Source: Bacteroides fragilis | GTDB taxonomy: Bacteria > Bacteroidota > Bacteroidia > Bacteroidales > DTGW01 | Assembly (NCBI GenBank): GCA_945889005.1 | Contig: CAMDBI010000011.1 | Coordinates: forward strand, 1,379-65,378 | DNA: 64,000 nucleotides | Direction of reading: 5' to 3' | In this document: piece after piece, positions 1-64,000 of the stretch | Layout of the letters: every line of letters begins with the position of its first letter | Numbering within the stretch: position 1 is the first letter of the stretch | The notes under the pieces: model-generated | Told to the model about the DNA's origin: nothing | Databases searched by the model: none | Seen by the model: only the letters and a program-made list of their open reading frames with translations | Made by a program: the position numbers and the translations under genes

Positions 1-95
1 TGGAAGCATTGTATATGAGGCGTTTTGGGGGGTAATTAAACTAAAAATTTGGAGCTGGTTTAGAAAATATCCAAAAATTTAAACTTGAATATAAT

Positions 96-428
96 ATGCT
101 AATTAGCAAGTGTATTGATTCTATAGATAGGTTTAATACATCCATATTCCTGTTTTTAATTATTTGCTTCAATTTTCTGGGTTTTCATATTTCTGGAGGA
201 CAAGAACAGTATTATGCTTTTGCCAAGCAATTTGTTGACCCCAATTGGGTAAAGGGAAGTTTTAGTTGTTCGGAAGCATCTGGAACTCGAATTGTATTCG
301 AATGGATAACTGGCAATATGCTTAAGATATTGTCATTTGAAATGACCGCTTTTATTCAGGGTATCGTAGTATTTGCATTTTTTGCAATTGCTTTGTCGCG
401 ACTATCAAAATTACTTCAAATTAGATAA
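96..428 (+). CDS. hypothetical polytopic membrane protein, possibly one piece of a broken gene
   Basis: 110-aa ORF with hydrophobic helices. Its TAA overlaps the next ATG (TAATG, 426-430). Similar open frames lie at 2-82 and 967-1139 in other frames. No family recognised. Confidence 0.35.
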   Translation: MLISKCIDSIDRFNTSIFLFLIICFNFLGFHISGGQEQYYAFAKQFVDPNWVKGSFSCSEASGTRIVFEWITGNMLKILSFEMTAFIQGIVVFAFFAIALSRLSKLLQIR

Positions 429-1033
429 TGCTAATGACTACCTATGTTTTAGCTATTAATTATTTATTTAAAGCTCCAGAATATAAGCCATTAAGACAAA
501 TAAGGCTCTTTATTAATATTGTTTTTCTTCACCAGATTGTTATGATTATAATTGCCTGGTTCGATACAAATGGAGAAATACTTAAATATTACGTATTTAG
601 AATGAATACTTTGATGCATCTATGTATTCTTCTTTATTTTTCGGCACTTGTAACTGGTTTTATTATAAAAAAATCAACCAAATTGATTTCAATTTTACTA
701 TTTGTTTTATTAACTGTTTCGATAGGCATATTGATAAACAATACTATTAAGAATATAAAAAAGAGTCGGGCTTCAATTCTGTTTGAACAGGCTAGTCCTG
801 AAAAAGCAGAACTATACAAATATTTAAAAATAAATACTCCTAAAGAAAGTAGCATCATTGTTATATCAGAAAATGAAAGTCACTATTTTGATTTTGTAAG
901 AAGAACTGAAAGGGACATCTTTGTTATGTTTAAGTTTCTGCCTGCCGAAAACAAAAAACTATATAACTGGTATGTACGGTATTTGGAGCAAGAAAAGGTA
1001 AAAAAGACACTACACATGTGTTTGAAATTGTAA
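428..1033 (+). CDS. hypothetical polytopic membrane protein, possibly one piece of a broken gene
   Basis: 201-aa ORF with several TM helices. After an A6 run (1000-1005) the shifted frame stays open to 1139 (..THVFEIVKSYNIDYMILNKPF..KIER*). No family recognised. Confidence 0.4.
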   Translation: MLMTTYVLAINYLFKAPEYKPLRQIRLFINIVFLHQIVMIIIAWFDTNGEILKYYVFRMNTLMHLCILLYFSALVTGFIIKKSTKLISILLFVLLTVSIGILINNTIKNIKKSRASILFEQASPEKAELYKYLKINTPKESSIIVISENESHYFDFVRRTERDIFVMFKFLPAENKKLYNWYVRYLEQEKVKKTLHMCLKL

Positions 1034-1269
1034 AATCTTATAACATTGACTATATGATTCTTAATAAGCCTTTTTACAATCAAAGAGCAAATCTTGAATT
1101 TAAAAACAAAAATTACTATTTATACAAAATTGAACGCTAATATAATTCTGATTTATAATATAATACAATATACATTTTCAATTTTAATAAAGTTTTGTTT
1201 TATTAAAAAATGTGTAAATAAAAGATATATTTCACTAAAACCTTATTAACTTTATATAAAATTCAAAAT

Positions 1270-2607
1270 ATGTATTTGATTAAAGATGCTCATATTGTTA
1301 ATGAAGGTCAGCGGTTTATTGGCAGTTTGCTTACCAATGGATCCAAGATTTACAAGATTTATAAAGAAAAAGAAAAACCCGAGATTACTGGAAATACAGT
1401 TGTAATAGATGCTAGTGGTAAACTTCTATTGCCTGGTGTTATCGACGATCAGGTGCACTTTAGACAACCCGGACTGACCCACAAAGGCGATATACTATCA
1501 GAGTCTCGAGCAGCAGTTGCCGGAGGCATTACTTCATATATGGAAATGCCCAATACCAATCCTCAAACAACAACTCTAGAAGCTTTGCAGGCAAAATACC
1601 AATTAGGAGCCGAAAATAGTATGGCAAACTACTCGTTTTACATGGGAGCCACCAACGACAACCTCTCTGAGATACTCAAAACAAATCCAAAAGAAGTATG
1701 TGGTATAAAGATTTTTATGGGTTCTTCAACTGGCAATATGTTGGTCGACAAACTCGAAACATTAGAAGCAATCTTTAAAGAATCGCCTTTGCTCATTGCA
1801 ACTCATTGTGAAGATGAGGCAAGCATAATTCACAATACATCAATATTTAAAGATCGCTACGCCGATCATATACCTATTAAGTATCATCCCGAAATCAGAA
1901 ACTATGAGGCTTGCTACAAATCTTCGTCATTGGCAGTAGACCTAGCAAGCAAATACAATACCAGACTTCATGTTCTTCACTTATCGAGCGCTAAGGAAAT
2001 GGAACTTTTTTCAAAAAATCCTATATCTGAAAAGCGGATTACAGGTGAGGTTTGCGTTCACCACCTTTGGTTCTCGGATTTGGATTACGATACTCTAGGA
2101 ACCTATATTAAATGGAACCCGTCTGTAAAATATGAGAAAGACAGAAGTGCTCTCTGGGAAGCCCTATTGGATGGTCGATTAGATGTAATTGCTACCGACC
2201 ATGCTCCTCATACCATCGAAGAAAAGCAAAACTCATACTTAAAAGCACCATCGGGAGGTCCATTGGTACAACATTCGCTGGTAGCTATGCTTGAATTTGT
2301 TAAACAAGGTAAAATTTCTATAGAAAAGCTTGTCGAAAAAATGTGCCATGCTCCAGCTCAACTATTTAACATTGAACAAAGAGGTTATATTAGAGAAGGT
2401 TATAGTGCCGATTTGGTCTTGGTAGACCCAAACAATATGTGGACTGTAGACAAAAACAATATTCTATATAAATGTGGATGGTCGCCTTTCGAAAGCATTC
2501 ATTTCTCGAATAAAATATCTCACACTTTTATAAATGGTTGCATGGTTTATAACAATGGGGTTTTTGACGAAGACTTTAGAGGTGATAAATTGAAGTTTAA
2601 CAGATAA
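1270..2607 (+). CDS. pyrC: dihydroorotase (class I, amidohydrolase superfamily)
   Basis: 445 aa. Metal-binding motifs DDQVHFRQPG (HxH) and ATDHAPH are present. Length and layout fit the dihydroorotase/allantoinase family. Confidence 0.88.
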   Translation: MYLIKDAHIVNEGQRFIGSLLTNGSKIYKIYKEKEKPEITGNTVVIDASGKLLLPGVIDDQVHFRQPGLTHKGDILSESRAAVAGGITSYMEMPNTNPQTTTLEALQAKYQLGAENSMANYSFYMGATNDNLSEILKTNPKEVCGIKIFMGSSTGNMLVDKLETLEAIFKESPLLIATHCEDEASIIHNTSIFKDRYADHIPIKYHPEIRNYEACYKSSSLAVDLASKYNTRLHVLHLSSAKEMELFSKNPISEKRITGEVCVHHLWFSDLDYDTLGTYIKWNPSVKYEKDRSALWEALLDGRLDVIATDHAPHTIEEKQNSYLKAPSGGPLVQHSLVAMLEFVKQGKISIEKLVEKMCHAPAQLFNIEQRGYIREGYSADLVLVDPNNMWTVDKNNILYKCGWSPFESIHFSNKISHTFINGCMVYNNGVFDEDFRGDKLKFNR

Positions 2608-2612
2608 TAAAT

Positions 2613-2734
2613 CAATGTCGTTTAATTAAGAAATATCAACTTTTAAATTACCCCTAAATCCCCTAAAGGGGACTTCATTATCACCCCTTTAGGGGATGGG
2701 GGTAAAAAAGAAGAATGTTAACTAAACGACATTG
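2613..2734. repeat. 122-bp nested palindrome (REP/MITE-like element or strong bidirectional terminator)
   Basis: Outer arms CAATGTCGTTTAATTAA (2613-2629) and TTAACTAAACGACATTG (2718-2734) are 16/17 complementary. Inner CCCCTAAAGGGG (2660-2671) and CCCCTTTAGGGG (2684-2695) are exact reverse complements. Confidence 0.6.
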
Positions 2735-2749
2735 GATAATAAATTTAAA

Positions 2750-3262
2750 ATGTGCGGATTTGAACATTTGAAAATTAAAAAGGCAATTTTTGCATCTATT
2801 CTTATAAGTTTTATTGCTTGTAACAACGAAAAACAGGTGAAATATATTGTTAAGGATTCCGATTCACTTTCGTACAACACTTATGCCGACAGTATAGTAT
2901 ATGATGTAATTGTTAAAGTAACAGATCGGGAAGATAGCTGGCAACAAGAATGCCTAAGAACGATGAAGAATGATGCATTATTAGACACTTTGTTTCAATC
3001 TATATATAATCAGGAACTTGTAGCCTATTCATTTGAAACAAAACAAGCCCTTAGTGTTGAAGATGTAAAGCAAATTGAGACGCGCGAAGGCTATTCAAGA
3101 AATATTATAGGAAAATACCAGTTTAAGGAAAAATGGCTATACGACTCAAGTGCCAAAAGAATGATTAAGAAGGTTCAATCTATTACTTTTGGATACGAAA
3201 CCAAGATGGAAGATGGAACTGTTAAAGGGTATTTACCACTTTTTATTGTTTATTTCAACTGA
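2750..3262 (+). CDS. hypothetical lipoprotein
   Basis: The ORF-track start at 2732 is a TTG inside the palindrome. The first ATG (2750) gives [24 protein letters not shown].. with a lipobox-like Cys. No family recognised. Confidence 0.5.
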
Positions 3263-5331
3263 TTTTTCATATAATTCTGTAATTCGGCTACCGTTTCAAC
3301 GGCATCGAAACAGGTGTGATCACGACACAAATAAATAAGTGTTTTGCCCTCCAAACCTCTATTTGATAATAATGGATAACTACTATTTTCAAATTCTGAA
3401 GCCATAACAATAGTATTACTATTTGTTACCCGTTGAATATCTCTTGCTATAACCTTATAATTTTTGCCAACAACAGAAATTTCGGTGATTCCAAAAATAT
3501 GCGACGATATTTCGCAGGCATAGTTTGCAAATGAAAGTGGGTATTCGTTAACAATCGCAATCATTCGATTGAGAAGCATTCTCGACATATCGAAATACTG
3601 TCTGTTCCCGGTTAGAGAAGACAATTTTAACAAAATGCCTGCCATTATTGAATTTCCAGAAGCAGTCACTCCATCGTTTAGGTCTTTTTTTCGAGCTATT
3701 ACATCACTTTGATTTGCAGTTGTGTAAAAAAACAAATCATCTTCCGTGTCGAGAAAATGTTTTATAACAAATGCTGTTAGTTCATTTGCTTTGTCGATAT
3801 AACTTAAATCAAAAGTTATATCATATACATCGATATATGCACGTATGAGAGACGCATAATCGTCCAAAAATGCAGGATTGTATGCTTTTGAGTCCTTATA
3901 ATTATGAAAAAATAAGCCTAATTGCTTATTGTAAAGCTTATCGCTAATAAATGCTAATGATTCTATTGCCCAAGTTTTATACTCCTCGTTCGCGAAAGTT
4001 TTATAAGCCTTGCAAATGGCAGATATAGTCAATGCATTCCACATTAACACAATTTTCTCGTCCTTCGAGGGAGCAATTCTATGAGCTCGTTGCTTTGAAA
4101 GCTTATTAATCATCGAATCTATCCGATTCGTGAGTTCGCTTGGACAAATCTTATATTTCTTGGCTATTTTCTCCAGATTTCCGTCGTGATGCAAAATATT
4201 GGCAGATTCCCAGTTGCCATCGTCTGTAATGCTAAAAAAATCGCAAAACATCTCGGTGTCGTGAGTTAAGACCTCGCTGATTTCTTCTTTTGACCAAACA
4301 TAGTATTTTCCTTCAACTCCCTCTGAATCGGCATCGATCGACGAATAAAACCCAAATTCGGGGCTTGTAAGTTCTCTTCTAATAAAATTCAAAGCTTTTT
4401 CGGCAGTATTTGCAAACAATTCGTTTTGAGTAATTTTATATGCCGAGCACAAAACATTTATTATGAGAGCATTGTCGTACAGCATTTTTTCGAAATGAGG
4501 TACAAACCAATGAATATCGGTACTATAACGTGCAACCCCACCGCCAATATGATCGAAGATACCTCCACTACACATCTTTCGAAGTGTAGTATCTACATGG
4601 TTTAATGCATCTTTATGTCCAAATTGTTGACTATAAAAAATTAGATAGTTTAAAGCAAAGGTATTGAGAAACTTAGGAGCTTGCCCAAATCCTCCAAGGT
4701 TTTTGTCGAATTGAGATTCTAACTGACTGTATATATTATGTAAAAAATCTTGATTTGAATTGTCAATAGTCAATTCCGAAGAATCTATGGTTAATTTTCT
4801 GTCGAGTAATGGTTCGCTTTTAAGAAAATCGACCAAATACCCAGCTTGTCGCTGAATTCTATCTTGCTCGTTTCTCCATACATCGCATACAAATTCGAGT
4901 ACTTGTGTCCACGATGGCATATTGCTAAAAGGGCGGGTCGGAAAATATGTGCCACCCATAAAAGGCTCTTTGTTAGGAGTTAGGAAAACATTTAAAGGCC
5001 ATCCCCCATTGCCATTCATTGCCATAACTGCATTCATATATATATTGTCGATGTCGGGTCTTTCTTCGCGATCGAGTTTAATACATATAAAGTTTTTGTT
5101 CATCAATTGAGCAACAGTTACGTCTTCGAAACTCTCGCGTTCCATTACATGACACCAATGACATGCCGAATAGCCTATGCTCAAAACAATTGGCTTATTC
5201 TCGCTTTTTGCTCGTTCAAATGCTTCTTCGCACCATGGATACCAGTCGACCGGGTTGTGTGCATGATGTTGCAAATATGGACTGGGTTCGTTGATTAAGC
5301 GGTTGGCTGTATGTTTCTCTACTATAGACAT
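3250..5331 (-). CDS. thioredoxin-domain protein (DUF255 / YyaL-like)
   Basis: 693 aa. The N-terminal thioredoxin-like region has CHWCHVM (CxxC). A long helical toroid-like region follows, as in YyaL/SSP411-type proteins. Confidence 0.8.
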
Positions 5332-5384
5332 TAAAAATGTTTGCTATATAGACAAAAAATACTATGAATTGTTCAATAAAAGAT

Positions 5385-5440
5385 ATGAGATGTGAGATAT
5401 GAGATGTGAGATGTAAGATTTAAGTTGTAAGGTGAGAGAT
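5385..5440. repeat. tandem heptamer repeat, (A/G)TGAGAT family, about 8 units
   Basis: ATGAGATGTGAGAT occurs twice perfectly (5385-5398, 5399-5412). Degenerate units GTAAGAT, TTAAGTT, GTAAGGT and GAGAGAT follow. It lies in the intergenic region between two minus-strand genes. Confidence 0.8.
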
Positions 5441-5453
5441 TTGACTTCTGAGG

Positions 5454-6206
5454 CTAGACTATTTCAATGTTTCCAGGAATATAGTCTTTAAAAACCTTTG
5501 TAGGTGCCCTAAAAAGGTTTTTAAGGGCATATTGATTCAATGTCGATATTTCGTCGATTATTTTCTTCATCTTTTTTCTTTGTGTATCGCTTCCATAAGG
5601 ACATTCGGCAGCTAATACCGGAAGTTGAACCAATTTTGAATATTCAATGAGATCGTTTTCGCAAATATCAAGTAATGGACGTATAAGTTGAAGTTTCCCT
5701 TTAAACATGTCGAGTTTATAAGGCATTGAACTCATGGTGCCATGATGAATCATATTTAGCATTATGGTTTGAACAGCATCATCAAGATGATGTCCAAAAG
5801 CGAGCTTATTACAGCCCCTTTCCTCGGCAAACCCAAAGATGATGCTTCTTCGATTCCACGAACAATAAAAGCACTCTGTTTTTGAGACTTTTTTTGAAAA
5901 ATCTATTTCTTTTGAAATAATGGTAAGTGGTACTTCGAGTTGCTTACAATATTCTTCGAGAAACTGAGGATTTACCTTATATCCAACATTCGAGATATGA
6001 ATATGAATGGCCTGAACAGAAAATTTGTATCGGGCACTACGCTGTACTCGCGACAACATTTCGAGCAAAATTAATGAGTCTTTACCTCCACTTAGCCCAA
6101 CTAAAATCGAATCGCCTTCGTTTATCAATTGCTGTTTATGGCAAGTCTGATTTACCTTGTTGAAAAGCCTACGCGATATTTTTGTAATTTCGGAATTTGA
6201 CATCAA
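5454..6206 (-). CDS. PP-loop ATPase, TtcA-like tRNA thiolation enzyme
   Basis: 250 aa. It has the PP-loop SGGKDS, a CxxC (CFYCSW) and a later conserved Cys (ECPYG), as in the TtcA family. Confidence 0.75.
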   Translation of the reverse strand: MMSNSEITKISRRLFNKVNQTCHKQQLINEGDSILVGLSGGKDSLILLEMLSRVQRSARYKFSVQAIHIHISNVGYKVNPQFLEEYCKQLEVPLTIISKEIDFSKKVSKTECFYCSWNRRSIIFGFAEERGCNKLAFGHHLDDAVQTIMLNMIHHGTMSSMPYKLDMFKGKLQLIRPLLDICENDLIEYSKLVQLPVLAAECPYGSDTQRKKMKKIIDEISTLNQYALKNLFRAPTKVFKDYIPGNIEIV

Positions 6207-6213
6207 TTGTTCT

Positions 6214-7017
6214 TTATTTTATAAAAGCTTTGAAAGGATAAACAAGATTTTCGGTGCTTCGGAGCTGAATTTTCACTGAACCAATTAGGATTTTTGCCTC
6301 AATTTGTATGGGAACATGATTTTCGTCGTCCGATACCCATACAAAAATATCTTCTCCCCCTTTAAAAACAGTTCCTTCAATTGCTAAAGCCGAGAATTTA
6401 TGGCAATTATAAAAGTGTTTATCATGCGAAACCAACACATCCTTACCCTTGTAACGAACATAGAATGAAATTATCCTATTGTCGAGTACAATAGGAATAT
6501 TTATCTTCTCATCCTTTTTTAATTTGCTATAATCGAGGTTGCGAAGATTGTAAGCAGCTGTGATTGCATCCGATATTGGGGTATTGAACGAAATTGTATC
6601 AATTACAAGTGGTTTTTTACAATCTTTATAAACAGTATATATCTGTTTTTTTTGATGATCGATCGAGTATTGTTCGGTAACAACCTTGTCGCCTTCGCAG
6701 GTATGTCGATCGAACCAATACGACAACATACTGGTTTGATCGGCCATTGAAGCATATTTGTTTCGAACTTTAAAAAGCCAATCGTAACTTTTGAGCGACG
6801 AGGCTACCGCATCGAAAACAAAAACATTGTTGCTATTGTAAACTCCCGATTTAATTGACAATGTAGCAGTTGCAGCAGGTACCCAAATAAAATGAAAATT
6901 GTAGGCAGCTTCATACACCAACTTTTCGCCAACTTTGAAAGCTACTTTCTGAGGATATGCCGAAAACGCAATAACAATGGATATAAAAAAAGAAAAAAAC
7001 AGACTGAATTTTTTCAT
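6214..7017 (-). CDS. secreted beta-rich protein, DUF3108-like
   Basis: The ORF reaches 7032, but the signal peptide MKKFSLFFSFFISIVIAF starts at ATG 7017. The family assignment is from memory of the DUF3108 layout and is unverified. Confidence 0.55.
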   Translation of the reverse strand: MKKFSLFFSFFISIVIAFSAYPQKVAFKVGEKLVYEAAYNFHFIWVPAATATLSIKSGVYNSNNVFVFDAVASSLKSYDWLFKVRNKYASMADQTSMLSYWFDRHTCEGDKVVTEQYSIDHQKKQIYTVYKDCKKPLVIDTISFNTPISDAITAAYNLRNLDYSKLKKDEKINIPIVLDNRIISFYVRYKGKDVLVSHDKHFYNCHKFSALAIEGTVFKGGEDIFVWVSDDENHVPIQIEAKILIGSVKIQLRSTENLVYPFKAFIK

Positions 7018-7093
7018 TAAATAAAAAATCAATAGCCATTTTAAATTAAATTGTACTACTACATTATTCGTGGAGAATGTATATTATAACTTT

Positions 7094-7267
7094 AGGGCAT
7101 CTCCAAAAACTGCTTTTTAGCTACGCTGATCCCGTCGGGGTTCTTTGTTGGACTTTATTTTTAAACTCCTCACTTCGGCTTTCGCTCAGTGTAACACATT
7201 TACAGTAGTAAACTCCGGATTTAAAAAATTCGTCCGCCTCAAAAAATCGAGTTTTTAGAAACGCCCT
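7094..7267 (-). other. intergenic element closed by an 18-bp imperfect inverted repeat (candidate structured RNA or MITE)
   Basis: AGGGCATCTCCAAAAACT (7094-7111) pairs with AGTTTTTAGAAACGCCCT (7250-7267) at 15/18 positions. All three mismatches become G-U pairs if the minus strand is transcribed. The interior looks more GC-rich than its surroundings. Confidence 0.4.
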
Positions 7268-7292
7268 TTATACAGAGTCTTTGTTAGAAGAC

Positions 7293-7338
7293 AGAAGACG
7301 GAAGTGAAGTTACTTCTAACTTCTGACTTCCGTCTTCT
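7293..7338 (-). terminator. hairpin downstream of the metallopeptidase gene
   Basis: Perfect 13-bp stem AGAAGACGGAAGT (7293-7305) / ACTTCCGTCTTCT (7326-7338) with a 20-nt loop. There is no clear U-tract. Confidence 0.35.
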
Positions 7339-7376
7339 AGCCTCAAAGCTTTAAGAAAGCAACATTGCTAATTGTA

Positions 7377-8057
7377 TTAGTCGCGCGAAGCACCTAAATA
7401 CACTAATATATAATAAATTAAAGTTGACAATGAAGCTATTGCAGCAACCACATAAGTATAACCTGCCCAATTTAATGCATCTTTAGCATTTTCGGCAAGC
7501 ATCGAAGTTACAATTCCTTTGTTGTTGATCCATGCAATTGCACGGCGACTGGCATCGATTTCGACTGGTAACGTAATAAATGCAAAAATGGTAGTAAAAG
7601 CAAACATAACAATTCCAAACAAAAGCAATGGGGGAAAAATAGTAACAAGCAAAATGCCTGCTAAAAGCACCCATTGTACCCAGTTAGAAGCAAAACTTAC
7701 AACAGGAACCAGTTTCGAACGCATCGTAAGCCACGCATAAGCCTGCGCATGTTGAATAGCATGCCCACACTCGTGAGCCGAAACGGCAGCAGCCGATAAA
7801 TGACGACCATAATATACTTCCGTACTTAAATTAACTGTTTTTGTCAAAGGATTGTAATGGTCGGTAAGTTCTCCTTCGACTGAGATTACACGCACATCGT
7901 AAATATTGTTGTCGCGAAGCATGGCTTCTGCAACATCTTTTCCACTCATCCCATTGTTTGTAGGAATTTCAGCATATTTCTTAAACTTTCTTTTAAGTTT
8001 AAAACCTATATACCAACTTAAAAGCATAAAAAAGATCATAATAACTATCGCAATCAT
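7377..8057 (-). CDS. membrane zinc metallopeptidase (YugP-like)
   Basis: 226 aa with HExxH (HECGHAIQH) and several TM helices. The layout matches the 'putative neutral zinc metallopeptidase' family. Confidence 0.8.
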   Translation of the reverse strand: MIAIVIMIFFMLLSWYIGFKLKRKFKKYAEIPTNNGMSGKDVAEAMLRDNNIYDVRVISVEGELTDHYNPLTKTVNLSTEVYYGRHLSAAAVSAHECGHAIQHAQAYAWLTMRSKLVPVVSFASNWVQWVLLAGILLVTIFPPLLLFGIVMFAFTTIFAFITLPVEIDASRRAIAWINNKGIVTSMLAENAKDALNWAGYTYVVAAIASLSTLIYYILVYLGASRD

Positions 8058-8190
8058 AACTTTAATTTTTAAATTTTTTACAAAGATAATATCAATTTTT
8101 AAGCCAATAGTTAAAATACTAATTGAATGGACAATTTGACACCTTTTTAATTTTTTTTAATTAATTTCGCTCACACAAAATAGATACTTA

Positions 8191-8604
8191 ATGTTAAAGA
8201 TTGCAGTAGATTTCGATGGAACCATTGTAGAGCATGCTTACCCGGCAATAGGTAAAGAAAAACTATTTGCATTCCAAACACTTAAAGAGCTGCAAAAACG
8301 AAGTTACAAACTCATATTATGGACATACCGTGCCGGCAAGGAACTTGACGAAGCTGTTGAGTATTGCCGTCAAAATGGCATAGTATTTTATGCCGTAAAT
8401 AAAAGCTATCCCGAAGAAATCTTTGACGATAATACAAGCCGAAAAATTGATGCAGAAATTTATATCGACGATCGTAATTTAGGAGGTTTCCCTGGCTGGA
8501 GCGAGGTTTGGATTATGCTAAACCCCGATAATATCGACTATTCAAAAGTACCTAAACCTATTTCGGCTAAAAAAAGCTGGTTTAAACGTTTCTTGGGTAT
8601 TTAA
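8191..8604 (+). CDS. small HAD-like hydrolase-fold protein
   Basis: 137 aa. The N-terminal DFDGTIV (DxDxT) nucleophile motif is present and there is no cap domain. Confidence 0.5.
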   Translation: MLKIAVDFDGTIVEHAYPAIGKEKLFAFQTLKELQKRSYKLILWTYRAGKELDEAVEYCRQNGIVFYAVNKSYPEEIFDDNTSRKIDAEIYIDDRNLGGFPGWSEVWIMLNPDNIDYSKVPKPISAKKSWFKRFLGI

Positions 8605-8615
8605 GACAGATAAAC

Positions 8616-9647
8616 TTAATTGTCTTTAATAGTATAATCCGATAACAATTTTTTGAAATTGCCAATCTGTCGGCGTGTTCCCAGAACAAAAAGCTTATCG
8701 TGGGTATCTATTGAGGTTTCGGTCGGCGGGTTGACTACAATTATTTTACCGGCTTGTTTAATACCCAAAACCATCACTCCTGTATCGTTGTGCTTATCGA
8801 TATCGCGCAAAGTGCGCCCGTTGAAATAGTCGGCTATTTCGTTACAACGAATTTCGTCAATAATAACATTATTAGACCCTGCCGACATAACATATTCTAC
8901 AAACTGCACTACATCTGGCTGGGCTATGAGTCGCGCCATACGACGCCCACCAATCATGTCGGGCATTATTACACTATTGGCTCCTGCCCTTTTAAGTTTT
9001 AAATCGGCTCCATCTTCAGATGCTCGACTAACTATATTGATATTTGGATTGAGCTGTCGGGCTGTAAGTACAAGGAAAACATTGTGCGAATCGTCGGGAA
9101 GTGTTGCAATTAATGCTTTTGCATGTTGCAATCCGGCTTCTTCCAATATTTCATCTTGCGTTGCATCGCCATCAATAAATAAAATATTACCTTCATTTTC
9201 GAGAAAATCAATTACATCTGGATCTTTGTCGACAACTATAAAAGGCACATTATGTTCCTTCAATTCGAGCGAAGCTTGCCTACCATTGTTTCCATAGCCA
9301 CAGATAATGACATGGTTTTTTAAATTATCGATCTGTTTTCTTATCATCCTTTTTCTGAGGTATTTGACAAAAGTGCCATCGGCCAACAAACTTGTTAACG
9401 ATGTAATTGCATAAGCAAATGTACCAAAACTAAATAAAATAAGTACAATTGTAAACCATTTACCTAAATCAGACAAAGGTGCTGGTTCTCCAAAACCCAC
9501 AGTTGAAATTGTAATAATAGTCATAAAAAAGGCATTGGTAAACTTGTAGCCCTCGATAAATTTATACCCTATTGAACCTATTACAATAAGTGCTATAAGT
9601 AAAATTAACGAAATATATACCGACCGCAGTCTATCTTTTCCTCTCAT
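8616..9647 (-). CDS. potassium channel with RCK/TrkA domains
   Basis: 343 aa. Two TM helices flank a pore with selectivity filter TVGFGE. A Rossmann motif GYGNNG (TrkA-N) and a TrkA-C-like end follow. Confidence 0.85.
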   Translation of the reverse strand: MRGKDRLRSVYISLILLIALIVIGSIGYKFIEGYKFTNAFFMTIITISTVGFGEPAPLSDLGKWFTIVLILFSFGTFAYAITSLTSLLADGTFVKYLRKRMIRKQIDNLKNHVIICGYGNNGRQASLELKEHNVPFIVVDKDPDVIDFLENEGNILFIDGDATQDEILEEAGLQHAKALIATLPDDSHNVFLVLTARQLNPNINIVSRASEDGADLKLKRAGANSVIMPDMIGGRRMARLIAQPDVVQFVEYVMSAGSNNVIIDEIRCNEIADYFNGRTLRDIDKHNDTGVMVLGIKQAGKIIVVNPPTETSIDTHDKLFVLGTRRQIGNFKKLLSDYTIKDN

Positions 9648-10911
9648 CTATAATCAATCTATTACCTATTACACAATCTAAACAACGCTTTTTTGTACAA
9701 AATTCATTTTTCAATTCTATTAAACCCTGCGATTCATAGGCGTTTTCTGCAACAACTTTTCTTTTACTCCAATTTTCTATTATTTTATTTTTTTCAGCAT
9801 TAATATTTTCGAGCAAAGCAATTGCTCTGTTGCAATACATTTCGTCGCCTTTCCATTTGCCATATGCAAAAATAAAAGGAATAACCGAGTTGATCAATAT
9901 TAAATCTACTGATTCGTGACCCAGATTCTTTTTTTCATTTCTAGATTGAACACCAAAACGATAATGTGTTTCCCAATAGGGCGAAGTTGCAACATTAAAA
10001 AAATCCTTGAGCTGACTATGCTCCACTATATTGACTACTTCCGATATTTTATGTACATGGTTCGTAAGCCACAAAGACAGTTGAGCCAATCGAACGCTTG
10101 GAAAATTTTGGGGTCTAATTCTCAAAAATTTCCATAGATGTTTCTCGATAGGTTTTAATTTGTACTTGTGTTTTTGAAAAGCGAACTCTTTCTTCAACGA
10201 AAGATAATAATCTTCGTCAACATCGTTTTCGTCGAGCATACCGGCCATCCCAAAAAGCAAAGCTTCAATTATAAATAGTTCGTCCTTATGCTTTATCAAT
10301 ATGTTGATTGGTATAGACTTAGCAAGCAATTCGAAGGGTAAAGCATTGAGTTTTGTACCCAACGATTTGGCTAAACTAATAAAAAGTGTTTGAGCAAAAT
10401 CGTTATTCGATTCATTGTAAAGCAGATCGAGCTGCTCTGTTTTGCGTTCGAGACGTCTAATAGTGAGACTCGTAACAAAATGGCGAATTATCATTGGCTC
10501 GATACTCGTAAGCGATTCCTCGCAAGCAATCCAGCGCTCACTATTGATCAATTGCTCATATTTAATCAATAATTTCTCGTCAAATCGAATTTCCAAAGCA
10601 GGAATAATCCTTCCCGATGAAGTAACAATGTCTTTGTCGTGTTTATAAACCACATGAACGAGCACATTGTCATAAGCCTTGTCGGACTGGTGATTGTGCA
10701 AATACCAATCGCTACTTTTTATATGAACTTCGACATTTCCAGCCCAAATTTCTTCACCAACTTTAATGCGGGCATTTGTAAAATCGGGCCCCGAGTCGAA
10801 ATTGTGTATCCCCGGGTTTACAATGCTTACATTCTCACCTGTCGAGAGCTTTGCATTGTGTTGCTGCCAAAGATTATATTTCCAAATATGTTGAAGAAAT
10901 TGTTCGTTCAT
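9631..10911 (-). CDS. DUF2851-like protein
   Basis: 426 aa. The N-terminus ..EQFLQHIWKYNLW.. matches what I associate with DUF2851 in Bacteroidota. It overlaps the channel gene by 17 nt. Confidence 0.65.
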   Translation of the reverse strand: MNEQFLQHIWKYNLWQQHNAKLSTGENVSIVNPGIHNFDSGPDFTNARIKVGEEIWAGNVEVHIKSSDWYLHNHQSDKAYDNVLVHVVYKHDKDIVTSSGRIIPALEIRFDEKLLIKYEQLINSERWIACEESLTSIEPMIIRHFVTSLTIRRLERKTEQLDLLYNESNNDFAQTLFISLAKSLGTKLNALPFELLAKSIPINILIKHKDELFIIEALLFGMAGMLDENDVDEDYYLSLKKEFAFQKHKYKLKPIEKHLWKFLRIRPQNFPSVRLAQLSLWLTNHVHKISEVVNIVEHSQLKDFFNVATSPYWETHYRFGVQSRNEKKNLGHESVDLILINSVIPFIFAYGKWKGDEMYCNRAIALLENINAEKNKIIENWSKRKVVAENAYESQGLIELKNEFCTKKRCLDCVIGNRLIIDERKR

Positions 10912-10946
10912 TGTTCAGAGCATGAAGCTCTAAGATAAGATATTTT

Positions 10947-11780
10947 TTAGATTATCTTGTGTTTTTTGAGTAATTGCTCCATTTTTTGCTGAACTGCAAG
11001 AGCTTCTTCTCCGGCAGCATCGGCAAAACGATCGGTTCCATCGGCATAAATAATGTTGCGCGACGAATTGACCAAAATACCACAATTTTTATTCATTCCA
11101 TATTCGGCAACATCTTCTAAACTACCTCCCTGAGCCCCAACGCCAGGTACAAGCAAAAAATGATCGGGGACAATAGTGCGTATTTTTGTTAGCATATCGG
11201 CTTTTGTAGCACCAACCACATACATCATATTATTTTTTGTGCCCCATTTCATCGATTTTTTTAAAACAATCTCGAAGAAAGTGTCGTCCGTAAGTTGATC
11301 TTTAAGAAATTGAAAGTCGAAAGCCCCATCGTTAGATGTAAGCGCCAGAACAATAGTCCATTTATTTGTGTATGAAAGAAATGGAGTTACCGAATCCTCG
11401 CCCATATAAGGCGCAACAGTAATAGCATCGCAATTCATATCCTGCAAAAAAGCCTTGGCGTACATTTTAGAGGTATTGCCTATATCTCCCCTTTTGGCAT
11501 CGGCTATTACAAAAATATCGGGATAATTTTTTTTAATATAATCAATTGTCAAATCGAGGCTTACCCAACCGGCAGCTCCTATGGTCTCGTAAAATGCAAG
11601 GTTTGGTTTGTATGCAACTGCATATTGTGCCGTATGATCAATGATTCTTTTATTGAATTCAAATACCGGAAACTCAAAATCCATAATACATTTAGGCAGT
11701 TTGCTCAAGTCGGTATCAAGACCTATACACAAAAAACTTTTTTTCTTTTGAATGTTTTTTACAAGTTGATCGTAAGTCAT
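10947..11780 (-). CDS. pyrF: orotidine 5'-phosphate decarboxylase (type 2)
   Basis: 277 aa with ..LCIGLDT.. and ..IADAKRGDIGNT.. catalytic motifs. Confidence 0.9.
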   Translation of the reverse strand: MTYDQLVKNIQKKKSFLCIGLDTDLSKLPKCIMDFEFPVFEFNKRIIDHTAQYAVAYKPNLAFYETIGAAGWVSLDLTIDYIKKNYPDIFVIADAKRGDIGNTSKMYAKAFLQDMNCDAITVAPYMGEDSVTPFLSYTNKWTIVLALTSNDGAFDFQFLKDQLTDDTFFEIVLKKSMKWGTKNNMMYVVGATKADMLTKIRTIVPDHFLLVPGVGAQGGSLEDVAEYGMNKNCGILVNSSRNIIYADGTDRFADAAGEEALAVQQKMEQLLKKHKII

Positions 11781-11870
11781 AATCTGTTTTTTTTCAAAGA
11801 TATTATATATCTAAAGTAGAAATCAAAAATATCAGTATTTTTGATTATATTGAACATTTAAATAAAATTT

Positions 11871-12950
11871 ATGATACTAAGAGGTATATATTTATTTTTA
11901 AGCATATTATTATTATTTTCCTGTAATCAATATTCACAACCTACTATAGTTACATCGAGTACCACAAATTACAAGCCTGCACTATCAATTGTTTTGCCAA
12001 TTAATAATGCGCAATATTCGATTGGTGAAAGTATAAAAATTGACTTTCGGGTTGTTGACAGCACCAAAACTCCCGATTCAATAGTTTTTCTTGTAAATAA
12101 AAGTAGACAAGGAACTATTCCTTTCAAAGATAGCACCATCTATTGGATTGACCAACAAATCAAAACTGGCACAACACTTTATTCATTATTAAGTTACTAT
12201 AGTGGCAATAGTTACGCTAGTTCTGTAACTGTTAAACTTCTTTCTGATATTGAGCCCAAAAAATATACCTATAAAATAATAAAAACCTTCAAGCACGATA
12301 TAACTTCATATACACAAGGTTTAATCTTTGAAAACAATTTTTTTTACGAAAGTGGAGGTTTGTACAACGAAAGTTCACTCCGAAAAGTGAAACTCGATGG
12401 CACTGTTGAAATTAAAAATCCTGTTGAAGGTCGCTATTTTGCCGAAGGACTCACTGCACTCAATGGAAAACTATACCAACTTACATGGCGCGAACAAATA
12501 GCCTTTGTATACAGCAAATCAGACTTTTCGCTCGTTAAAACCAGCAATTACTCAATAGCTGAAGGTTGGGGACTTACCAATAATGGCACAAATCTTATAA
12601 TGAGCGATGGTTCCAACAAGATATACACCCTAGAACCCGAATACTTTTCAGAAATTTCGCACATTGAAGTGTTCGACAACCGAGGCGCAGTCAACAATAT
12701 CAATGAGTTGGAACTTGTGGGCGATATTTTATATGCCAATATTTATCAAACCAACACCATTGCTACAATCGACGTAAATACGGGAAAAATACTGGGATAC
12801 ATAGATTGTTCGGGATTGCTAAATGAAAGCGATTACCGTTACGATACCGATGTTTTAAATGGCATTGCATATAACCCCGAAAACAAGCACTTTTATATAA
12901 CCGGCAAAAAATGGCCAAAATTGTTTGAAGTTGTTTTTATTGAGAAATAA
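11871..12950 (+). CDS. glutaminyl-peptide cyclotransferase (beta-propeller type) with N-terminal Ig-like domain
   Basis: 359 aa. Lipobox LLFSC is followed by ..YTQGLIFENNFFYESGGLYNES.. and a repeated propeller pattern typical of the glutamine cyclotransferase family. Confidence 0.8.
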   Translation: MILRGIYLFLSILLLFSCNQYSQPTIVTSSTTNYKPALSIVLPINNAQYSIGESIKIDFRVVDSTKTPDSIVFLVNKSRQGTIPFKDSTIYWIDQQIKTGTTLYSLLSYYSGNSYASSVTVKLLSDIEPKKYTYKIIKTFKHDITSYTQGLIFENNFFYESGGLYNESSLRKVKLDGTVEIKNPVEGRYFAEGLTALNGKLYQLTWREQIAFVYSKSDFSLVKTSNYSIAEGWGLTNNGTNLIMSDGSNKIYTLEPEYFSEISHIEVFDNRGAVNNINELELVGDILYANIYQTNTIATIDVNTGKILGYIDCSGLLNESDYRYDTDVLNGIAYNPENKHFYITGKKWPKLFEVVFIEK

Positions 12951-13041
12951 AAAAATACTTACAATTAAAAAATATTGAGAAACAACCCAATTAAATGTCG
13001 AAATATTTTAACTTTAATATTCTAATAAAAAAACAAACATC

Positions 13042-13602
13042 ATGAAAAAGATAATTCTAATCCTTACCTGTTTGATATCATTCTCGATACTTGCATCGGC
13101 ACAAGCCAAACCCGACTCTGGAATGACTAAAGAACAAATTGCCATAAAGAAACTCGAAGACAAAGTAAAAATTGCAGAAACCAAACTTGAGAAGGTAAAT
13201 CAACAAATTGCCATTCAAGACAGTATTGTTGCAGCTTGTAATGCCGATTTACAAGCGACAAACAACGAAATAAAAACTACCAAAAAAGAACATGAGTCTT
13301 TTATAAAACAAACCGACAACGAGTTAAAAGCTCTTGAAAAGAGAAAAACCAAAGCGAAAGAAGCTAGCGAAAAATTAGAAATTGACAAAGAAGGTAAAAT
13401 TGTTCTTGATGCAAGTATTAAGAAAAACAATGAGTTTGAAAAGATACTCGCTAATCTTGTCAAGAAAAATGAAAAACTCAATGCCACATCGGCCAAAGCT
13501 TCTGAAAAACTTAAAACCCTAAGTGGTCCCCAGAAACAAGCTCAAGAAGCACTAAAGACAGCTCAAATGAATTTAGAGGATGGAAGCAAGCCTAAGAAAT
13601 AA
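13042..13602 (+). CDS. secreted K/E-rich coiled-coil protein
   Basis: 186 aa. A signal peptide is followed by a heptad-rich charged sequence. No family recognised. Confidence 0.5.
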   Translation: MKKIILILTCLISFSILASAQAKPDSGMTKEQIAIKKLEDKVKIAETKLEKVNQQIAIQDSIVAACNADLQATNNEIKTTKKEHESFIKQTDNELKALEKRKTKAKEASEKLEIDKEGKIVLDASIKKNNEFEKILANLVKKNEKLNATSAKASEKLKTLSGPQKQAQEALKTAQMNLEDGSKPKK

Positions 13603-13765
13603 TCGAAAGTGCTGTATCCCAAAATTCTCTAAGGTACTCTTTGCAATAATTCTATCAATTTATTAAATAATTATCGAGAAGTAAAAGAAAATAATGAAAG
13701 AAATTATTGGCGATTTTTTCTAAATTGATTTGAACAATTGACTAATATACAATTGTCATTATCTG

Positions 13766-14212
13766 TTACAATATCCTCACCAACGACATAATAGCCACCG
13801 AAGTAATCTTTTTGCCGTCTATTGCCTGAATAAAAACATGGTATGGTCCTGTTTTTTGGCATTGGAAGTTGAAATATTGAACTGATTGCCCTGTTGCGGG
13901 TATGTATGTGCTAGCATAGAGTTTGCTCATATCGTAAAGTTGTACCATTGCTTTGCCATCTACTCCTTCGGCATCACAAATAGTAAAACGGTATTCGGTT
14001 CCTTTTTGGAGAATAATGGTATTTTTTTGCTGAGGTGCTTTGCCATCGGGGCCGGCTGCATCTAACTCAACATAAAAGTCCTTAAGGTAAGTTACTTCTT
14101 CTCCAGCTACCTTATTACAAAGGTCAACGAGTTTTTGAGTTGTTTGAGCGCTCGTTTCGAAAAAAGAGGTACAAACAAATACCAAAATAGCTGTAAAAAC
14201 TATTTTCTTCAT
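13766..14212 (-). CDS. secreted hypothetical protein (last gene of the signalling/ABC block)
   Basis: 148 aa with a signal peptide (..FETSAQT..). It is co-directional with upstream genes after an 88-nt gap. Confidence 0.5.
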   Translation of the reverse strand: MKKIVFTAILVFVCTSFFETSAQTTQKLVDLCNKVAGEEVTYLKDFYVELDAAGPDGKAPQQKNTIILQKGTEYRFTICDAEGVDGKAMVQLYDMSKLYASTYIPATGQSVQYFNFQCQKTGPYHVFIQAIDGKKITSVAIMSLVRIL

Positions 14213-14300
14213 ATCGTGGTTAAATTTTAATAATCAAGCTAATAGAGCTTATATTTTTGACCAAATTATTTTATAAAGATATACTTTTTTTTAAACAACG

Positions 14301-15230
14301 TTAAATATTAATCAACCTTGTTCGTACTTCTTCAATAGTTGTTCTTATTTGTTGCAATTGTTCAGGTGTAGAACTTACAATACTCTTGTCCATTTGTTTT
14401 ACTGTAAGAACTCCATTTTCAATAACCGATTCGGGTTCGCCAACCTCGTAGGTTATTTTTATGCCGCTAAATTTATCGCTAATTATTTTAAATTCATCGC
14501 GATATTTTTTAAAATCGGCATCACGTGAATAATTGTCGAGTATAATCATCAAATACGACAATATTTCTTTTTGACCACCAATACGTTCGTCCAATTTTGC
14601 ATTGCTTTTCTCTTTTGCTACCTGTGTAGCCAAATACATACCTTCGAGCCAGACCCCGGCAATAATCAATGCACTGAGACTCCCACGTTTGTTTTCGCGA
14701 AGGTAATTGTCCATTTGATTGAAACTATGTACCGAAATATACATCATCGAATCCATATTGGTATTGTTCGATGCAAGGCGTTTTAAGGTAGTGAAATCGA
14801 AAAACTGACCAATGTTAAGGTTGTCGGCCAATGTTTTGATGGTCGACAGATAATCGACCACAGAACCCGTTTTGCCATACATATTGAGGTAACCCAAATC
14901 GGCACCAAATATACCCAAAGCAAGTGCTTGTTGCATGCTAGTATTGTATTTCGACAAGTAACTGGTTGTTGCCAAGTATTTTTTAGAATAAGGAACTCCC
15001 ATAGACTTAATGAGAGCTGCCATTTCTACAGGCGACGAAACGTTTTCGACAATTCCTTTCATGGTTTCGTCAGAAACCTCGGGTGTTCCGGCAAATTTTA
15101 CCGAATCGGGTACCTCCAGGGTATTGTTTCCTCCACCTGAGCCACACGACGAAAATATTACAATAGCGAATATTAGGTATAAAATCTTGCTAATCATATT
15201 AATAAGTTTATTGGTTTTAGTTTTTTGCAT
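14301..15230 (-). CDS. hypothetical lipoprotein, translationally coupled to the ABC transporter
   Basis: 309 aa with lipobox IFSSCGSGG. Its start overlaps the ABC gene 3' end by 14 nt. Confidence 0.55.
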   Translation of the reverse strand: MQKTKTNKLINMISKILYLIFAIVIFSSCGSGGGNNTLEVPDSVKFAGTPEVSDETMKGIVENVSSPVEMAALIKSMGVPYSKKYLATTSYLSKYNTSMQQALALGIFGADLGYLNMYGKTGSVVDYLSTIKTLADNLNIGQFFDFTTLKRLASNNTNMDSMMYISVHSFNQMDNYLRENKRGSLSALIIAGVWLEGMYLATQVAKEKSNAKLDERIGGQKEILSYLMIILDNYSRDADFKKYRDEFKIISDKFSGIKITYEVGEPESVIENGVLTVKQMDKSIVSSTPEQLQQIRTTIEEVRTRLINI

Positions 15231-18200
15231 TTTTCCTACGCATTTTTATTTTCTCAGGTAAATTCAATAGTTTTTTCAACAATTCGAAATATAATGTAAA
15301 ATATAGTATCGTTGTATAAAGCCACAGTATACACATATTAAAGAAGAACGTATCGTAGAATTTTCCTAAAAAATATTTTCGTGGTGCATAGAAATGCGAC
15401 CTTACACTCAACGGTCCAGTAATACGAGGATCCATAAAAATGGGGTCGACTTGCTGAACCAGATAATGATCGTATTCCAAAATTTTATTTTTTTCAAATA
15501 CTTTTTTAACTTGATCTTCCAATTGCTCGTTGGTGTATTTATCTTTCATTTTCTGATAGTAATCGCCTTTATTAGCTACTAACCAGTTGATTATATTGGT
15601 TTTTTCGAGATTAGCACTGTTGAAATCGTCTTGGTAATATTGCAAAAGATTTTCGAGATATTCGTGCAAATAAGGCAAAATGGAAGCTTCAAACTTTTCA
15701 GGGGTCAAGTAGTCAAAATATTTGAACTGAACAGATGGAACCAAGCTTTGTTGAAGTGCTATCTCGTTTTTAAGTAACAACAAGTCATTGAGCGATTTTT
15801 GCAATTTTCCTTTATTATTGAATTCGTTGTCGACATTATCGGCACGTTTCATAAGCTCAGGAATATAATGCACTTGCTTAAAATCAGCATTACTAATGCG
15901 TTTTTCAAGGGGGTAGAATTGCTTTTGAAACTCGTTGTCCTTATACTGTGTTACCATTAATGCTTCGTACGACCATTTGGTCACCATTATTTCGGCAATT
16001 AAAGGTACTTTGTCGACACTTCCAACGGTACGATTGAGCTTATCGAAACTAAACATGGCACCGCTCAGTACCATCATCGGGATCATGAGCAGCGGTATTA
16101 CAATATATATGGTAACAGCCGAGTTGAACGATGCCGATACATTTAAACCCAGCATATTGGCAAATGCAGCAGTCGAAAACAATGCAAACCAGTATACAAA
16201 AGTAAGATCGTGTATTCCCAAAATGGCATTTCCTATCAGTACAAATGTTCCACTCTGAATAGCAGCCAACACAAATAGTATAAAGACTTTTGAGATCAGG
16301 TAACTTGTGCGGCTCAGGTTCAGAAATGCTTCTCGTTTTAGTATTTTGCGGTCTCTAAAAATCTCCTCGGCACTTACTGTAAGTCCTAAAAATAGAACAA
16401 CAATAAGACTCATAAATATATAAATAGAAATATTTTCGTTTTCCCTGAAAATATAAACATCGGAATTGGGGTCGGCTATATACCTTATTATATATGAAAG
16501 TATAAAACCTAATAATGGTGCTTCGAGCAAATTGAGTGCAATATATTGTTTATTGCTTATTTTCGATAAGAAGTCGCGAATGGTATAGATTTTTAATTGT
16601 TGTAACTTACTAGGAATATTAAGCGTTTTTGGAGGAGCCTCTTTAATTTCCTCAATATTTTCGACTTTAAAGCTTTGCTTGTAGTGCTCTTCCCATTTGG
16701 GGGGCGCCACCTTACGGGTATTGGTGTAATTGCCATACTCATCAACTACTCGGGCTTCTACAATATTAAAAATTAGTTCTGGATTAACATTTCCACATGC
16801 CGGACACTCGCCTACTTCACTATTGATTTGGCGATCCATACGTTTGAAATACATAACAGCCTCAACCGGGTTGCCATAATACACCTGATAACCACCTGTG
16901 TCGAGTATTACCATTTTGTCGAACATCTTGTATATTTCGGACGATGGTTGGTGTATGACCACAAAAATCAATTTTCCTTTAAGAGCCAATTCGCGAAGAA
17001 GATCCATCACATTTTCCGAATCTCGCGACGAAAGACCCGATGTAGGCTCGTCGACAAACAATATGGATGGCTCTCTGATAAGTTCAAGTGCAATATTTAA
17101 ACGTTTGCGTTGCCCGCCCGAAATAAATTTGTTTAAAGGTGAACCCACCTTCAAATCTTTACGGTCAAACAAACCTAAATTTACAAGTGTTTTGTGTACA
17201 AGTTCTGTAAGTTCTTCTTCGGTTTTGTCTCTAAAACAAAGCTTAGCGCTATAATATAAATTCTCAAAAACCGTAAGCTCTTCAATGAGCAAATCGTCTT
17301 GCGGAATAAGCCCAATAACACCTTCCAAATCACGTTTTTGGGTGTGAAGGTTTTTGTTATTAATAAGCACTTCGCCTTTCGATGGGCACTCGTTTCCGCA
17401 TAATACATTGAGCAAGGTGGTTTTACCCGCTCCCGACGCACCCATAATTCCGACCAGCTTACCGTGCTGTTCGGCAATGTTTACATCGATTAAACCTATA
17501 TTGCCATTTGGAAAGCGAAATTCGAGATTATTAACAACAAAAGATATTTTACTAGAATGTATATCGGCCAAAAAATGTGCAGCTACATCGCTATAATATA
17601 CCGGCTTACCCTTAGGTAGCTTAACGGTACTTCCGGGCGAAAATAAGTATATTCGGCGGTTGTGAACAGCCAATCCGTTGAGAAACAAGGTCTCTGAACC
17701 AGTATATTTGAGAAAATAAAGATCGGCCGAAGGAATTCGAAGTATAAAAATATTGGTATCGAGCTTTTCGGTATGAATCTGCTTACAAGCTTGACATTCA
17801 ATCTCGTGATCGCCTATAATTAATACATTGTTGTCGTCGAGTTTTGTTGGATCTGAATTGATTACAAACGAGTCAACACTTTTAAATTCGTCGCTTGAAA
17901 TATTAAATACTTCTGCAACGGTATTGATTATTGCCATACGCTGATCAGAAAACTTCTGATCGGCACTAACTATTTCGAATAATCTTACAAGAACAATTAC
18001 TTTTTGATTCTGTGTAAGGGTTTTATTTATTTTTTTACATATACCGAGTATACGAACCGAATCTTTTACCGAAGTGAGTTTCTTTTTTTTCTCACCATCA
18101 CCGTTTTCCTCAACGGTTATACCAGCAAATTCTTCAAATTGTTTATAGTATATTTCGGTTTGTTCATCTGACAATTGTAAAGCCAAAAAATTCCTAACAT

Positions 18201-18288
18201 ACTCTTTCTCACTATCTTCTACACCTTCATCTTGTTTTACGATAAGGGCAAATAGTTGCATTAGCGCTTTGAGAATCTCTTCACTCAT
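15217..18288 (-). CDS. ABC transporter, fused ATPase-permease (ABC-2/ABCG type) with large N- and C-terminal extensions
   Basis: 1023 aa with Walker A GASGAGKTT, signature SGGQRKR and Walker B ILFVDEPTSGL, followed by a multi-TM ABC-2-type permease. An extra N-terminal region of roughly 270 aa and a long C-terminal extension ending in another TM helix are present. Confidence 0.85.
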   Translation of the reverse strand: MSEEILKALMQLFALIVKQDEGVEDSEKEYVRNFLALQLSDEQTEIYYKQFEEFAGITVEENGDGEKKKKLTSVKDSVRILGICKKINKTLTQNQKVIVLVRLFEIVSADQKFSDQRMAIINTVAEVFNISSDEFKSVDSFVINSDPTKLDDNNVLIIGDHEIECQACKQIHTEKLDTNIFILRIPSADLYFLKYTGSETLFLNGLAVHNRRIYLFSPGSTVKLPKGKPVYYSDVAAHFLADIHSSKISFVVNNLEFRFPNGNIGLIDVNIAEQHGKLVGIMGASGAGKTTLLNVLCGNECPSKGEVLINNKNLHTQKRDLEGVIGLIPQDDLLIEELTVFENLYYSAKLCFRDKTEEELTELVHKTLVNLGLFDRKDLKVGSPLNKFISGGQRKRLNIALELIREPSILFVDEPTSGLSSRDSENVMDLLRELALKGKLIFVVIHQPSSEIYKMFDKMVILDTGGYQVYYGNPVEAVMYFKRMDRQINSEVGECPACGNVNPELIFNIVEARVVDEYGNYTNTRKVAPPKWEEHYKQSFKVENIEEIKEAPPKTLNIPSKLQQLKIYTIRDFLSKISNKQYIALNLLEAPLLGFILSYIIRYIADPNSDVYIFRENENISIYIFMSLIVVLFLGLTVSAEEIFRDRKILKREAFLNLSRTSYLISKVFILFVLAAIQSGTFVLIGNAILGIHDLTFVYWFALFSTAAFANMLGLNVSASFNSAVTIYIVIPLLMIPMMVLSGAMFSFDKLNRTVGSVDKVPLIAEIMVTKWSYEALMVTQYKDNEFQKQFYPLEKRISNADFKQVHYIPELMKRADNVDNEFNNKGKLQKSLNDLLLLKNEIALQQSLVPSVQFKYFDYLTPEKFEASILPYLHEYLENLLQYYQDDFNSANLEKTNIINWLVANKGDYYQKMKDKYTNEQLEDQVKKVFEKNKILEYDHYLVQQVDPIFMDPRITGPLSVRSHFYAPRKYFLGKFYDTFFFNMCILWLYTTILYFTLYFELLKKLLNLPEKIKMRRKNAKN

Positions 18289-18330
18289 TTTTTGGGGGAA
18301 ATTTTATTTTAGATAAACAAGTTTTGAAAA

Positions 18331-18708
18331 TTATGCATAAGCAATTTTTTCAAATGGTACATCTACAATATCTGCATATTCATTACCTGCTTCTTCCATA
18401 TCTTCGTCGTCTTCGGGGTAATGCCATTTAATAAGCACCTTTCCGCTTTTCTTGTGAAGATCCTCAAGTTTCATGAGTATATCAAGAATCATTTTTGAAG
18501 AGGCTGTGTTGAAATATACAAGTTTGAAATTGAAAACAGTATCAGCATTGGGTGCAGCAATGTAATCGCCCAACCATGTAAGAATAGGCCCATAAAAACT
18601 GCTGACATCCTCTGGCAGTGAACGACCCGATATTTCAAACTGGTTTGCAGCCTTATCGAGTATTACTTCAGGAGTATCTTCAGTGCCCTTAATTTTAATC
18701 GCGTCCAT
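18331..18708 (-). CDS. DUF1987 / SiaC-like partner-switch phosphoprotein
   Basis: 125 aa with the hallmark ..FNFKLVYFNTASSKMILDIL.. and an acidic C-terminus. It resembles SiaC of the Pseudomonas SiaABCD system. Confidence 0.75.
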   Translation of the reverse strand: MDAIKIKGTEDTPEVILDKAANQFEISGRSLPEDVSSFYGPILTWLGDYIAAPNADTVFNFKLVYFNTASSKMILDILMKLEDLHKKSGKVLIKWHYPEDDEDMEEAGNEYADIVDVPFEKIAYA

Positions 18709-18722
18709 AGCTTATTGAGTTA

Positions 18723-19298
18723 TCAATTATTTAATCTTGAAATTGTTGAAGTTAATAAAAAAAATGAAATTTTATCGTCGATTGGTAAAAAATGAAATTC
18801 GAGTTTGTTTTTGGTTTTACGCTTAATATCGATAAACCCGAGACCTGCGCCACCTTTTTCGGACAAGCGCCCCTCTTTAATTTGTTTTTTGTACAACTCG
18901 TCAAGTTCTTCTTTTTCCAATGAGTTGATGCGATCGAGCATTGTTTTAAGTTCTTCAACTCGCGAATTGTCGAGTGCGTTACCAGTTGTAACTGAGTATT
19001 CGGCTTCGCCTTTGCTAACCATAAATATTCCTCTGCCAGCATATTGAAAATCGTTGATGGCAAAATCGTCGGCGTGTTTGCTAATATTTTGAAGACATTC
19101 GACCATTACATGAAAAACCTTACGCTGTACATTTCCCGACTCTTCTTCCTTAGCCATATTCGACTCGGCTAGAGATGTAAATGCCTTTGTTAATTGATGT
19201 GTAATTTCACCTTCATACACTAATGTAATCTCGTGAGTTTTCATGGTTTGATAAAAATCATACACAAACTCTAAAAATCCTTTGGTGTCTTTTTTCAT
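18723..19298 (-). CDS. SiaB-like protein kinase (anti-sigma-kinase/GHKL-like)
   Basis: 191 aa with ..KGGAGLGFIDIKRKT.. near the C-terminus, as in SiaB-family kinases. It lies directly upstream of the DUF1987 gene. Confidence 0.7.
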   Translation of the reverse strand: MKKDTKGFLEFVYDFYQTMKTHEITLVYEGEITHQLTKAFTSLAESNMAKEEESGNVQRKVFHVMVECLQNISKHADDFAINDFQYAGRGIFMVSKGEAEYSVTTGNALDNSRVEELKTMLDRINSLEKEELDELYKKQIKEGRLSEKGGAGLGFIDIKRKTKNKLEFHFLPIDDKISFFLLTSTISRLNN

Positions 19299-19388
19299 TA
19301 TTTATTATTTTATTTTCAGATCTATGATATCCATTTTGATTCAACATCAAATTTAATGTTTTTTACATAAATCCAAGCATGTGAATAT

Positions 19389-22013
19389 TTAAAATTCTAT
19401 ACCAATTAATAAAACGTCGTCAATTTGTTTCAGGTCGCCTTTCCATTCGTCAAAATCCTGGGCTATAAATTCGTAAAATTGTGTCATCGAAGTGTTTTGG
19501 TTTTCGAGTATAATATTACGAATTCTACCGGGCGAATATTTTTTCTTTTCTGCTCCTCCCAATTGATCGGGCAAACCATCGGAAAAGAAATAAATTTTAT
19601 CGCCATTTAATACATTAATCACATAATTTGTAAAAGGCTGTTCGGGTTTATTGCCTAAAGGTATACCTCCAATTGCCTTACGGTCGCCTTTGTATTCACT
19701 CAATTCGCCTTTACGAATCATGAAAAGAGGTCTGTGCGCTCCAGCAAATTGAACTTCGCGTTTGCGCAAATTTATTTTACAAAGTGCTATATCCATACCA
19801 TCGCGCCCACTAGCATCTTCGCGATCTTGCTTAAGAGTCGATCGAACACCCGAATGCAAATGGTCGATTATTTCCGATGCTGTCATCTCTTTTTCGTTCT
19901 CGACAATACTGTTGAGTAAAAAATAGCCTATAAACGAAAGCATTGCGCCAGGTACTCCGTGTCCGGTACAGTCGACAGCTGCAATATACAAGTTGTCGCC
20001 TTTGCGGAAAAACCAAGGGAAGTCGCCGCTTACAACATCGCGAGGCTTGTAAAATATAAATGATTTTGGGAAAAAATCTCGAATTAGCTTATTGTCGGGC
20101 AAAATCGACGATTGTATTCTTTGGGCATAGTTAATACTGTCTTCGATCTTTTTGTTTTTTTCCTGAATTTCCATTTCTATTCGTTTGGCCTCGGTAATGT
20201 CGTGTCCAACAAATAAAACAGTTTCAAGTTCATTTTCGTTAAACTCGGGAATAGAATCGAAACTTATGATACGAATACTTGTTTTTTCGCCCATTCTGAT
20301 AGGTACAGATATTTCCTGATTTTGTTTCTCAGGCTTCTGTCTCATTGCTTTGAGCGATGCTTTAAAAAAAACTTTCAATACTTCTTCTATAGGCAAATCA
20401 TCGATGGTTTTATTAATCACATCGCGCGATTCAACACCAATATAGTCTTCAACAATTGGGTTGGCATAAAAGAAATGCCCCTGCAAACTCATACGCAAAA
20501 TAACATCGAGCGAATTTTCGGATAGTGATTGCATTTTGCTTTTCATGCGCTCTTCTTTCTCTGCTCTTTTACGCTCGGTAATGTCCTGAGAGTTAAGAAG
20601 TATTCCTTTTATTGCAGGCTCAGCAAGTAAGTTTCGCCCAGTTGTTTCCAAAAAAATCTTTTGCCCATCTTTTTTCATGTATGTGTACAGAATTGTGATG
20701 GGGGTACTCGGGTCTTGAGTCAAGTACTTAAACATGTTTCTTATTTCCTGCTCACCTTTGCGTGTAAGGCGGTCGAAGAATTTGCCATGAGTCATTTCCT
20801 CAGGCGAATAACCCAGAATTTTTTTTACAGAAGGACTTTGATATGTAAGATTTAGAAATTCGTCGTAAATAGTAATAATTTCAGATGAATTCTCGAGCAA
20901 AGAATTAATGCGGTTTTGAGCATTTTCGACTTCAAGAATTTGACCTTCGAGTCGTTCGTTCGATTTCTGAAGCTCTTCTTGTGTAGCACGCATTTCTTCG
21001 GCACTCTGGCGCAATTGCTCTTCGTTTTCCTGAAGTTCGAGGGTCATTTGTTGCGATTCCTGCAGCAATTTCTCTGTTTTCTCGTTTATTTGAAGGTTAA
21101 AAATGGTACGTGCTATAATCTCGCCCAACTCCTTTAGAAAAGTAATAGTAAGGTCGGGTATTTGATTGCGCAATGAAGCAAACTCGAGTATTCCATGCAA
21201 TTTCTCGTCGCTTATTAATGGTACAATCAAAATACTTTTTGGTCTTTTTTCGCCCAAAATACCCGATGTGATGGTAACATAATCGTCGGGAATTTCTGTA
21301 CGGTAGATTATGTCCATCTCGTAGGCGCACTCACCGATTAAACCTTCTCCAATACTGAATTTCTGATTGATAAATTTTTTTCTATTATAGGCAAAGGTTG
21401 CAATATTGACAATGTACTTTTCTTTGTCGTCGTAAATATAAAAAGCACCCTGAATAGCATCGATGTATTTTATGAGTTTTTCAATTACCTCGGCTGCTAA
21501 TTCGTTTAACTTAGTGTGCATTCGAAGTATATTCGATACTTGGTCTTTCCCTTCGGCTATCCAACTTTGCTCGGCTTCCTTCTTGTGTGTAGTAAGCAGG
21601 TTGTTGCGCATCACAAGCAGCGACTTACCCAAAAGATCGTCGTCGCTGGTAAGCTCTATATTGCTATTGTAATTTCCCTCGCCTATCTCTTTTGCAAAAA
21701 TGGCTGTTATATCCATTCTTTCACGCAATTGAGAAATTTCTTGTTTAAACAACGATTGCTCGTATAAACTCTTATTAAGAAAAAAGAAAACTGCAAATGC
21801 TATTGCAAATGGCAATATATCTATAGTATATAATGCCGGATTGGACGAATGTATAAATAAAAACCCTACGAACGAAAACCTTATGTCTTCTATTATAAAA
21901 TAAATAATCCAAAAAATAACAGGAATAAAAAACGACAGAAGAAAACTGTTTATAACGTTTAACCTTATTTTTTCGGGTGAAAGATCTTGTATGTTGGCTC
22001 TATTCTTAAACAT
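19389..22013 (-). CDS. membrane sensor PP2C/SpoIIE phosphatase (TM-HAMP-like-GAF-coiled coil-PAS-PAS-PP2C), SiaA-like
   Basis: 874 aa. PP2C motifs are ..VSGDFPWF.., ..VDCTGHGVPGAMLS.., ..SDGLPDQ.. and ..DDVLLIGIEF. A GAF domain and two PAS-like regions lie upstream, and the N-terminus is multi-TM. Confidence 0.85.
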   Translation of the reverse strand: MFKNRANIQDLSPEKIRLNVINSFLLSFFIPVIFWIIYFIIEDIRFSFVGFLFIHSSNPALYTIDILPFAIAFAVFFFLNKSLYEQSLFKQEISQLRERMDITAIFAKEIGEGNYNSNIELTSDDDLLGKSLLVMRNNLLTTHKKEAEQSWIAEGKDQVSNILRMHTKLNELAAEVIEKLIKYIDAIQGAFYIYDDKEKYIVNIATFAYNRKKFINQKFSIGEGLIGECAYEMDIIYRTEIPDDYVTITSGILGEKRPKSILIVPLISDEKLHGILEFASLRNQIPDLTITFLKELGEIIARTIFNLQINEKTEKLLQESQQMTLELQENEEQLRQSAEEMRATQEELQKSNERLEGQILEVENAQNRINSLLENSSEIITIYDEFLNLTYQSPSVKKILGYSPEEMTHGKFFDRLTRKGEQEIRNMFKYLTQDPSTPITILYTYMKKDGQKIFLETTGRNLLAEPAIKGILLNSQDITERKRAEKEERMKSKMQSLSENSLDVILRMSLQGHFFYANPIVEDYIGVESRDVINKTIDDLPIEEVLKVFFKASLKAMRQKPEKQNQEISVPIRMGEKTSIRIISFDSIPEFNENELETVLFVGHDITEAKRIEMEIQEKNKKIEDSINYAQRIQSSILPDNKLIRDFFPKSFIFYKPRDVVSGDFPWFFRKGDNLYIAAVDCTGHGVPGAMLSFIGYFLLNSIVENEKEMTASEIIDHLHSGVRSTLKQDREDASGRDGMDIALCKINLRKREVQFAGAHRPLFMIRKGELSEYKGDRKAIGGIPLGNKPEQPFTNYVINVLNGDKIYFFSDGLPDQLGGAEKKKYSPGRIRNIILENQNTSMTQFYEFIAQDFDEWKGDLKQIDDVLLIGIEF

Positions 22014-22019
22014 GCAATG

Positions 22020-22799
22020 TTATTGGAGTTTGTTTTTAATAATCACCTTTGCTAACTTATCAGACATTTGTCGAAACACCTCTTCAGTAAGTGAATCGAT
22101 ATCTTTAAATGTCGACATCTCTATTACGGCAATAGTTATATTGTTGTCGACTAATGGAATATAGATAATATAAGAAGGTTTGGCATTACCTAAACCCGAT
22201 GATACTAAAAAGTAATCTTCAGGAATTTCGGTAATTTTTACTATTTTCTTATCTTTAGCTACTTGACCTGGTATTGTTTCGCCCTCGATAAAAAGTGGTG
22301 GTGTTTGGTTCGAATAAAATGCATATAATGCAACAGGTTTAAACTCTGAAGCGTCTTTTGACCTTATATACACGACACCTTGTACAATTTCGAGTATTTT
22401 TGAGCAATATTGGAATATATGTTCTCCAAATTTCTCTGCCGACTCATATTTCTCTTTTTCTGGAATAAGAGACTCAATTAAAGCCGGAATATCAATGTTA
22501 TTTTCGTGACTTTTTGCCACTTCTTTTTCTTTTTGTTTTTCTATATGTCTTATCTTTAATTTTGTAATTAATTCATCTACTACTATTTCCTTTTCAGTTA
22601 ATTTTGTATATGTTATGAAATATGCAATATAAATTAGAACAGACATTGCCAAAAATAGGAATAATATAATAAAGAATAAACTTGAAATATGAATTTGTTT
22701 AGTTAAATTGATTGAATAACCTAAAATGAAAAAAAAGGCTAACAGTATAGCTGCCAATGCAATAAATATAAAAACTTTATGAATTTTTAATTTCCTCAT
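22020..22799 (-). CDS. membrane-anchored GAF-domain protein
   Basis: 259 aa. Two TM helices are followed by a GAF-like domain paralogous to those in the 874- and 884-aa proteins. Confidence 0.6.
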   Translation of the reverse strand: MRKLKIHKVFIFIALAAILLAFFFILGYSINLTKQIHISSLFFIILFLFLAMSVLIYIAYFITYTKLTEKEIVVDELITKLKIRHIEKQKEKEVAKSHENNIDIPALIESLIPEKEKYESAEKFGEHIFQYCSKILEIVQGVVYIRSKDASEFKPVALYAFYSNQTPPLFIEGETIPGQVAKDKKIVKITEIPEDYFLVSSGLGNAKPSYIIYIPLVDNNITIAVIEMSTFKDIDSLTEEVFRQMSDKLAKVIIKNKLQ

Positions 22800-22801
22800 T
22801 T

Positions 22802-23392
22802 TTACTTTAGCTTTGATATAAAGTTAATAATTTTTTCGGCAGATAACACCTGATTTACACTAGTAATATTCAATGTAGATTCGGTCATCATAGCAACCTC
22901 GCAATCTTTAGGATCCTGAACAATGGTATATCCGCCCATATCGGCAATTTTTTTGAACCCCATTGCTCCATCTTTATTTGCTCCCGAAAGTATTATTCCA
23001 ATAAGTTTGTTTCGATAAGCTTGAGCAGCTGTATAAAAACTCAAATCGATAGATGGTCTCGAGTGATTTACCGGCTCTTCGGTTGACAATGCAATTCTGT
23101 TGCCAATTTCGATATACATGTGGTAATTTGCCGGTGCTAAGTAAGCTTTGCCTGGTTTAATAACATCTTTATCGCAGGGTTCTATAATGGGTATTTTCGA
23201 TTTAAGCAACAATGCCTCAACAAAACCTGTGCGAATATGTTTCAAACGGTGAAGGCACAAAAATATGGGCATATCAATACCTTTCGGAATCACATTCAGA
23301 ATATTTAAAACAATCTGAAAGCTTCCGGCCGATCCTCCAATAATGAGTGCCTTATAGTTGCTAAAGTCGTTTGAATACATTTTCTGCTTCAT
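22802..23392 (-). CDS. CheB-type methylesterase, catalytic domain only (no receiver)
   Basis: 196 aa with ..IIGGSAGS.., ..CLHRL.. and ..GANKDGA.., corresponding to the Ser/His/Asp regions of CheB. There is no N-terminal REC domain. Confidence 0.8.
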   Translation of the reverse strand: MKQKMYSNDFSNYKALIIGGSAGSFQIVLNILNVIPKGIDMPIFLCLHRLKHIRTGFVEALLLKSKIPIIEPCDKDVIKPGKAYLAPANYHMYIEIGNRIALSTEEPVNHSRPSIDLSFYTAAQAYRNKLIGIILSGANKDGAMGFKKIADMGGYTIVQDPKDCEVAMMTESTLNITSVNQVLSAEKIINFISKLK

Positions 23393-24194
23393 TAACTAAT
23401 CTGAAACTTTTTGCTATCATCAAACCTAATTGTTCTTTATTACCTATTGCTAAAAATCCACCCTGAACGATCGACTCACTTAACTTCTTCATTACCTTGT
23501 CGTGCAAGTTCTGATTGAAGTATAGCATTTTGTTGCGATACAATATCAACTTCATATCTTGTAGTTGATGATCAAAGTTAATATTTTGTTTCAGAAATTT
23601 AACATTTTTAATTAAGCTTATATCTCTGTAATAATTTTCTTTATGAATTGAAATATATTTGCCAAAATCTCCTTCTCCTTTATATCTTATATAGTTGTCG
23701 CGACTGGTTTCAAATTTATGTGCCTGAAAAAAACCTGTTTTTATTTGTTCAATAATAGTTTCGATTGGTGAAGATGCATAAACTTCTGCACGATCGTCAA
23801 AATTTGACTCCTTTAATACAATCATTAATGAAAACAATTCGTCGCCCGAGATAGTGTCGGGTAACCATATTTTAATATTTAAATTGTTGTTTTTAAATAT
23901 TGACAGAAAAAATTCGTCGCGCAAAAAAGCCCAAAATGTTGGATCGCGAAACATCTCGGTCGACTCTACATAAATCTCCATTAAAATTGTTTCGAAAAAG
24001 CCACTCTTATCTTTAATCCTGGCTATTAAACCTTCGGCATTCTTAAGATTGTGTTTTTGAATAATGTGCTCAAATCTTCGTTTTAGCGATGTTAAAGCAT
24101 AGTCGGAGAAATCGAGACCATGCAAGTCATGAATGGTCTTGATTATCTGACGATACTCAACAATACCTAATTCTATTTCGAATAAAAAAAGCAT
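23361..24194 (-). CDS. CheR-like protein with degenerate SAM-binding motifs
   Basis: 277 aa. CheR N-domain and TEMFRDP are conserved. The AGCSTGEE loop reads LPDTISGDE, and CRNVxIYF reads YRNKMLYF. Confidence 0.75.
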   Translation of the reverse strand: MLFLFEIELGIVEYRQIIKTIHDLHGLDFSDYALTSLKRRFEHIIQKHNLKNAEGLIARIKDKSGFFETILMEIYVESTEMFRDPTFWAFLRDEFFLSIFKNNNLNIKIWLPDTISGDELFSLMIVLKESNFDDRAEVYASSPIETIIEQIKTGFFQAHKFETSRDNYIRYKGEGDFGKYISIHKENYYRDISLIKNVKFLKQNINFDHQLQDMKLILYRNKMLYFNQNLHDKVMKKLSESIVQGGFLAIGNKEQLGLMIAKSFRLVNEAENVFKRL

Positions 24195-26849
24195 TTATTC
24201 TGTTTTACTTTTTAAGCGTTCAATTTCTTTGTTGGCTTCTTCTAACAATTGATATTTAAGCTTTCTTTCTGTGATGTTGAAGCCCATCATTGTAACTTTC
24301 ACAATTTTATCTGCTTGGTCTTTAATTGGGGTAAATGAAACAACAAGCCACACCTCTTCGCCAGTTGGACGTGTTCGTTTAATGGATCCTGTATATGTTT
24401 TTTCTTTAAAAACCTCGATCCATATTCGCTCCATTTGCTCTTTTTCGTCGTCTTTTAAAGAAAAAGTTAATTCTTTTCCAACAAGTTCTTCCTTTTTATA
24501 GCCAATTTCCTCTAAATAGTATTCATTAACAAATAATACTTTGCCCTCGGCCGAATAATCGACTCTTAGAAACGAACCATTGATTACTTCATTTATGTGA
24601 TCTACTTGAGCCAATGCATTTTCGACCTCTTTCGATTTCTGCAAAACTTTAGCCTCATTTTGTTTTATTTCCGTAATATTGGTTGCAATACTCAATACTT
24701 TATATGGCATAGCTTTTCGATCGAGAACCGGAGTTAATGACTGGTGCAACCAAATATCGGAGTTGTCTGTAGATTTAAACCGGTCAATTATTGAACCCGG
24801 TCGGCCCGAAGTAAGATCTCCCCAAACCCTATTGAGTTCATCGCGACGTTGAATGGTCGATATTTCCTGGTGTGTTCGTCCGACAATGTCTTCGGCTTCA
24901 ATACCCAAAAGATTTAGAAGTTTATGATTGATCTCAGTTATTTTGCCCGACATATCGAAAACCATAGTTAAGGCCGATTGGTTAACAGCCCCAAGTGTTC
25001 CGGTAAGCTCTGCTTCGCGACGTGCAAAGTCTTCTTGGGTTGTTCGCAATTCTTCCATATTTTGGCGCATTTCTTCTTCCTGCTCGGCCATTTCCTGTGC
25101 TTGTCGCTGCGATTGTTCTAATAGTACCGATGTTCTAGCATTGATTCGAACAGTTGTAATGGTAGAGGCAATGCTTTGAGTAATTTTTTCTACAAAATCG
25201 ACTTCGTGTGGTTTAAACTCGTTGAATGAAGCCAATTCAACTACTCCCAGCACTTCGTTTTCGAGTTTTAGGGGTACAAGTAGAATACTATTTGGCTTCG
25301 AATCGCCCAAACCGGAGGTTACAAAAACATAATTGTCTGGAATATCGGTCAATAGCATCTTTTCCGATTCAATGGCACAGGTTCCAACCAAACCTTCGCC
25401 TAACATCACTTTCGACGATATATATTTTTTCTTTTCGTATGCAAAAGCAGAGTATAACTCTAGATATGATTCTTTGCTATCGGCATCAGTATTGAGGTAA
25501 TATAGTCCACCGATGGTTGCATTAATGTATTTTACGAGGTTTCTGATTATTTCTTCAGACAATAGCTTCATATTGCTGTTGTTTTGGCGTAGCAAATCGC
25601 TAAACAATGCAAGACCTTCGTTTGCCCAAATACGTTTCTTTTCCTCGTCTTTGTATTTTTGATCTTCGAGATCGGCTTTTTGCAAGCTCTTATCCATCTC
25701 GATAAGCGCATTGCCCAAAATATCGTTGTCGCTAAGTGGTTCGTATTTAATATTGTGATGTCCCTGACCTATCTGCATTGCAAATTCGGCTTTCGAACGT
25801 AACCCATGAACAAACTTATTGAGCAAATGACCCATTTCAGCTATTTCGTCGTTACCCTTCATTTCGAGATGATTTGGCAGTTTTCCTTTGACCAATTCGT
25901 CGACAAAATTTTTAATATTATTGATGGGTTTGTATATATACTTGTAAAATTGCCAGTAGAATAGCACTACAGAAGCTATAAATAATAGGAAATATACAAA
26001 AATTACAAAATAAGCTACGATTGACTTATTTCTAATTTGTTTTTCGACCAAATTGCTAATTTGGTTTGCTTCAAACATCCAGTTGTCTTGTATTGCATTA
26101 ATCTTTCCTTTTAAACCATCGAAGTTGGTAAGCCCTAACGATCGATCGAGGTCTTTTATTTCGGAAGTAAGTTGTTTAAGCTTTTGTATTTTATTTACTA
26201 TCAACAGCTTATTCGATATGTTAGACATTGTAGCAGAGGCAATAAGATCGTCGATCTGAACCTGCAATTGCGTAAAAAATATGGGGTCTTTTGTCTCTAA
26301 GTACCTTGCATACAGTTCGTCAACACCAGCCAATTGTTTCAATAGTACTGAAGAAATTGGTTTAAATAAATTTTTGAGATCATTAATAAGTATTCTAGAA
26401 TGCCCTATTTTCCCGTATTTAATATTTCCTCGTTCTTGCATAACTATAAAAAGCTGTTCGTACGAAGCATTAATTTGCTCAAGCAGTATTATAGTATTGG
26501 CAAAAGAATTGAAAAGAGCCGAATCTCGATCGATGTAAAAGTTGTGAGACAAGTAAAGTACATTGTCGGTTTGTTGCTCAATGAGCTGTTTTATATTTCG
26601 TGTATTGTTGTTTTTTCCTGACCTGAAAAAACGTGAGTCGTCGTCAAGTTGGGTTAAAAAAACAAACTCGGCAGTGTCAATTTTCTGATTGAAAAACACA
26701 AATTCCTCAGTAAGTTTAGAGATATTGTGCATCTCGTTTAGATTTTTCACCTGATTGAGCGATGAAACAAACATTAATACCGACAAAAGAGTAACAATAC
26801 TGATAATTATTGTTAATCTTGTTTTTATATTCATACTAATCAAACCCAT
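24195..26849 (-). CDS. MCP-shaped sensor: TM - ~250-aa helical ectodomain - TM - HAMP - GAF - E/Q coiled coil - PAS - PAS, no output domain
   Basis: 884 aa with two TM helices (N-terminus and ..IVAYFVIFVYFLLFIASVVLFYW..) and a HAMP-like segment. The GAF domain, coiled coil and two PAS-like regions are paralogous to those of the 874-aa protein. No kinase, MA or PP2C domain is present. Confidence 0.8.
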   Translation of the reverse strand: MGLISMNIKTRLTIIISIVTLLSVLMFVSSLNQVKNLNEMHNISKLTEEFVFFNQKIDTAEFVFLTQLDDDSRFFRSGKNNNTRNIKQLIEQQTDNVLYLSHNFYIDRDSALFNSFANTIILLEQINASYEQLFIVMQERGNIKYGKIGHSRILINDLKNLFKPISSVLLKQLAGVDELYARYLETKDPIFFTQLQVQIDDLIASATMSNISNKLLIVNKIQKLKQLTSEIKDLDRSLGLTNFDGLKGKINAIQDNWMFEANQISNLVEKQIRNKSIVAYFVIFVYFLLFIASVVLFYWQFYKYIYKPINNIKNFVDELVKGKLPNHLEMKGNDEIAEMGHLLNKFVHGLRSKAEFAMQIGQGHHNIKYEPLSDNDILGNALIEMDKSLQKADLEDQKYKDEEKKRIWANEGLALFSDLLRQNNSNMKLLSEEIIRNLVKYINATIGGLYYLNTDADSKESYLELYSAFAYEKKKYISSKVMLGEGLVGTCAIESEKMLLTDIPDNYVFVTSGLGDSKPNSILLVPLKLENEVLGVVELASFNEFKPHEVDFVEKITQSIASTITTVRINARTSVLLEQSQRQAQEMAEQEEEMRQNMEELRTTQEDFARREAELTGTLGAVNQSALTMVFDMSGKITEINHKLLNLLGIEAEDIVGRTHQEISTIQRRDELNRVWGDLTSGRPGSIIDRFKSTDNSDIWLHQSLTPVLDRKAMPYKVLSIATNITEIKQNEAKVLQKSKEVENALAQVDHINEVINGSFLRVDYSAEGKVLFVNEYYLEEIGYKKEELVGKELTFSLKDDEKEQMERIWIEVFKEKTYTGSIKRTRPTGEEVWLVVSFTPIKDQADKIVKVTMMGFNITERKLKYQLLEEANKEIERLKSKTE

Positions 26850-26873
26850 GTTATGTAAGGTTTTTATTGTTTA

Positions 26874-27713
26874 TTATCGTTTAACATACACCTGATCTTT
26901 CTTGTCGAAATTTGAGGTGTGATAGCCTAGAATCGTTTCGTGCATTCCTAAAACCAAAATACCGTTGTCGAATAAATTATGGTAAAATAAATCGAAAACT
27001 CTATTTTGCAAGTTATAATTAAAATATATAATTACATTACGACATAAAATTAAATCAAATTTTACATGAAATACATTTTGATCTCTTACCAAATCGTGTT
27101 TTTTAAAAGTTGGCTTTTCGGTAAGAAATGGTTTAATTTTTAATATATCGTTTACCTTATCAATAATAAAATATTTCTCGTAAGGTACATCATTAAATTT
27201 GTCGAAATTTAATGGATTTTCTTTAATAACTTTATCAAAATTGTCTAAATAACCGATATTGAACCTATATTTATAAACACCTTTTCGAGCAACATCAAGC
27301 ACATCGGCATTAATATCGGAACCAAACACCTTAGATTTTTCGAGCATATTCAGTTCGTTGAGCAAGATAAGCATAGAATAAACTTCTTGCCCGGTAGAGC
27401 AACCTGCATGCCATATATTAATGCTTTCATAATCTTTGAACAATGGCAAAACATGGTATCTAATGTGCTGCCATATAGCAGGATCGCGAAACAATTCGGT
27501 GGTATTTACGGTTACGTCTTTAACGATTTTCTCGGCAAAATTTTGATTTTTTTTAATTTCACAAATAAGTCCTACAATATCAAGATTGTTGTCTAACAAA
27601 ACTTTTGCCAAACGACGCTTGAGCGACTTCATAGAATAATCGGTAAAATCGTATCCTACCGATTGCATTATAGCTCCTATAAATAATTGAATATCCTGAT
27701 CTTCGTTTGTCAT
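26874..27713 (-). CDS. CheR-type protein-glutamate O-methyltransferase
   Basis: 279 aa with TELFRDP, NIWHAGCSTGQEVYS and LILCRNVIIYF all intact. Confidence 0.85.
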   Translation of the reverse strand: MTNEDQDIQLFIGAIMQSVGYDFTDYSMKSLKRRLAKVLLDNNLDIVGLICEIKKNQNFAEKIVKDVTVNTTELFRDPAIWQHIRYHVLPLFKDYESINIWHAGCSTGQEVYSMLILLNELNMLEKSKVFGSDINADVLDVARKGVYKYRFNIGYLDNFDKVIKENPLNFDKFNDVPYEKYFIIDKVNDILKIKPFLTEKPTFKKHDLVRDQNVFHVKFDLILCRNVIIYFNYNLQNRVFDLFYHNLFDNGILVLGMHETILGYHTSNFDKKDQVYVKR

Positions 27714-27730
27714 AGCGCCTATTAGAGAGA

Positions 27731-27738
27731 CAAAACTA
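27731..27738 (-). promoter_or_regulatory. candidate Bacteroidota -7 box (TAGTTTTG) for the signalling block
   Basis: CAAAACTA on the plus strand equals TAGTTTTG on the minus strand and matches TAnnTTTG. It lies 17 nt upstream of the cheR ATG. No clear -33 TTTG was found. Confidence 0.3.
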
Positions 27739-27906
27739 CAAATACTTTTAAAATTGTAAGTATTATTATAACATACATTTTCGAATAATCATTAAATGTA
27801 TTGTTTTTTATTGGGATTTACAAATGAAAGTTTATTGAAATACAATACTACCCGGAAATTATTTGCAGATTTGTTTATATTTTTAATCGGACAACAATAA
27901 TTAAAT

Positions 27907-29004
27907 TTATTTCTCGGAACCAAATTTCTCTTTAATCCAAGTAGGTAAAATAATGGCACCAATAATAAGATAAGGGTAATATGTTATTACGCGCCAAAGT
28001 AAAGCCATGGCAATAGCTACACCAGCCAATAACGATGGATCAACAATAATAAGATCGCTCAAATACTTGGCAAAAGCAGCTTCGGCAAGTCCACTCCCCC
28101 CAGGTGTGGGGCTTACCAACATCATAATCCAGATTACAAGCTGACGGGCAAACAATAAAACATGGTCAGGTACAATCAGAAACGCAGCCAATACAGCATT
28201 TCCCACCCAATATCGCGATGTCCACGAAAAAACAGTTGCCCCAAATGCTTTCAACCAAAAAGAAAAGGGTCTTCGTCTAAACTGTCGTGAACTTAATATT
28301 ATTTCAGTGCCACTCAAATTAGCATCTTGACGCCATTTACGGAGTATTGGCAGTTTAAAAATCAATAACAAAAGCCACTTTAATCCTCTGGGGTTAATAA
28401 AAAGTCCATAGGTTATTATAACAATATATACAAACTTTAAAGCATATCCAATAAAGGCTATTAAAAAGAATTCGTTGGCAAAACTGGCCCCATTAACATT
28501 TGTAATTGCATTGATGCCAAATAAATTGTCGCCCTGTAACAATAAAATTAACAAAGGAAATGTAATAACAAAATACAATTCGTCGAGAAAAGACGTTGTA
28601 AGCACTATAGATGCACTTCGACCCACACTAATGCCTTCTTTGGCAACAAACAAAGTGGCTATTGCAGTCCCTCCAACAGCCGATGGCGATACCGCTGAAG
28701 TAAATTCCCACAGCATTACAATACGAAATGTTTGCCGCCACGACAATTCTCCGTCGGACAATACCCTTATTCGTATCATATAACCAATATCGCGAAAAGC
28801 CATGAGCAAAAAAGCAAAAAGCAAAAAAAGTAGGGTATAATACGAAAAGTTTAAAACACTAATATCCTGGACCTTAAAATCTCGAACGATAAAGAATAAC
28901 ACAACAGCCAAGCCGATAATGATTGGAAATATTATCTTTGACGGTTTTATTGACTGAAGGAGCTTAGCTGTTTTGTCATCCATATTTTCGCAATTTGTTT
29001 TCAA
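27907..29004 (-). CDS. UPF0104 / lysylphosphatidylglycerol-synthase-TM (flippase-like) membrane protein
   Basis: 365 aa with about 8 TM helices and the C-terminal motif ..SPTPGGSGLAEAAF.. typical of this family. Confidence 0.7.
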   Translation of the reverse strand: MKTNCENMDDKTAKLLQSIKPSKIIFPIIIGLAVVLFFIVRDFKVQDISVLNFSYYTLLFLLFAFLLMAFRDIGYMIRIRVLSDGELSWRQTFRIVMLWEFTSAVSPSAVGGTAIATLFVAKEGISVGRSASIVLTTSFLDELYFVITFPLLILLLQGDNLFGINAITNVNGASFANEFFLIAFIGYALKFVYIVIITYGLFINPRGLKWLLLLIFKLPILRKWRQDANLSGTEIILSSRQFRRRPFSFWLKAFGATVFSWTSRYWVGNAVLAAFLIVPDHVLLFARQLVIWIMMLVSPTPGGSGLAEAAFAKYLSDLIIVDPSLLAGVAIAMALLWRVITYYPYLIIGAIILPTWIKEKFGSEK

Positions 29005-29064
29005 AGTTAAGCAGTTTGGTTTATTGCATGATTTAAATAGTATTAAATATATATAATTTTTTTA

Positions 29065-29952
29065 ATGAACAATCAATTCAAAGCGCACATCTCTCTTTTT
29101 GTGGCAAACTTTCTGTACGGGATCAACTATGTGATTGTAAAAAGCATTATGCCTGAGTATATTAATGCTCCCGCTCTCACATTTTTACGCAATTTTTTAT
29201 CGACCATCCTTTTTTGGATTTTTTGCATGTTTATCGAATCTAAAGTTATTGATAAAAAAGATTATCCGCGATTTTTTTGGGCTGCATTACTAGGAGTTTC
29301 ATTAAACCAATTTCTATTTGTTCAAGGTCTCGATTACACAACTCCTATGAATGCTGCTATTATTATGACCACCAATCCAATATTGGTTTTAATTGCAGCA
29401 TCTATTATGCTCCGCGAACGAATTGTAGGAATTAAAATACTTGGAATTTTGTTGGGAGCAATTGGTGCTTTGATAGCAATAATGAGCAATGGCCCAATAA
29501 ACATTGGCTCGCAAACAGCATTTGGCGATGGACTTATGTTCCTCAACTCGCTTAGTTTTGCACTATACCTAACGGTTTCGAAACCTCTCATGGGCAAATA
29601 CCATACAATGCAAGCGTTAAAATGGTTCTTTCTAATAGGTTCTTTACTATTACTACCTTTGGGAATAAAGTATGTCGATTTAAACAGCCTGTTGCACCTT
29701 CCGGCAAAAGTTTATTTGGCACTTACCTATATTATTGTAGTTACTACTTTTTTAACTTATATCATGTTTAACTTTTCGCTAAAACACCTAAACGCCTCTA
29801 CTGTTAGCATTTACTTATACATGCAACCCGTAGTAGCTGGACTCACAGCGTACTTTTTGGGTATGGAAAAAATTACCATTTTAAAGATAGTTGCTACAGT
29901 ACTTGTTTTTAGTGGTGTATATATTGTTAGTAAGTTGGGGAATAAAATCTGA
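29065..29952 (+). CDS. EamA/DMT-family transporter
   Basis: 295 aa with 10 TM helices arranged as two EamA-like halves. Confidence 0.8.
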   Translation: MNNQFKAHISLFVANFLYGINYVIVKSIMPEYINAPALTFLRNFLSTILFWIFCMFIESKVIDKKDYPRFFWAALLGVSLNQFLFVQGLDYTTPMNAAIIMTTNPILVLIAASIMLRERIVGIKILGILLGAIGALIAIMSNGPINIGSQTAFGDGLMFLNSLSFALYLTVSKPLMGKYHTMQALKWFFLIGSLLLLPLGIKYVDLNSLLHLPAKVYLALTYIIVVTTFLTYIMFNFSLKHLNASTVSIYLYMQPVVAGLTAYFLGMEKITILKIVATVLVFSGVYIVSKLGNKI

Positions 29953-29993
29953 AATGCCACATAAAAAATAATTAGAATATTTTCAAATCTATT

Positions 29994-30023
29994 TTTGTAA
30001 TATATAAAAAAGATATAAATTTG
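29994..30023 (+). promoter_or_regulatory. candidate Bacteroidota promoter (-33 TTTG / -7 TAAATTTG) for the L31 gene
   Basis: TTTG at 29994-29997 and TAAATTTG at 30016-30023 are 18 nt apart, about 45 nt upstream of the ATG. Confidence 0.4.
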
Positions 30024-30067
30024 CATCCCTGTTTAAAAAGAAAATAAGGATTCAAATAATTGAAATA

Positions 30068-30331
30068 ATGAAAAAAGATATTCATCCAAAAACATACCGA
30101 ATGGTAGCTTTCAAAGACATGTCGAACGAAGTTACATTCTTGACTCGTTCAACAGTTGCTTCAAAAGAAACCATCAAAATTGAAGGCGTAGAGTACCCAT
30201 TGATAAAGCTCGAAATTTCGAACTCATCGCACCCTTTTTACACCGGTAAGATGAAACTTATCGATACTGCTGGTCGTGTCGATAAATTCAACTCGAGGTA
30301 CAAAGAACATTTAGACAAAAGAAAAAAATAA
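30068..30331 (+). CDS. rpmE2: 50S ribosomal protein L31, type B (Cys-less)
   Basis: 87 aa, MKKDIHPK.. ..SSHPFYTGK.. ..GRVDKFN... No CxxC zinc motif is present. Confidence 0.9.
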
Positions 30332-30350
30332 AAAATTCTTTAGTATATTT

Positions 30351-30392
30351 AACTCCGGCAATTTCAGGCAACTGACTTACCGGAGTTTTTTG
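30351..30392 (+). terminator. Rho-independent terminator after the L31 gene
   Basis: Stem AACTCCGG (30351-30358) / CCGGAGTT (30380-30387) is followed by a T-run. Confidence 0.6.
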
Positions 30393-30503
30393 TTTTAAAA
30401 CTTTTGCTTTAAGAAACCCTCATGTTTTTGCAAACACAAACTTCTAAGCAATTATTTTTCAAACATGTGCGGTTCTATCATACCTTTACATTAAAAAATA
30501 AAT

Positions 30504-31694
30504 ATGATAAATACCATTTTATTTGACGATAGCGACCGCGTAAATCTTCTTCCTCTAACATTTACAAGGCCTTCGTGTTTGTTGCGAGTTGGTATAACGA
30601 CAATAAAGGAAAAATGGGAACTCCTATTAGAAACCCCTTGCTCATTCCTAACGGAAGATTATCTGTCGAACAAATACCCTACGGAATCGGCAAATGAGAA
30701 TCTTCTTATCAATGGAGCAGTTATTCCTTCCAACCTTTTAAAAGAGGCAATTATAACCCTCAAAACCGACGAAGTGCTCACAAAAGGCGAAACCACATTG
30801 GCGGCCAAAGTGAACTCCAACGCATTTGAAGCAATAAGGACAAAAAATCTAGAGGGTTTGAAAAAGATTGAGTTTACCCAGGAGGTCGATCATATTAAAT
30901 ATCCTTGGAATATTTTTTCGCTCAATGCTAAGGTTTTAAGTTCAGACTTCACGGCTATAACAAAAGGTCGTAAATCGCAAGTAATAAGTAAAACAAACCA
31001 AATACTGGGCGCAGACAATATTTTCTTAGAAGAAGGTGCAATAGTCGAGTGCTCGATACTGAATGCAAACACCGGCAATATATATATAGGTAAAGAAGCC
31101 GAAATAATGGAAGGTTCGATTGTTAGAGGTAGCCTTGCTATGTGTGAACATTCGGCACTCAAACTGGGTACGAAAATATATGGTCCAACCACTATTGGTC
31201 CGCACTCGAAAGTTGGTGGAGAAATCAACAACTCTGTTTTAATAGGCTATAGCAACAAAGGACACGACGGATTCCTTGGCAATTCGGTTCTTGGCGAGTG
31301 GTGCAACCTTGGAGCCGATACCAACAACTCGAACCTCAAAAACAACTACGAAGAAGTAAAGGTATGGAACTATCAGAAAGAAGGTTTTATTAAAACTGGG
31401 CTTCAATTTTGTGGTTTAATAATGGGCGACCATTCGAAATGTGGCATCAATACCATGTTCAACACCGGCACTGTAGTGGGTGTTAGCGCCAATATATTTG
31501 GTGCGGGCTTCCCACGCAATTTTTTTCCATCTTTTTCGTGGGGTGGACCACAAGGTATGGAAATATATGCCATAAACAAAGCCTTTCAAACAGCCGAAAA
31601 AGTTTTCGAACGTCGTGGCATGATTTTCGACAATACAGAAAAAGAAATTTTGAAACATGTGTTTCAAATGACAGAGAAATATAGAAGATTCTAA
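30504..31694 (+). CDS. GlmU-like sugar nucleotidyltransferase / left-handed beta-helix protein
   Basis: 396 aa. A nucleotidyltransferase-like N-domain is followed by hexapeptide-repeat segments (..IGPHSKVGGEINNSVLIGYSNKGHDGFLGNSVLGEWCNLGADTN..). Confidence 0.7.
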   Translation: MINTILFDDSDRVNLLPLTFTRPSCLLRVGITTIKEKWELLLETPCSFLTEDYLSNKYPTESANENLLINGAVIPSNLLKEAIITLKTDEVLTKGETTLAAKVNSNAFEAIRTKNLEGLKKIEFTQEVDHIKYPWNIFSLNAKVLSSDFTAITKGRKSQVISKTNQILGADNIFLEEGAIVECSILNANTGNIYIGKEAEIMEGSIVRGSLAMCEHSALKLGTKIYGPTTIGPHSKVGGEINNSVLIGYSNKGHDGFLGNSVLGEWCNLGADTNNSNLKNNYEEVKVWNYQKEGFIKTGLQFCGLIMGDHSKCGINTMFNTGTVVGVSANIFGAGFPRNFFPSFSWGGPQGMEIYAINKAFQTAEKVFERRGMIFDNTEKEILKHVFQMTEKYRRF

Positions 31695-31799
31695 AATTAG
31701 TGAATAGTGGACAGTGATAAGTGGACGATAAATAGGCTACTTATCTGTCTAATTGTCATGAATAAAAACTTTTTTTGACAAAATTGTTTAAAACAAGAA

Positions 31800-34268
31800 A
31801 TGAGCAAAGAAAATAAATTTGAAATAGAACTTACAACAGACCTACACGCTACTTCACAAGCCGACGATGTAGATTTTATACCACTTTTCAACGAGGACGA
31901 CGAGGAAACGCTCAACAACGATGAGCTTCCCGACGAACTAGCGATTCTTCCTCTTAGAAATAGCGTGCTTTTCTCAGGTGTAATACTGCCCATCTCTGTT
32001 AGCCGTAAAAAAGCTATTAAACTTATACAAGATGTTAACTCCGGCAACAAAATTTTAGGTATTGTTGCCCAAAAAGATCCAAAAATTGAAGAGCCTACAT
32101 TGACCGATCTTCACAGGGTAGGTACCATAGGGCAAATTGTAAAAATATTGGAAATGCCCGATGGCAGCTCCTCAATTATTCTTCAGGGACGCAAACGCTT
32201 CCAAATAGAAGAATTTACCTCGCAAAAACCATATTTCAAGGCAAAATATAAATTACTCGAAGACATTAAGCCTCAAAAGGCCGATAAAGAATTTGAAGCC
32301 ATTGTTGGTTCGGTTAAAGACCTGTCACTTAAAATATTAGAACTTTCGACAAATATTCCACCAGAGGCATCGTTTGCCATTAAAAACATCGATAGTTCGT
32401 CGTTTCTGATCAATTTTATTAGTTCAAATAGCAATTTTGAGACCTTCGAGAAACAAAAACTACTCGAAACCAGCGAACTCAAGCAACGAGGAATGCTCTT
32501 AATGGAATTGCTTGCCAAAGAATTGAAAAAATCAGAGCTGAAATTCGATATACAATCGAAAGTTCAGTACGATATGAACCAACAGCAACGCGAATATTTC
32601 CTTCAACAGCAAATGCGAACCATACAGGATGAGCTTGGAGGAAATCCCGTAGAGCAGGAGATTGAAGAGCTCAAGAAAAAAGCAAAGAAAAAAAAGTGGA
32701 ACAAAGAAATTGCCAAAGTATTTGCCAAAGAGCTCGACAAGCTTGAACGCATGAACCCCATTACTGGCGAATATTCGCTGCAGCTTGGCTACCTACAAAC
32801 CATGATCGAGTTGCCTTGGAATATATTTACCAAAGACAACTTTGACCTTAAAAGAGCGCAAGATATATTGGATGGCGATCATTTCGGTCTCGAAAAGGTT
32901 AAAGAACGCATTATTGAGCATTTGGCAGTGCTCAAACTCAAGGGCAATATGAAGGCCCCAATAATATGCCTCTACGGCCCTCCGGGAGTTGGCAAAACAT
33001 CGCTTGGCAAATCGATAGCCAAAGCCCTGAGCCGAAAATATGTACGAATGTCGCTCGGTGGCTTGCACGACGAGGCCGAGATACGCGGGCATCGCAAAAC
33101 ATACATCGGAGCCCTTCCCGGACGCATCATTCAAAGCCTCAAACGTGTCAACAGCTCTAACCCCGTGTTTATCTTAGATGAAATTGATAAAGTTGGAAAC
33201 GATTTTAGAGGCGATCCGTCCTCGGCTCTTCTTGAAGTGCTTGATCCTGAACAAAACAGCACGTTTTACGACAACTATCTCGAAGTAGAATACGACCTCT
33301 CGAAAGTGCTATTTTTGGCAACAGCCAATAACATAGCTGCTATTCACCCTGCCTTGCGCGACCGCATGGAACTTATTGAAGTGAGTGGCTACATTATGGA
33401 AGAAAAAATCGAAATAGCCAACAAGCATCTTGTTCCAAAGCAACTTAGCGAACATGGCGTGAAAAAGAGTCAGCTAACACTTGACAAAACTGTGCTTGAA
33501 CAAATAATAGACCAATACACCCGCGAATCGGGCGTTAGAGAACTCGACCAACGAATCGCTAAGGTTGTTCGAAGCAATGCAAAAAAAATTGCAACCGAAG
33601 AAGCATACACCAAAAAGCTGAAACCCCAAGATATTATCAAAATACTGGGAGCGCCTATTTACTCGAGAGACCGCTACCAGGGCAACGAATATGCAGGAGT
33701 GGTTACAGGTTTGGCATGGACTTCGGTAGGTGGAGAAATTCTATTTGTCGAAACCAGCCTTAGCAGAGGCAAAGACAAAAAACTAACATTGACAGGCAAC
33801 CTGGGCGATGTAATGAAAGAATCGGCAGTTATTGCTCTCGAGTACCTAAAAGCCCACTGCGATCTGCTCAGTTTAAAACCTGATGTGTTTGACAATTGGA
33901 ACATTCATGTGCATGTACCCGAAGGAGCAATACCAAAAGACGGCCCTTCGGCAGGTATTACCATGGCAACATCCTTGGCATCGGCATTTACACAACGTAA
34001 GCTTCGCAACAACCTTGCTATGACAGGTGAAATTACCTTGCGCGGAAAAGTATTGCCCGTTGGTGGTATCAAAGAAAAAATATTGGCCGCTAAACGTGCC
34101 GGAATAACTGACATTATTCTATCTGACGAAAACAAAAAAGATATTGACGAAATAAACGATATTTATTTGCAAAATTTGCAATTTCACTATGTTAAAGATA
34201 TTTCGGAAGTGTTTGAAAAAGCATTGCTCAACGAAAAAGTAAAAAAAGCAATAAATATCGCCGATTAG
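31800..34268 (+). CDS. lon: ATP-dependent Lon protease
   Basis: 822 aa with a LON N-domain, AAA+ Walker [10 protein letters not shown] and the protease motif PKDGPSAGI. Confidence 0.95.
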
Positions 34269-34377
34269 TCCTTTTTGAAATATATTAACCGCCTAATAAT
34301 CTGAATTCACCGATTACTCGTTTTATTCCCAACTATTCATGCACACCTTTGCGTCATAATATTAAATTAATAATAAA

Positions 34378-34917
34378 ATGAAAATGAGTATGAGCATGTT
34401 TTGGGGATTATTGTTGATCTTAATTGGATTGAGCCTCGTAATTAAAGTAGTGTTTAATATCGATTTTCCGGTATTTAAAATTGTTTTTGCCTTTTTCCTA
34501 ATTTATATGGGTATAAAAATTATTACAGGAAACTTTAATTTTCATAACTTTAAATCGGGAAACAATGATGTGGTTTTTGGCGAAAAAACATTTAAAGAGC
34601 CCTTTGTCGACGGACAAGAACTCAATGTTGTGTTTAGCAAAGGTACTGTAGATCTTAGAAATGTAATGTTGAGCGATAGTTCTCCTTTGCATTTAAAGCT
34701 CAATACCGTTTTCTCGGGAACCGAAGTTTTGCTCGATAGTACAACTCCCATTCGGATTACTACCGAAGGAGCATTTAGTGGAGTAACTTTTCCAAATGGC
34801 AATACATCGTCGTTTGGTAAAAACAACTTCGATGCAAATAGCCCCGACAGCCAGAAAGGGTATATCGATCTTTCGGCAAATGTCGTATTTGGCGGATTAC
34901 AAGTGAAACAATATTAG
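34378..34917 (+). CDS. small membrane protein with beta-rich C-terminal domain (LiaF-like?)
   Basis: 179 aa with two N-terminal TM helices. The family assignment is uncertain. Confidence 0.45.
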   Translation: MKMSMSMFWGLLLILIGLSLVIKVVFNIDFPVFKIVFAFFLIYMGIKIITGNFNFHNFKSGNNDVVFGEKTFKEPFVDGQELNVVFSKGTVDLRNVMLSDSSPLHLKLNTVFSGTEVLLDSTTPIRITTEGAFSGVTFPNGNTSSFGKNNFDANSPDSQKGYIDLSANVVFGGLQVKQY

Positions 34918-34964
34918 ACAATAGTAAATATTTGATTGATTTGCTAAATAATTTTTCGTTTAAA

Positions 34965-35438
34965 ATGGAAAAAATAGCTGTATTTCCCGGATCGTTCGAC
35001 CCATTTACAATTGGACATGAAGATATTGTTCGAAGAGCCTTACCGCTCTTCGAACGTATTTACATTGCTATTGGTACAAATTCTACAAAAGAGAGTTTTT
35101 TTAGCCTCGAACAGCGCATGACATGGATCAACGAGGTTTTTGAGAAAAATCCGAAAATTATTGTTGAAGAATACAAAGGATTGACTATCGATTTCTGCAA
35201 AAAAATTGGCGCAAAATACCTATTACGTGGACTTCGAACAGCACCCGATTTTGAATACGAGCGCGCCATTGCTCAGCTCAATAGAAGTTTGAACCCCGAG
35301 ATTGAAACTATTTTTCTGATCTCAGCACCCGAACATTCGGCAATATCTTCGTCGATTGTTCGAGAAATAATAAAACACGGTGGCGATGCTTCAAAATTTC
35401 TTGCTAATAGCCACGGTTTAAGAAGTTATAAGAAGTAG
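34965..35438 (+). CDS. coaD: phosphopantetheine adenylyltransferase
   Basis: MEKIAVFPGSFDPFTIGHEDIV.. from ATG 34965. The ORF-track start at 34932 is an upstream TTG. Confidence 0.9.
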   Translation: MEKIAVFPGSFDPFTIGHEDIVRRALPLFERIYIAIGTNSTKESFFSLEQRMTWINEVFEKNPKIIVEEYKGLTIDFCKKIGAKYLLRGLRTAPDFEYERAIAQLNRSLNPEIETIFLISAPEHSAISSSIVREIIKHGGDASKFLANSHGLRSYKK

Positions 35439-36394
35439 AGATCAAAGACTATTGAGCTTACCAACATCCAAAATAACAATTCTCCCCACCAATACCTCTT
35501 TACTGTAATAAAAAAAACAGTAAACAAGTAACATAAAGGAATACTTGTTAGATACCAAAAATCGAAATTTCCATTTTTAATAAATAACATAATTAAAAAT
35601 GTGATGAGAAAAAAAATAAGAAATAGGATGAACGATTTTCGACTTAGAATTTTCATTGTTGGAAAAACCCTTAACAATCGTTGGCTAGAAGCTAATGTAA
35701 TAAAACCTACTACCGACAAAAACACGATAAAAGCCTTTCCAAACTTAAAAACCGCCTTGCTATGCTCGAAATTGCCCAATAGATAATTGTAATAGGTGGT
35801 AAAATCTTTGTCTGTCAAGAAATAATACACCAAAATGAAAATATATGGCACTGCAAAACCGATGATGGAGTAAACCCATTCGCGCCAATAAAATGAACGT
35901 AAATTAATAATACTTGCCCAAACAAAAAGCATTATAAAAACAGCAGGAAAATAAAAAATACTCGCCATGGCTATGGCAATAGATGCGTCGAACGAATTGT
36001 ATACCAAATGCTCGATTTTATATGTCGCTATTAAGCGATCGATAGCAAGCAAAATAAATAATATTGAAATAGCTAAAGGTAAATTGGCATTATTAATGAC
36101 AGAAGTTAGCAAAAGAAATATTAAACCAGGAAAATATGTTCTTTCGGGAAAAAAAATATATTTCGTATTCAGATAATTAAGGTAAAATCCGGCTGAAACC
36201 AACACGAATAAAAATAAAAACGTGGGCCAAAAACCCAAACCCAAAGCAGTATTGAACCACAATGCAACTGGTGTAGTTGAAACAGGAAATAACACTCCCT
36301 TATGATAAAATATATTTAACCACAACAAAATTGCCACGAAAGGCAATAAAACAATAGTAAAGGTTTGTTTAGAACGGGCTATCCGGAGTAGCAT
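35426..36394 (-). CDS. polytopic membrane protein, unknown function
   Basis: 322 aa with about 9 TM helices. No motif recognised. Confidence 0.5.
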   Translation of the reverse strand: MLLRIARSKQTFTIVLLPFVAILLWLNIFYHKGVLFPVSTTPVALWFNTALGLGFWPTFLFLFVLVSAGFYLNYLNTKYIFFPERTYFPGLIFLLLTSVINNANLPLAISILFILLAIDRLIATYKIEHLVYNSFDASIAIAMASIFYFPAVFIMLFVWASIINLRSFYWREWVYSIIGFAVPYIFILVYYFLTDKDFTTYYNYLLGNFEHSKAVFKFGKAFIVFLSVVGFITLASSQRLLRVFPTMKILSRKSFILFLIFFLITFLIMLFIKNGNFDFWYLTSIPLCYLFTVFFITVKRYWWGELLFWMLVSSIVFDLYFL

Positions 36395-36553
36395 ATTTTT
36401 TTGAGGATAAATGTAAAATAAAATTTATGCTTACACAACAGTTATTTTAACTGATAATGAAACTTTTTGGACAATACTCGTTTTTTGCCATTTTAAGTTT
36501 TGTTTGTCATTCATTTTTTTCAATTATCTTAGTCATTTTAAAACAGAAATGTA

Positions 36554-37303
36554 ATGACCAAAATTATTAAGCAAATCCCCAACGCGTTCACCTTATTTAA
36601 TCTCTTTTGTGGAATATTAGCAATTGTATTTACATTGGATCAACGCACCATTATTTATAGCCCCTATTTGATTTTTTTGGGCGGTTTGTTCGATTTTCTC
36701 GATGGAATGATGGCTCGCATGTTGAAAGCTTATTCGGAAATTGGCAAACAGCTCGATTCGTTGGCCGATTTGGTTACATTTGGTGTTGCTCCAGCAATTT
36801 TAGCATTTTCTATAATGAAACTTTCATTCATTATGGACGACCCGTTAATTTTATTCAATGGATTGTCAATTCTTCAATATATCTTACTTTTTATTAGCTT
36901 GTTGATACCTGTATTTTCGGCCATTCGATTGGCAAAATTCAATATCGACGAAACACAAACCGACCATTTCAGAGGATTACCAACACCGGCAAGTGCTTTT
37001 TTAATTGCATCAATAGCATTGGCTTATTTCAATTACAATAAAAGCTTAGTTTGTATCATTGGGCAAACACCGATGCTTTTCGCTGGTATTATTCTGTTAG
37101 ATTGCATTTTAATGGTCTCAAATATCCGTATTATTTCGCTGAAATTCAAAAACCTTTCTGTCAAAGACAATTTCGACAAATATTTGCTTGTGCTTGTGGC
37201 TGCTGGGTTATTCTATTTTTTTCTATTCGAGGCCTTCGCAATCATTATACTTTTTTACATCGTGCTGTCGGTAGTTATGAATTATGTAAAAAAAGTTTCG
37301 TAA
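36554..37303 (+). CDS. pssA: CDP-diacylglycerol--serine O-phosphatidyltransferase
   Basis: 249 aa with the CDP-alcohol phosphatidyltransferase motif DFLDGMMARMLKAYSEIGKQLDSLADLVTFG. Confidence 0.85.
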   Translation: MTKIIKQIPNAFTLFNLFCGILAIVFTLDQRTIIYSPYLIFLGGLFDFLDGMMARMLKAYSEIGKQLDSLADLVTFGVAPAILAFSIMKLSFIMDDPLILFNGLSILQYILLFISLLIPVFSAIRLAKFNIDETQTDHFRGLPTPASAFLIASIALAYFNYNKSLVCIIGQTPMLFAGIILLDCILMVSNIRIISLKFKNLSVKDNFDKYLLVLVAAGLFYFFLFEAFAIIILFYIVLSVVMNYVKKVS

Positions 37304-37305
37304 GA

Positions 37306-38832
37306 TTATCGGTATAAGTACACATACCCGTTTGTTGTATATCTTTTACTATCAGTAGATTCAATATTGTTTGATGTTGGTGTTGTTCCTGTCGGTGTTT
37401 CTGTTCCAGATTTTTGGCTTCCACTGGTATTTTGACTGTCTGTACCGTTACTGCCACCTGATTTAACAAGATCTATGTTGCCCCAACCTTCGACCTCTAA
37501 AACCCAAAAATATATACCTACTGGAGCCTCGCTACCTAAACGTGTTTTCCCATCCCATCCTTTCCAACCTGAAGTAACATCGCCTTCGTAATCGTATACC
37601 TTCCACCCCCTACGATCGTAGATCGACAAATGAACCCTTCTTATCGATTCAAAATTTTCGAAATTGTAAAAGAAATAATCGTTTCCTCCTCTACCGTTAG
37701 GTGTAAAAACATTGGGGAATCCTTTATTTAATTTTTCATTATCGTCAGGGGCTTTGGGTATCTTCGAATTATTTACAATAATTTTTGCACTATATGTATC
37801 TGTACACCCCGAAGAACTTTCGGAAGTAAGCTTCACCGTGTAGGTATAGGGAATGTGATAGCGATACTCAAGCACACCAGTAGTGTCGGTTCGGGTATAC
37901 TTGATCGAATCTTTATTTTCCTTGAATAAAGTATCGGCTAGTGTCCAGTAAAATTTTGCGCCATTTTTCGATTCATTTTTGAAACGAGCTGTCAATACTG
38001 CCTCGCCAGAGGAGTCGCTCTTTTCAACCCATTTATCATCTACAAAGGCGTATTTCAATGTTTTTAATTTCAATTTGGCTTCTGTACGAACGGGTTTGTA
38101 AAGCGCAGTATCGTAACGTTTGGTTCCAAATAAATCTTCAACTGAAATAAAATATTTGGTGTCGACAAAAGGAGGTTTTGTATCGTTTACTATCAGAGTC
38201 TTGCCATCGTTTGGCAAGGTATATGATGGATCTGAAGTCCATTTTACAGTTCGCATCTTGTATTTAAGCAGAAATTCTTTTTTACTTACAGGATCGTAAT
38301 AATAAAAAGTATCTGTTGCTATGGCATACAACTCAAGTGCTTCGCAGGTATTCTGTAAGCCTTTTATATAACCGTCTGCACCTTTGAAAACCTTAAAATA
38401 AAATGAATCATTGTTGATATAAACCCAAGCATGAAAAGTCATTTTAATTAAAGAATCTTTAGATGTTTTTAATGTATCTTTTTGAATGATTACACGATAG
38501 CCACCAGGCCCTAAATTATCGATACGCGACGTACTATCGGCAAGTATGCTGGTTAAAGAATCGGAAAAAGCCTTTTTTTCCACATTGTACTGCCACCAAG
38601 TAAAACGCCAACCTTTAACCGAATCATTTACATACGCAGTAAGAGAACCAATGGTGTCGAGTTTTGATTTCGTTGACTTAAAGCCAAAAATAGTATCGTT
38701 CCCCTGTTTAACCCTATATTCTGCAACAAAACTCGAGTGATCGATTTCGCATTTAATCTGCGCCTGTAAACCCAATGATACACTTAATAGTGTAAAAAAT
38801 AGTATGTGAATAAAAAAATTTTTTAATATCAT
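37306..38832 (-). CDS. secreted protein with T9SS type-B (gliding-motility-associated) C-terminal sorting domain
   Basis: 508 aa with a signal peptide and the C-terminal ..FPNVFTPNGRGGNDYFF.. ..IYDRRGWKVY.. ..GIYFWVLEV.. ..NGYVYLYR pattern of the type-B CTD. Confidence 0.7.
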   Translation of the reverse strand: MILKNFFIHILFFTLLSVSLGLQAQIKCEIDHSSFVAEYRVKQGNDTIFGFKSTKSKLDTIGSLTAYVNDSVKGWRFTWWQYNVEKKAFSDSLTSILADSTSRIDNLGPGGYRVIIQKDTLKTSKDSLIKMTFHAWVYINNDSFYFKVFKGADGYIKGLQNTCEALELYAIATDTFYYYDPVSKKEFLLKYKMRTVKWTSDPSYTLPNDGKTLIVNDTKPPFVDTKYFISVEDLFGTKRYDTALYKPVRTEAKLKLKTLKYAFVDDKWVEKSDSSGEAVLTARFKNESKNGAKFYWTLADTLFKENKDSIKYTRTDTTGVLEYRYHIPYTYTVKLTSESSSGCTDTYSAKIIVNNSKIPKAPDDNEKLNKGFPNVFTPNGRGGNDYFFYNFENFESIRRVHLSIYDRRGWKVYDYEGDVTSGWKGWDGKTRLGSEAPVGIYFWVLEVEGWGNIDLVKSGGSNGTDSQNTSGSQKSGTETPTGTTPTSNNIESTDSKRYTTNGYVYLYR

Positions 38833-39024
38833 AACATGAATGTTCGCACAATATAACTCAACAAATCACCTGTTTATTGTATTTAGAAGTGCAATATTAT
38901 GAAAAAAAGCGCAAAGCGGCAAACAGAAAAATTGTTAATAAAAAAAGTAAATTTGGCGTATGTGAATATTAAACAATGACGTAAAACAAAGTATTTTTGG
39001 ATTTTTTATAAAAGAAATAAGATT

Positions 39025-41364
39025 GTGAGTGAATATCTGAAAGATCTGAATGAATCGCAACGCGAAGCCGTAGTAAATATAGATGGGCCTTCGTTGGTAA
39101 TAGCCGGAGCAGGCTCTGGAAAAACAAGAGTTTTGACTTACCGAATAGCCCAAATGCTCGAACAGGGAGTTCCGGCACGCTCTATACTGGCGCTTACCTT
39201 TACCAACAAAGCAGCCAAAGAAATGAAAGAGCGAATTGCCAAACTGGTTGGGCATGATGCATCGCGCAATATTTGGATGGGCACGTTTCACTCAATATTC
39301 TCGAGAATACTCCGCATTGAATCCGAAGCGCTTGGCTACCCTTCCAACTTTTCTATTTACGACACATCCGACTCCAAAAGTGTGATAAAGGCAGTGATGA
39401 AGGAGCTTCAGCTGGACGATCAAATATATAAGGTCAACGAAATGGTTTCTCGAATATCGATGTCGAAAAACAACCTGATAACACCGGCTGCCTACCTTGC
39501 CAACACCTATTTAGTCGACCAAGACAAGGCTGCACGCAAACCTCGAATAGTAGACATATACCGACTCTATTGTATCCGTTGCAAAAAATCAGGAGCCATG
39601 GATTTCGACGATTTATTGCTATATACCAACCTTCTGTTTCGCGATTTTCCCGATATACTCGAGAAGTATCGTCGTATTTTCCAATATATATTGGTCGACG
39701 AGTACCAAGATACCAATTTTTCGCAGTACCTGATTGTAAACAAACTTAGTAATGTTCACAGAAACCTTTGTGTGGTTGGCGACGACGCACAAAGTATATA
39801 CTCTTTCCGTGGTGCCCGAATCGAGAATATTCTCAATTTCAAAAACGACTACACCGACTACAAACTTTTTAAACTCGAACAAAACTACCGTTCGACCCAA
39901 AATATTGTAAACGCAGCCAATAGCCTAATATCGAGAAACAAAGATCAAATTCAGAAAAGAGTTTTTTCGGAAAATGAAGTTGGTGAGAAAATAAAAATTC
40001 TTGGCGCTGCTTCTGATCACGAAGAAGGTTTTCTGGTTGCCAATTCGATTTACGACATTCACCTATCGCAACAAGCTCTGTTTAGCCAGTTTGCCGTGTT
40101 GTACAGAACCAATGCTCAAAGTCGTATATTCGAAGATACTCTGCGTCGAAAGAATATACCATACAAAGTATACGGAAGCTTGTCGTTTTACCAACGAAAA
40201 GAAATTAAAGACCTGTTGGCATATATGAGGTTGGCATTAAATACAAGCGACGACGAAGCTTTTAAACGCATAGTCAACTATCCGGCTCGTGGTATAGGCG
40301 ACACAACTATGGAGAAGATAGAATCGTTTGCCAATAGCCAAAACCAAAGCATCTGGACTTTGGCCGACAGCCCCATGTTGGCCCTAACAGGCGTTAACAA
40401 AGGAACAATGAGCAAAGTAGAAGGTTTTGTGCAGCTTATAAAAGGCTTCTCGCAAAAACTTGTAACTACCGATGCATTTGATCTGGCCATGCATATTGCC
40501 AATGTAAGCGGCATTATCAAAGACATTAAAACCGAAAATACCATTGAAAGTCAAAGTCGATTCGAAAATATTCAGGAACTACTCAATAGTATTAAAGAAT
40601 TTAGCGAAGAAAATAAAAATGGCAATCAAATAGTTACACTCGACCGGTACATGGAAAACGTATCGCTACTGACCGACACCGATACCGAAGATAAGGAAAA
40701 CAGAGACAAAGTAAGCCTTATGACCATACATGCCTCTAAAGGATTGGAGTTTGACTATGTGTTTGTTGGAGGCATGGAAGAAGAGCTATTTCCATCGCAA
40801 ATGACTGCCAATACCCCCGATGGGCTAGAAGAAGAGCGCCGATTGTTTTATGTAGCCATTACCCGTGCCGGCAAACAAGTATACCTGTCGTACGCCGGTC
40901 ACCGATACAAATGGGGACAGCCCACAGTGTGCACTCCAAGCCGCTTTCTCAAAGACATTGATCCTCGCTATTTCGACGAACCCATTGAAATTGAAGAGCC
41001 GGTAAAATACGAAGAATACGATTACAATGAAATAAAAAAGAAACCCGAACGTGCAGAGCGAACATACGAGCGAAAACCAGCAAAACCCACTCCTACACAA
41101 ACCGTAAGTCCTACATTTTTCAATAGAAAAATGGTCGATATGAAAACTGCCAATCGGCAACGTGCTACTCAAACCGACGATTTTGAAGCATCCGATCCAG
41201 CATTGATACATGAGGGCTCAGAGGTATACCACCAACAATTTGGGATGGGGAAAGTTACCAATCTCGACGGCAACATGCCAAACACAAAAGCAACTGTGTT
41301 TTTCGAATCGGCTGGCGAAAAAAAACTATTGTTAAAGTTTGCCCGTTTGAAACTGGCACAATAA
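39025..41364 (+). CDS. UvrD/PcrA/Rep-family ATP-dependent DNA helicase
   Basis: 779 aa with a GTG start, Walker A AGAGSGKT, ..VDEYQDTN.., ..YRS.. and other SF1 motifs. Confidence 0.9.
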   Translation: MSEYLKDLNESQREAVVNIDGPSLVIAGAGSGKTRVLTYRIAQMLEQGVPARSILALTFTNKAAKEMKERIAKLVGHDASRNIWMGTFHSIFSRILRIESEALGYPSNFSIYDTSDSKSVIKAVMKELQLDDQIYKVNEMVSRISMSKNNLITPAAYLANTYLVDQDKAARKPRIVDIYRLYCIRCKKSGAMDFDDLLLYTNLLFRDFPDILEKYRRIFQYILVDEYQDTNFSQYLIVNKLSNVHRNLCVVGDDAQSIYSFRGARIENILNFKNDYTDYKLFKLEQNYRSTQNIVNAANSLISRNKDQIQKRVFSENEVGEKIKILGAASDHEEGFLVANSIYDIHLSQQALFSQFAVLYRTNAQSRIFEDTLRRKNIPYKVYGSLSFYQRKEIKDLLAYMRLALNTSDDEAFKRIVNYPARGIGDTTMEKIESFANSQNQSIWTLADSPMLALTGVNKGTMSKVEGFVQLIKGFSQKLVTTDAFDLAMHIANVSGIIKDIKTENTIESQSRFENIQELLNSIKEFSEENKNGNQIVTLDRYMENVSLLTDTDTEDKENRDKVSLMTIHASKGLEFDYVFVGGMEEELFPSQMTANTPDGLEEERRLFYVAITRAGKQVYLSYAGHRYKWGQPTVCTPSRFLKDIDPRYFDEPIEIEEPVKYEEYDYNEIKKKPERAERTYERKPAKPTPTQTVSPTFFNRKMVDMKTANRQRATQTDDFEASDPALIHEGSEVYHQQFGMGKVTNLDGNMPNTKATVFFESAGEKKLLLKFARLKLAQ

Positions 41365-41414
41365 AAAAAATTGCTATTTTAACGATAAGTGCGTAGATTT
41401 GTTGAAAATACTTT

Positions 41415-42044
41415 ATGATGAATTTCGATTATAATACCTCACGCAGCCATTTGATACTTCCCGAATATGGGCGAAACATACACAAAATGGTTGAACATGT
41501 AGTGAGCCTTACCGATCGCGAAGAACGCAACCGTGCTTCACGCACGCTTATTTCTGTTATGGGAAACCTTAACCCACACTTACGCGACATTGCCGATTTT
41601 AAACACAAACTTTGGGATCATTTAGCCATTATCTCTAATTTTAAATTAGATATTGACTGGCCCTACCCTTTGCCAACTGTCGAAATACTCAACGAACCCC
41701 CAAAAGTAGTTCCTTACAATCAAAATAAGATCAAGTACAAGCATTATGGCAAAGTGCTTGAACAAATGATAAAGAAAGCTGCAGATATGGAAGACGGTCC
41801 TGAGAAAAAATACTTGACCGAAAGCCTTGCCAATACATTGAAACGTTCGTATCTGACATGGAATCGCGAAGCTGTTACCGATGAAGTAGTATACAACGAT
41901 CTGAAAACCCTATCGGGCGATAAACTGGTAATTGAACAAGATCTGAAACTTTCCGAAACAAAAGATATTCTTCGCAACAAACATTACAAAACGCATCAGC
42001 AACAAAACTCAGGCCGACGCGTAATTAGAAAAGGTAAAATATAG
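41415..42044 (+). CDS. DUF4290-like protein
   Basis: 209 aa. The ..LILPEYGRNIHKMVEH.. ..REERNRASRTLISVMG.. pattern matches what I associate with DUF4290. Confidence 0.6.
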   Translation: MMNFDYNTSRSHLILPEYGRNIHKMVEHVVSLTDREERNRASRTLISVMGNLNPHLRDIADFKHKLWDHLAIISNFKLDIDWPYPLPTVEILNEPPKVVPYNQNKIKYKHYGKVLEQMIKKAADMEDGPEKKYLTESLANTLKRSYLTWNREAVTDEVVYNDLKTLSGDKLVIEQDLKLSETKDILRNKHYKTHQQQNSGRRVIRKGKI

Positions 42045-42054
42045 TATTGCATCT

Positions 42055-43362
42055 ATGAGTAGTTTTCAGGTTCAAGGTGGCTGCCGTTTAAAAGGCGAAA
42101 TTGTTCCAATGGGAGCCAAAAACGAAGCTTTTCAGGTTATTTGTGCTTGCTTGCTTACCGAGCAGGAAGTTATTATTTCAAATATTCCCGAAATACACGA
42201 TACTCGTATTCTTTTAGAACTACTCAGGAACTTAGGTGTAGAAGTTCTCCGATTAAGTGAAGGCAACTATTCTTTTAAGGCACAACATATCGATATAGAT
42301 TATTTGCAAACCGAAAAGTTCAAAAAGGAAGCCTCGAGTTTTCGAGGCTCGGTAATGATAGTCGGGCCCTTGCTTTCGCGCTTACGAAAAGCCTATATGC
42401 CTCGCCCAGGAGGCGACATGATTGGTCGCAGGCGATTAGACACTCATTTTATTGGGTTTCAAAAGTTAGGTGCAAAATTTGACTACGACCCCAAAGAAAG
42501 CTTTTACAGGGTAGAAGCATCGGAGCTCAAAGGCGCTTATATGCTGCTCGACGAGGCTTCGGTGACTGGTACTGCCAATATCATTATGGCTGCCGTAATG
42601 GCAACCGGAACTACTACGATATATAACGCTGCTTGTGAACCATACATACAACAGCTTTGCAAAATGCTCAACAGCATGGGAGCAAAAATAAGTGGAATAG
42701 GTTCAAACCTACTCACCATTGAAGGCGTTGAAGTATTGGGAGGTTGCACACACCGTCTGTTGCCCGATATGCTCGAAGTAGGAAGTTTTATTGGGCTTGC
42801 AGCTATGACCCATTCGGAACTAACCATTAAAGATGTTGCATACAACGAATTAGGGATGATCCCCGATGCCTTTAAACGCTTGGGCATTCAAATAGAACTA
42901 CGTGGCGACGATCTATACATTCCTTCGCAAGAAGAATACGAAATTGAATCGTTTATAGATGGCTCTATTATGACCATTGCCGATGCACCCTGGCCGGGAC
43001 TCACTCCAGATTTGCTAAGCGTTTTTTTGGTCATAGCCACACAAGCCAAAGGTAGCGTGCTCATACACCAAAAAATGTTCGAAAGCCGCTTATTTTTTGT
43101 CGATAAGCTCATCGAAATGGGTGCTCAAATAATTCTATGCGATCCACATCGTGCAACGGTTATAGGACTCAACAACCGTTTCAGCCTTAGAGGACTCACC
43201 ATGTCGTCGCCCGACATACGTGCCGGAATGGCTTTGCTTATTGCAGCCATGTCGGCTCAGGGCAAAAGCACCATACACAACATAGAGCAAATAGACCGCG
43301 GATACCAGCAAGTAGACAAACGCCTCAACGCTTTGGGCGCAAATATTGTACGAATTGAATAA
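42055..43362 (+). CDS. murA: UDP-N-acetylglucosamine 1-carboxyvinyltransferase
   Basis: 435 aa with the EPSP-synthase-fold repeat pattern, ..GAKNEA.. and ..RPGGDMIGRRRLDTH... Confidence 0.93.
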   Translation: MSSFQVQGGCRLKGEIVPMGAKNEAFQVICACLLTEQEVIISNIPEIHDTRILLELLRNLGVEVLRLSEGNYSFKAQHIDIDYLQTEKFKKEASSFRGSVMIVGPLLSRLRKAYMPRPGGDMIGRRRLDTHFIGFQKLGAKFDYDPKESFYRVEASELKGAYMLLDEASVTGTANIIMAAVMATGTTTIYNAACEPYIQQLCKMLNSMGAKISGIGSNLLTIEGVEVLGGCTHRLLPDMLEVGSFIGLAAMTHSELTIKDVAYNELGMIPDAFKRLGIQIELRGDDLYIPSQEEYEIESFIDGSIMTIADAPWPGLTPDLLSVFLVIATQAKGSVLIHQKMFESRLFFVDKLIEMGAQIILCDPHRATVIGLNNRFSLRGLTMSSPDIRAGMALLIAAMSAQGKSTIHNIEQIDRGYQQVDKRLNALGANIVRIE

Positions 43363-43408
43363 ACAAAACTTGATCTGATTAGTTTATAATTTTCATTGCA
43401 GCATATCG

Positions 43409-43783
43409 TTGAAAACAATTGTCAAGATTTTACTTATTGTAAGTGGCTTTATATCTCTAATATTGGCGATTATCGGTATATTCCTGCCACTACTTCCTAC
43501 AACTCCATTACTTCTCTTATCGGCTTATTGTTTTGCCAAAAGCTCAGAAAAGTTCCGGTATTGGCTTTTGAACAATCGGTATTTTGGGAAAACAATTGAC
43601 GACTATCAACAAGGTAGAGGCGTATCGAAAAAAATAAAAATAACAGCCTTGGCATTTATGTGGTTGAGCATACTGAGTACCTGCATATTACTAGTTTCGG
43701 CACCTTGGCTTATAATACTGCTTGTATGCATTGCTATTGGAGTAACCTGGCATGTACTGAAATTAAAAACGAGTGGTAAATGA
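43409..43783 (+). CDS. DUF454 / YbaN-family inner-membrane protein
   Basis: 124 aa with a TTG start and ..IGIFLPLLPTTPLLLLSAYCFAKSSEKFRYWLLNNRYFG.. typical of YbaN. Confidence 0.75.
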   Translation: MKTIVKILLIVSGFISLILAIIGIFLPLLPTTPLLLLSAYCFAKSSEKFRYWLLNNRYFGKTIDDYQQGRGVSKKIKITALAFMWLSILSTCILLVSAPWLIILLVCIAIGVTWHVLKLKTSGK

Positions 43784-43954
43784 GTTTTCTTAAAACTCTT
43801 CCAAGCTTTTCTTTAAAAATTCGCTATACATGCTGCTACATGGAATCTTTGTAAAACTCCTATCGTTTAGTTGAATGAGCAGTTTGCCATTGAAGAATTT
43901 CTGAAGTTCTAACACCTTGTGCTTGTTTACAATATAGGTTCAGAAATTTGTTAT

Positions 43955-44338
43955 TTAAATTAGCCCAGTAATTCTTGATACAAATCCCTCGGCTTGTTCA
44001 AATAATTTTGAAGCTGTCTCATTATCATACAAAACAAAATCATCATAATCACCCGTTTGCCTCCTATCATAAAGATCTGCAAAAAAACGTCCATCTTCTC
44101 TATCGACCAAACCGCATTGTACAAAATGCAATCCAAACATTTGTCTAATCCCTTTATGCGAACTTGTATCAACATTCTTTTTTAGAAGCAGGGCACTTAC
44201 TGCATAAAAACAAGAATAGTAAATCCTATTTACAGAAGCATTCCAAAATTCATTGTCAATCATGGCTTTTGCTTCTCTTAAAGTCTCAAAAGACCTATTC
44301 ATACGATATTCAATCAGGTCATTTAAATCCCCATTCAT
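43955..44338 (-). CDS. HEPN-domain toxin-like protein
   Basis: 127 aa and helical, with ..DRRQTGDYDD.. (the RxxxxH-region analogue of HEPN partners of MNT). It overlaps the upstream MNT gene by 4 nt. Confidence 0.75.
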   Translation of the reverse strand: MNGDLNDLIEYRMNRSFETLREAKAMIDNEFWNASVNRIYYSCFYAVSALLLKKNVDTSSHKGIRQMFGLHFVQCGLVDREDGRFFADLYDRRQTGDYDDFVLYDNETASKLFEQAEGFVSRITGLI

Positions 44339-44652
44339 AACAGAACACCCTCCTGAGAAATATTATTATATAATGGAGTTACAGAATGACGTGTTTCCCA
44401 ATCTTTACGACTAAATATCAATGGACTTATAATTTTGCCTGTTTCAAATTCCAAATCATACAAAGGGTATTTTATTCTCTTTTCATCTGAATAAGTTACA
44501 TTATCATTATCAACAAGTATAAGCAAATCAATATCAGACTGTTTTTTATTTTGTCCACGTGCAAACGAACCATATAATATTACTGTAGCAGTAGGTTCAA
44601 CTAAATTTACCAATTGCTTAATTCTCAATAATATTTTTTTATTTTTTATCAT
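44335..44652 (-). CDS. minimal nucleotidyltransferase (MNT) antitoxin-like protein
   Basis: From ATG 44652: MIKNKKILLRIKQL.. ..LYGSFARGQNKKQSDIDLLILVD.. (GS..D.D NTase motif). The longer ORF to 44742 overlaps the neighbouring gene. Confidence 0.78.
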   Translation of the reverse strand: MIKNKKILLRIKQLVNLVEPTATVILYGSFARGQNKKQSDIDLLILVDNDNVTYSDEKRIKYPLYDLEFETGKIISPLIFSRKDWETRHSVTPLYNNISQEGVLL

Positions 44653-44738
44653 GTTCAAATATACAAAAATCAGACAATGATAGGATGGTTCTGGATTTTT
44701 TTTGTGCTTAACTAATGTATTACCCATGAATATAAAAA

Positions 44739-45566
44739 TCATTTCTTTGCCTCATCGATACTAAAGCGCTCCTGAATATAATTGATAATTTCGTTGGCGG
44801 TCGATTCGATGGGCTTGTTGGTAACATCGATGGTTGTGAAGCCTCCTCGCTCGAAAACGTTATTGGCATAGGCTAGCTCCATACGCACAATGCTCGAATC
44901 GAGATAAGAAGTTGAGTCGAAATTGCCCATTTTCGTGACTCGTTCTTTTCGTTGGGCTATGAGGCTTCCCGAATAGATCGACAGTCCAAAAACCCTACGA
45001 GGATCGACCTTAAACAAGTCTTCGGGTGGTGGAACTTCTCGTACCAAAGGCACATTGGCTACTTTCCAGCCCAACATGGCCATATATACGCTCAAAGGCG
45101 TTTTCCCTGCACGCGAAACTCCGGTCAATACAATGTCGGCCTGAAATATTTTGTCGGTATTCATACCATCGTCGACCGAAAGGGTAAATTCTATGGCTGC
45201 AATTCTATCGAAATATTCCTGATTCATTTTCCGAAATAAACCCGGCACCTGTATGGGTTCTGTATTGAGCCTGTTTGACAGGTAATCGCTCAATGGACCC
45301 ATAAGGTCGAAGCTTGGTACATCGTATTCCTGGCAATATTTATTTAGGGCCGATCGAATCTGCTTGTTGACCATGGTATGAACAATAATGCCATTATTCC
45401 CCTTGGCTTTAAGTACAACTCGAAGCACTTCTTCTTCTGTATGCACATCTGATTCGATGTTGGTAGGGATTTTGAAATCGGGAAACTGTACCAACAAAGC
45501 CTTTAGTACGTGTTCGCCTGCCAAACCCTTGCCCCCCGATACATTGTAAATGTGAGGAATATCCAT
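44739..45566 (-). CDS. PEP synthase / pyruvate-phosphate dikinase regulatory kinase-pyrophosphorylase (PpsR/PDRP, DUF299)
   Basis: From ATG 45566 (MDIPHIYNVSGG..) with the P-loop ..TGVSRAGKTPLSVYMA... The length of about 275 aa is typical. Confidence 0.85.
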   Translation of the reverse strand: MDIPHIYNVSGGKGLAGEHVLKALLVQFPDFKIPTNIESDVHTEEEVLRVVLKAKGNNGIIVHTMVNKQIRSALNKYCQEYDVPSFDLMGPLSDYLSNRLNTEPIQVPGLFRKMNQEYFDRIAAIEFTLSVDDGMNTDKIFQADIVLTGVSRAGKTPLSVYMAMLGWKVANVPLVREVPPPEDLFKVDPRRVFGLSIYSGSLIAQRKERVTKMGNFDSTSYLDSSIVRMELAYANNVFERGGFTTIDVTNKPIESTANEIINYIQERFSIDEAKK

Positions 45567-45741
45567 AATACTGTTTTTAAAGAATTTAAAATGTAAAAAT
45601 TCATTCACCGAGCAAAATCCCGAATTCGTCGAAATCTTTTTACCTAAATTTAGCAAAAGTTAATAAATTCGCATGAATAATCCAAGAGCATAATTGTTTT
45701 TATAATATATAGAAATCAAACAATCTCATTTATTTCAAACG

Positions 45742-46365
45742 ATGAAAAATCTAAAGTTTTTACTAATTCTTTTCGCATCAATCTCGCTTCTTATTCTCTC
45801 TTCTTACACAATTCATCAAGAAACCCCATGGGTAAAAGAAGTTGACAAAAAAGGAATTGTAGTTTATACACGTAACATACCCGCTTCGTCTATAAAAGAA
45901 TTCAAGGCACAAACAACGATTAAAGCACCATTAAGTAAAATAGTCACACTGCTTAAGGATATAAAATCATACCCACAATGGATTTATGCAACCGAGGGTT
46001 CATATTTAATTCAACGAAAGAGCGATACGGAATTTATATACTATTCGAAAATTAAGCTTCCCAAACCGGTAGAGGATCGCGACCTTATTGCACACATGAA
46101 AGTAGTTGAGTTGACCGATAAAAAATGTTTGATCAAATCGAGCAGTCTGCCAAAATTTATTGCCGAAAAACCTAGTATCGTAAGGGTTAAAGAATTTAAA
46201 GGCAGCTGGGAACTCACCAGCATTAGCAATAACGAAACTTTGGTTGTCATGCAAAGTCATACAGACCCTGCAGGCACCATTCCTCCATGGCTTATCAATT
46301 CGATGCTAATGGCTGGCCCTTTTGAAACGCTCGAGAAAATGAGTAAAATACTCTTGACAAGATAA
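45742..46365 (+). CDS. secreted START/SRPBCC lipid-binding-domain protein
   Basis: 207 aa. A signal peptide is followed by ..WVKEVDKKGIVVYTR.. ..FKAQTTIKAP.. ..YPQW.. in a START-like pattern. Confidence 0.6.
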   Translation: MKNLKFLLILFASISLLILSSYTIHQETPWVKEVDKKGIVVYTRNIPASSIKEFKAQTTIKAPLSKIVTLLKDIKSYPQWIYATEGSYLIQRKSDTEFIYYSKIKLPKPVEDRDLIAHMKVVELTDKKCLIKSSSLPKFIAEKPSIVRVKEFKGSWELTSISNNETLVVMQSHTDPAGTIPPWLINSMLMAGPFETLEKMSKILLTR

Positions 46366-46371
46366 AACTTC

Positions 46372-46671
46372 CTATAAAGCAACCTGAATAATAACAATTA
46401 TAAAAGCTATTACAAAAGTAGCTCCTAAAGCTCCACTAGCAGCTTTGAGATAGTCGAGCCAAATAAATATAAAGAAAACCAATAAATTGGGAACGACACA
46501 CAGGCTTAACAGCTTGGTTAGTGAGCCCATACGAGTTAGAAAACTAAAAAACTCAATAATACTATGGTTTTCGTAAAGTTTGTAATACGATACATAGAGG
46601 GTTGCGATAGGAGCCAAAATAGCGGGAACAAAACCAGCCCATATTTGGTCAAACTTAGCACGTGCATCCAT
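46372..46671 (-). CDS. small membrane protein
   Basis: 99 aa with 3 TM helices. Its start abuts the surE stop. Confidence 0.45.
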   Translation of the reverse strand: MDARAKFDQIWAGFVPAILAPIATLYVSYYKLYENHSIIEFFSFLTRMGSLTKLLSLCVVPNLLVFFIFIWLDYLKAASGALGATFVIAFIIVIIQVAL

Positions 46672-47487
46672 TTAAAACCTCCACTTTTTCATTTGTTCGA
46701 GCATGGTGTACGAAGTAAAATCGACTTGAACAGGCACCACTGATACAAAATTGTTGCGCAATGCCCATTCGTCGGTGTCTTCGGCATGAGGTTCGAGGTC
46801 TTCGAAAGTGCCTGTTAGCCAGTAATAGTCGTATCCATTGGGATCGGTGCGATGCTCGAACTCTTCGCGCCACACGCCACGGTTTTGGCGACAGGGTTTA
46901 ATACCAGTAATATCTGCAATAGATTTGTCGGGTATATTCACATTGAGACACATACCACGCGGCAAACCATTTTCGATTACTTGCGCTACCACTTGTCTAA
47001 CATAATGCTTGGCAACAGTGAAATCGGCATTTTTAGAGAAATTCAGTAACGAACACCCAATAGCCGGAATATCGTTGAGGCAACCCTCGATTGCTGCTGC
47101 CATAGTTCCCGAATAAATAACACTCGACGATGCATTTCCCCCATGATTGATGCCCGAAAGCAATAAATCGGGTCGACGAGGCAACAATTGGTTAATAGCC
47201 ATTTTTACACAATCGACCGGGGTTCCGTTGCAGGTATATATTGTTGAATCTGATCCTTCATGTATTTTGTAAACTCTTATCGGAGTTTTTATAGTAATGG
47301 CATGCGATTGACCGCTCTGCCCTTCGGTAGGTGCTACTACAAATACTTGTCCAAATTGTTTGGCTACCTCTATCAATGCTTCTAAGCCTTTGGCATGAAT
47401 GCCATCGTCGTTCGTTACCAATATTAATCGTTCGCTCACTTTGCTTTTTTTTTCAAAAATAAGAAATTTAAATTGCTTACTATACAT
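46672..47487 (-). CDS. surE: 5'/3'-nucleotidase SurE
   Basis: 271 aa with ..ILVTNDDGIHAKG.. and ..SGINHGGN... Confidence 0.9.
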   Translation of the reverse strand: MYSKQFKFLIFEKKSKVSERLILVTNDDGIHAKGLEALIEVAKQFGQVFVVAPTEGQSGQSHAITIKTPIRVYKIHEGSDSTIYTCNGTPVDCVKMAINQLLPRRPDLLLSGINHGGNASSSVIYSGTMAAAIEGCLNDIPAIGCSLLNFSKNADFTVAKHYVRQVVAQVIENGLPRGMCLNVNIPDKSIADITGIKPCRQNRGVWREEFEHRTDPNGYDYYWLTGTFEDLEPHAEDTDEWALRNNFVSVVPVQVDFTSYTMLEQMKKWRF

Positions 47488-47796
47488 TTTGAAAATGCAT
47501 ATTTACAACAAACAATAAACTTAATATTTCGGTAATAATTGAGTAATATTCGTTTGATACCTTTGAAATATTACAAATAAAAACACTTTGATATGAAAAA
47601 CGCAAAACCCTTTGAACTTTTCTTCATGGCAAAAAAAGAAGATGAAGAAAACGACGATTTATTATATCTCGACGAATATGGTTCATTTGAAATGAGTGCA
47701 AACTTTGAAACGGTATATTTGAATTGAAAAGTTATGAGGTAAAATGGCACAACTATTGCTCATGAATTTTTTATTTCATTAGCACAAACATTAAGG

Positions 47797-48372
47797 ATGA
47801 TCTTTTATCAAAAACCTATTTCTTTTATTTTTATAATTTCAATTGCTTTTAATTCAATCGCATTTTCTCAAAAGACAGTAAATGTATTACGTAAGGATAA
47901 TTTTTCGTACGAAGTGACCTGTGATATTACGTTCCTGAATAATGTATCAAAAGAACTCCTTGACTTTTGTTGGAATATGGAGAATATTAAAAAAATGCTA
48001 GCTGATGAACCTGTTGTGATTGAGTATTCGACTAAAGGCTATCAGCAAACTATCTCGTACGATTATTCATTTATATTTATGCGCTACTTTTCGCAGTACG
48101 AGCGCAAACTAAAACCTTCAGAAAGTAAAATAAGCTTCAAACTCACCAAAAACGAATGTTCAATACCTTTTATTCCAAACCTACAAAATGGTTATGGCGA
48201 ATACATTGTAAAATCGAACTATAAAACAACCACTGTCCATTACTATCAATATATTAGATGCGACGGTACTTTGCGCGATTTTTATTTCAATTACATAAAA
48301 AAAGATATTGTTAAATATTTTAATACATTTGAAAACGAGTTTTTAAAAACATTGAAAAATGCTAATCGCTAA
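47797..48372 (+). CDS. secreted hypothetical protein, first long gene of a two-radical-SAM operon
   Basis: 191 aa with a signal peptide. It overlaps the next gene by 14 nt. No family recognised. Confidence 0.5.
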   Translation: MIFYQKPISFIFIISIAFNSIAFSQKTVNVLRKDNFSYEVTCDITFLNNVSKELLDFCWNMENIKKMLADEPVVIEYSTKGYQQTISYDYSFIFMRYFSQYERKLKPSESKISFKLTKNECSIPFIPNLQNGYGEYIVKSNYKTTTVHYYQYIRCDGTLRDFYFNYIKKDIVKYFNTFENEFLKTLKNANR

Positions 48373-49282
48373 ATACTTTTTAAATTCAATACTTTATACT
48401 TTTAAATCAAAAATATTACGAAAAAATGTTCCATTTATAGCAGGGGTGGTCATTAACAACGATTGTAATTTGAAGTGTAGTCAATGTTTTCTGCAAAACG
48501 AAAAAAGAACAACTTTGTCCATTCAGCAAATTTCGGACGGATTAGACCAATTGTATTCGCGAGGCATACGTTCTGTTGCCATTACAGGTGGCGAACCATT
48601 TATGTGGCGCGATGGCAATCTGAGGCTCAACAATGTTTTCAATTTGATTTATAAAAAAGGGTTTATGGTATCGAGTGTATATACCAATGGAACATTTGCT
48701 ATAAACACCTCTGCAGACAATGTATTTGTAAGCATCGACGGTACCGAAGCAACCACCAACAAGCTTAGGGGGCCAGTTTTTCATACAGTTATCAATAACA
48801 TCAAAGCATCGAAACACCCCAAGATTTTTATCAATTACACCATCAACAGCTTAAACTACACTGAAATCGAACAGTTTTGCCAATTTATAAAAACAATTCC
48901 ACAGATAAAAGGTGTGTTTTTTTATTTCTATACACCATATAATTCGATAGACGAACTCTATCTTTCGCGCGATGAAAGGGTTGAAATAGCTCGAAAAATT
49001 ATAGCTTTGAAAAAAATATATAAAATATTGAACTCACATGCTGCCCTCAACGATTTCATAAACAATAACTGGAGTCGTCCCTCTGATGTTTGTTTGGTAT
49101 ATTCCGACAAAGCCGAGATTGTTCGTTGTTGTCGTACTATTAAAAACCAAGAAGCATGCGACAACTGTGGATATTTGGGATACCTCGAAGTAATCGATGT
49201 TACAAAATTTAAACTCAGTGCAGTATGGGAAGCATTCAATTATTTGCCCAACAAAAGTTCGAGGGAAAGTTATGTTAATTAG
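48359..49282 (+). CDS. radical SAM protein
   Basis: 307 aa with CX3CX2C (NNDCNLKCSQCF), GGEPF, and a C-terminal Cys cluster (CCRTIKNQEACDNCGY). Confidence 0.8.
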   Translation: MLIAKYFLNSILYTFKSKILRKNVPFIAGVVINNDCNLKCSQCFLQNEKRTTLSIQQISDGLDQLYSRGIRSVAITGGEPFMWRDGNLRLNNVFNLIYKKGFMVSSVYTNGTFAINTSADNVFVSIDGTEATTNKLRGPVFHTVINNIKASKHPKIFINYTINSLNYTEIEQFCQFIKTIPQIKGVFFYFYTPYNSIDELYLSRDERVEIARKIIALKKIYKILNSHAALNDFINNNWSRPSDVCLVYSDKAEIVRCCRTIKNQEACDNCGYLGYLEVIDVTKFKLSAVWEAFNYLPNKSSRESYVN

Positions 49283-49973
49283 TGCAATTACAAAGGCAAT
49301 TCGCTGCTACTATGCCGGCAACAATAGTCAGTTTGCATTCAAAAAACACCTCAAACCCAAGATTGACAAAAACGATATTGATTCCATTCATTTATATATT
49401 CATGTTCCATTTTGTTCGCATTGCTGTCCATACTGCCCATACAATAAAATTCAGGTCGATACAAATTTGGTCGAATTGTTCTTCAAAGCACTGGAAACCG
49501 AGATTGAACTTTATCACAATACGGTGGGTTGTATCAATGTTTCGTCGATTTACTTTGGAGGAGGTTCTCCGGCATTATTCCCCGGAGAAGTCGCATCGGT
49601 AATTGAGCAATTACAAAAACTTTTTAAGGTAAATGGCGAAATATGTATTGAAATAAACCCCAACGATTGTACATTCGAAAATTTACAAATACTCAAAAAT
49701 GCAGGCATAAAAACAGTAAGTGTGGGCGTACAATCGTTTCAGGATATCAATCTGAATATAATTGGCAGGTCGTACAATGCACAGGTAGCCGAAAAGGCAG
49801 TTGAAACAGTATGTAGCATCTTCGATTCGGTCAATATCGATCTTATGTTTGCATTGCCAACTCAGGACAATGAAAGTCTGTTGTACGATTTGTCGAAAGC
49901 CATTGGTTTCGGGGTCAATCAGATTACAACCTACCCCCTCTTTACATTTCCATACACGAAAGTTAGCAACTAG
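49272..49973 (+). pseudogene. 5' part of an interrupted HemN-like (class C) radical SAM gene
   Basis: From ATG 49272: HVPFCSHCCPYCPY (CX3CX2C), ..YFGGGSP.., ..VSVGVQSF.., ..NIDLMFALPTQ.., ..QITTYPLFTFPYTKV. A stop follows 3 codons later. The C-terminal half is found at 61581-62165. Confidence 0.75.
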
Positions 49974-50105
49974 CGGGGAGCATTTTCCGTCATTTAACAA
50001 AAAAAATACCCGACGCACAAAGCAACAGTTTGGCAGCCCTTCCCTGCAAGCTTCGCTTCACTGCCAAACACTTGCTTTTTTCCTGCCGCTCCTGCTTCGT
50101 AGATA
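49974..50105. other. GC-rich structured module at the left end of the island
   Basis: Stem GTTTGGCAG / CTGCCAAAC (9 bp) encloses the 24-nt loop CCCTTCCCTGCAAGCTTCGCTTCA. The GC content looks far above the surroundings. Confidence 0.5.
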
Positions 50106-50209
50106 GTTTTGTGCATCTTGATAAATTTTAAAAATCGAAATTAAAGTTTAACTGATTATAATATAGAATTTTAAGAGTGATTTTTATTAACTAAATTATT
50201 AATAATTAT

Positions 50210-50587
50210 ATGTCTTCTGTTTTTTTAAAAAATGAAACCACTATTCGAAAATTTGATATTCAAGAATTGCTTTTTATTACATGTGACGATCATTGCCTTT
50301 CTTTTCATTCAGTAAATAATGTATTTCATACAACTGGATGTATTTGCGATGTTTTAAAAGCTCTTCCAAGCTATTTTGTCTTAATAAATCGCAATACCGT
50401 TATCAATCTTAAACATATTAAAGAGATTAATTTGCCTCTAAGAAGATTAATCTTACAAAACGATACAACACACACAATTTCAAGTCGTAAGATGAGTTCT
50501 TTATTAAAGATGTTTTGTTTTCCAAAAAGCAAGTTAATAATACATACGTTTAATGACGATAATTTCACGTTCACGAAGTGTAACTGA
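50210..50587 (+). CDS. standalone LytTR-type DNA-binding protein
   Basis: 125 aa with ..IQELLFITCDDHCLSFHS.. ..LPSYFVLINRNTVINLKHIKEIN.. ..HTISSRK.. matching the LytTR domain pattern. No receiver domain is present. Confidence 0.72.
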   Translation: MSSVFLKNETTIRKFDIQELLFITCDDHCLSFHSVNNVFHTTGCICDVLKALPSYFVLINRNTVINLKHIKEINLPLRRLILQNDTTHTISSRKMSSLLKMFCFPKSKLIIHTFNDDNFTFTKCN

Positions 50588-50636
50588 CATTTGCTTAAAG
50601 CAATTACTTATTTTCATTTATTTGTATTTTAAATTT

Positions 50637-50979
50637 TAAAAATGTGCCAGCATAAATCTTATAAATTTATTAACACTTTAAAATGGAGGAATTATTATGA
50701 AGAATTTATTTAGTAAGAAAATTTCAAAAGTCAAAGAAGACACACAAGCAAACTGGATTTGTCCATGTTTTGGAGGTTGCACAGGTAATTGTTTTGGAGC
50801 TTGTTATAGTTGTATTGGTGGCTGTAAAGGTGGTTGCTCTAGTTGTAGCGGGACTTGTATGGCTTGTGCAAATGCATGTAATATTAATTGCTTTGTTAGT
50901 ACATACTAATAGTTAGAATAAATGTTAAATATTTGAGAATATTCAAATTGTTTTTTTATAATTAGCTGGCACATTTTTA
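50637..50979. repeat. perfect 15-bp inverted repeat bracketing the precursor gene
   Basis: TAAAAATGTGCCAGC (50637-50651) and GCTGGCACATTTTTA (50965-50979) are exact reverse complements. They enclose the SD site, the ORF and its stop. Confidence 0.85.
50697..50909 (+). CDS. RiPP precursor peptide, 13-Cys CXXX-repeat core
   Basis: 70 aa. Leader MKNLFSKKISKVKEDTQANWI is followed by core CPCFGGCTGNCFGACYSCIGGCKGGCSSCSGTCMACANACNINCFVSTY. A GGAGG lies 7 nt upstream of the ATG. It sits next to exporter, peptidase and radical SAM genes. Confidence 0.8.
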   Translation: MKNLFSKKISKVKEDTQANWICPCFGGCTGNCFGACYSCIGGCKGGCSSCSGTCMACANACNINCFVSTY

Positions 50980-51223
50980 TTGTTTACCTTTAAATTAAGA
51001 TGAAAAAAATGCTTTTTATGCATAACGTTTTGCCAAAACAAGAAAATATGGTTATAAAGTTTGGTGTATTATGGTTTTAAAATATGATAAACTATTTAAG
51101 ATTGACTATTTTCTAATGACTATTAGAAATGTAATCAAATAGAATTAATTCTGAAAGCGTATTTGTAAACTTTAGTATTAAATTTTCTTGGTATATAATT
51201 TGTAATTTTAATTAACTTTTTAA

Positions 51224-53005
51224 ATGAGTTTGAATCTTTTTTCAAAGAATGATACTATTCTTCTTAAACGTGCGGCAAGTTACGTTAAACCATACAAAGC
51301 ACTTTTTTTAATTGCATTTTTTTGCATTTTGTGTGGTGTTGGAATTTCTATGGCACAACCACTTATTTGGGCAAAACTAATTACCAGTTTATTTGATCAA
51401 AGTTACTCAGGGCTTTTGTTCATAATACGTTATATGCTCTTGTTGTTTACTCTGAGTATAATTATTGGCTTTGCGCAATCATTCTTTTTTTCAACATTAA
51501 ATGAAAGAATGATTTATGATATAAAGCGGGATATGTTTGCCAAAGTACTGAATCTGCCAGTCAAAGCATTTGACGATATGAGAACTGGTGAATTTATGTC
51601 TAGGTTAAATAACGATGCCGGAGTAATTGCACATGTCATTACAAGTCAGTTGTTAAATAGTATTATTGATGTTTTAAGAGTTATAATTGTCGGTGTAATA
51701 ATGTTCAGCATAAGCGTAAAACTGTCTTTGGTGATACTTTTTGCCTTCCCTTTTAATTATGTTATTTTTTTCTATTTTGGCAAGATAATTCGCAAAAGAC
51801 AGGCAGCTATTGCAAAAATTAATGATACTTATTTTAGCATTGTTCAGGAATCAGTAAGTGGTGTCAGAGAAATAAAATCTTTAGGGATTAAACACAATGC
51901 CAATGAAAGATTCCTGAAAGTTACAAATATGCTAAAAAATAAAAATATTAAATTAAGCATTATAGGAAATGTTTCGAATTCATCATCACAAGTAGTCAAG
52001 TATGTTACTGAAATTATCGCCATATTTTTTGGTTTTTATTTAATAAAGATAGGGGAAATAAAAATTGAAATGTTCATTGCATTTATGGGGTATACAGAAA
52101 TGTTTAGTGCATCTTTAATGGCATTGACAAGTCTTAATTCAAATATTCAAGAGGCACTTGTTTCAGTTGGCAGAATATTTGGGCTTCTCGATAATCTAAA
52201 CTATTCACAGGAAAAATATGGCAATAGCAATGAACTTGCTATAAACGGCGAAATCTTTTTTGATAATGTTAGCTTTGGTTATGATACTAAAATGGAGGTA
52301 TTAAAGGATGTATCCTTTTCTTTAAAACCGAATAGAAAAATAGCATTAGTTGGAGGAAGTGGTGTAGGGAAAACAACTATAATTAATTTACTTCTGAAAT
52401 TTTATGAACCATCAAAAGGTGCAATTTGTATTGATGGTTATAATATTAGCGATTTCAATGAAGATACATTAAGAACTTTAATATCAGTAGTAAGGCAGGA
52501 ACCTTTTCTTTTTAATATGTCCATTAAAGACAATCTCCTATTAGCAAATTCATTTGCGACTATGGAAGAACTCATCAATGCCTGCACTTTTGCTTATATT
52601 CACGACTTTATCATGTTGTTACCTATGGGTTATGATACTATTGTAGGAGAAAGGGGCGTAAATTTTTCTGGTGGACAAAAACAACGATTCGCAATTGCTC
52701 GAGCTGTCTTAAAGAAGTCAAAAATTATTTTATTTGATGAAGCTACCTCAGCATTGGATAACGAATCTCAATATGCCATAAAAAAAGCAATCGACAAACT
52801 AGCAAAAGAAAAAACACTTTTAATTATTGCTCACAGGTTATTTACTATAATAGATGCAGATGAGATTATTGTTATGGACAATGGAGGAATAGTAGGTGTT
52901 GGTTCTCATAGTCTACTTTTAGAAAACAATGCCATTTATGCAAGGCTTTATAAGGCAGAGGTCGAAACAATAAGTATGAACCATCAAAATACTGTCGTTT
53001 CATGA
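51224..53005 (+). CDS. ABC exporter, fused permease-ATPase (type I exporter), no C39 peptidase domain
   Basis: 593 aa with a 6-TM N-half, Walker A GGSGVGKTT, signature SGGQKQR and Walker B IILFDEATSALD. Confidence 0.9.
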   Translation: MSLNLFSKNDTILLKRAASYVKPYKALFLIAFFCILCGVGISMAQPLIWAKLITSLFDQSYSGLLFIIRYMLLLFTLSIIIGFAQSFFFSTLNERMIYDIKRDMFAKVLNLPVKAFDDMRTGEFMSRLNNDAGVIAHVITSQLLNSIIDVLRVIIVGVIMFSISVKLSLVILFAFPFNYVIFFYFGKIIRKRQAAIAKINDTYFSIVQESVSGVREIKSLGIKHNANERFLKVTNMLKNKNIKLSIIGNVSNSSSQVVKYVTEIIAIFFGFYLIKIGEIKIEMFIAFMGYTEMFSASLMALTSLNSNIQEALVSVGRIFGLLDNLNYSQEKYGNSNELAINGEIFFDNVSFGYDTKMEVLKDVSFSLKPNRKIALVGGSGVGKTTIINLLLKFYEPSKGAICIDGYNISDFNEDTLRTLISVVRQEPFLFNMSIKDNLLLANSFATMEELINACTFAYIHDFIMLLPMGYDTIVGERGVNFSGGQKQRFAIARAVLKKSKIILFDEATSALDNESQYAIKKAIDKLAKEKTLLIIAHRLFTIIDADEIIVMDNGGIVGVGSHSLLLENNAIYARLYKAEVETISMNHQNTVVS

Positions 53006-53709
53006 GTTTAGTAGATGAAAACAGACAAAAGGTAAGAGTGGTTGTAATTGATAGTGGGATTGACTCATCTGTTTCTACTCTAAAACACAATATAATTAAA
53101 TCAACAGGTTTCTGGGTAAATTCTGTTGGTTTGATTGGTGAAGTTTCTAATAAACAAATTAATAGTTTACATGGCACTTCAGTTGCGTTAGTAATAAAGG
53201 ATATTTGTAACAATGTAGAATTTGTTAGTTTTAATATTTTAAATGAAAGGTTAAAAACCGATAGCAGAATAATGATTTACGCAATGAATGAGGCTTTGAG
53301 AGAGAAGCCTAATATTATTCATTTGAGTTTAGGAACAAGTAATTGGAGATATTACTTTTATATAAAAAAAATTGTTAATGAGGCCAAGAAAAATAATATT
53401 ATTATTGTTGCAGCCTATAACAACAAAGGAATATTTCCATCTTATCCAGCTTCAATAAGGGGTGTTGTTGGAGTAAAGAGCTTATTCAACAATTCCGGGA
53501 AAAACTTTTTCTATTATAAATACGGTCGTTACTATGCACCCAATTCACTAAACGAGATTGAAGGTTCTTCAGAATTGATAAATGCTGTTGAAATTAAAGG
53601 GACAAGTATTTCAGCCGCTTATATTACTGGACATATTGCTAATGTAATATTTAATCAAGACATTCATAATTATAATGATATTTTAAAAAGTTTAAAAACG
53701 AGAACTTAA
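53002..53709 (+). CDS. minimal S8 (subtilisin-like) serine peptidase, no signal peptide
   Basis: 235 aa with Asp (VVVIDSGID), His (SLHGTSVA), Asn (AAYNN) and Ser (KGTSISAAYITGH). Its ATG overlaps the ABC stop (ATGA). Confidence 0.8.
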   Translation: MSLVDENRQKVRVVVIDSGIDSSVSTLKHNIIKSTGFWVNSVGLIGEVSNKQINSLHGTSVALVIKDICNNVEFVSFNILNERLKTDSRIMIYAMNEALREKPNIIHLSLGTSNWRYYFYIKKIVNEAKKNNIIIVAAYNNKGIFPSYPASIRGVVGVKSLFNNSGKNFFYYKYGRYYAPNSLNEIEGSSELINAVEIKGTSISAAYITGHIANVIFNQDIHNYNDILKSLKTRT

Positions 53710-53721
53710 AATAAATCTAAA

Positions 53722-55887
53722 ATGACTGAGACAAGAAGTATTAAAATGGGAAACCTTAATAAGGAATGGATGAACGGTGCAGCAAAAAATATAACATTTT
53801 GTGTTACCGAAGATTGTAATCTTGCCTGTAAATATTGTTATATGACAGGCAAAAACGGCACTGTTAAAATGAATTTCGAAACAGCAAAAAAGGCTGTTGA
53901 TTTTATTCTTAATAGCAATAGTGACGAATTTAAACAAAAAGCTGTTATATTTGATTTTATTGGTGGTGAGCCGTTTTTGGAAATTGAACTTATTGATAAA
54001 GTTTCAGATTATATTAAAATCCAAATGTTTGAAATGGATCACAAATGGTTTGATTATTATAGGTTCAGTTTTTCATCCAACGGTTTGTTATATGGGACAA
54101 AAAAAGTACAAGAGTATATTCAAAAGAATCGAGGGCATATTTCCATTGGACTAAGTGTTGATGGAAATAAGTATAAGCATGATTTACAACGCATAAAAAA
54201 GGATGGTTCAGGCTCTTATGATGATGTAGTTAAAAATGTTCCTTTGTGGTTAGAACAATTTCCTTTTGCTACTACTAAGGCTACATTTTCTCACGAAGAT
54301 ATACCATATTTAAAAGATAGTATCATCAGTCTGTGGAACTTGGGCTTAAAAGAAATTCCTGCCAATGTTGTTTTTGAAGATGTCTGGCATGAAGGAGATG
54401 ATGTTATTTTTGAGAACCAATTGAAAGAATTGGCAGATTATATTATTTCTAATGAGTTATGGTGGGAACATTCAGTTAGATTTTTTGATCCCAAAACAGG
54501 TACCCCTCTTTCGCAAAGTGATTTAAATAAAAATTATTGTGGCTCAGGAAAAATGTTATCTATAGATTGCAATGGAGATCTCTTCCCATGCATAAGGTTT
54601 TGCGATATAAGTTTAAACAACCGTGAACCAATAATAATTGGAAATATTGAAAGTGGTATTGATGAGGATAAAGTACGTCCTTTTAAACTGCTTTCATATA
54701 AAAATCAAAGCCCAGAAGAATGTATGAACTGTCAGGTTGCATCAGGGTGTGCTTGGTGTACTGGAGCAAATTACGATTTTGCTGATTCAGATACCATCTA
54801 CCAAAGAGCAATATTTATTTGCAAAATGCATAAAGCGAATGTTCGTGCTAATGAATATTTTTGGAATAAACTTAAAGAACAATTAGGCTATATGCCTCAT
54901 GAAAGGCAAACATGGATTGAAATGAATAAAGTAGAAAATAAATATCTGCAAATAATGACTTCCGATCAAATAATACCCCATTGTAATTACAGAAATTGGC
55001 ATAATAAGAACAATAAAATGGATGATGCAATTTTTGAGAAAAGTATAAAGTTTGCTAAGGAAAATGGCTTTGTTGTGGTTTTTTTTGAAGAGTTTGAAAA
55101 TAAAAGGATTGCAGCTAAAAATCTAAGTGGTATTAATGTAGTTGATGGCAATTCAACTAAATATATCGAAGGTAACAACCTTTATATATTTGACAATTTC
55201 GTAAATGATAATATGGAAAATGTTCAAAACTTGATTCTTCGAATTCATGCTGAAAATATTTCCAATATATATAACTATATTCAAAAACTAACCAATAAGT
55301 CTACAAGAATAAATCTTCAATTGGAATCCATTGAGCGATGGACAGATATCGAATTGCAAATATATGAATCACAATTAAGCCAATTATCTGATTTGGTATT
55401 TGAATCTTACAAAAACAATAATCCTATTGAAATAAATGTTCTAACTGATATAATGGAATTAGAAAGTATTAATGAATGTGGGGCAGGTATTTCTTCTTTT
55501 GCTGTTGCTCCGAATGGTAAAATATATCTATGTCCAGCTTTTTATTTTGAAAACCCGGAAAATTCAATTGGAAGTATAGATGAGGGTATTTCCATAATAA
55601 ATAGTCATATGTTATATGCTGAAAATTCTCCAATTTGTTCAAAATGCGATGCCTTTCATTGTAATAGATGTAAATTTTTGAATAAGAAACGAACCAACGA
55701 AATTAATACCCCTTCAAAGATGCAATGTATTATTAGTCATATTGAAAGAAATAAATCTAGAGAACTTCAATTGCGTTTAAAGGAATGGGGTTTTAATGAT
55801 TTCAAAAATTTCATTAAAGAAATCGATTATCTAGACCCTTTAGACCACCTATTATTAACTCACGATAGCGATGGACGTTGTATATAA
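53722..55887 (+). CDS. radical SAM / SPASM peptide maturase with a second C-terminal SPASM-like Cys-rich domain
   Basis: 721 aa with CX3CX2C (EDCNLACKYCY) and GGEPF. The first SPASM region is CGSGKMLSIDCNGDLFPC..CMNCQVASGCAWC. The C-terminal half repeats the pattern as CGAGISSFAVAPNGKIYLCP..CSKCDAFHCNRC..C. Confidence 0.88.
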   Translation: MTETRSIKMGNLNKEWMNGAAKNITFCVTEDCNLACKYCYMTGKNGTVKMNFETAKKAVDFILNSNSDEFKQKAVIFDFIGGEPFLEIELIDKVSDYIKIQMFEMDHKWFDYYRFSFSSNGLLYGTKKVQEYIQKNRGHISIGLSVDGNKYKHDLQRIKKDGSGSYDDVVKNVPLWLEQFPFATTKATFSHEDIPYLKDSIISLWNLGLKEIPANVVFEDVWHEGDDVIFENQLKELADYIISNELWWEHSVRFFDPKTGTPLSQSDLNKNYCGSGKMLSIDCNGDLFPCIRFCDISLNNREPIIIGNIESGIDEDKVRPFKLLSYKNQSPEECMNCQVASGCAWCTGANYDFADSDTIYQRAIFICKMHKANVRANEYFWNKLKEQLGYMPHERQTWIEMNKVENKYLQIMTSDQIIPHCNYRNWHNKNNKMDDAIFEKSIKFAKENGFVVVFFEEFENKRIAAKNLSGINVVDGNSTKYIEGNNLYIFDNFVNDNMENVQNLILRIHAENISNIYNYIQKLTNKSTRINLQLESIERWTDIELQIYESQLSQLSDLVFESYKNNNPIEINVLTDIMELESINECGAGISSFAVAPNGKIYLCPAFYFENPENSIGSIDEGISIINSHMLYAENSPICSKCDAFHCNRCKFLNKKRTNEINTPSKMQCIISHIERNKSRELQLRLKEWGFNDFKNFIKEIDYLDPLDHLLLTHDSDGRCI

Positions 55888-55915
55888 CAAAAGTTTAATT
55901 TTAAAAACAAACAAA

Positions 55916-56209
55916 ATGAATAAAGAAAAAGTAGGTTTTGTAACTGAAGAAGAAAAAGAAGAAATAAGGGTTCTTCACGAAAGGAAATTGGCATTGAATG
56001 AACTTATTCCTTCTCTTGGAACTGGATTGTTATCCGATGACAAAAGAAACGAAATATACGAAAAGGTTTTACAAGACATGGGTAAAACTAATTCATTATT
56101 TCAGGCATGGTGGAATAGCAAAAGTGTTAAATACAACTGGAAATCAATGGAAAATGGTAATTGGTCGATTGATTTTGATACAAATGAAATTTTTTTAGTT
56201 ACAAACTAA
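55916..56209 (+). CDS. small Trp-rich accessory protein of the RiPP cassette
   Basis: 97 aa from ATG 55916 (MNKEKVGFVTEEEKEE.. ..FQAWWNSKSVKYNWKSMENGNWSIDF..). The ORF-track start at 55871 overlaps the radical SAM gene end. Function unknown. Confidence 0.5.
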   Translation: MNKEKVGFVTEEEKEEIRVLHERKLALNELIPSLGTGLLSDDKRNEIYEKVLQDMGKTNSLFQAWWNSKSVKYNWKSMENGNWSIDFDTNEIFLVTN

Positions 56210-56235
56210 AATGAAATTTTAAATTATTTGAGTAT

Positions 56236-56286
56236 GTATACTTTTTTAATAATATTATCGTTATTAGAAAAGTATACTCGTTTTTT
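56236..56286 (+). terminator. Rho-independent terminator closing the RiPP core operon
   Basis: Stem GTATACTTTT (56236-56245) / AAAAGTATAC (56268-56277) is followed by TTTTTT (56281-56286). Confidence 0.5.
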
Positions 56287-56317
56287 ATGCTTTTATAGAA
56301 CGTTATTTTATTAATTT

Positions 56318-59218
56318 ATGAGAATTTGGTTATTACTTTTTTTATTCTTCTATTGTAATATGTCCATTATTTCTCAGTCTGATTCTATAAAATCAAATAG
56401 AAATTATATTATTCACGGATATGTTACCGATAGCGAAACGGGGGAGCATTTGAATGGTGTTGTAATTACTGAGGAAAATACCAATGTGAGCACAATTACC
56501 AATAATTATGGCTTTTATAGTATTAAACTTTCTGAAAGTCAGATCAAATTAAATATTTCATATATTGGATATAGGAATGAAATACAAGAACAAAGTCTTT
56601 TAAAAAATACCGAACTAAATATTCCATTGTTGCCTTTGCCTATTGAAATTAAAGAAGTTATTATAACCGATAAAAATACCCTGAAACAAGTTGAAAGTTC
56701 ACAAATGGGTGTAAACGAGCTGCAAATGAAAAATCTCAAAAGCATTCCGGTACTTGCAGGAGAAAACGATATTATTAAAACAATGCAATTATTACCGGGA
56801 GTTCAGCAAGGGTCTGAAGGTTCTTCTTCGCTTTATATCAGAGGAGGCAGTTCAGACCAAAACCTTATTTTGCTTGATGAGGCTTCGGTTTATAATATCA
56901 ATCATTTATTTGGGTTTATGTCTACATTTAATGATGATGCTATTCAAAGTGCAACAGTTTTAAAAGGTGGGATTCCTGCCCGCTATGGTGGGCGACTTTC
57001 TTCTGTTGTAGATGTTCGTATGAAAGAAGGAAATAATCAGAACGTTGAAAGTCAAGGTTCAATAGGAACAATTGCATCAAGGTTTACTATCTCTGGGCCA
57101 ATTGTAAATAATAAAACATCTTTTATGTTCTCGGCTCGAAGATCTTATTTTGATTTACTTACTCGACCTTTATTAAAACTCATGGAATTGGTAAATGGAG
57201 AACAAGTAAAGTCGTTTTATTATTTTCAAGATTATAATCTTAAAGTCAACCATATATTTTCATCAAACAGCCGTCTGTTTTTTAGCATTTATACTGGAAA
57301 CGACGTAATAAGTGATTATATGAAAACGAATCATAATAATCGGCCTTTTTTAGAAACCTATGAATTTAATTGGGGCAACATTACTGCAACAACTCGTTGG
57401 AACTATAAATTTGGTGACAGATTATTCAGCAATTTCACATTGATTTATAGCCAATATATGAATAATGCTCATTTTAATAATTCATGGACAGATACTTCTC
57501 ATATTAACTATAAAGATTACGGAAATTTTAAATCGGGAATTCGAGATTATTCAGCTAAGTCCGATTTTTATTTTTATATTAATTCAAACCATACGTTTCG
57601 TTTTGGTTCCCAAAGCACTTTACATATATTTTATCCCGGTAATCTATTTGAGGGTTCTTATATTCAGAACTTCAATAATACAAAAACAGATACTTCTATA
57701 AATCTAAAAGCGATTAATCTTGCTGAAAATGAATTGTACCTCGAAGATGAAATGAAAATTGGTAATAAATGGAGAGCCAATTTAGGCCTGAGGTATTGTC
57801 AAGCAACAGTTGAAAACAAAACATATAATTCAATACAGCCTCGTTTAAGTCTTTCTTACTTAATTGCTGAGAATTGGTCAGTCAAAGCTGCATTGTGTAA
57901 TATGAACCAAAATATGAACCTTTTAACTGGCTCATCTTCAAACGGACTTCCAATGGATTTGTGGATTCCAACTACAGGTATTTTAAAGCCTCAAAGTTCT
58001 AAACAGTATTCAGTTGGTTCGGTTTTATTATTCAACAGCAGTATTGAATTTATTACGGAATTATTCTATAAAAACATGCAAAATGTTCTTGATTACCGTG
58101 ATGGCACAAGCTATGTTTTTGCTGATAAAGAATGGCAAAGTAAGATTGTTCAAGGTAATGGCATTGCCTATGGTGCTGAATTTATGGCAGAAAAGAAAAC
58201 AGGCAATACATTTGGTTGGTTTAACTATACTTGGAGCAAAAGTTTGCGACAATTTAATGAAATAGACAATGGTCAGAGGTTTCCTTACCAATATCATCGT
58301 ACACACAATATTAACTTTATGGTAGTTCACCGTTTTTCGGAAAAGTTTGAAATTGGTGCTATTTGGGTATTTTCATCCGGTCGTTTTTTAACAGTGAATA
58401 ACCAGAAATATTCTTCGTATCTTGAACCCAGAAGCAATGTTGAAACATATACTAATCGTAGTAATTTTGAAGCTCCTGCATATCATCGGTTGGATGTAAA
58501 TTTGAGATTTTCGAAACAAAAGAAGTGGGGAGTCAGAACATGGAGTATAGGTTGTTACAACTTGTACAACCGTCAGAATCCCTCAATTGTTTATGTTTCC
58601 GATAATAAAGTGCACCAATTGGCTATTATGCCTATTATACCGTCAGTGTCATATAATTATAAATTTGGAATGAAGCGAGTTTCTTCAATAAAGCCTACGT
58701 TTGATATCCCTGTAGAAAGCACCCCAATTGTTGAAAAAAAAGATACTTTTTTAAAAATCATTGATAATAAAATTCAGATATTAAATACCAATAAAGGAAA
58801 TAGAATAGTAGGTTTAAATTTTAATATCAGTTTATCAAGTACCAGTAAAAGCATTTTGTTCAATTTAACCTCGGCCAAGTTCGTATTAAATAATTTGGCA
58901 ATAGGTTCTTCTTTAGGTTATACTTACAATAAATATTTTGTTAACGATATTGAAAACACTATACAAACAATAAATTATGGCTTTTTGAGTAGATATTACA
59001 TTGGCAAATACAAAATCAAACCATTTGTTCAAATTATACCGGGTTTAAAAATTACTAGTCAGGAAACACTAAGTTTTAATAAATTCTTAAATAATGGGCT
59101 AGGCGTAGCTTGTTTTTTAGCTGATAGAATAGCTCTCGAAGCATTGTTGAGCAACGATTATAATCAGAATGCAATTTCATTCCGAATAGGCTTTCAAATA
59201 TATTTTTCTAAAAAATAA
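56318..59218 (+). CDS. TonB-dependent receptor (CarboxypepD_reg-plug-barrel) with extra ~183-aa C-terminal beta-barrel-like domain
   Basis: 966 aa. A signal peptide is followed by ..YIIHGYVTDSETGEHLNGVVI.., a plug and a barrel ending ..SVSYNYKF at residue ~783. The frame then continues for 183 aa of alternating beta-strand-like sequence ending ..RIGFQIYFSKK. Confidence 0.82.
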   Translation: MRIWLLLFLFFYCNMSIISQSDSIKSNRNYIIHGYVTDSETGEHLNGVVITEENTNVSTITNNYGFYSIKLSESQIKLNISYIGYRNEIQEQSLLKNTELNIPLLPLPIEIKEVIITDKNTLKQVESSQMGVNELQMKNLKSIPVLAGENDIIKTMQLLPGVQQGSEGSSSLYIRGGSSDQNLILLDEASVYNINHLFGFMSTFNDDAIQSATVLKGGIPARYGGRLSSVVDVRMKEGNNQNVESQGSIGTIASRFTISGPIVNNKTSFMFSARRSYFDLLTRPLLKLMELVNGEQVKSFYYFQDYNLKVNHIFSSNSRLFFSIYTGNDVISDYMKTNHNNRPFLETYEFNWGNITATTRWNYKFGDRLFSNFTLIYSQYMNNAHFNNSWTDTSHINYKDYGNFKSGIRDYSAKSDFYFYINSNHTFRFGSQSTLHIFYPGNLFEGSYIQNFNNTKTDTSINLKAINLAENELYLEDEMKIGNKWRANLGLRYCQATVENKTYNSIQPRLSLSYLIAENWSVKAALCNMNQNMNLLTGSSSNGLPMDLWIPTTGILKPQSSKQYSVGSVLLFNSSIEFITELFYKNMQNVLDYRDGTSYVFADKEWQSKIVQGNGIAYGAEFMAEKKTGNTFGWFNYTWSKSLRQFNEIDNGQRFPYQYHRTHNINFMVVHRFSEKFEIGAIWVFSSGRFLTVNNQKYSSYLEPRSNVETYTNRSNFEAPAYHRLDVNLRFSKQKKWGVRTWSIGCYNLYNRQNPSIVYVSDNKVHQLAIMPIIPSVSYNYKFGMKRVSSIKPTFDIPVESTPIVEKKDTFLKIIDNKIQILNTNKGNRIVGLNFNISLSSTSKSILFNLTSAKFVLNNLAIGSSLGYTYNKYFVNDIENTIQTINYGFLSRYYIGKYKIKPFVQIIPGLKITSQETLSFNKFLNNGLGVACFLADRIALEALLSNDYNQNAISFRIGFQIYFSKK

Positions 59219-59225
59219 ATAATAA

Positions 59226-60068
59226 ATGACGAAACACATTCTAAACATAATTTATATTATTTTCTTTCCAGCTTTATATTCTTGCGATAAAGAAATAGAC
59301 ACTAATATTTCAGGTGGGAATGATGAATATGTTGTTAATGCGACCTTATGCTCCGATAGTATTGTAAGTATGGTTGTATACAATACTAGTAATATACTTG
59401 ATAATTCTCAGCCATTATTTGTGAATTCCGTTTCTGCTTTACTTTATGAGGGCAGAAGTATTATAGATACTTTTATTTACAATGGAAGTGGTAGATATTT
59501 GTGTAAAATTAAACCTGTGTCAAATAAACCATATTCATTAAAAATTAAAATTAATGGACATTCTATAACTTCAACAGATACAATTCCAAAAAAGGTTAGA
59601 ATTCAGAGTGTCGATACTTTTTTAGTTGGCAATAAGTTGTTTTGTTCTGTTAATATTACCGACCCAATTAATACCGATAATTATTATTTATTTACAATGA
59701 ATTCTGCTCAAAAATATAGTCCCGAAAAGTTTATTAAGCAGGAGTTTACATGTAATGACCCAATGATAACTAACGCTGATGTGGTTGACAGTCTTGATGG
59801 TGGTAATATTATTTTCTTTCGTGACACTCAATTTAAAGGTAAATCCCATGCATTGTTTATATCTTTACCATATCAAAAAGAAAAAGTTTTAAATTTTCAG
59901 CTTTGGTCTATTAGTCATGCTTTTTATAATTATTGCCATTCAATAGTTATTAATAGACAGTTCAAATCATCATTATTTAATGAGAAAGTAAAAGTCCAAA
60001 GTAATATTATAGGTGGAAAAGGTATATTTGCAGCATACTCAGTAGATACATTGCAAGTTATATTATAG
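59226..60068 (+). CDS. DUF4249-like lipoprotein (usual partner of this receptor class)
   Basis: 280 aa with lipobox ALYSC. It lies immediately downstream of the receptor. The family call rests on context and layout. Confidence 0.65.
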   Translation: MTKHILNIIYIIFFPALYSCDKEIDTNISGGNDEYVVNATLCSDSIVSMVVYNTSNILDNSQPLFVNSVSALLYEGRSIIDTFIYNGSGRYLCKIKPVSNKPYSLKIKINGHSITSTDTIPKKVRIQSVDTFLVGNKLFCSVNITDPINTDNYYLFTMNSAQKYSPEKFIKQEFTCNDPMITNADVVDSLDGGNIIFFRDTQFKGKSHALFISLPYQKEKVLNFQLWSISHAFYNYCHSIVINRQFKSSLFNEKVKVQSNIIGGKGIFAAYSVDTLQVIL

Positions 60069-60159
60069 TATATTAATTTTATGAAATAATATTCAAAAAT
60101 AATAATGATTTTTTTTATTTTTATGCTTTCATAAACCGTTAAACTAAAACTAACTCATT

Positions 60160-60894
60160 ATGTCGAATACCCGCAATTACAATTACAAAGATGTTGAAAT
60201 GCTTGTAACATCGAAAACTATTGCCGAAAATTTCAAAACAAATCTTACAGAATTATCATCAACTCGTTCCGATTGGACCGAACAGTATGCAACCGATTTA
60301 ATTTCACGTATCGACAATGCAATCGACAATTATCTGGGAACCGATGCCAAAAAGGAACTTCGAAATGCTACTGCAAACTTAGGAAGTATTCAAGTCCCTG
60401 CCAAAAGAGACATTTCGTTTTTCAAAACACAAATTGACGATGACTTTAAAAAAGACACTGCCAAGCGTGAAGAAATACTTAAAACCCTTGGTTTTACAAA
60501 GCATTTAAAAGACGTTCAAAAAGGCAAACACGAAGCACTTATACAGCTTCTGTATACCTTCAAAACAAACATGACCGACGATTTGCGTAATTCAATCATT
60601 GCTAATGGTGTAAATGCAACTTTAATAGACAACATTATTGGATATGCCGATGCTTTCAAACAAGCAAGTGTAAAACAAGAAACTCTTAAAGAATCAACCA
60701 AAGAAATTACCAAAGAAGTAGCCGACACCTTTAATGCCATTTACGACGAGATTATCGGACTTTGCAAAAAAGCATCGAACTATTATCAATACGAACCACT
60801 CAAGAAAGAACAATTTACTTTTAGTAAAGTAATAGACAACTTGGGAGCAACTCGTAAGATAGCCGAAAAGGCAGTTGCACAACCAGCAAACTAA
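60160..60894 (+). CDS. hypothetical helical protein
   Basis: 244 aa with no signal peptide and no recognisable motif. It is the last ORF of the island. Confidence 0.5.
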   Translation: MSNTRNYNYKDVEMLVTSKTIAENFKTNLTELSSTRSDWTEQYATDLISRIDNAIDNYLGTDAKKELRNATANLGSIQVPAKRDISFFKTQIDDDFKKDTAKREEILKTLGFTKHLKDVQKGKHEALIQLLYTFKTNMTDDLRNSIIANGVNATLIDNIIGYADAFKQASVKQETLKESTKEITKEVADTFNAIYDEIIGLCKKASNYYQYEPLKKEQFTFSKVIDNLGATRKIAEKAVAQPAN

Positions 60895-60922
60895 TCTCTT
60901 TTGATAGCAATCGAATAATATT

Positions 60923-60957
60923 AGAACTTGTCAGATTCGTCGAATTTGGCAAGTTCT
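60923..60957 (+). terminator. long near-perfect hairpin after the last island ORF
   Basis: AGAACTTGTCAGATTCG-T-CGAATTTGGCAAGTTCT forms about 17 pairs counting G-U. The U-tract is weak (TTTA). Confidence 0.35.
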
Positions 60958-60985
60958 TTATACTACTTGTCAATATATAAATTAA

Positions 60986-61245
60986 ACATAGGACAAGTAT
61001 CAATAAAGATAGGAGTCCAATTGAATAAGATTTATGTCATAAATATAACATAGGAGTTAATTTATAATAGTTAGGACAAACAACGAATTAGATAGGAGTT
61101 AATTTTTATTACATAGGAGATTGTTAATTGTTTGTAGACCTTAATAAATAGAAGATAGATATTAATTCGATAAACATAGGAATAAACTCCTATAACATAG
61201 GACAATTAAAGATTAACATAGGATAGATAAAGAATAACATAGGAC
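60986..61245 (+). repeat. array of 9-bp ACATAGGA(N) boxes phased every ~21 bp
   Basis: ACATAGGA starts at 60986, 61048, 61111, 61174, 61195, 61216 and 61237. Variants (GATAGGAG/GTTAGGAC) start at 61008, 61070 and 61091. One inverted copy (CTCCTAT) lies at 61187-61193. The last four boxes are spaced exactly 21 bp apart. Confidence 0.85.
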
Positions 61246-61260
61246 ACAATAAAAAATAAA

Positions 61261-61420
61261 AAGGGAGAGTGTCACAAGCCCTCGCACGCCGTCCCCTCTG
61301 CTGTGAGGCACATGCCGCTTTTCCCGCAAGGCAAACGCACTTTCCAAAAAGCGGCAAGAGCCTCCAGCCCGTCCCTCGCCACCCACAGTAGCAGCTTTTT
61401 CACTTTTAATCGTCATTAAA
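61261..61420. other. GC-rich structured module at the right end of the island (candidate ncRNA or recombination structure)
   Basis: Stem GCCGCTTTT / AAAAGCGGC (9-10 bp) encloses a 24-nt loop CCCGCAAGGCAAACGCACTTTCCA. Flanking direct repeats of CCGTCCC(C)TC and CCCTCGC are present. The GC content looks far above the surroundings. Confidence 0.5.
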
Positions 61421-61580
61421 ATAAAAAAAACAAAAAATGTAGTACAAATCGCCAGTTGCTAACAGCGGGTAAAGTCAATAGCGGGTTTAGTGGGTTATTC
61501 AGCTCCTCGTCACGCAGGTAGTTTTATCTTGTTGGATAGGATTGTATCTCCGTATTCCGCTACTGACCTTACCCGCAAAC

Positions 61581-62165
61581 GTTGGGAATTATAAAAAAAT
61601 AAAGCGTGTAAAAATGCCTAATTTAAGTACCCGAAAAAAACAATACTACAGCATTTACGATACATTAATAACCCAAGGTTACGGTCAAGTATCGGTTTGG
61701 AGTTTCAAAAAAGGTGAAGGTGTTAAATATTCCTCTGTAACACGCGATGGATATTTGGGATTTGGAGCAGGTGCAGGCACACACCTCAATAATGCTTATC
61801 TTTTAAATACTTTCCCAGTTAAGTCCTATATTGAAAAGCTCGATAGCCGAGAATTCCCAACAGCTCTAAAATTTGCAATGTTGCCCTATATGAATAATTT
61901 GTTTTGGCTTTATTGGAGATTTTACGACACTCGAATACCTGTTTCAGATTTTAATTCGCGATTTGGAAAAGTAGGAAAAATAAAACGACTATTATTCCTG
62001 ATGAGAATTTTGGGTATGCTTACGAAAACCGAAAACGAATATTTACTTACCCGCAAAGGCTCTTTTTGGCTACACTTGGCTCAAAATTACTTTTCACTTC
62101 AGTATATAAACAAAATTTGGTCGGTTTGCCTTACCAACAATTATCCCAAAGAAATAAAATTCTAA
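61581..62165 (+). pseudogene. 3' part of the interrupted HemN-like radical SAM gene (HemN_C-like half)
   Basis: The frame is open from 61542. From Val14 (61581) it reads VGNYKKIKRVKMPNLSTRKKQYYSIYDTLITQGYGQVSVWSFKK..GFGAGAGTHL... This is the region that follows the radical SAM core in HemN/HemW-like proteins. Confidence 0.75.
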
Positions 62166-62273
62166 ATTTTTAGTTTATTTACAGTTCAAAAAAATTATAT
62201 CTTCGAGGTCTAATTAGATTCTCTTATTTCATTAGAAAATTAACGGTCGAATTATAATTTTTAAACAATAGCC

Positions 62274-62993
62274 ATGCTAAGAACTGTATTTTTTTGGGTT
62301 TCGTTTTGGTTAATTCTAATTTTTTCCATTGTTTTTTTTGTGCCATTGTACTTCCTTAAACTGTTTAAGACACAGAAAGAAGTAAAACAATTTGTTTATA
62401 AGTTAAGCAAAAGTTGGGCAAAAACCGTAATACGATTCAATGGCGTAAGTTATACCGCTTACGGCCGAGAAAATATACCTGCGCCCCACTCAAAATTGGT
62501 TGTAGTATCGAACCATCAAGGGAGTTTCGATATAGCCATCTATTTGGCGGACCTGCCCTTCTCTATTGGATATATAGCCAAATACGAATTGAAAAAGTTA
62601 CCAATCATTAGTGTTTGGATGAAAGAACTCGATTGCATTTTTATTAAACGAACAAAACTTAGAGAAACGTCGCAAAGAATTAACGAACATATTCGCAAAA
62701 AAGACAAGAATCCTATATTTATATTCCCAGAAGGCACCCGCAGCAAAAGTTCTCAAATAGGAGCATTCAAACCAGGAACACTCAAACTACTTTTTAACGA
62801 AAGAGCCGATATATTTCCTGTTACGGTAAATGGCAGCTACAAGGTAATGGAGATCAACAACAGAGTAAGAAGTGCGCATGTCGAAGTGTTTTACCACCCT
62901 GTAATTCATTGCGCCGATTACAGGTTGGACGATTTTGAAACGTTTATTAAAGATTTACACCGTATTATTGCTGAGCCATTGGTTTCTAAATAA
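62274..62993 (+). CDS. 1-acyl-sn-glycerol-3-phosphate acyltransferase-like (LPLAT/PlsC family)
   Basis: 239 aa with an N-terminal TM helix, the HX4D motif NHQGSFD and FPEGTRS. Confidence 0.85.
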   Translation: MLRTVFFWVSFWLILIFSIVFFVPLYFLKLFKTQKEVKQFVYKLSKSWAKTVIRFNGVSYTAYGRENIPAPHSKLVVVSNHQGSFDIAIYLADLPFSIGYIAKYELKKLPIISVWMKELDCIFIKRTKLRETSQRINEHIRKKDKNPIFIFPEGTRSKSSQIGAFKPGTLKLLFNERADIFPVTVNGSYKVMEINNRVRSAHVEVFYHPVIHCADYRLDDFETFIKDLHRIIAEPLVSK

Positions 62994-63023
62994 AAAAAAC
63001 ACTAACTTTAATAAAAAAATCTT

Positions 63024-63296
63024 ATGGACGAAGAAAATATTCACCCAATTACGGTTTTTGCAGGTAACATAAACGAAGCATTGATTGTAAAGAGTCTATT
63101 GGAAAATGCCGAAATAGCAGTCTATCTAAAGGATGAATTTCAAGGAACTCTTACCCCATGGGTTGTAACTGCTGGCGGGATGGGCTCGGTCAAGGTTACT
63201 GTGTCGAACAACGACGAAGATGTGGCAAAACAGGTGGTGGCAGAGTATCTGGGTAATAAAAATACCACATTTACAGAATTTCCTCAGGCTGAATAA
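63024..63296 (+). CDS. DUF2007-like small protein
   Basis: 90 aa. The pattern ..ITVFAGNINEALIVKSLLENAEIAVYLKDEF.. resembles the putative signal-transducing DUF2007 fold. Confidence 0.55.
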   Translation: MDEENIHPITVFAGNINEALIVKSLLENAEIAVYLKDEFQGTLTPWVVTAGGMGSVKVTVSNNDEDVAKQVVAEYLGNKNTTFTEFPQAE

Positions 63297-64000
63297 ATTG
63301 AGACATTTGCCGCAACATCTTCTTTCAATATGTTTATAAAAAATTGGTTGCCATTTATTATTGTAAACATAAATCGAGTGCCTTGTTCGTAGTTGTTGGT
63401 AAGCCAAATATTGCCGCCATTGAGCTCAACAAATTCCTTACATAGTTTAAGTCCAAGCCCGGAGCCCTTTTCGTGCATCAAACCCGCCTGAGACGAAAGG
63501 GTCGATTTCTCAAAAATATCATCAAAGTTTTTAAATACTATTCCGGTTCCTGTATCGGTCACACTCACTGTTATAAAATCGACTTTTGAAGAACATTCTA
63601 TTATAATTGACCCTTCATTAGGTGTATATTTAATAGCATTCGAAACCAAATTGCGTACCACACAACTCAACAAATCGTTATCGGCATATACTTCTATCGA
63701 ATTTGGAATGTCGATTTGGAGTTTAATTTCTTTATATTGTATAATGGTCTCGAACATTTTGAGCGACTCGACGATAGATTTATTTAACGAAAACACCGTT
63801 TTCCTGGGGGTTATGCGATTCAATCGAGAGCGCGACCATTGCAACAGGTTGTCCATGAGGTGAAAGGCGTTCTTTGCCGATTCGTCCAATGCCAACAACG
63901 ATTTTTGAATCTTTTCGGGTTTCATGGTTTGGAAGTTCTTCGAAAGCACTTCGGCAAGGTTCTGAAACCAATACAAAGGGTTTCTTAGTTCGTGGGCAAT
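63284..64000 (-). CDS. sensor histidine kinase, C-terminal part (5' end beyond the window)
   Basis: H-box IAHELRNPL sits at the window edge. The HATPase_c motifs ..NLVSNAIKYTP.., ..DTGTGI.. and ..GSGLGLKLCKEF.. are present. Confidence 0.8.
   Translation of the reverse strand: MAHELRNPLYWFQNLAEVLSKNFQTMKPEKIQKSLLALDESAKNAFHLMDNLLQWSRSRLNRITPRKTVFSLNKSIVESLKMFETIIQYKEIKLQIDIPNSIEVYADNDLLSCVVRNLVSNAIKYTPNEGSIIIECSSKVDFITVSVTDTGTGIVFKNFDDIFEKSTLSSQAGLMHEKGSGLGLKLCKEFVELNGGNIWLTNNYEQGTRFMFTIINGNQFFINILKEDVAANVSIYSA

What the first reader, a model, noticed from the sequence alone, without database searches (positions are those of the whole stretch)
50697..50909. Precursor peptide with Cys every fourth residue over 44 residues
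The core is C22 P C FGG C TGN C FGA C YS C IGG C KGG C SS C SGT C MA C ANA C NIN C65. It has 13 Cys. Eight of the twelve Cys-Cys spacers are exactly XXX, three are XX and one is X. The intervening residues are mostly Gly, Ser, Ala, Thr and Asn. The 21-residue leader is Lys-rich and Cys-free. This density and register differ from SCIFF (6 Cys in 45) and from typical sactipeptide or ranthipeptide precursors. It suggests a ladder of short thioether rings or a poly-thiolate metal site.
Basis: seen in the sequence. Interest (0 to 1): 0.8.

Follow-up and report, generated by a model that had tools for sequence, protein, structure and literature searches.

The report
CXXX-repeat RiPP precursor, known family
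The 70-residue, 13-cysteine ORF is a real precursor peptide of the "CXXX-repeat" radical-SAM peptide-modification system, a family already catalogued by computer annotation (mostly in Clostridia) whose chemistry appears never to have been worked out; here it sits in a rarer Bacteroidota version of the gene cluster.

Summary
ORF 50697..50909 (+) encodes 70 aa with 13 Cys over 44 residues, with spacers 1,3,3,3,2,3,3,2,3,2,3,3. Of 642 six-frame segments in the window, it is the only one with a Cys chain longer than 5.

It is not a new class. The neighbouring genes pass curated NCBIfam cut-offs for the CXXX-repeat peptide modification system: the maturase hits TIGR04115 and TIGR04119, and the small partner hits TIGR04116. 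The peptide hits the precursor model TIGR04118 at 33.4 bits against a cut-off of 35.

All but one full-length related locus I fetched (about 45) carries one to three small ORFs with the same leader (M-x-x-LFS-x-KKI…D-[VT]-x-[GA]-[YW]) and 3 to 15 Cys. 84% of the Cys-Cys spacers are XXX. Synonymous changes dominate between relatives (29 against 5), so the ORF family is translated.

The most likely mechanism is that a radical-SAM/SPASM enzyme with a duplicated SPASM module cross-links the Cys residues. A QhpE-like S8 protease then removes the leader and an ABC exporter secretes the product. PapB-type Cys-Asp chemistry is excluded as the general reaction, because this core has no Asp or Glu.

The Bacteroidota lineage adds three features: a LytTR regulator, a conserved stem bracketing the precursor gene, and a TonB-dependent receptor.

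Verdict: a new member of a known but uncharacterised kind.

The parts
50210..50587 (+). LytTR-domain-only DNA-binding protein (125 aa, no receiver domain), the likely regulator of the cassette
   Evidence: Pfam PF04397 scores 47.5 bits against a cut-off of 22.6. A homologue sits immediately upstream of the precursor in L001 (67% identity), L049, L050 and L052. No homologue was found in the Clostridial loci.
50637..50651 (+). 5' arm of the conserved inverted repeat (TAAAAATGTGCCAGC), 60 nt upstream of the ATG
   Evidence: The same element is found in L001, L049, L051, L052 and L053, always 59-73 nt upstream of the ATG.
50685..50689 (+). GGAGG Shine-Dalgarno-like motif 7 nt before the start codon
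   Evidence: It is the only SD-like motif among the 10 cluster genes. The motif ATGGAGGA is conserved before the ATG in L001, L049 and L051.
50697..50909 (+). Precursor peptide gene (70 aa). The leader is about residues 1-20 (50697-50756). The core is about residues 21-70 (50757-50906), with 13 Cys from C22 to C65.
   Evidence: TIGR04118 gives E 3.2e-8 and 33.4 bits. A leader HMM built from relatives scores 34 bits, E 2e-8. The leader/core boundary is inferred from alignment A3.
50965..50979 (+). 3' arm of the inverted repeat (GCTGGCACATTTTTA), 56 nt after the stop codon
   Evidence: The MFE and centroid folds of 50625-50995 both close with this stem.
51224..53005 (+). ABC exporter (fused permease and ATPase, 593 aa) with no N-terminal C39 peptidase domain
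   Evidence: PF00664 plus PF00005. Matches to peptidase-containing bacteriocin ABC models start at profile positions of about 135-155. Conserved next to the S8 gene in most loci.
53002..53709 (+). Small cytoplasmic subtilisin-like (S8) protease, QhpE-like, the likely leader peptidase
   Evidence: PF00082. NF049966 QhpE scores 111 bits, below its cut-off of 165. The triad D17/H57/S202 is intact. Conserved directly upstream of the maturase in most loci.
53722..55887 (+). Radical-SAM/SPASM maturase (721 aa). Residues 21-380 hold the rSAM domain and a 7-Cys SPASM domain. Residues of about 400-721 form a duplicated late-barrel plus second 7-Cys SPASM-like module.
   Evidence: TIGR04115 scores 555.7 against a cut-off of 350, and TIGR04119 scores 279.4 against 150. 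Conserved Cys are 32,36,39 / 273,290,334,337,343,346,367 / 421 / 586,604,639,642,647,650,669. hhalign of the C-half against the N-half gives probability 94% and E 8.5e-8. CteB (5WGG) is the closest structure.
55916..56209 (+). CXXX-repeat system partner protein (97 aa counted from M16; the longest ORF starts at 55871)
   Evidence: TIGR04116 scores 89.6 against a cut-off of 50. Homologues all start at the MNKEKVG methionine. The AF2 model has pLDDT 85 with topology beta-alpha-alpha-beta-beta. No significant PDB fold match.
56318..59218 (+). TonB-dependent receptor (CarboxypepD_reg, Plug and barrel domains), the lineage-specific addition
   Evidence: Pfam annotations. A receptor of this type directly follows the cassette in 9 of 10 informative Bacteroidota-type loci.
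59226..60068 (+). DUF4249 protein, the usual partner of this receptor type
   Evidence: The same pairing is seen in L048, L051, L052, L054 and L055.

Best explanation
The ORF is the precursor (leader plus core) of a CXXX-repeat RiPP. The proposed pathway has five steps.

1. The conserved N-terminal leader (MKNLFSKKISKVKEDTQANW) docks the peptide on the 721-aa maturase and/or its 97-aa partner. This is non-canonical, because the enzyme has no N-terminal RRE domain.

2. The radical-SAM domain abstracts H atoms from the core. Each Cys thiolate, presented at the open iron of auxiliary cluster I as in CteB and PapB, is joined to a nearby carbon. This would give an in-line series of small thioether rings. 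No spacer residue is conserved and acidic residues are dispensable, so the acceptor must be chosen independently of side chain: a backbone C-alpha, or possibly the next Cys. The duplicated C-terminal SPASM-like module would supply two more Fe-S clusters, for electron transfer or for holding the many-Cys substrate.

3. The QhpE-like S8 protease removes the leader, probably after the aromatic residue W20.

4. The ABC transporter exports the product.

5. In the Bacteroidota lineage a dedicated TonB-dependent receptor plus DUF4249 protein takes the product, or a complex of it, back across the outer membrane, and a LytTR protein regulates the locus.

What is shown here: family membership, the conserved leader and Cys register, the cassette composition, and the enzyme's domain and Cys architecture.

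What is inferred: the nature of the cross-links, the cleavage site, the re-uptake, and the biological role.

My probabilities: genuine precursor of this system about 0.93; thioether cross-linking about 0.45; S8 as leader peptidase about 0.6; re-uptake through the receptor about 0.4.
For: Curated models. TIGR04115 scores 555.7 against 350, TIGR04119 scores 279.4 against 150, TIGR04116 scores 89.6 against 50, and the precursor model TIGR04118 gives E 3e-8.

Related loci. Every fetched full-length locus but one (L034) has a small ORF with the same leader and 3 to 15 Cys, often as 2-3 tandem paralogues. 34 of 39 such ORFs hit TIGR04118.

Cys register. Over 41 precursors, 289 of 344 Cys-Cys spacers are XXX and 42 are XX. 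The non-Cys residues are G 22%, S 19% and T 11%.

Translation. L001 and L049 differ at 29 codons synonymously and at 5 by replacement, over 78 codons. 5 of the 15 shared Cys use different codons.

Thioether inference. The best-scoring characterised families are PapB (220 bits), QhpD and the SCIFF maturase. The closest solved structure is CteB, with phmmer E 2.9e-31 and Foldseek E 5e-18. The CX3CX2C motif and a 7-Cys SPASM domain are conserved. PapB and Tte1186 bind the substrate Cys at an auxiliary cluster (PMC10177961 abstract; PMC12373016).

Cassette. The order ABC, S8, maturase, partner is conserved across about 30 loci. The S8 triad is intact. The ABC transporter lacks a peptidase domain.

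Receptor. A TonB-dependent receptor follows the cassette in 9 of 10 Bacteroidota-type loci.
Against: No experiment on any member of this family was found in the searchable literature, so the chemistry rests on homology alone. The maturase scores below the cut-off of every characterised thioether-synthase model. Only one of the six CteB active-site positions is retained: Y40, I80, S118, S145, I291, R292 in place of F, F, T, S, H, Q. The core has no Asp or Glu, which is the acceptor required by the closest characterised enzyme, PapB. No RRE was detected in the enzyme, and the partner protein has no RRE-like fold match, so leader recognition is unexplained. No expression data could be obtained. 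The precursor is 1.6 bits under the TIGR04118 cut-off. The receptor's role is inferred from synteny only.
Confidence: 0.55

Rival explanations
1. Metal-binding peptide (metallophore or chalkophore-like). Most Cys stay as thiols, or are only partly cross-linked, and form a poly-thiolate site for soft metals or an Fe-S cluster. The radical-SAM enzyme makes a few constraining links or another modification. The peptide is exported, loads metal, and returns through the dedicated TonB-dependent receptor.
For: A TonB-dependent receptor plus DUF4249 protein directly follows the cassette in 9 of 10 Bacteroidota-type loci. The only conserved core feature is the Cys register itself, and the spacers are Gly/Ser-rich and flexible. 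An exported modified peptide with its own receptor is the logic of methanobactin and MbnT (my own knowledge, not tested here).
Against: The large Clostridial majority of cassettes showed no uptake homologue among the window proteins I searched with. No metal-related genes or regulators were seen in the window cluster. The closest characterised enzymes consume the Cys thiol. Family members with only 3-5 Cys (L009, L010, L016, L021) would make poor poly-thiolate ligands.
Confidence: 0.2
2. The Cys residues themselves are the chemical target rather than sulfur donors to other residues. Examples are anSME-like oxidation of Cys, Cys-to-Cys S-C links in which each Cys is both donor and acceptor, or another new transformation that uses the second SPASM module.
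For: Cys is the only conserved core residue. anSME is the second-best structural match, with Foldseek E 1e-12, and its NCBIfam model is hit at E 5.7e-17. The enzyme has an unusual extra 7-Cys module and a divergent active-site lining.
Against: The thioether-forming families score far higher than anSME, with PapB at E 3e-65 against 6e-17. There is no precedent for such chemistry on 13 sites. This is speculation from the conservation pattern.
Confidence: 0.12
3. A secreted antimicrobial (bacteriocin) or quorum signal whose function does not depend on re-uptake, with the neighbouring receptor being incidental synteny.
For: The combination of ABC exporter, leader protease and tandem precursor paralogues is typical of bacteriocin loci. 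LytTR regulators commonly control peptide-signal and bacteriocin loci (my own knowledge). L050 has the cassette without a receptor.
Against: No immunity gene was identified. The receptor association holds in 9 of 10 loci even though the receptors have diverged to about 31% identity. This rival concerns the biological role, not the chemistry, and it overlaps with the best explanation.
Confidence: 0.1
4. A chance ORF or annotation artefact that is not translated.
For: One public gene call on the same contig left it out (L046). The exact peptide found nothing in the 5.8-billion-protein collection.
Against: Statistics. A conserved leader and Cys register in about 50 loci. 29 synonymous against 5 replacement changes. 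A gene call exists in L047. TIGR04118 gives E 3e-8.
Confidence: 0.02

Closest known systems
CXXX-repeat peptide modification system of NCBIfam/TIGRFAMs (TIGR04115 rSAM_Cxxx_rpt, TIGR04119 CXXX_matur, TIGR04116 CXXX_rpt_assoc, and the precursor models TIGR04118 Cxxx_AC3_0185, TIGR04117 and TIGR04114). It was defined in silico. I attribute it to the Haft and Basu 2011 line of work from my own knowledge; that paper was not readable here.
   Same: The maturase, its C-terminal module and the partner protein all exceed curated cut-offs. The precursor shares the family leader and the Cys-every-fourth core. The ABC and S8 genes are in the usual order.
   Different: The precursor is 1.6 bits under the TIGR04118 cut-off. 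It lies upstream of the ABC gene, behind a LytTR gene, instead of downstream of the partner gene. It is bracketed by a conserved inverted repeat. A TonB-dependent receptor and a DUF4249 protein are appended. The host is Bacteroidota-type, not Clostridia. Its unbroken chain of 13 Cys ties L011 for the longest among the 41 tabulated precursors; some Bacteroidota-type relatives have more Cys in total, up to 15.
PapA/PapB (freyrasin, a ranthipeptide from Paenibacillus polymyxa)
   Same: PapB is the best-scoring characterised maturase family (NF047865, 220.5 bits, E 3e-65). Its substrate also has repeated, regularly spaced Cys in an in-line arrangement, with six CX3D motifs, and Cys is the sulfur donor (PMC9413430).
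   Different: The score is below the PapB cut-off of 340. PapB needs a carboxylate-bearing acceptor, either Asp/Glu or the C-terminus, whereas this core has no Asp or Glu, and neither do 8 other family members. There is no N-terminal RRE. There is an extra C-terminal SPASM-like module.
CteB/CteA (SCIFF, thermocellin), PDB 5WGG and 5WHY
   Same: CteB is the closest solved structure to residues 21-375 (phmmer E 2.9e-31; Foldseek E 5e-18, TM to target 0.63). It has the same CX3CX2C motif and the same 7-Cys SPASM layout.
   Different: SCIFF precursors have 6 Cys in about 45 residues. The SCIFF maturase model scores 131 against a cut-off of 425. CteB residues 1-95 (its RRE) have no counterpart here. 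Five of the six active-site lining residues differ.
QhpD/QhpE/QhpC (maturation of quinohemoprotein amine dehydrogenase)
   Same: A radical-SAM thioether synthase is paired with a small cytoplasmic subtilisin-like protease. The S8 protein's best named match is QhpE (111 bits), and the maturase hits the QhpD model at E 2e-38.
   Different: Both scores are below their cut-offs. QhpC is an enzyme subunit cross-linked at Asp and Glu, not an exported Cys-repeat peptide. No dehydrogenase genes are present here.
Methanobactin-type metallophores with a dedicated TonB-dependent receptor (MbnT); my own knowledge
   Same: An exported, modified ribosomal peptide is encoded next to its own TonB-dependent receptor.
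   Different: Pfam scans of the cluster proteins gave no MbnB/MbnC-type hits. The modifying enzyme class is different. Metal binding is untested.

Membership tests
CXXX-repeat peptide modification system (NCBIfam) | The radical-SAM maturase passes TIGR04115 | tested here: met
   555.7 bits against a cut-off of 350, residues 21-380
CXXX-repeat peptide modification system (NCBIfam) | The CXXX_matur module passes TIGR04119 | tested here: met
   279.4 bits against a cut-off of 150, residues 503-710
CXXX-repeat peptide modification system (NCBIfam) | The system-associated small protein passes TIGR04116 | tested here: met
   89.6 bits against a cut-off of 50
CXXX-repeat peptide modification system (NCBIfam) | The precursor passes the curated cut-off of TIGR04118 (AC3_0185 family) | tested here: inconclusive
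   33.4 bits against a cut-off of 35, E 3.2e-8, covering profile positions 1-45 of 46. 34 of 39 relatives match the same model at E<=0.01.
CXXX-repeat peptide modification system (NCBIfam) | A shared leader motif followed by Cys at a period of about 4 | tested here: met
   The leader HMM scores 34 bits, E 2e-8. See alignment A3. 84% of family spacers are XXX, and 8 of 12 are XXX here.
Ranthipeptide, PapB/freyrasin type | The maturase passes NF047865 | tested here: not met
   220.5 bits against a cut-off of 340
Ranthipeptide, PapB/freyrasin type | C-X3-D/E acceptor motifs in the core | tested here: not met
   There are no Asp or Glu residues between C22 and C65
Ranthipeptide, PapB/freyrasin type | A thioether from Cys-S to a non-alpha carbon | not testable with these tools
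   Needs MS/MS and NMR of the modified peptide
SCIFF (six-Cys-in-45) system | The maturase passes TIGR03974, and the precursor matches the SCIFF model | tested here: not met
   131.5 bits against a cut-off of 425. The precursor had no SCIFF precursor hit.
Sactipeptide | Hairpin layout with donor Cys in one half and acceptors in the other, made by a known sactisynthase family | tested here: not met
   The Cys are spread evenly over the whole core. The AlbA, SkfB and RumMC models are hit only weakly, or not at all, by the maturase.
Sactipeptide | A Cys-S to C-alpha thioether | not testable with these tools
   Needs chemistry. It remains a possible outcome for an enzyme whose acceptor choice does not depend on the side chain.
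RRE-dependent RiPP maturation | A PqqD-like RRE domain in the maturase or in a partner protein | tested here: not met
   The alignment to CteB starts at CteB residue 96, after its RRE. The partner protein model (pLDDT 85) has a best PDB match of only E 0.37, limited to a helical hairpin. The C-terminal module was not searched on its own.
Methanobactin-like metallophore | MbnB/MbnC-type modifying enzymes | tested here: not met
   Pfam and NCBIfam scans of the cluster proteins show none
Methanobactin-like metallophore | A dedicated TonB-dependent receptor in the cluster | tested here: met
   Window 56318..59218. Conserved in 9 of 10 Bacteroidota-type loci.

The most novel reading that the evidence does not exclude
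In the Bacteroidota lineage the CXXX-repeat product is a peptide that leaves the cell and is taken up again through its own TonB-dependent receptor, acting as a metallophore or as an outer-membrane-crossing signal. It would be made by a five-cluster radical-SAM enzyme whose cross-linking does not depend on the acceptor side chain, for example C-alpha links or Cys-to-Cys links. That would be a thioether or thiolate 'ladder' scaffold with no characterised precedent. Its mRNA would be controlled by a conserved long-range stem that encloses the precursor ORF.
Probability: 0.2. Interest if true: 0.75.

Novelty: new member of a known kind. Interest (0 to 1): 0.4.

Why it matters
The family is widespread. 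The maturase's specific C-terminal module alone finds 253 clusters (50% identity) at E<=1e-30. Yet I found no paper that names or characterises it.

This member is a clean test substrate. It has 13 Cys in near-perfect register and no acidic residue. The product of its maturase would therefore show at once whether the enzyme performs acceptor-independent thioether formation or something else. It would also show what a second SPASM module is for.

The Bacteroidota-specific additions give a testable handle on the biological role, which the Clostridial cassettes do not offer. These additions are the receptor with its DUF4249 partner, the LytTR protein, and the stem around the precursor gene.

As a discovery of a new class, however, the finding does not stand. 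Annotation pipelines already name these genes.

Tried and rejected
1. The precursor found nothing in the 5.8-billion-protein collection. Small ORFs are often not called there, so this says nothing about rarity.

2. Literature searches found nothing on the family. I tried 'CXXX repeat', the TIGR numbers, whole-word 'CXXX' with 'radical SAM', and 'SPASM domains'. The AC3_0185 term only matched unrelated DOIs. Haft and Basu 2011 (PMC3133131) is not held in the library.

3. PapB-type Cys-Asp chemistry is rejected as the general reaction. This core has no Asp or Glu, and neither do 8 other cores.

4. I tested the partner protein as an RRE. Foldseek gave no significant match, so this is rejected as far as the tool can tell.

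Codon-level selection was used instead.

6. There is no intrinsic terminator and no above-chance sigma-70 promoter around the ORF, and no Rfam family.

7. The upstream radical-SAM genes (48359..49282 and 49197..49973) are rejected as part of the system. They are absent from all related loci.

8. The full-length maturase model is only moderate (pLDDT 69). I therefore did not interpret fine structure in the C-terminal module and relied on hhalign.

9. I considered the idea that the mean Cys period of 3.58 residues marks an alpha-helical Cys stripe. The family mean is about 3.9 and the cores are Gly/Ser-rich, so I did not pursue it.
Full report
**1. The observation**

It encodes 70 aa with a Cys-free leader of 21 residues containing 5 Lys. 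The 13 Cys lie at positions 22-65, with spacers 1,3,3,3,2,3,3,2,3,2,3,3. Of the 31 spacer residues, 23 are G, S, A, T or N. A GGAGG lies 7 nt upstream of the ATG.

The pattern is far beyond chance. Among 642 six-frame segments of at least 40 aa in the window, the longest chain of closely spaced Cys is 5 or less everywhere else and 13 here. None of 200,000 shuffles of the core reproduces the register.

**2. What it is**

The surrounding genes identify it. The 721-aa protein at 53722..55887 passes two curated NCBIfam models: TIGR04115 'radical SAM peptide maturase, CXXX-repeat target family' (555.7 bits, cut-off 350) and TIGR04119 'CXXX repeat peptide maturase' (279.4, cut-off 150). The small protein after it passes TIGR04116 'CXXX repeat peptide modification system protein' (89.6, cut-off 50). 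The ORF itself hits the precursor model TIGR04118 'AC3_0185 family rSAM-modified Cys-rich RiPP' at E 3.2e-8 and 33.4 bits, just under its cut-off of 35. Between the precursor and the maturase lie an ABC exporter without a peptidase domain and a 235-aa S8 protease. The protease's best named match is QhpE, and its triad D17/H57/S202 is intact.

**3. Related loci**

The maturase has thousands of relatives. Those that carry names are Clostridia at about 55-58% identity. The sixteen closest (61-68%) are unnamed metagenome proteins. A scan of species-representative genomes returned 38 loci with a homologue: 36 full-length and two contig-end fragments (L027, L037). Most are Clostridia or other Bacillota. 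One is a Bacteroidales MAG (L001, 64%), one is a Planctomycetaceae MAG, and one is a fragment binned as archaeal.

I scanned these loci mechanically for Cys chains, and then with an HMM built from the leaders. Of the 36 full-length loci, 35 carry a small ORF with the same leader and 3 to 15 Cys. The leader pattern is M-x-x-L-F-S-x-K-K-I-x-K-x-x-x-D-[V/I/T]-x-[G/A]-[Y/F/W]. The Clostridial loci often carry two or three tandem paralogues, placed just downstream of the partner gene. The exception is L034 (45% identity), which has three short Cys-rich ORFs about 2 kb downstream of the maturase with a different N-terminus. Ten further Bacteroidota-type loci were fetched through the closest maturases. 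Seven of them have a precursor, and in the other three (L048, L054 and the duplicate contig) the contig does not reach the expected position or repeats the window.

34 of 39 such peptides hit TIGR04118. Over the 41 tabulated precursors, 289 of 344 Cys-Cys spacers are XXX and 42 are XX. Position +2 is Gly in 35% of CXXXC units. No spacer residue is conserved.

Expression data could not be obtained, but the coding signal is clear. L001 and L049 differ at 29 codons synonymously and at only 5 by replacement. Five of their 15 shared Cys use different codons.

**4. The cassette**

tblastn of the window proteins against all loci shows a conserved core in the order ABC, S8, maturase, partner, precursor(s). 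The window belongs to a minority arrangement shared with L001 and L048-L056: a LytTR-only protein, then the precursor, then ABC, S8, maturase and partner. A TonB-dependent receptor (CarbopepD_reg plus Plug) follows, usually with a DUF4249 protein. The receptor follows the cassette in 9 of 10 informative loci of this type; L050 is the exception. The two radical-SAM genes upstream (48359..49973) are not conserved and are not part of the system.

**5. The enzyme**

Residues 21-375 align to CteB residues 96-443 (PDB 5WGG, E 2.9e-31). The RRE domain at the N-terminus of CteB therefore has no counterpart here. Foldseek on the AF2 model ranks CteB first and anSME second.

Fourteen family members share these Cys:
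- 32, 36, 39, forming the CX3CX2C motif;
- 273, 290, 334, 337, 343, 346, 367, a 7-Cys SPASM set;
- 421;
- 586, 604, 639, 642, 647, 650, 669, a second 7-Cys set.

A profile-profile comparison aligns residues 510-650 with residues 198-346 (probability 94%, E 8.5e-8). The TIGR04119 module is therefore an internal duplicate of the late barrel plus SPASM region that lacks a SAM-cluster motif. The enzyme could hold up to five [4Fe-4S] clusters.

The same module also exists as a stand-alone protein of about 305-330 aa in many clusters. In total 253 clusters match at E<=1e-30 and 679 at E<=1e-3.

Six active-site positions were defined on CteB (F112, F152, T186, S210, H363, Q364; PMC10288494). Here they read Y40, I80, S118, S145, I291, R292, and R292 is invariant in the family. 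A role for this Arg like that of PapB Arg372 (PMC9413430) is a lead that I could not test.

The 97-aa partner probably starts at M16, which is window 55916. It models confidently (pLDDT 85) as beta-alpha-alpha-beta-beta. It has no significant match in the PDB and is not recognisably an RRE.

**6. Mechanism**

The nearest characterised enzymes (PapB, QhpD, and the SCIFF maturases CteB and Tte1186) all join a Cys sulfur to a carbon of another residue. PapB does this six times in line, on CX3D repeats. Thioether cross-linking is therefore the best-supported chemistry, and an in-line ladder is the most natural topology for evenly spaced Cys.

PapB needs a carboxylate next to the carbon it attacks. 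This core has no Asp or Glu, and neither do 8 other cores. The family's reaction therefore cannot be PapB's. Because only the Cys are conserved, the acceptor must be chosen independently of side chain, or it must be Cys itself. I put thioether cross-linking at about 0.45.

The main rivals are a largely thiol-retaining metal-binding product (about 0.2), modification of the Cys themselves (about 0.12), and a bacteriocin or signalling role that does not involve re-uptake (about 0.1). Leader removal by the S8 protease after the conserved aromatic residue (W20 here) and export by the ABC transporter are inferred from gene content and from the QhpD/QhpE analogy. The conserved receptor suggests that in diderm hosts the product, or a complex of it, is brought back across the outer membrane. 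That is the strongest argument for a metallophore or signalling role, but it rests on synteny alone.

**7. A side finding**

In six Bacteroidota-type loci the precursor ORF is bracketed by a conserved inverted repeat, AAAATGTG[C/T]CAG and its complement. In the window the arms lie at 50637-50651 and 50965-50979. The 5' arm is always 59-73 nt before the ATG, and the 3' arm is 9-56 nt after the stop. The motif occurs nowhere else in the fetched loci.

On an alignment of the arms, 88.9% of cells pair, against 37-52% when the partners are slid by 1-3 columns. Three pairs show clean two-sided changes: A-U to G-C, C-G to U-A, and U-A to A-U. One sequence has a G-U pair, which works only for plus-strand RNA. 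The MFE and centroid folds of 50625-50995 both close with this stem. No Rfam family matches.

The likeliest reading is a long-range 5'/3' stem that encloses the precursor mRNA. Paired operator sites for the LytTR protein are the rival reading.

**8. Novelty and verdict**

The peptide is a genuine and rather extreme member of a family that annotation databases already define. Its unbroken chain of 13 Cys ties for the longest among the 41 tabulated, and it has no acidic residue. It is therefore a new member of a known kind, not a new class.

The family's chemistry appears uncharacterised in the literature I could search. That absence is not proof, because subscription journals are not covered.

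The interest is moderate. The interesting parts are an unsolved enzyme with an unusual duplicated SPASM module, an unusually clean substrate, and lineage-specific clues to function (the receptor, the LytTR protein and the mRNA stem).

Noticed in passing
window 50637-50651 and 50965-50979; also L001 7052-7065/7413-7426, L051 681-694/1025-1038, L052 465-479/767-781, L053 1893-1910/2207-2224, L049 5078-5088/5442-5452: A conserved inverted repeat brackets the precursor ORF in six Bacteroidota-type loci. Three base pairs covary and one sequence has a G-U pair. The predicted RNA fold closes with this stem. There is no Rfam match. It is probably a long-range mRNA stem; the rival reading is paired operator sites for the LytTR protein.
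   Followed up: partly
window 56318-59218 and 59226-60068: A TonB-dependent receptor directly follows the cassette in 9 of 10 Bacteroidota-type loci, usually with a DUF4249 protein. The receptors have diverged to about 31% identity, while the cassette proteins stay at 52-70%. Neither protein hits any NCBIfam model.
   Followed up: partly
window 50685-50689: The precursor is the only one of 10 cluster genes with a Shine-Dalgarno-like GGAGG. The motif ATGGAGGA is conserved in the relatives I checked (L001, L049, L051). From my own knowledge, Bacteroidota rarely use SD sequences. It may be a relic of a Firmicutes origin, or part of an RNA element.
   Followed up: partly
window 54922-55884 (maturase residues 401-721): The TIGR04119 module is an internal duplicate of the late barrel plus SPASM region, with its own 7 conserved Cys. 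In many other genomes it exists as a stand-alone protein of about 305-330 aa.
   Followed up: partly
window 48359-49282 and 49197-49973: Two further radical-SAM genes lie just upstream, preceded by an unknown 191-aa ORF at 47797-48372. One is a 307-aa protein with only weak family matches. The other is a HemN/HemW-like ORF that stops at 258 aa, covering about half of the HemW profile, so it looks truncated. The two ORFs overlap by 86 nt. Neither is found next to the cassette in any other locus apart from the window's own duplicate contig.
   Followed up: partly
window 48001-64000: G+C falls to 28-33% across the cassette and receptor region, against 35-39% in the rest of the window. This is consistent with acquired DNA.
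   Followed up: no
L049 882-2907: In one close relative the cassette sits beside Toprim, MobC/NikA-like and relaxase genes, which indicates a mobilisable element.
   Followed up: no
window 43955-44742 (- strand): An adjacent HEPN protein (127 aa) and nucleotidyltransferase (135 aa) overlap by 4 nt. This is the layout of a HEPN/MNT toxin-antitoxin pair.
   Followed up: no
L023 and L027: Full or partial cassettes occur in a Planctomycetaceae MAG and in a contig binned as a Methanotrichaceae archaeon. The second is a 2.2-kb contig and may be a binning error. The Planctomycetaceae precursor has a longer leader of about 36 residues.
   Followed up: no
L003, L005, L007, L008, L012, L025, L028, L034: The Clostridial cassettes often carry 2-3 tandem precursor paralogues with nearly identical leaders and diverged cores. 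The Bacteroidota-type loci carry a single copy.
   Followed up: no

Follow-up and report, generated by a model that had tools for sequence, protein, structure and literature searches.

We found that the 721-residue maturase encoded in the window (the whole stretch of 64,000 nucleotides analysed here) joins two modules in one polypeptide: an N-terminal module (N-module) whose sequence was shown to have all the features expected of an active radical SAM/SPASM peptide maturase, and a C-terminal module (C-module) that is a degenerate radical SAM/SPASM paralogue, having lost the SAM-binding cluster and retained a complete seven-Cys SPASM motif. The best explanation of the whole, including a mechanism and the acquisition of the genes on an island, is that the protein is a single-polypeptide version of the two-protein CXXX-repeat maturase; we regard this explanation as probable. 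The features discussed below are listed in Table 1.

Table 1. Maturase, cassette and island borders in the window
Feature	Position	Strand	Basis or remark
HemN-like gene, 5' half, left island border	49197..49973	+	NF006385 positions 20-243 of 439
LytTR-domain-only protein, 125 aa, putative regulator	50210..50587	+	conserved in L083 and L084
Precursor peptide, 70 aa	50697..50909	+	TIGR04118, 33.4 bits against 35
ABC exporter, fused permease and ATPase	51224..53005	+	domain profiles
S8 subtilisin-like protease, putative leader peptidase	53002..53709	+	closest to QhpE
Fused maturase, 721 aa, ATG start	53722..55887	+	ORF and NCBIfam profiles
N-module, aa 21-380, active-type radical SAM/SPASM maturase	53782..54861	+	TIGR04115
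SAM-cluster motif C32/C36/C39	53815-53838	+	cysteine map
SPASM-1 (C273-C367)	54538-54822	+	cysteine map
Short linker, aa 381-404	54862..54933	+	pLDDT below 50 at residues 399-406
C-module, aa 405-721, degenerate radical SAM/SPASM paralogue	54934..55884	+	TIGR04119
Invariant C421 codon	54982-54984	+	in C-module
SPASM-2 (C586-C669)	55477-55728	+	in C-module
TIGR04116 CXXX-system small protein, 97 aa	55916..56209	+	TIGR04116, 89.6 bits against 50
HemN-like gene, 3' half, right island border	61542..62165	+	NF006385 positions 253-414 of 439

Architecture of the maturase and its two modules

The profile TIGR04115 (rSAM_Cxxx_rpt) aligned to the N-module over its full length (profile positions 1-359) with 555.7 bits, and TIGR04119 (CXXX_matur) aligned to aa 503-710 with 279.4 bits in the search with the whole protein and 268.1 bits in that with the C-terminal half alone; the curated NCBIfam cut-offs are 350 and 150, respectively. 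With both scores well over the cut-offs, the proposal of the sequence-only reading that the two halves lie in one 721-residue protein was borne out. The secondary traits of the two families were also observed, namely a CX3CX2C motif and a seven-Cys SPASM with a CXXX-repeat precursor nearby for TIGR04115, and a SPASM-like Cys motif without CX3CX2C, paired with TIGR04115, for TIGR04119.

In the cysteine map, the CX3CX2C motif (CNLACKYC) corresponds to C32, C36 and C39, SPASM-1 to C273, C290, C334, C337, C343, C346 and C367, and SPASM-2 to C586, C604, C639, C642, C647, C650 and C669. C367 and C586 are separated by a stretch with a single Cys, C421, and the protein therefore lacks a second CX3CX2C. 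The earlier description of residues ~1-400 as a radical SAM/SPASM enzyme and of residues ~560-690 as a repeat of the SPASM pattern without a second CX3CX2C was thus accurate, and the peptide strings quoted for it were all found. The 17 motif Cys residues and C421 were invariant in 40 fused homologues and likewise in 81 loci. The Cys invariance and the domain matches are far beyond chance. The 15 invariant Cys residues outside the SAM cluster would be enough for four auxiliary [4Fe-4S] clusters.

For the N-module, the best solved relative was CteB both by sequence (E 3e-31) and by fold (E 1e-15; model pLDDT 76.8), followed in the fold ranking by anSME, ChlB and TigE. The alignment to CteB began only at CteB residue 96; thus, the N-module does not contain the N-terminal leader-binding domain of CteB. 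After its own family, the top families were PapB, CcpM, SCIFF, QhpD and RumMC, all of those scored against curated cut-offs falling below them: PapB family NF047865, 220.5 bits (cut-off 340); SCIFF maturase TIGR03974, 131.5 bits (425); and the QhpD model, 132 (453). Only seven SPASM Cys residues are invariant in the N-module. In the 81-locus N-module alignment, the column of window residue V252 holds an extra conserved Cys in 69 of the 70 radical SAM partners of the split type and in none of the 11 fused forms; this Cys may be the fourth ligand of auxiliary cluster I. Most of the split-type partners also terminate in '..IC'. In the Spirochaetales locus L024 (5268-7806), two tandem N-module radical SAM genes lie upstream of one C-module gene.

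The C-module was recognised by the generic SPASM profile TIGR04085 (best stretch aa 586-669, with seven Cys; 33.3 bits against a cut-off of 27). Pfam detected Radical_SAM, Fer4_12 and the first SPASM only, PF13186 matching the N-module copy alone. When the two modules were compared by hhalign, they aligned with 93.8% probability (E 1.8e-7) over the last beta/alpha barrel unit and the first half of the SPASM domain, and in the search with the C-terminal half alone, the matches were to the second halves of complete radical SAM/SPASM models, those of PapB and TIGR04115 among them. The AlphaFold model of the C-module (pLDDT 67.8) gave only two fold matches under E 1e-3, CteB (E 7e-9) and anSMEcpe (about 4e-6), with alignments spanning about 370-390 alignment columns; in the structure models of both modules, the cluster loops are of low confidence. 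By these profile and fold matches, the C-module is a degenerate paralogue rather than a mere SPASM-like tail, and the concern that the C-terminal half might be unrelated to SPASM is removed by the TIGR04085 match, the profile alignment between the halves and the fold match.

The eight Cys residues of the C-module (C421 and those of SPASM-2) were invariant in 81 of 81 loci. No position between C421 and Y548 was invariant, which indicates that the SAM-binding motifs of the C-module are gone; a YLDP motif is conserved near the C-terminus. Stand-alone relatives of the C-module (300-400 aa), which also have C421 and the seven SPASM Cys residues, start exactly at the position of fused residue ~405 with 'MLKYLxILLDD..SFCHY'. 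Pseudo-SAM/SPASM proteins such as TIGR04347 resemble the C-module in being derived from radical SAM/SPASM enzymes and in having lost CX3CX2C. However, TIGR04347 had no significant match to the C-module, and the pseudo-enzyme described here always goes with an active paralogue, either as its obligate partner or as part of a fused protein.

Fused and split forms among the relatives

The best 120 homologue clusters were all fused proteins of 695-738 aa with 97-100% query coverage, including ones from Clostridium botulinum and other Bacillota. The fused homologues carry both family names in the JGI annotation, and the NCBIfam models TIGR04115 and TIGR04119 are both typed 'equivalog_domain'. The fused architecture is thus known, common and already annotated, and the window maturase is an ordinary member. 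The rarity that the sequence-only reading had implied was not upheld: fusion is the rule in an entire clade, most of whose members are Bacillota.

To compare gene contexts, we took the best 80 loci (8 fused, all from Bacillota, and 72 split) of the 387 relatives in the genome collection and added the window copies and three close relatives, which gave 85 loci (13 fused and 72 split). That the C-terminal half belongs to a family encoded elsewhere as a separate gene had been proposed in the sequence-only reading, and 72 of these 85 loci agree with it. In the search of the C-module against 50%-identity representatives, 246 clusters fell below 1e-30; the best 150 of them were mostly stand-alone proteins, with roughly a dozen fused proteins or fragments of fused proteins. 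The radical SAM gene immediately precedes the C-module gene, on the same strand, in 71 of the 72 split loci, and in 70 the two genes are spaced by -13 to +18 nt. The genes of the split form are adjacent and translationally coupled, and the linker of the fused form occupies the position of the gene boundary. We also considered stop-codon recoding between the split genes and rejected it, as the two genes share a frame about as often as chance predicts (20 of 72) and their stop codons are of mixed identity.

An assembly or sequencing error joining two adjacent genes might be suspected, since the modules are separate and adjacent in 72 of 85 loci, in 20 of them in the same frame, with no more than a stop codon and 18 nt in between. 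However, two assemblies made independently (ENA ERZ27280308 and Logan ERR3719163) contain the identical 721-residue protein, at least 120 fused homologue clusters are known, complete Clostridium genomes among them, and the fused forms make up a distinct monophyletic clade with its own gene context. No stop codon between the halves occurred within that clade, so the suspicion that homologues always have one there proved unfounded. An artefact has a vanishingly small probability and is, for practical purposes, already refuted.

In neighbour-joining trees of both modules, the fused forms were monophyletic, and the window and loci L083-L085 were nested among members from Bacillota. The gene contexts of the two forms differed: of the 13 fused loci, 11 have the S8 protease and 11 the ABC exporter, and of the 72 split loci, none has the protease and 6 have the exporter. 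The TIGR04116 protein was present with both forms (13 of 13 and 68 of 72). A 538-residue protein (P0185), in which a stand-alone C-module is joined to a TIGR04116-like domain, connects all three proteins (N-module, C-module and TIGR04116).

The precursor peptide, the cassette and the island

The cassette is co-directional and consists of the LytTR protein, the precursor, the ABC exporter, the S8 protease, the maturase and the TIGR04116 protein. The precursor has a leader (MKNLFSKK...EDTQANWI) followed by 13 Cys residues at 2-4-residue spacing, and its core contains neither Asp nor Glu. It scored 33.4 bits against TIGR04118 (AC3_0185), for which the cut-off is 35; precursors of relatives scored 34.9-41.9, and the leader motif is common to them. 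Precursors of the fused type are 47-70 aa in most loci, with an MKxLFSKK leader (the mechanical ORF in L084 is longer), and those of the split type have a Tat-like SRREFFKK signal and long CXXX arrays with up to 69 Cys residues. Examples of the latter within L010-L082 are L023 6462-6780 and L029 2927-3965; the split-type precursors that were tested matched TIGR04117 and TIGR04114. The precursor gene in the window is flanked by a 22-nt inverted repeat (50630-50651/50965-50986; 86% complementary; core AAAAATGTGCCAGC), which was not clearly conserved in L083 or L084. Promoter and terminator scans gave background levels, and there were no Rfam matches within the window.

The S8 protease matched Pfam Peptidase_S8 (40.8 bits against 21.8) and scored 111 bits against the QhpE model NF049966, under its cut-off of 165. 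The small protein downstream of the maturase exceeded the cut-off of TIGR04116 (CXXX_rpt_assoc) (Table 1); it probably starts at the tabulated ATG and not at the mechanical ORF start (55871), because its homologues in L083-L085 are 94-98 aa. The idea of a PqqD-like recognition element in the small protein gained no support, its profile giving only chance-level matches to PDB sequences and Pfam. In L085 (4185-4945), two TIGR04116 paralogues occur in tandem.

All four components of the NCBIfam system TIGR04115/TIGR04119/TIGR04116/TIGR04118 are present, three of them above the cut-offs and the fourth, the precursor, as a probable TIGR04118 member. The fused architecture is common to the Clostridium, Paenibacillus and Desulfosporosinus members of this CXXX-repeat system. 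The host here, in contrast, belongs to Bacteroidales, whose other surveyed loci are of the split, Tat-signal type, and the window cassette lies on an inserted island with a TonB-dependent receptor. The named best matches of the Lon protease in the window were all from Bacteroidales, with about 70% identity. At the borders of the island, two ORFs match successive parts of NF006385, which indicates that a HemN-like gene is interrupted by ~11.6 kb. The inserted segment has a GC content of 0.30, against 0.36-0.38 to each side, and contains the whole cassette, the TonB-dependent receptor, a DUF4249 protein and one further ORF. We looked for an integrase and terminal repeats of the island and found neither. 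The island was probably acquired horizontally by the Bacteroidales host from a source in Bacillota.

In the window, the receptor (56318-59218) and the DUF4249 protein (59226-60068) follow the cassette, as do a TonB-dependent receptor and a DUF4249 protein in L085 (5040-8389). The identity between the two receptors is only 31%, compared with 55-68% for the cassette genes; thus, a functional linkage of the receptor to the cassette is weak and uncertain. Short AT-rich direct repeats with (A/T)TAGGA are clustered at 60985-61240, near the right end of the island. The relative L084 adjoins relaxase and MobC genes. Outside the island, the interrupted HemN-like gene is directly preceded by another radical SAM gene (48359-49282; weak PTO1314-like match).

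Proposed mechanism, alternatives and significance

In the mechanism that we propose, the N-module would cleave SAM and form several thioether cross-links from Cys residues of the 13-Cys precursor core. As in CteB, PapB and Tte1186, a thiolate of the substrate would probably bind to auxiliary cluster I, which has three Cys ligands. The C-module would add two [4Fe-4S] clusters, as predicted from its Cys conservation. It may serve as a built-in partner, handing the electron back to the SAM cluster once each cross-link is made; another possibility, compatible with the first, is that it binds other Cys residues of the substrate. The S8 protease would cut off the leader, and the ABC transporter would then export the product. 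In both PapB and Tte1186, a substrate Cys is bound to an auxiliary cluster (PMC10177961), and in PapB the return of the electron to the SAM cluster after thioether formation is obligatorily intermolecular, probably via the second auxiliary cluster (PMC10470005). On these precedents we propose multiple thioethers formed by the N-module, and a relay, a thiol holder or both in the C-module. The Cys-Asp/Glu links of the PapB/QhpD type are excluded, because the core contains no Asp or Glu. No leader-recognition element was identified.

Three known systems are close enough for comparison. CteB (PDB 5WGG), the SCIFF thioether maturase, is the best solved relative of both modules and likewise has a radical SAM barrel and a two-cluster SPASM with only three Cys residues for auxiliary cluster I, but it has an N-terminal leader-binding domain and no second SPASM module. 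PapB, the maturase of the ranthipeptide freyrasin, belongs to the top-scoring foreign family for the N-module and similarly acts on a repeat-based substrate (CX3D). Of its two auxiliary clusters, one is the binding site of the substrate thiol; PapB has no attached pseudo-enzyme module and requires an external mediator for electron return (PMC10177961, PMC10470005). The cassette also resembles QhpD/QhpE of quinohemoprotein amine dehydrogenase, in which a radical SAM/SPASM thioether maturase is likewise found with a subtilisin-like leader peptidase, although the substrate here is a small peptide and not an enzyme subunit. The QhpD/QhpE system also includes an ABC exporter.

A more specific version of the mechanism would make the C-module the auxiliary-cluster-only, pseudo-radical-SAM part of an enzyme with five [4Fe-4S] clusters, serving in cis as the redox partner that PapB-type synthases need from outside. 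Electron return within the polypeptide would then allow about a dozen links to be made processively on one peptide, and C421, located in what remains of the former SAM-cluster loop, would be specifically involved. In this detailed form, we consider the proposal rather doubtful. The C-module might instead be mainly a substrate-binding scaffold that replaces a RiPP-recognition element (RRE), perhaps holding a thiolate on its own cluster I, with no essential redox role. The missing CteB-type leader-binding domain (alignment from CteB residue 96), the negative RRE search of the TIGR04116 protein, the 13 Cys residues of the substrate and the binding of substrate Cys by an auxiliary cluster in PapB and Tte1186 (PMC10177961) are all in favour of a scaffold. 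However, the eight invariant Cys residues could ligate both clusters fully and so leave no open site, and peptide binding by the C-module is only putative. A scaffold role of this kind has a limited chance of being correct.

It is distinctly improbable that the C-module is a second catalyst of a separate, SAM-independent step, for example, a redox reaction or sulfur transfer. The NCBIfam name 'maturase' is in line with catalysis, as is the invariance of C421 and the C-terminal YLDP, which cluster binding alone does not explain; nevertheless, the module has no recognisable catalytic motif and no invariant residue from C421 to Y548, and its fold is a reduced version of that of the partner enzyme. 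As for the N-module, its radical chemistry on the Cys-rich core might be of another kind (for example, anSME-like oxidation, C-C cross-linking or epimerisation), given that the core contains no Asp or Glu, that every thioether-maturase model scored under its cut-off, and that the relatives of the N-module by structure or sequence also include anSME and cyclophane-forming families. Against this, the best foreign families (PapB, CcpM, SCIFF, QhpD and RumMC) all form thioethers or mature Cys-rich peptides, CteB is the nearest solved structure, and the repeat unit is defined by Cys. We therefore consider chemistry other than thioether formation rather unlikely.

The fusion itself is ordinary: one clade of the family normally has it, and the family was defined bioinformatically years ago. 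The interest lies mainly in the fact that the family is uncharacterised in the literature searched, in which we found no characterised members of TIGR04115 or TIGR04119. For genome mining, two types of system can be distinguished: fused maturases with a protease, an ABC exporter and short peptides, and split maturases with Cys-rich proteins bearing Tat signals. The natural pair of fused and split forms, each combining an active radical SAM enzyme with a cluster-only paralogue, would offer a clean system for studying the role of auxiliary clusters in thioether-forming RiPP maturases.
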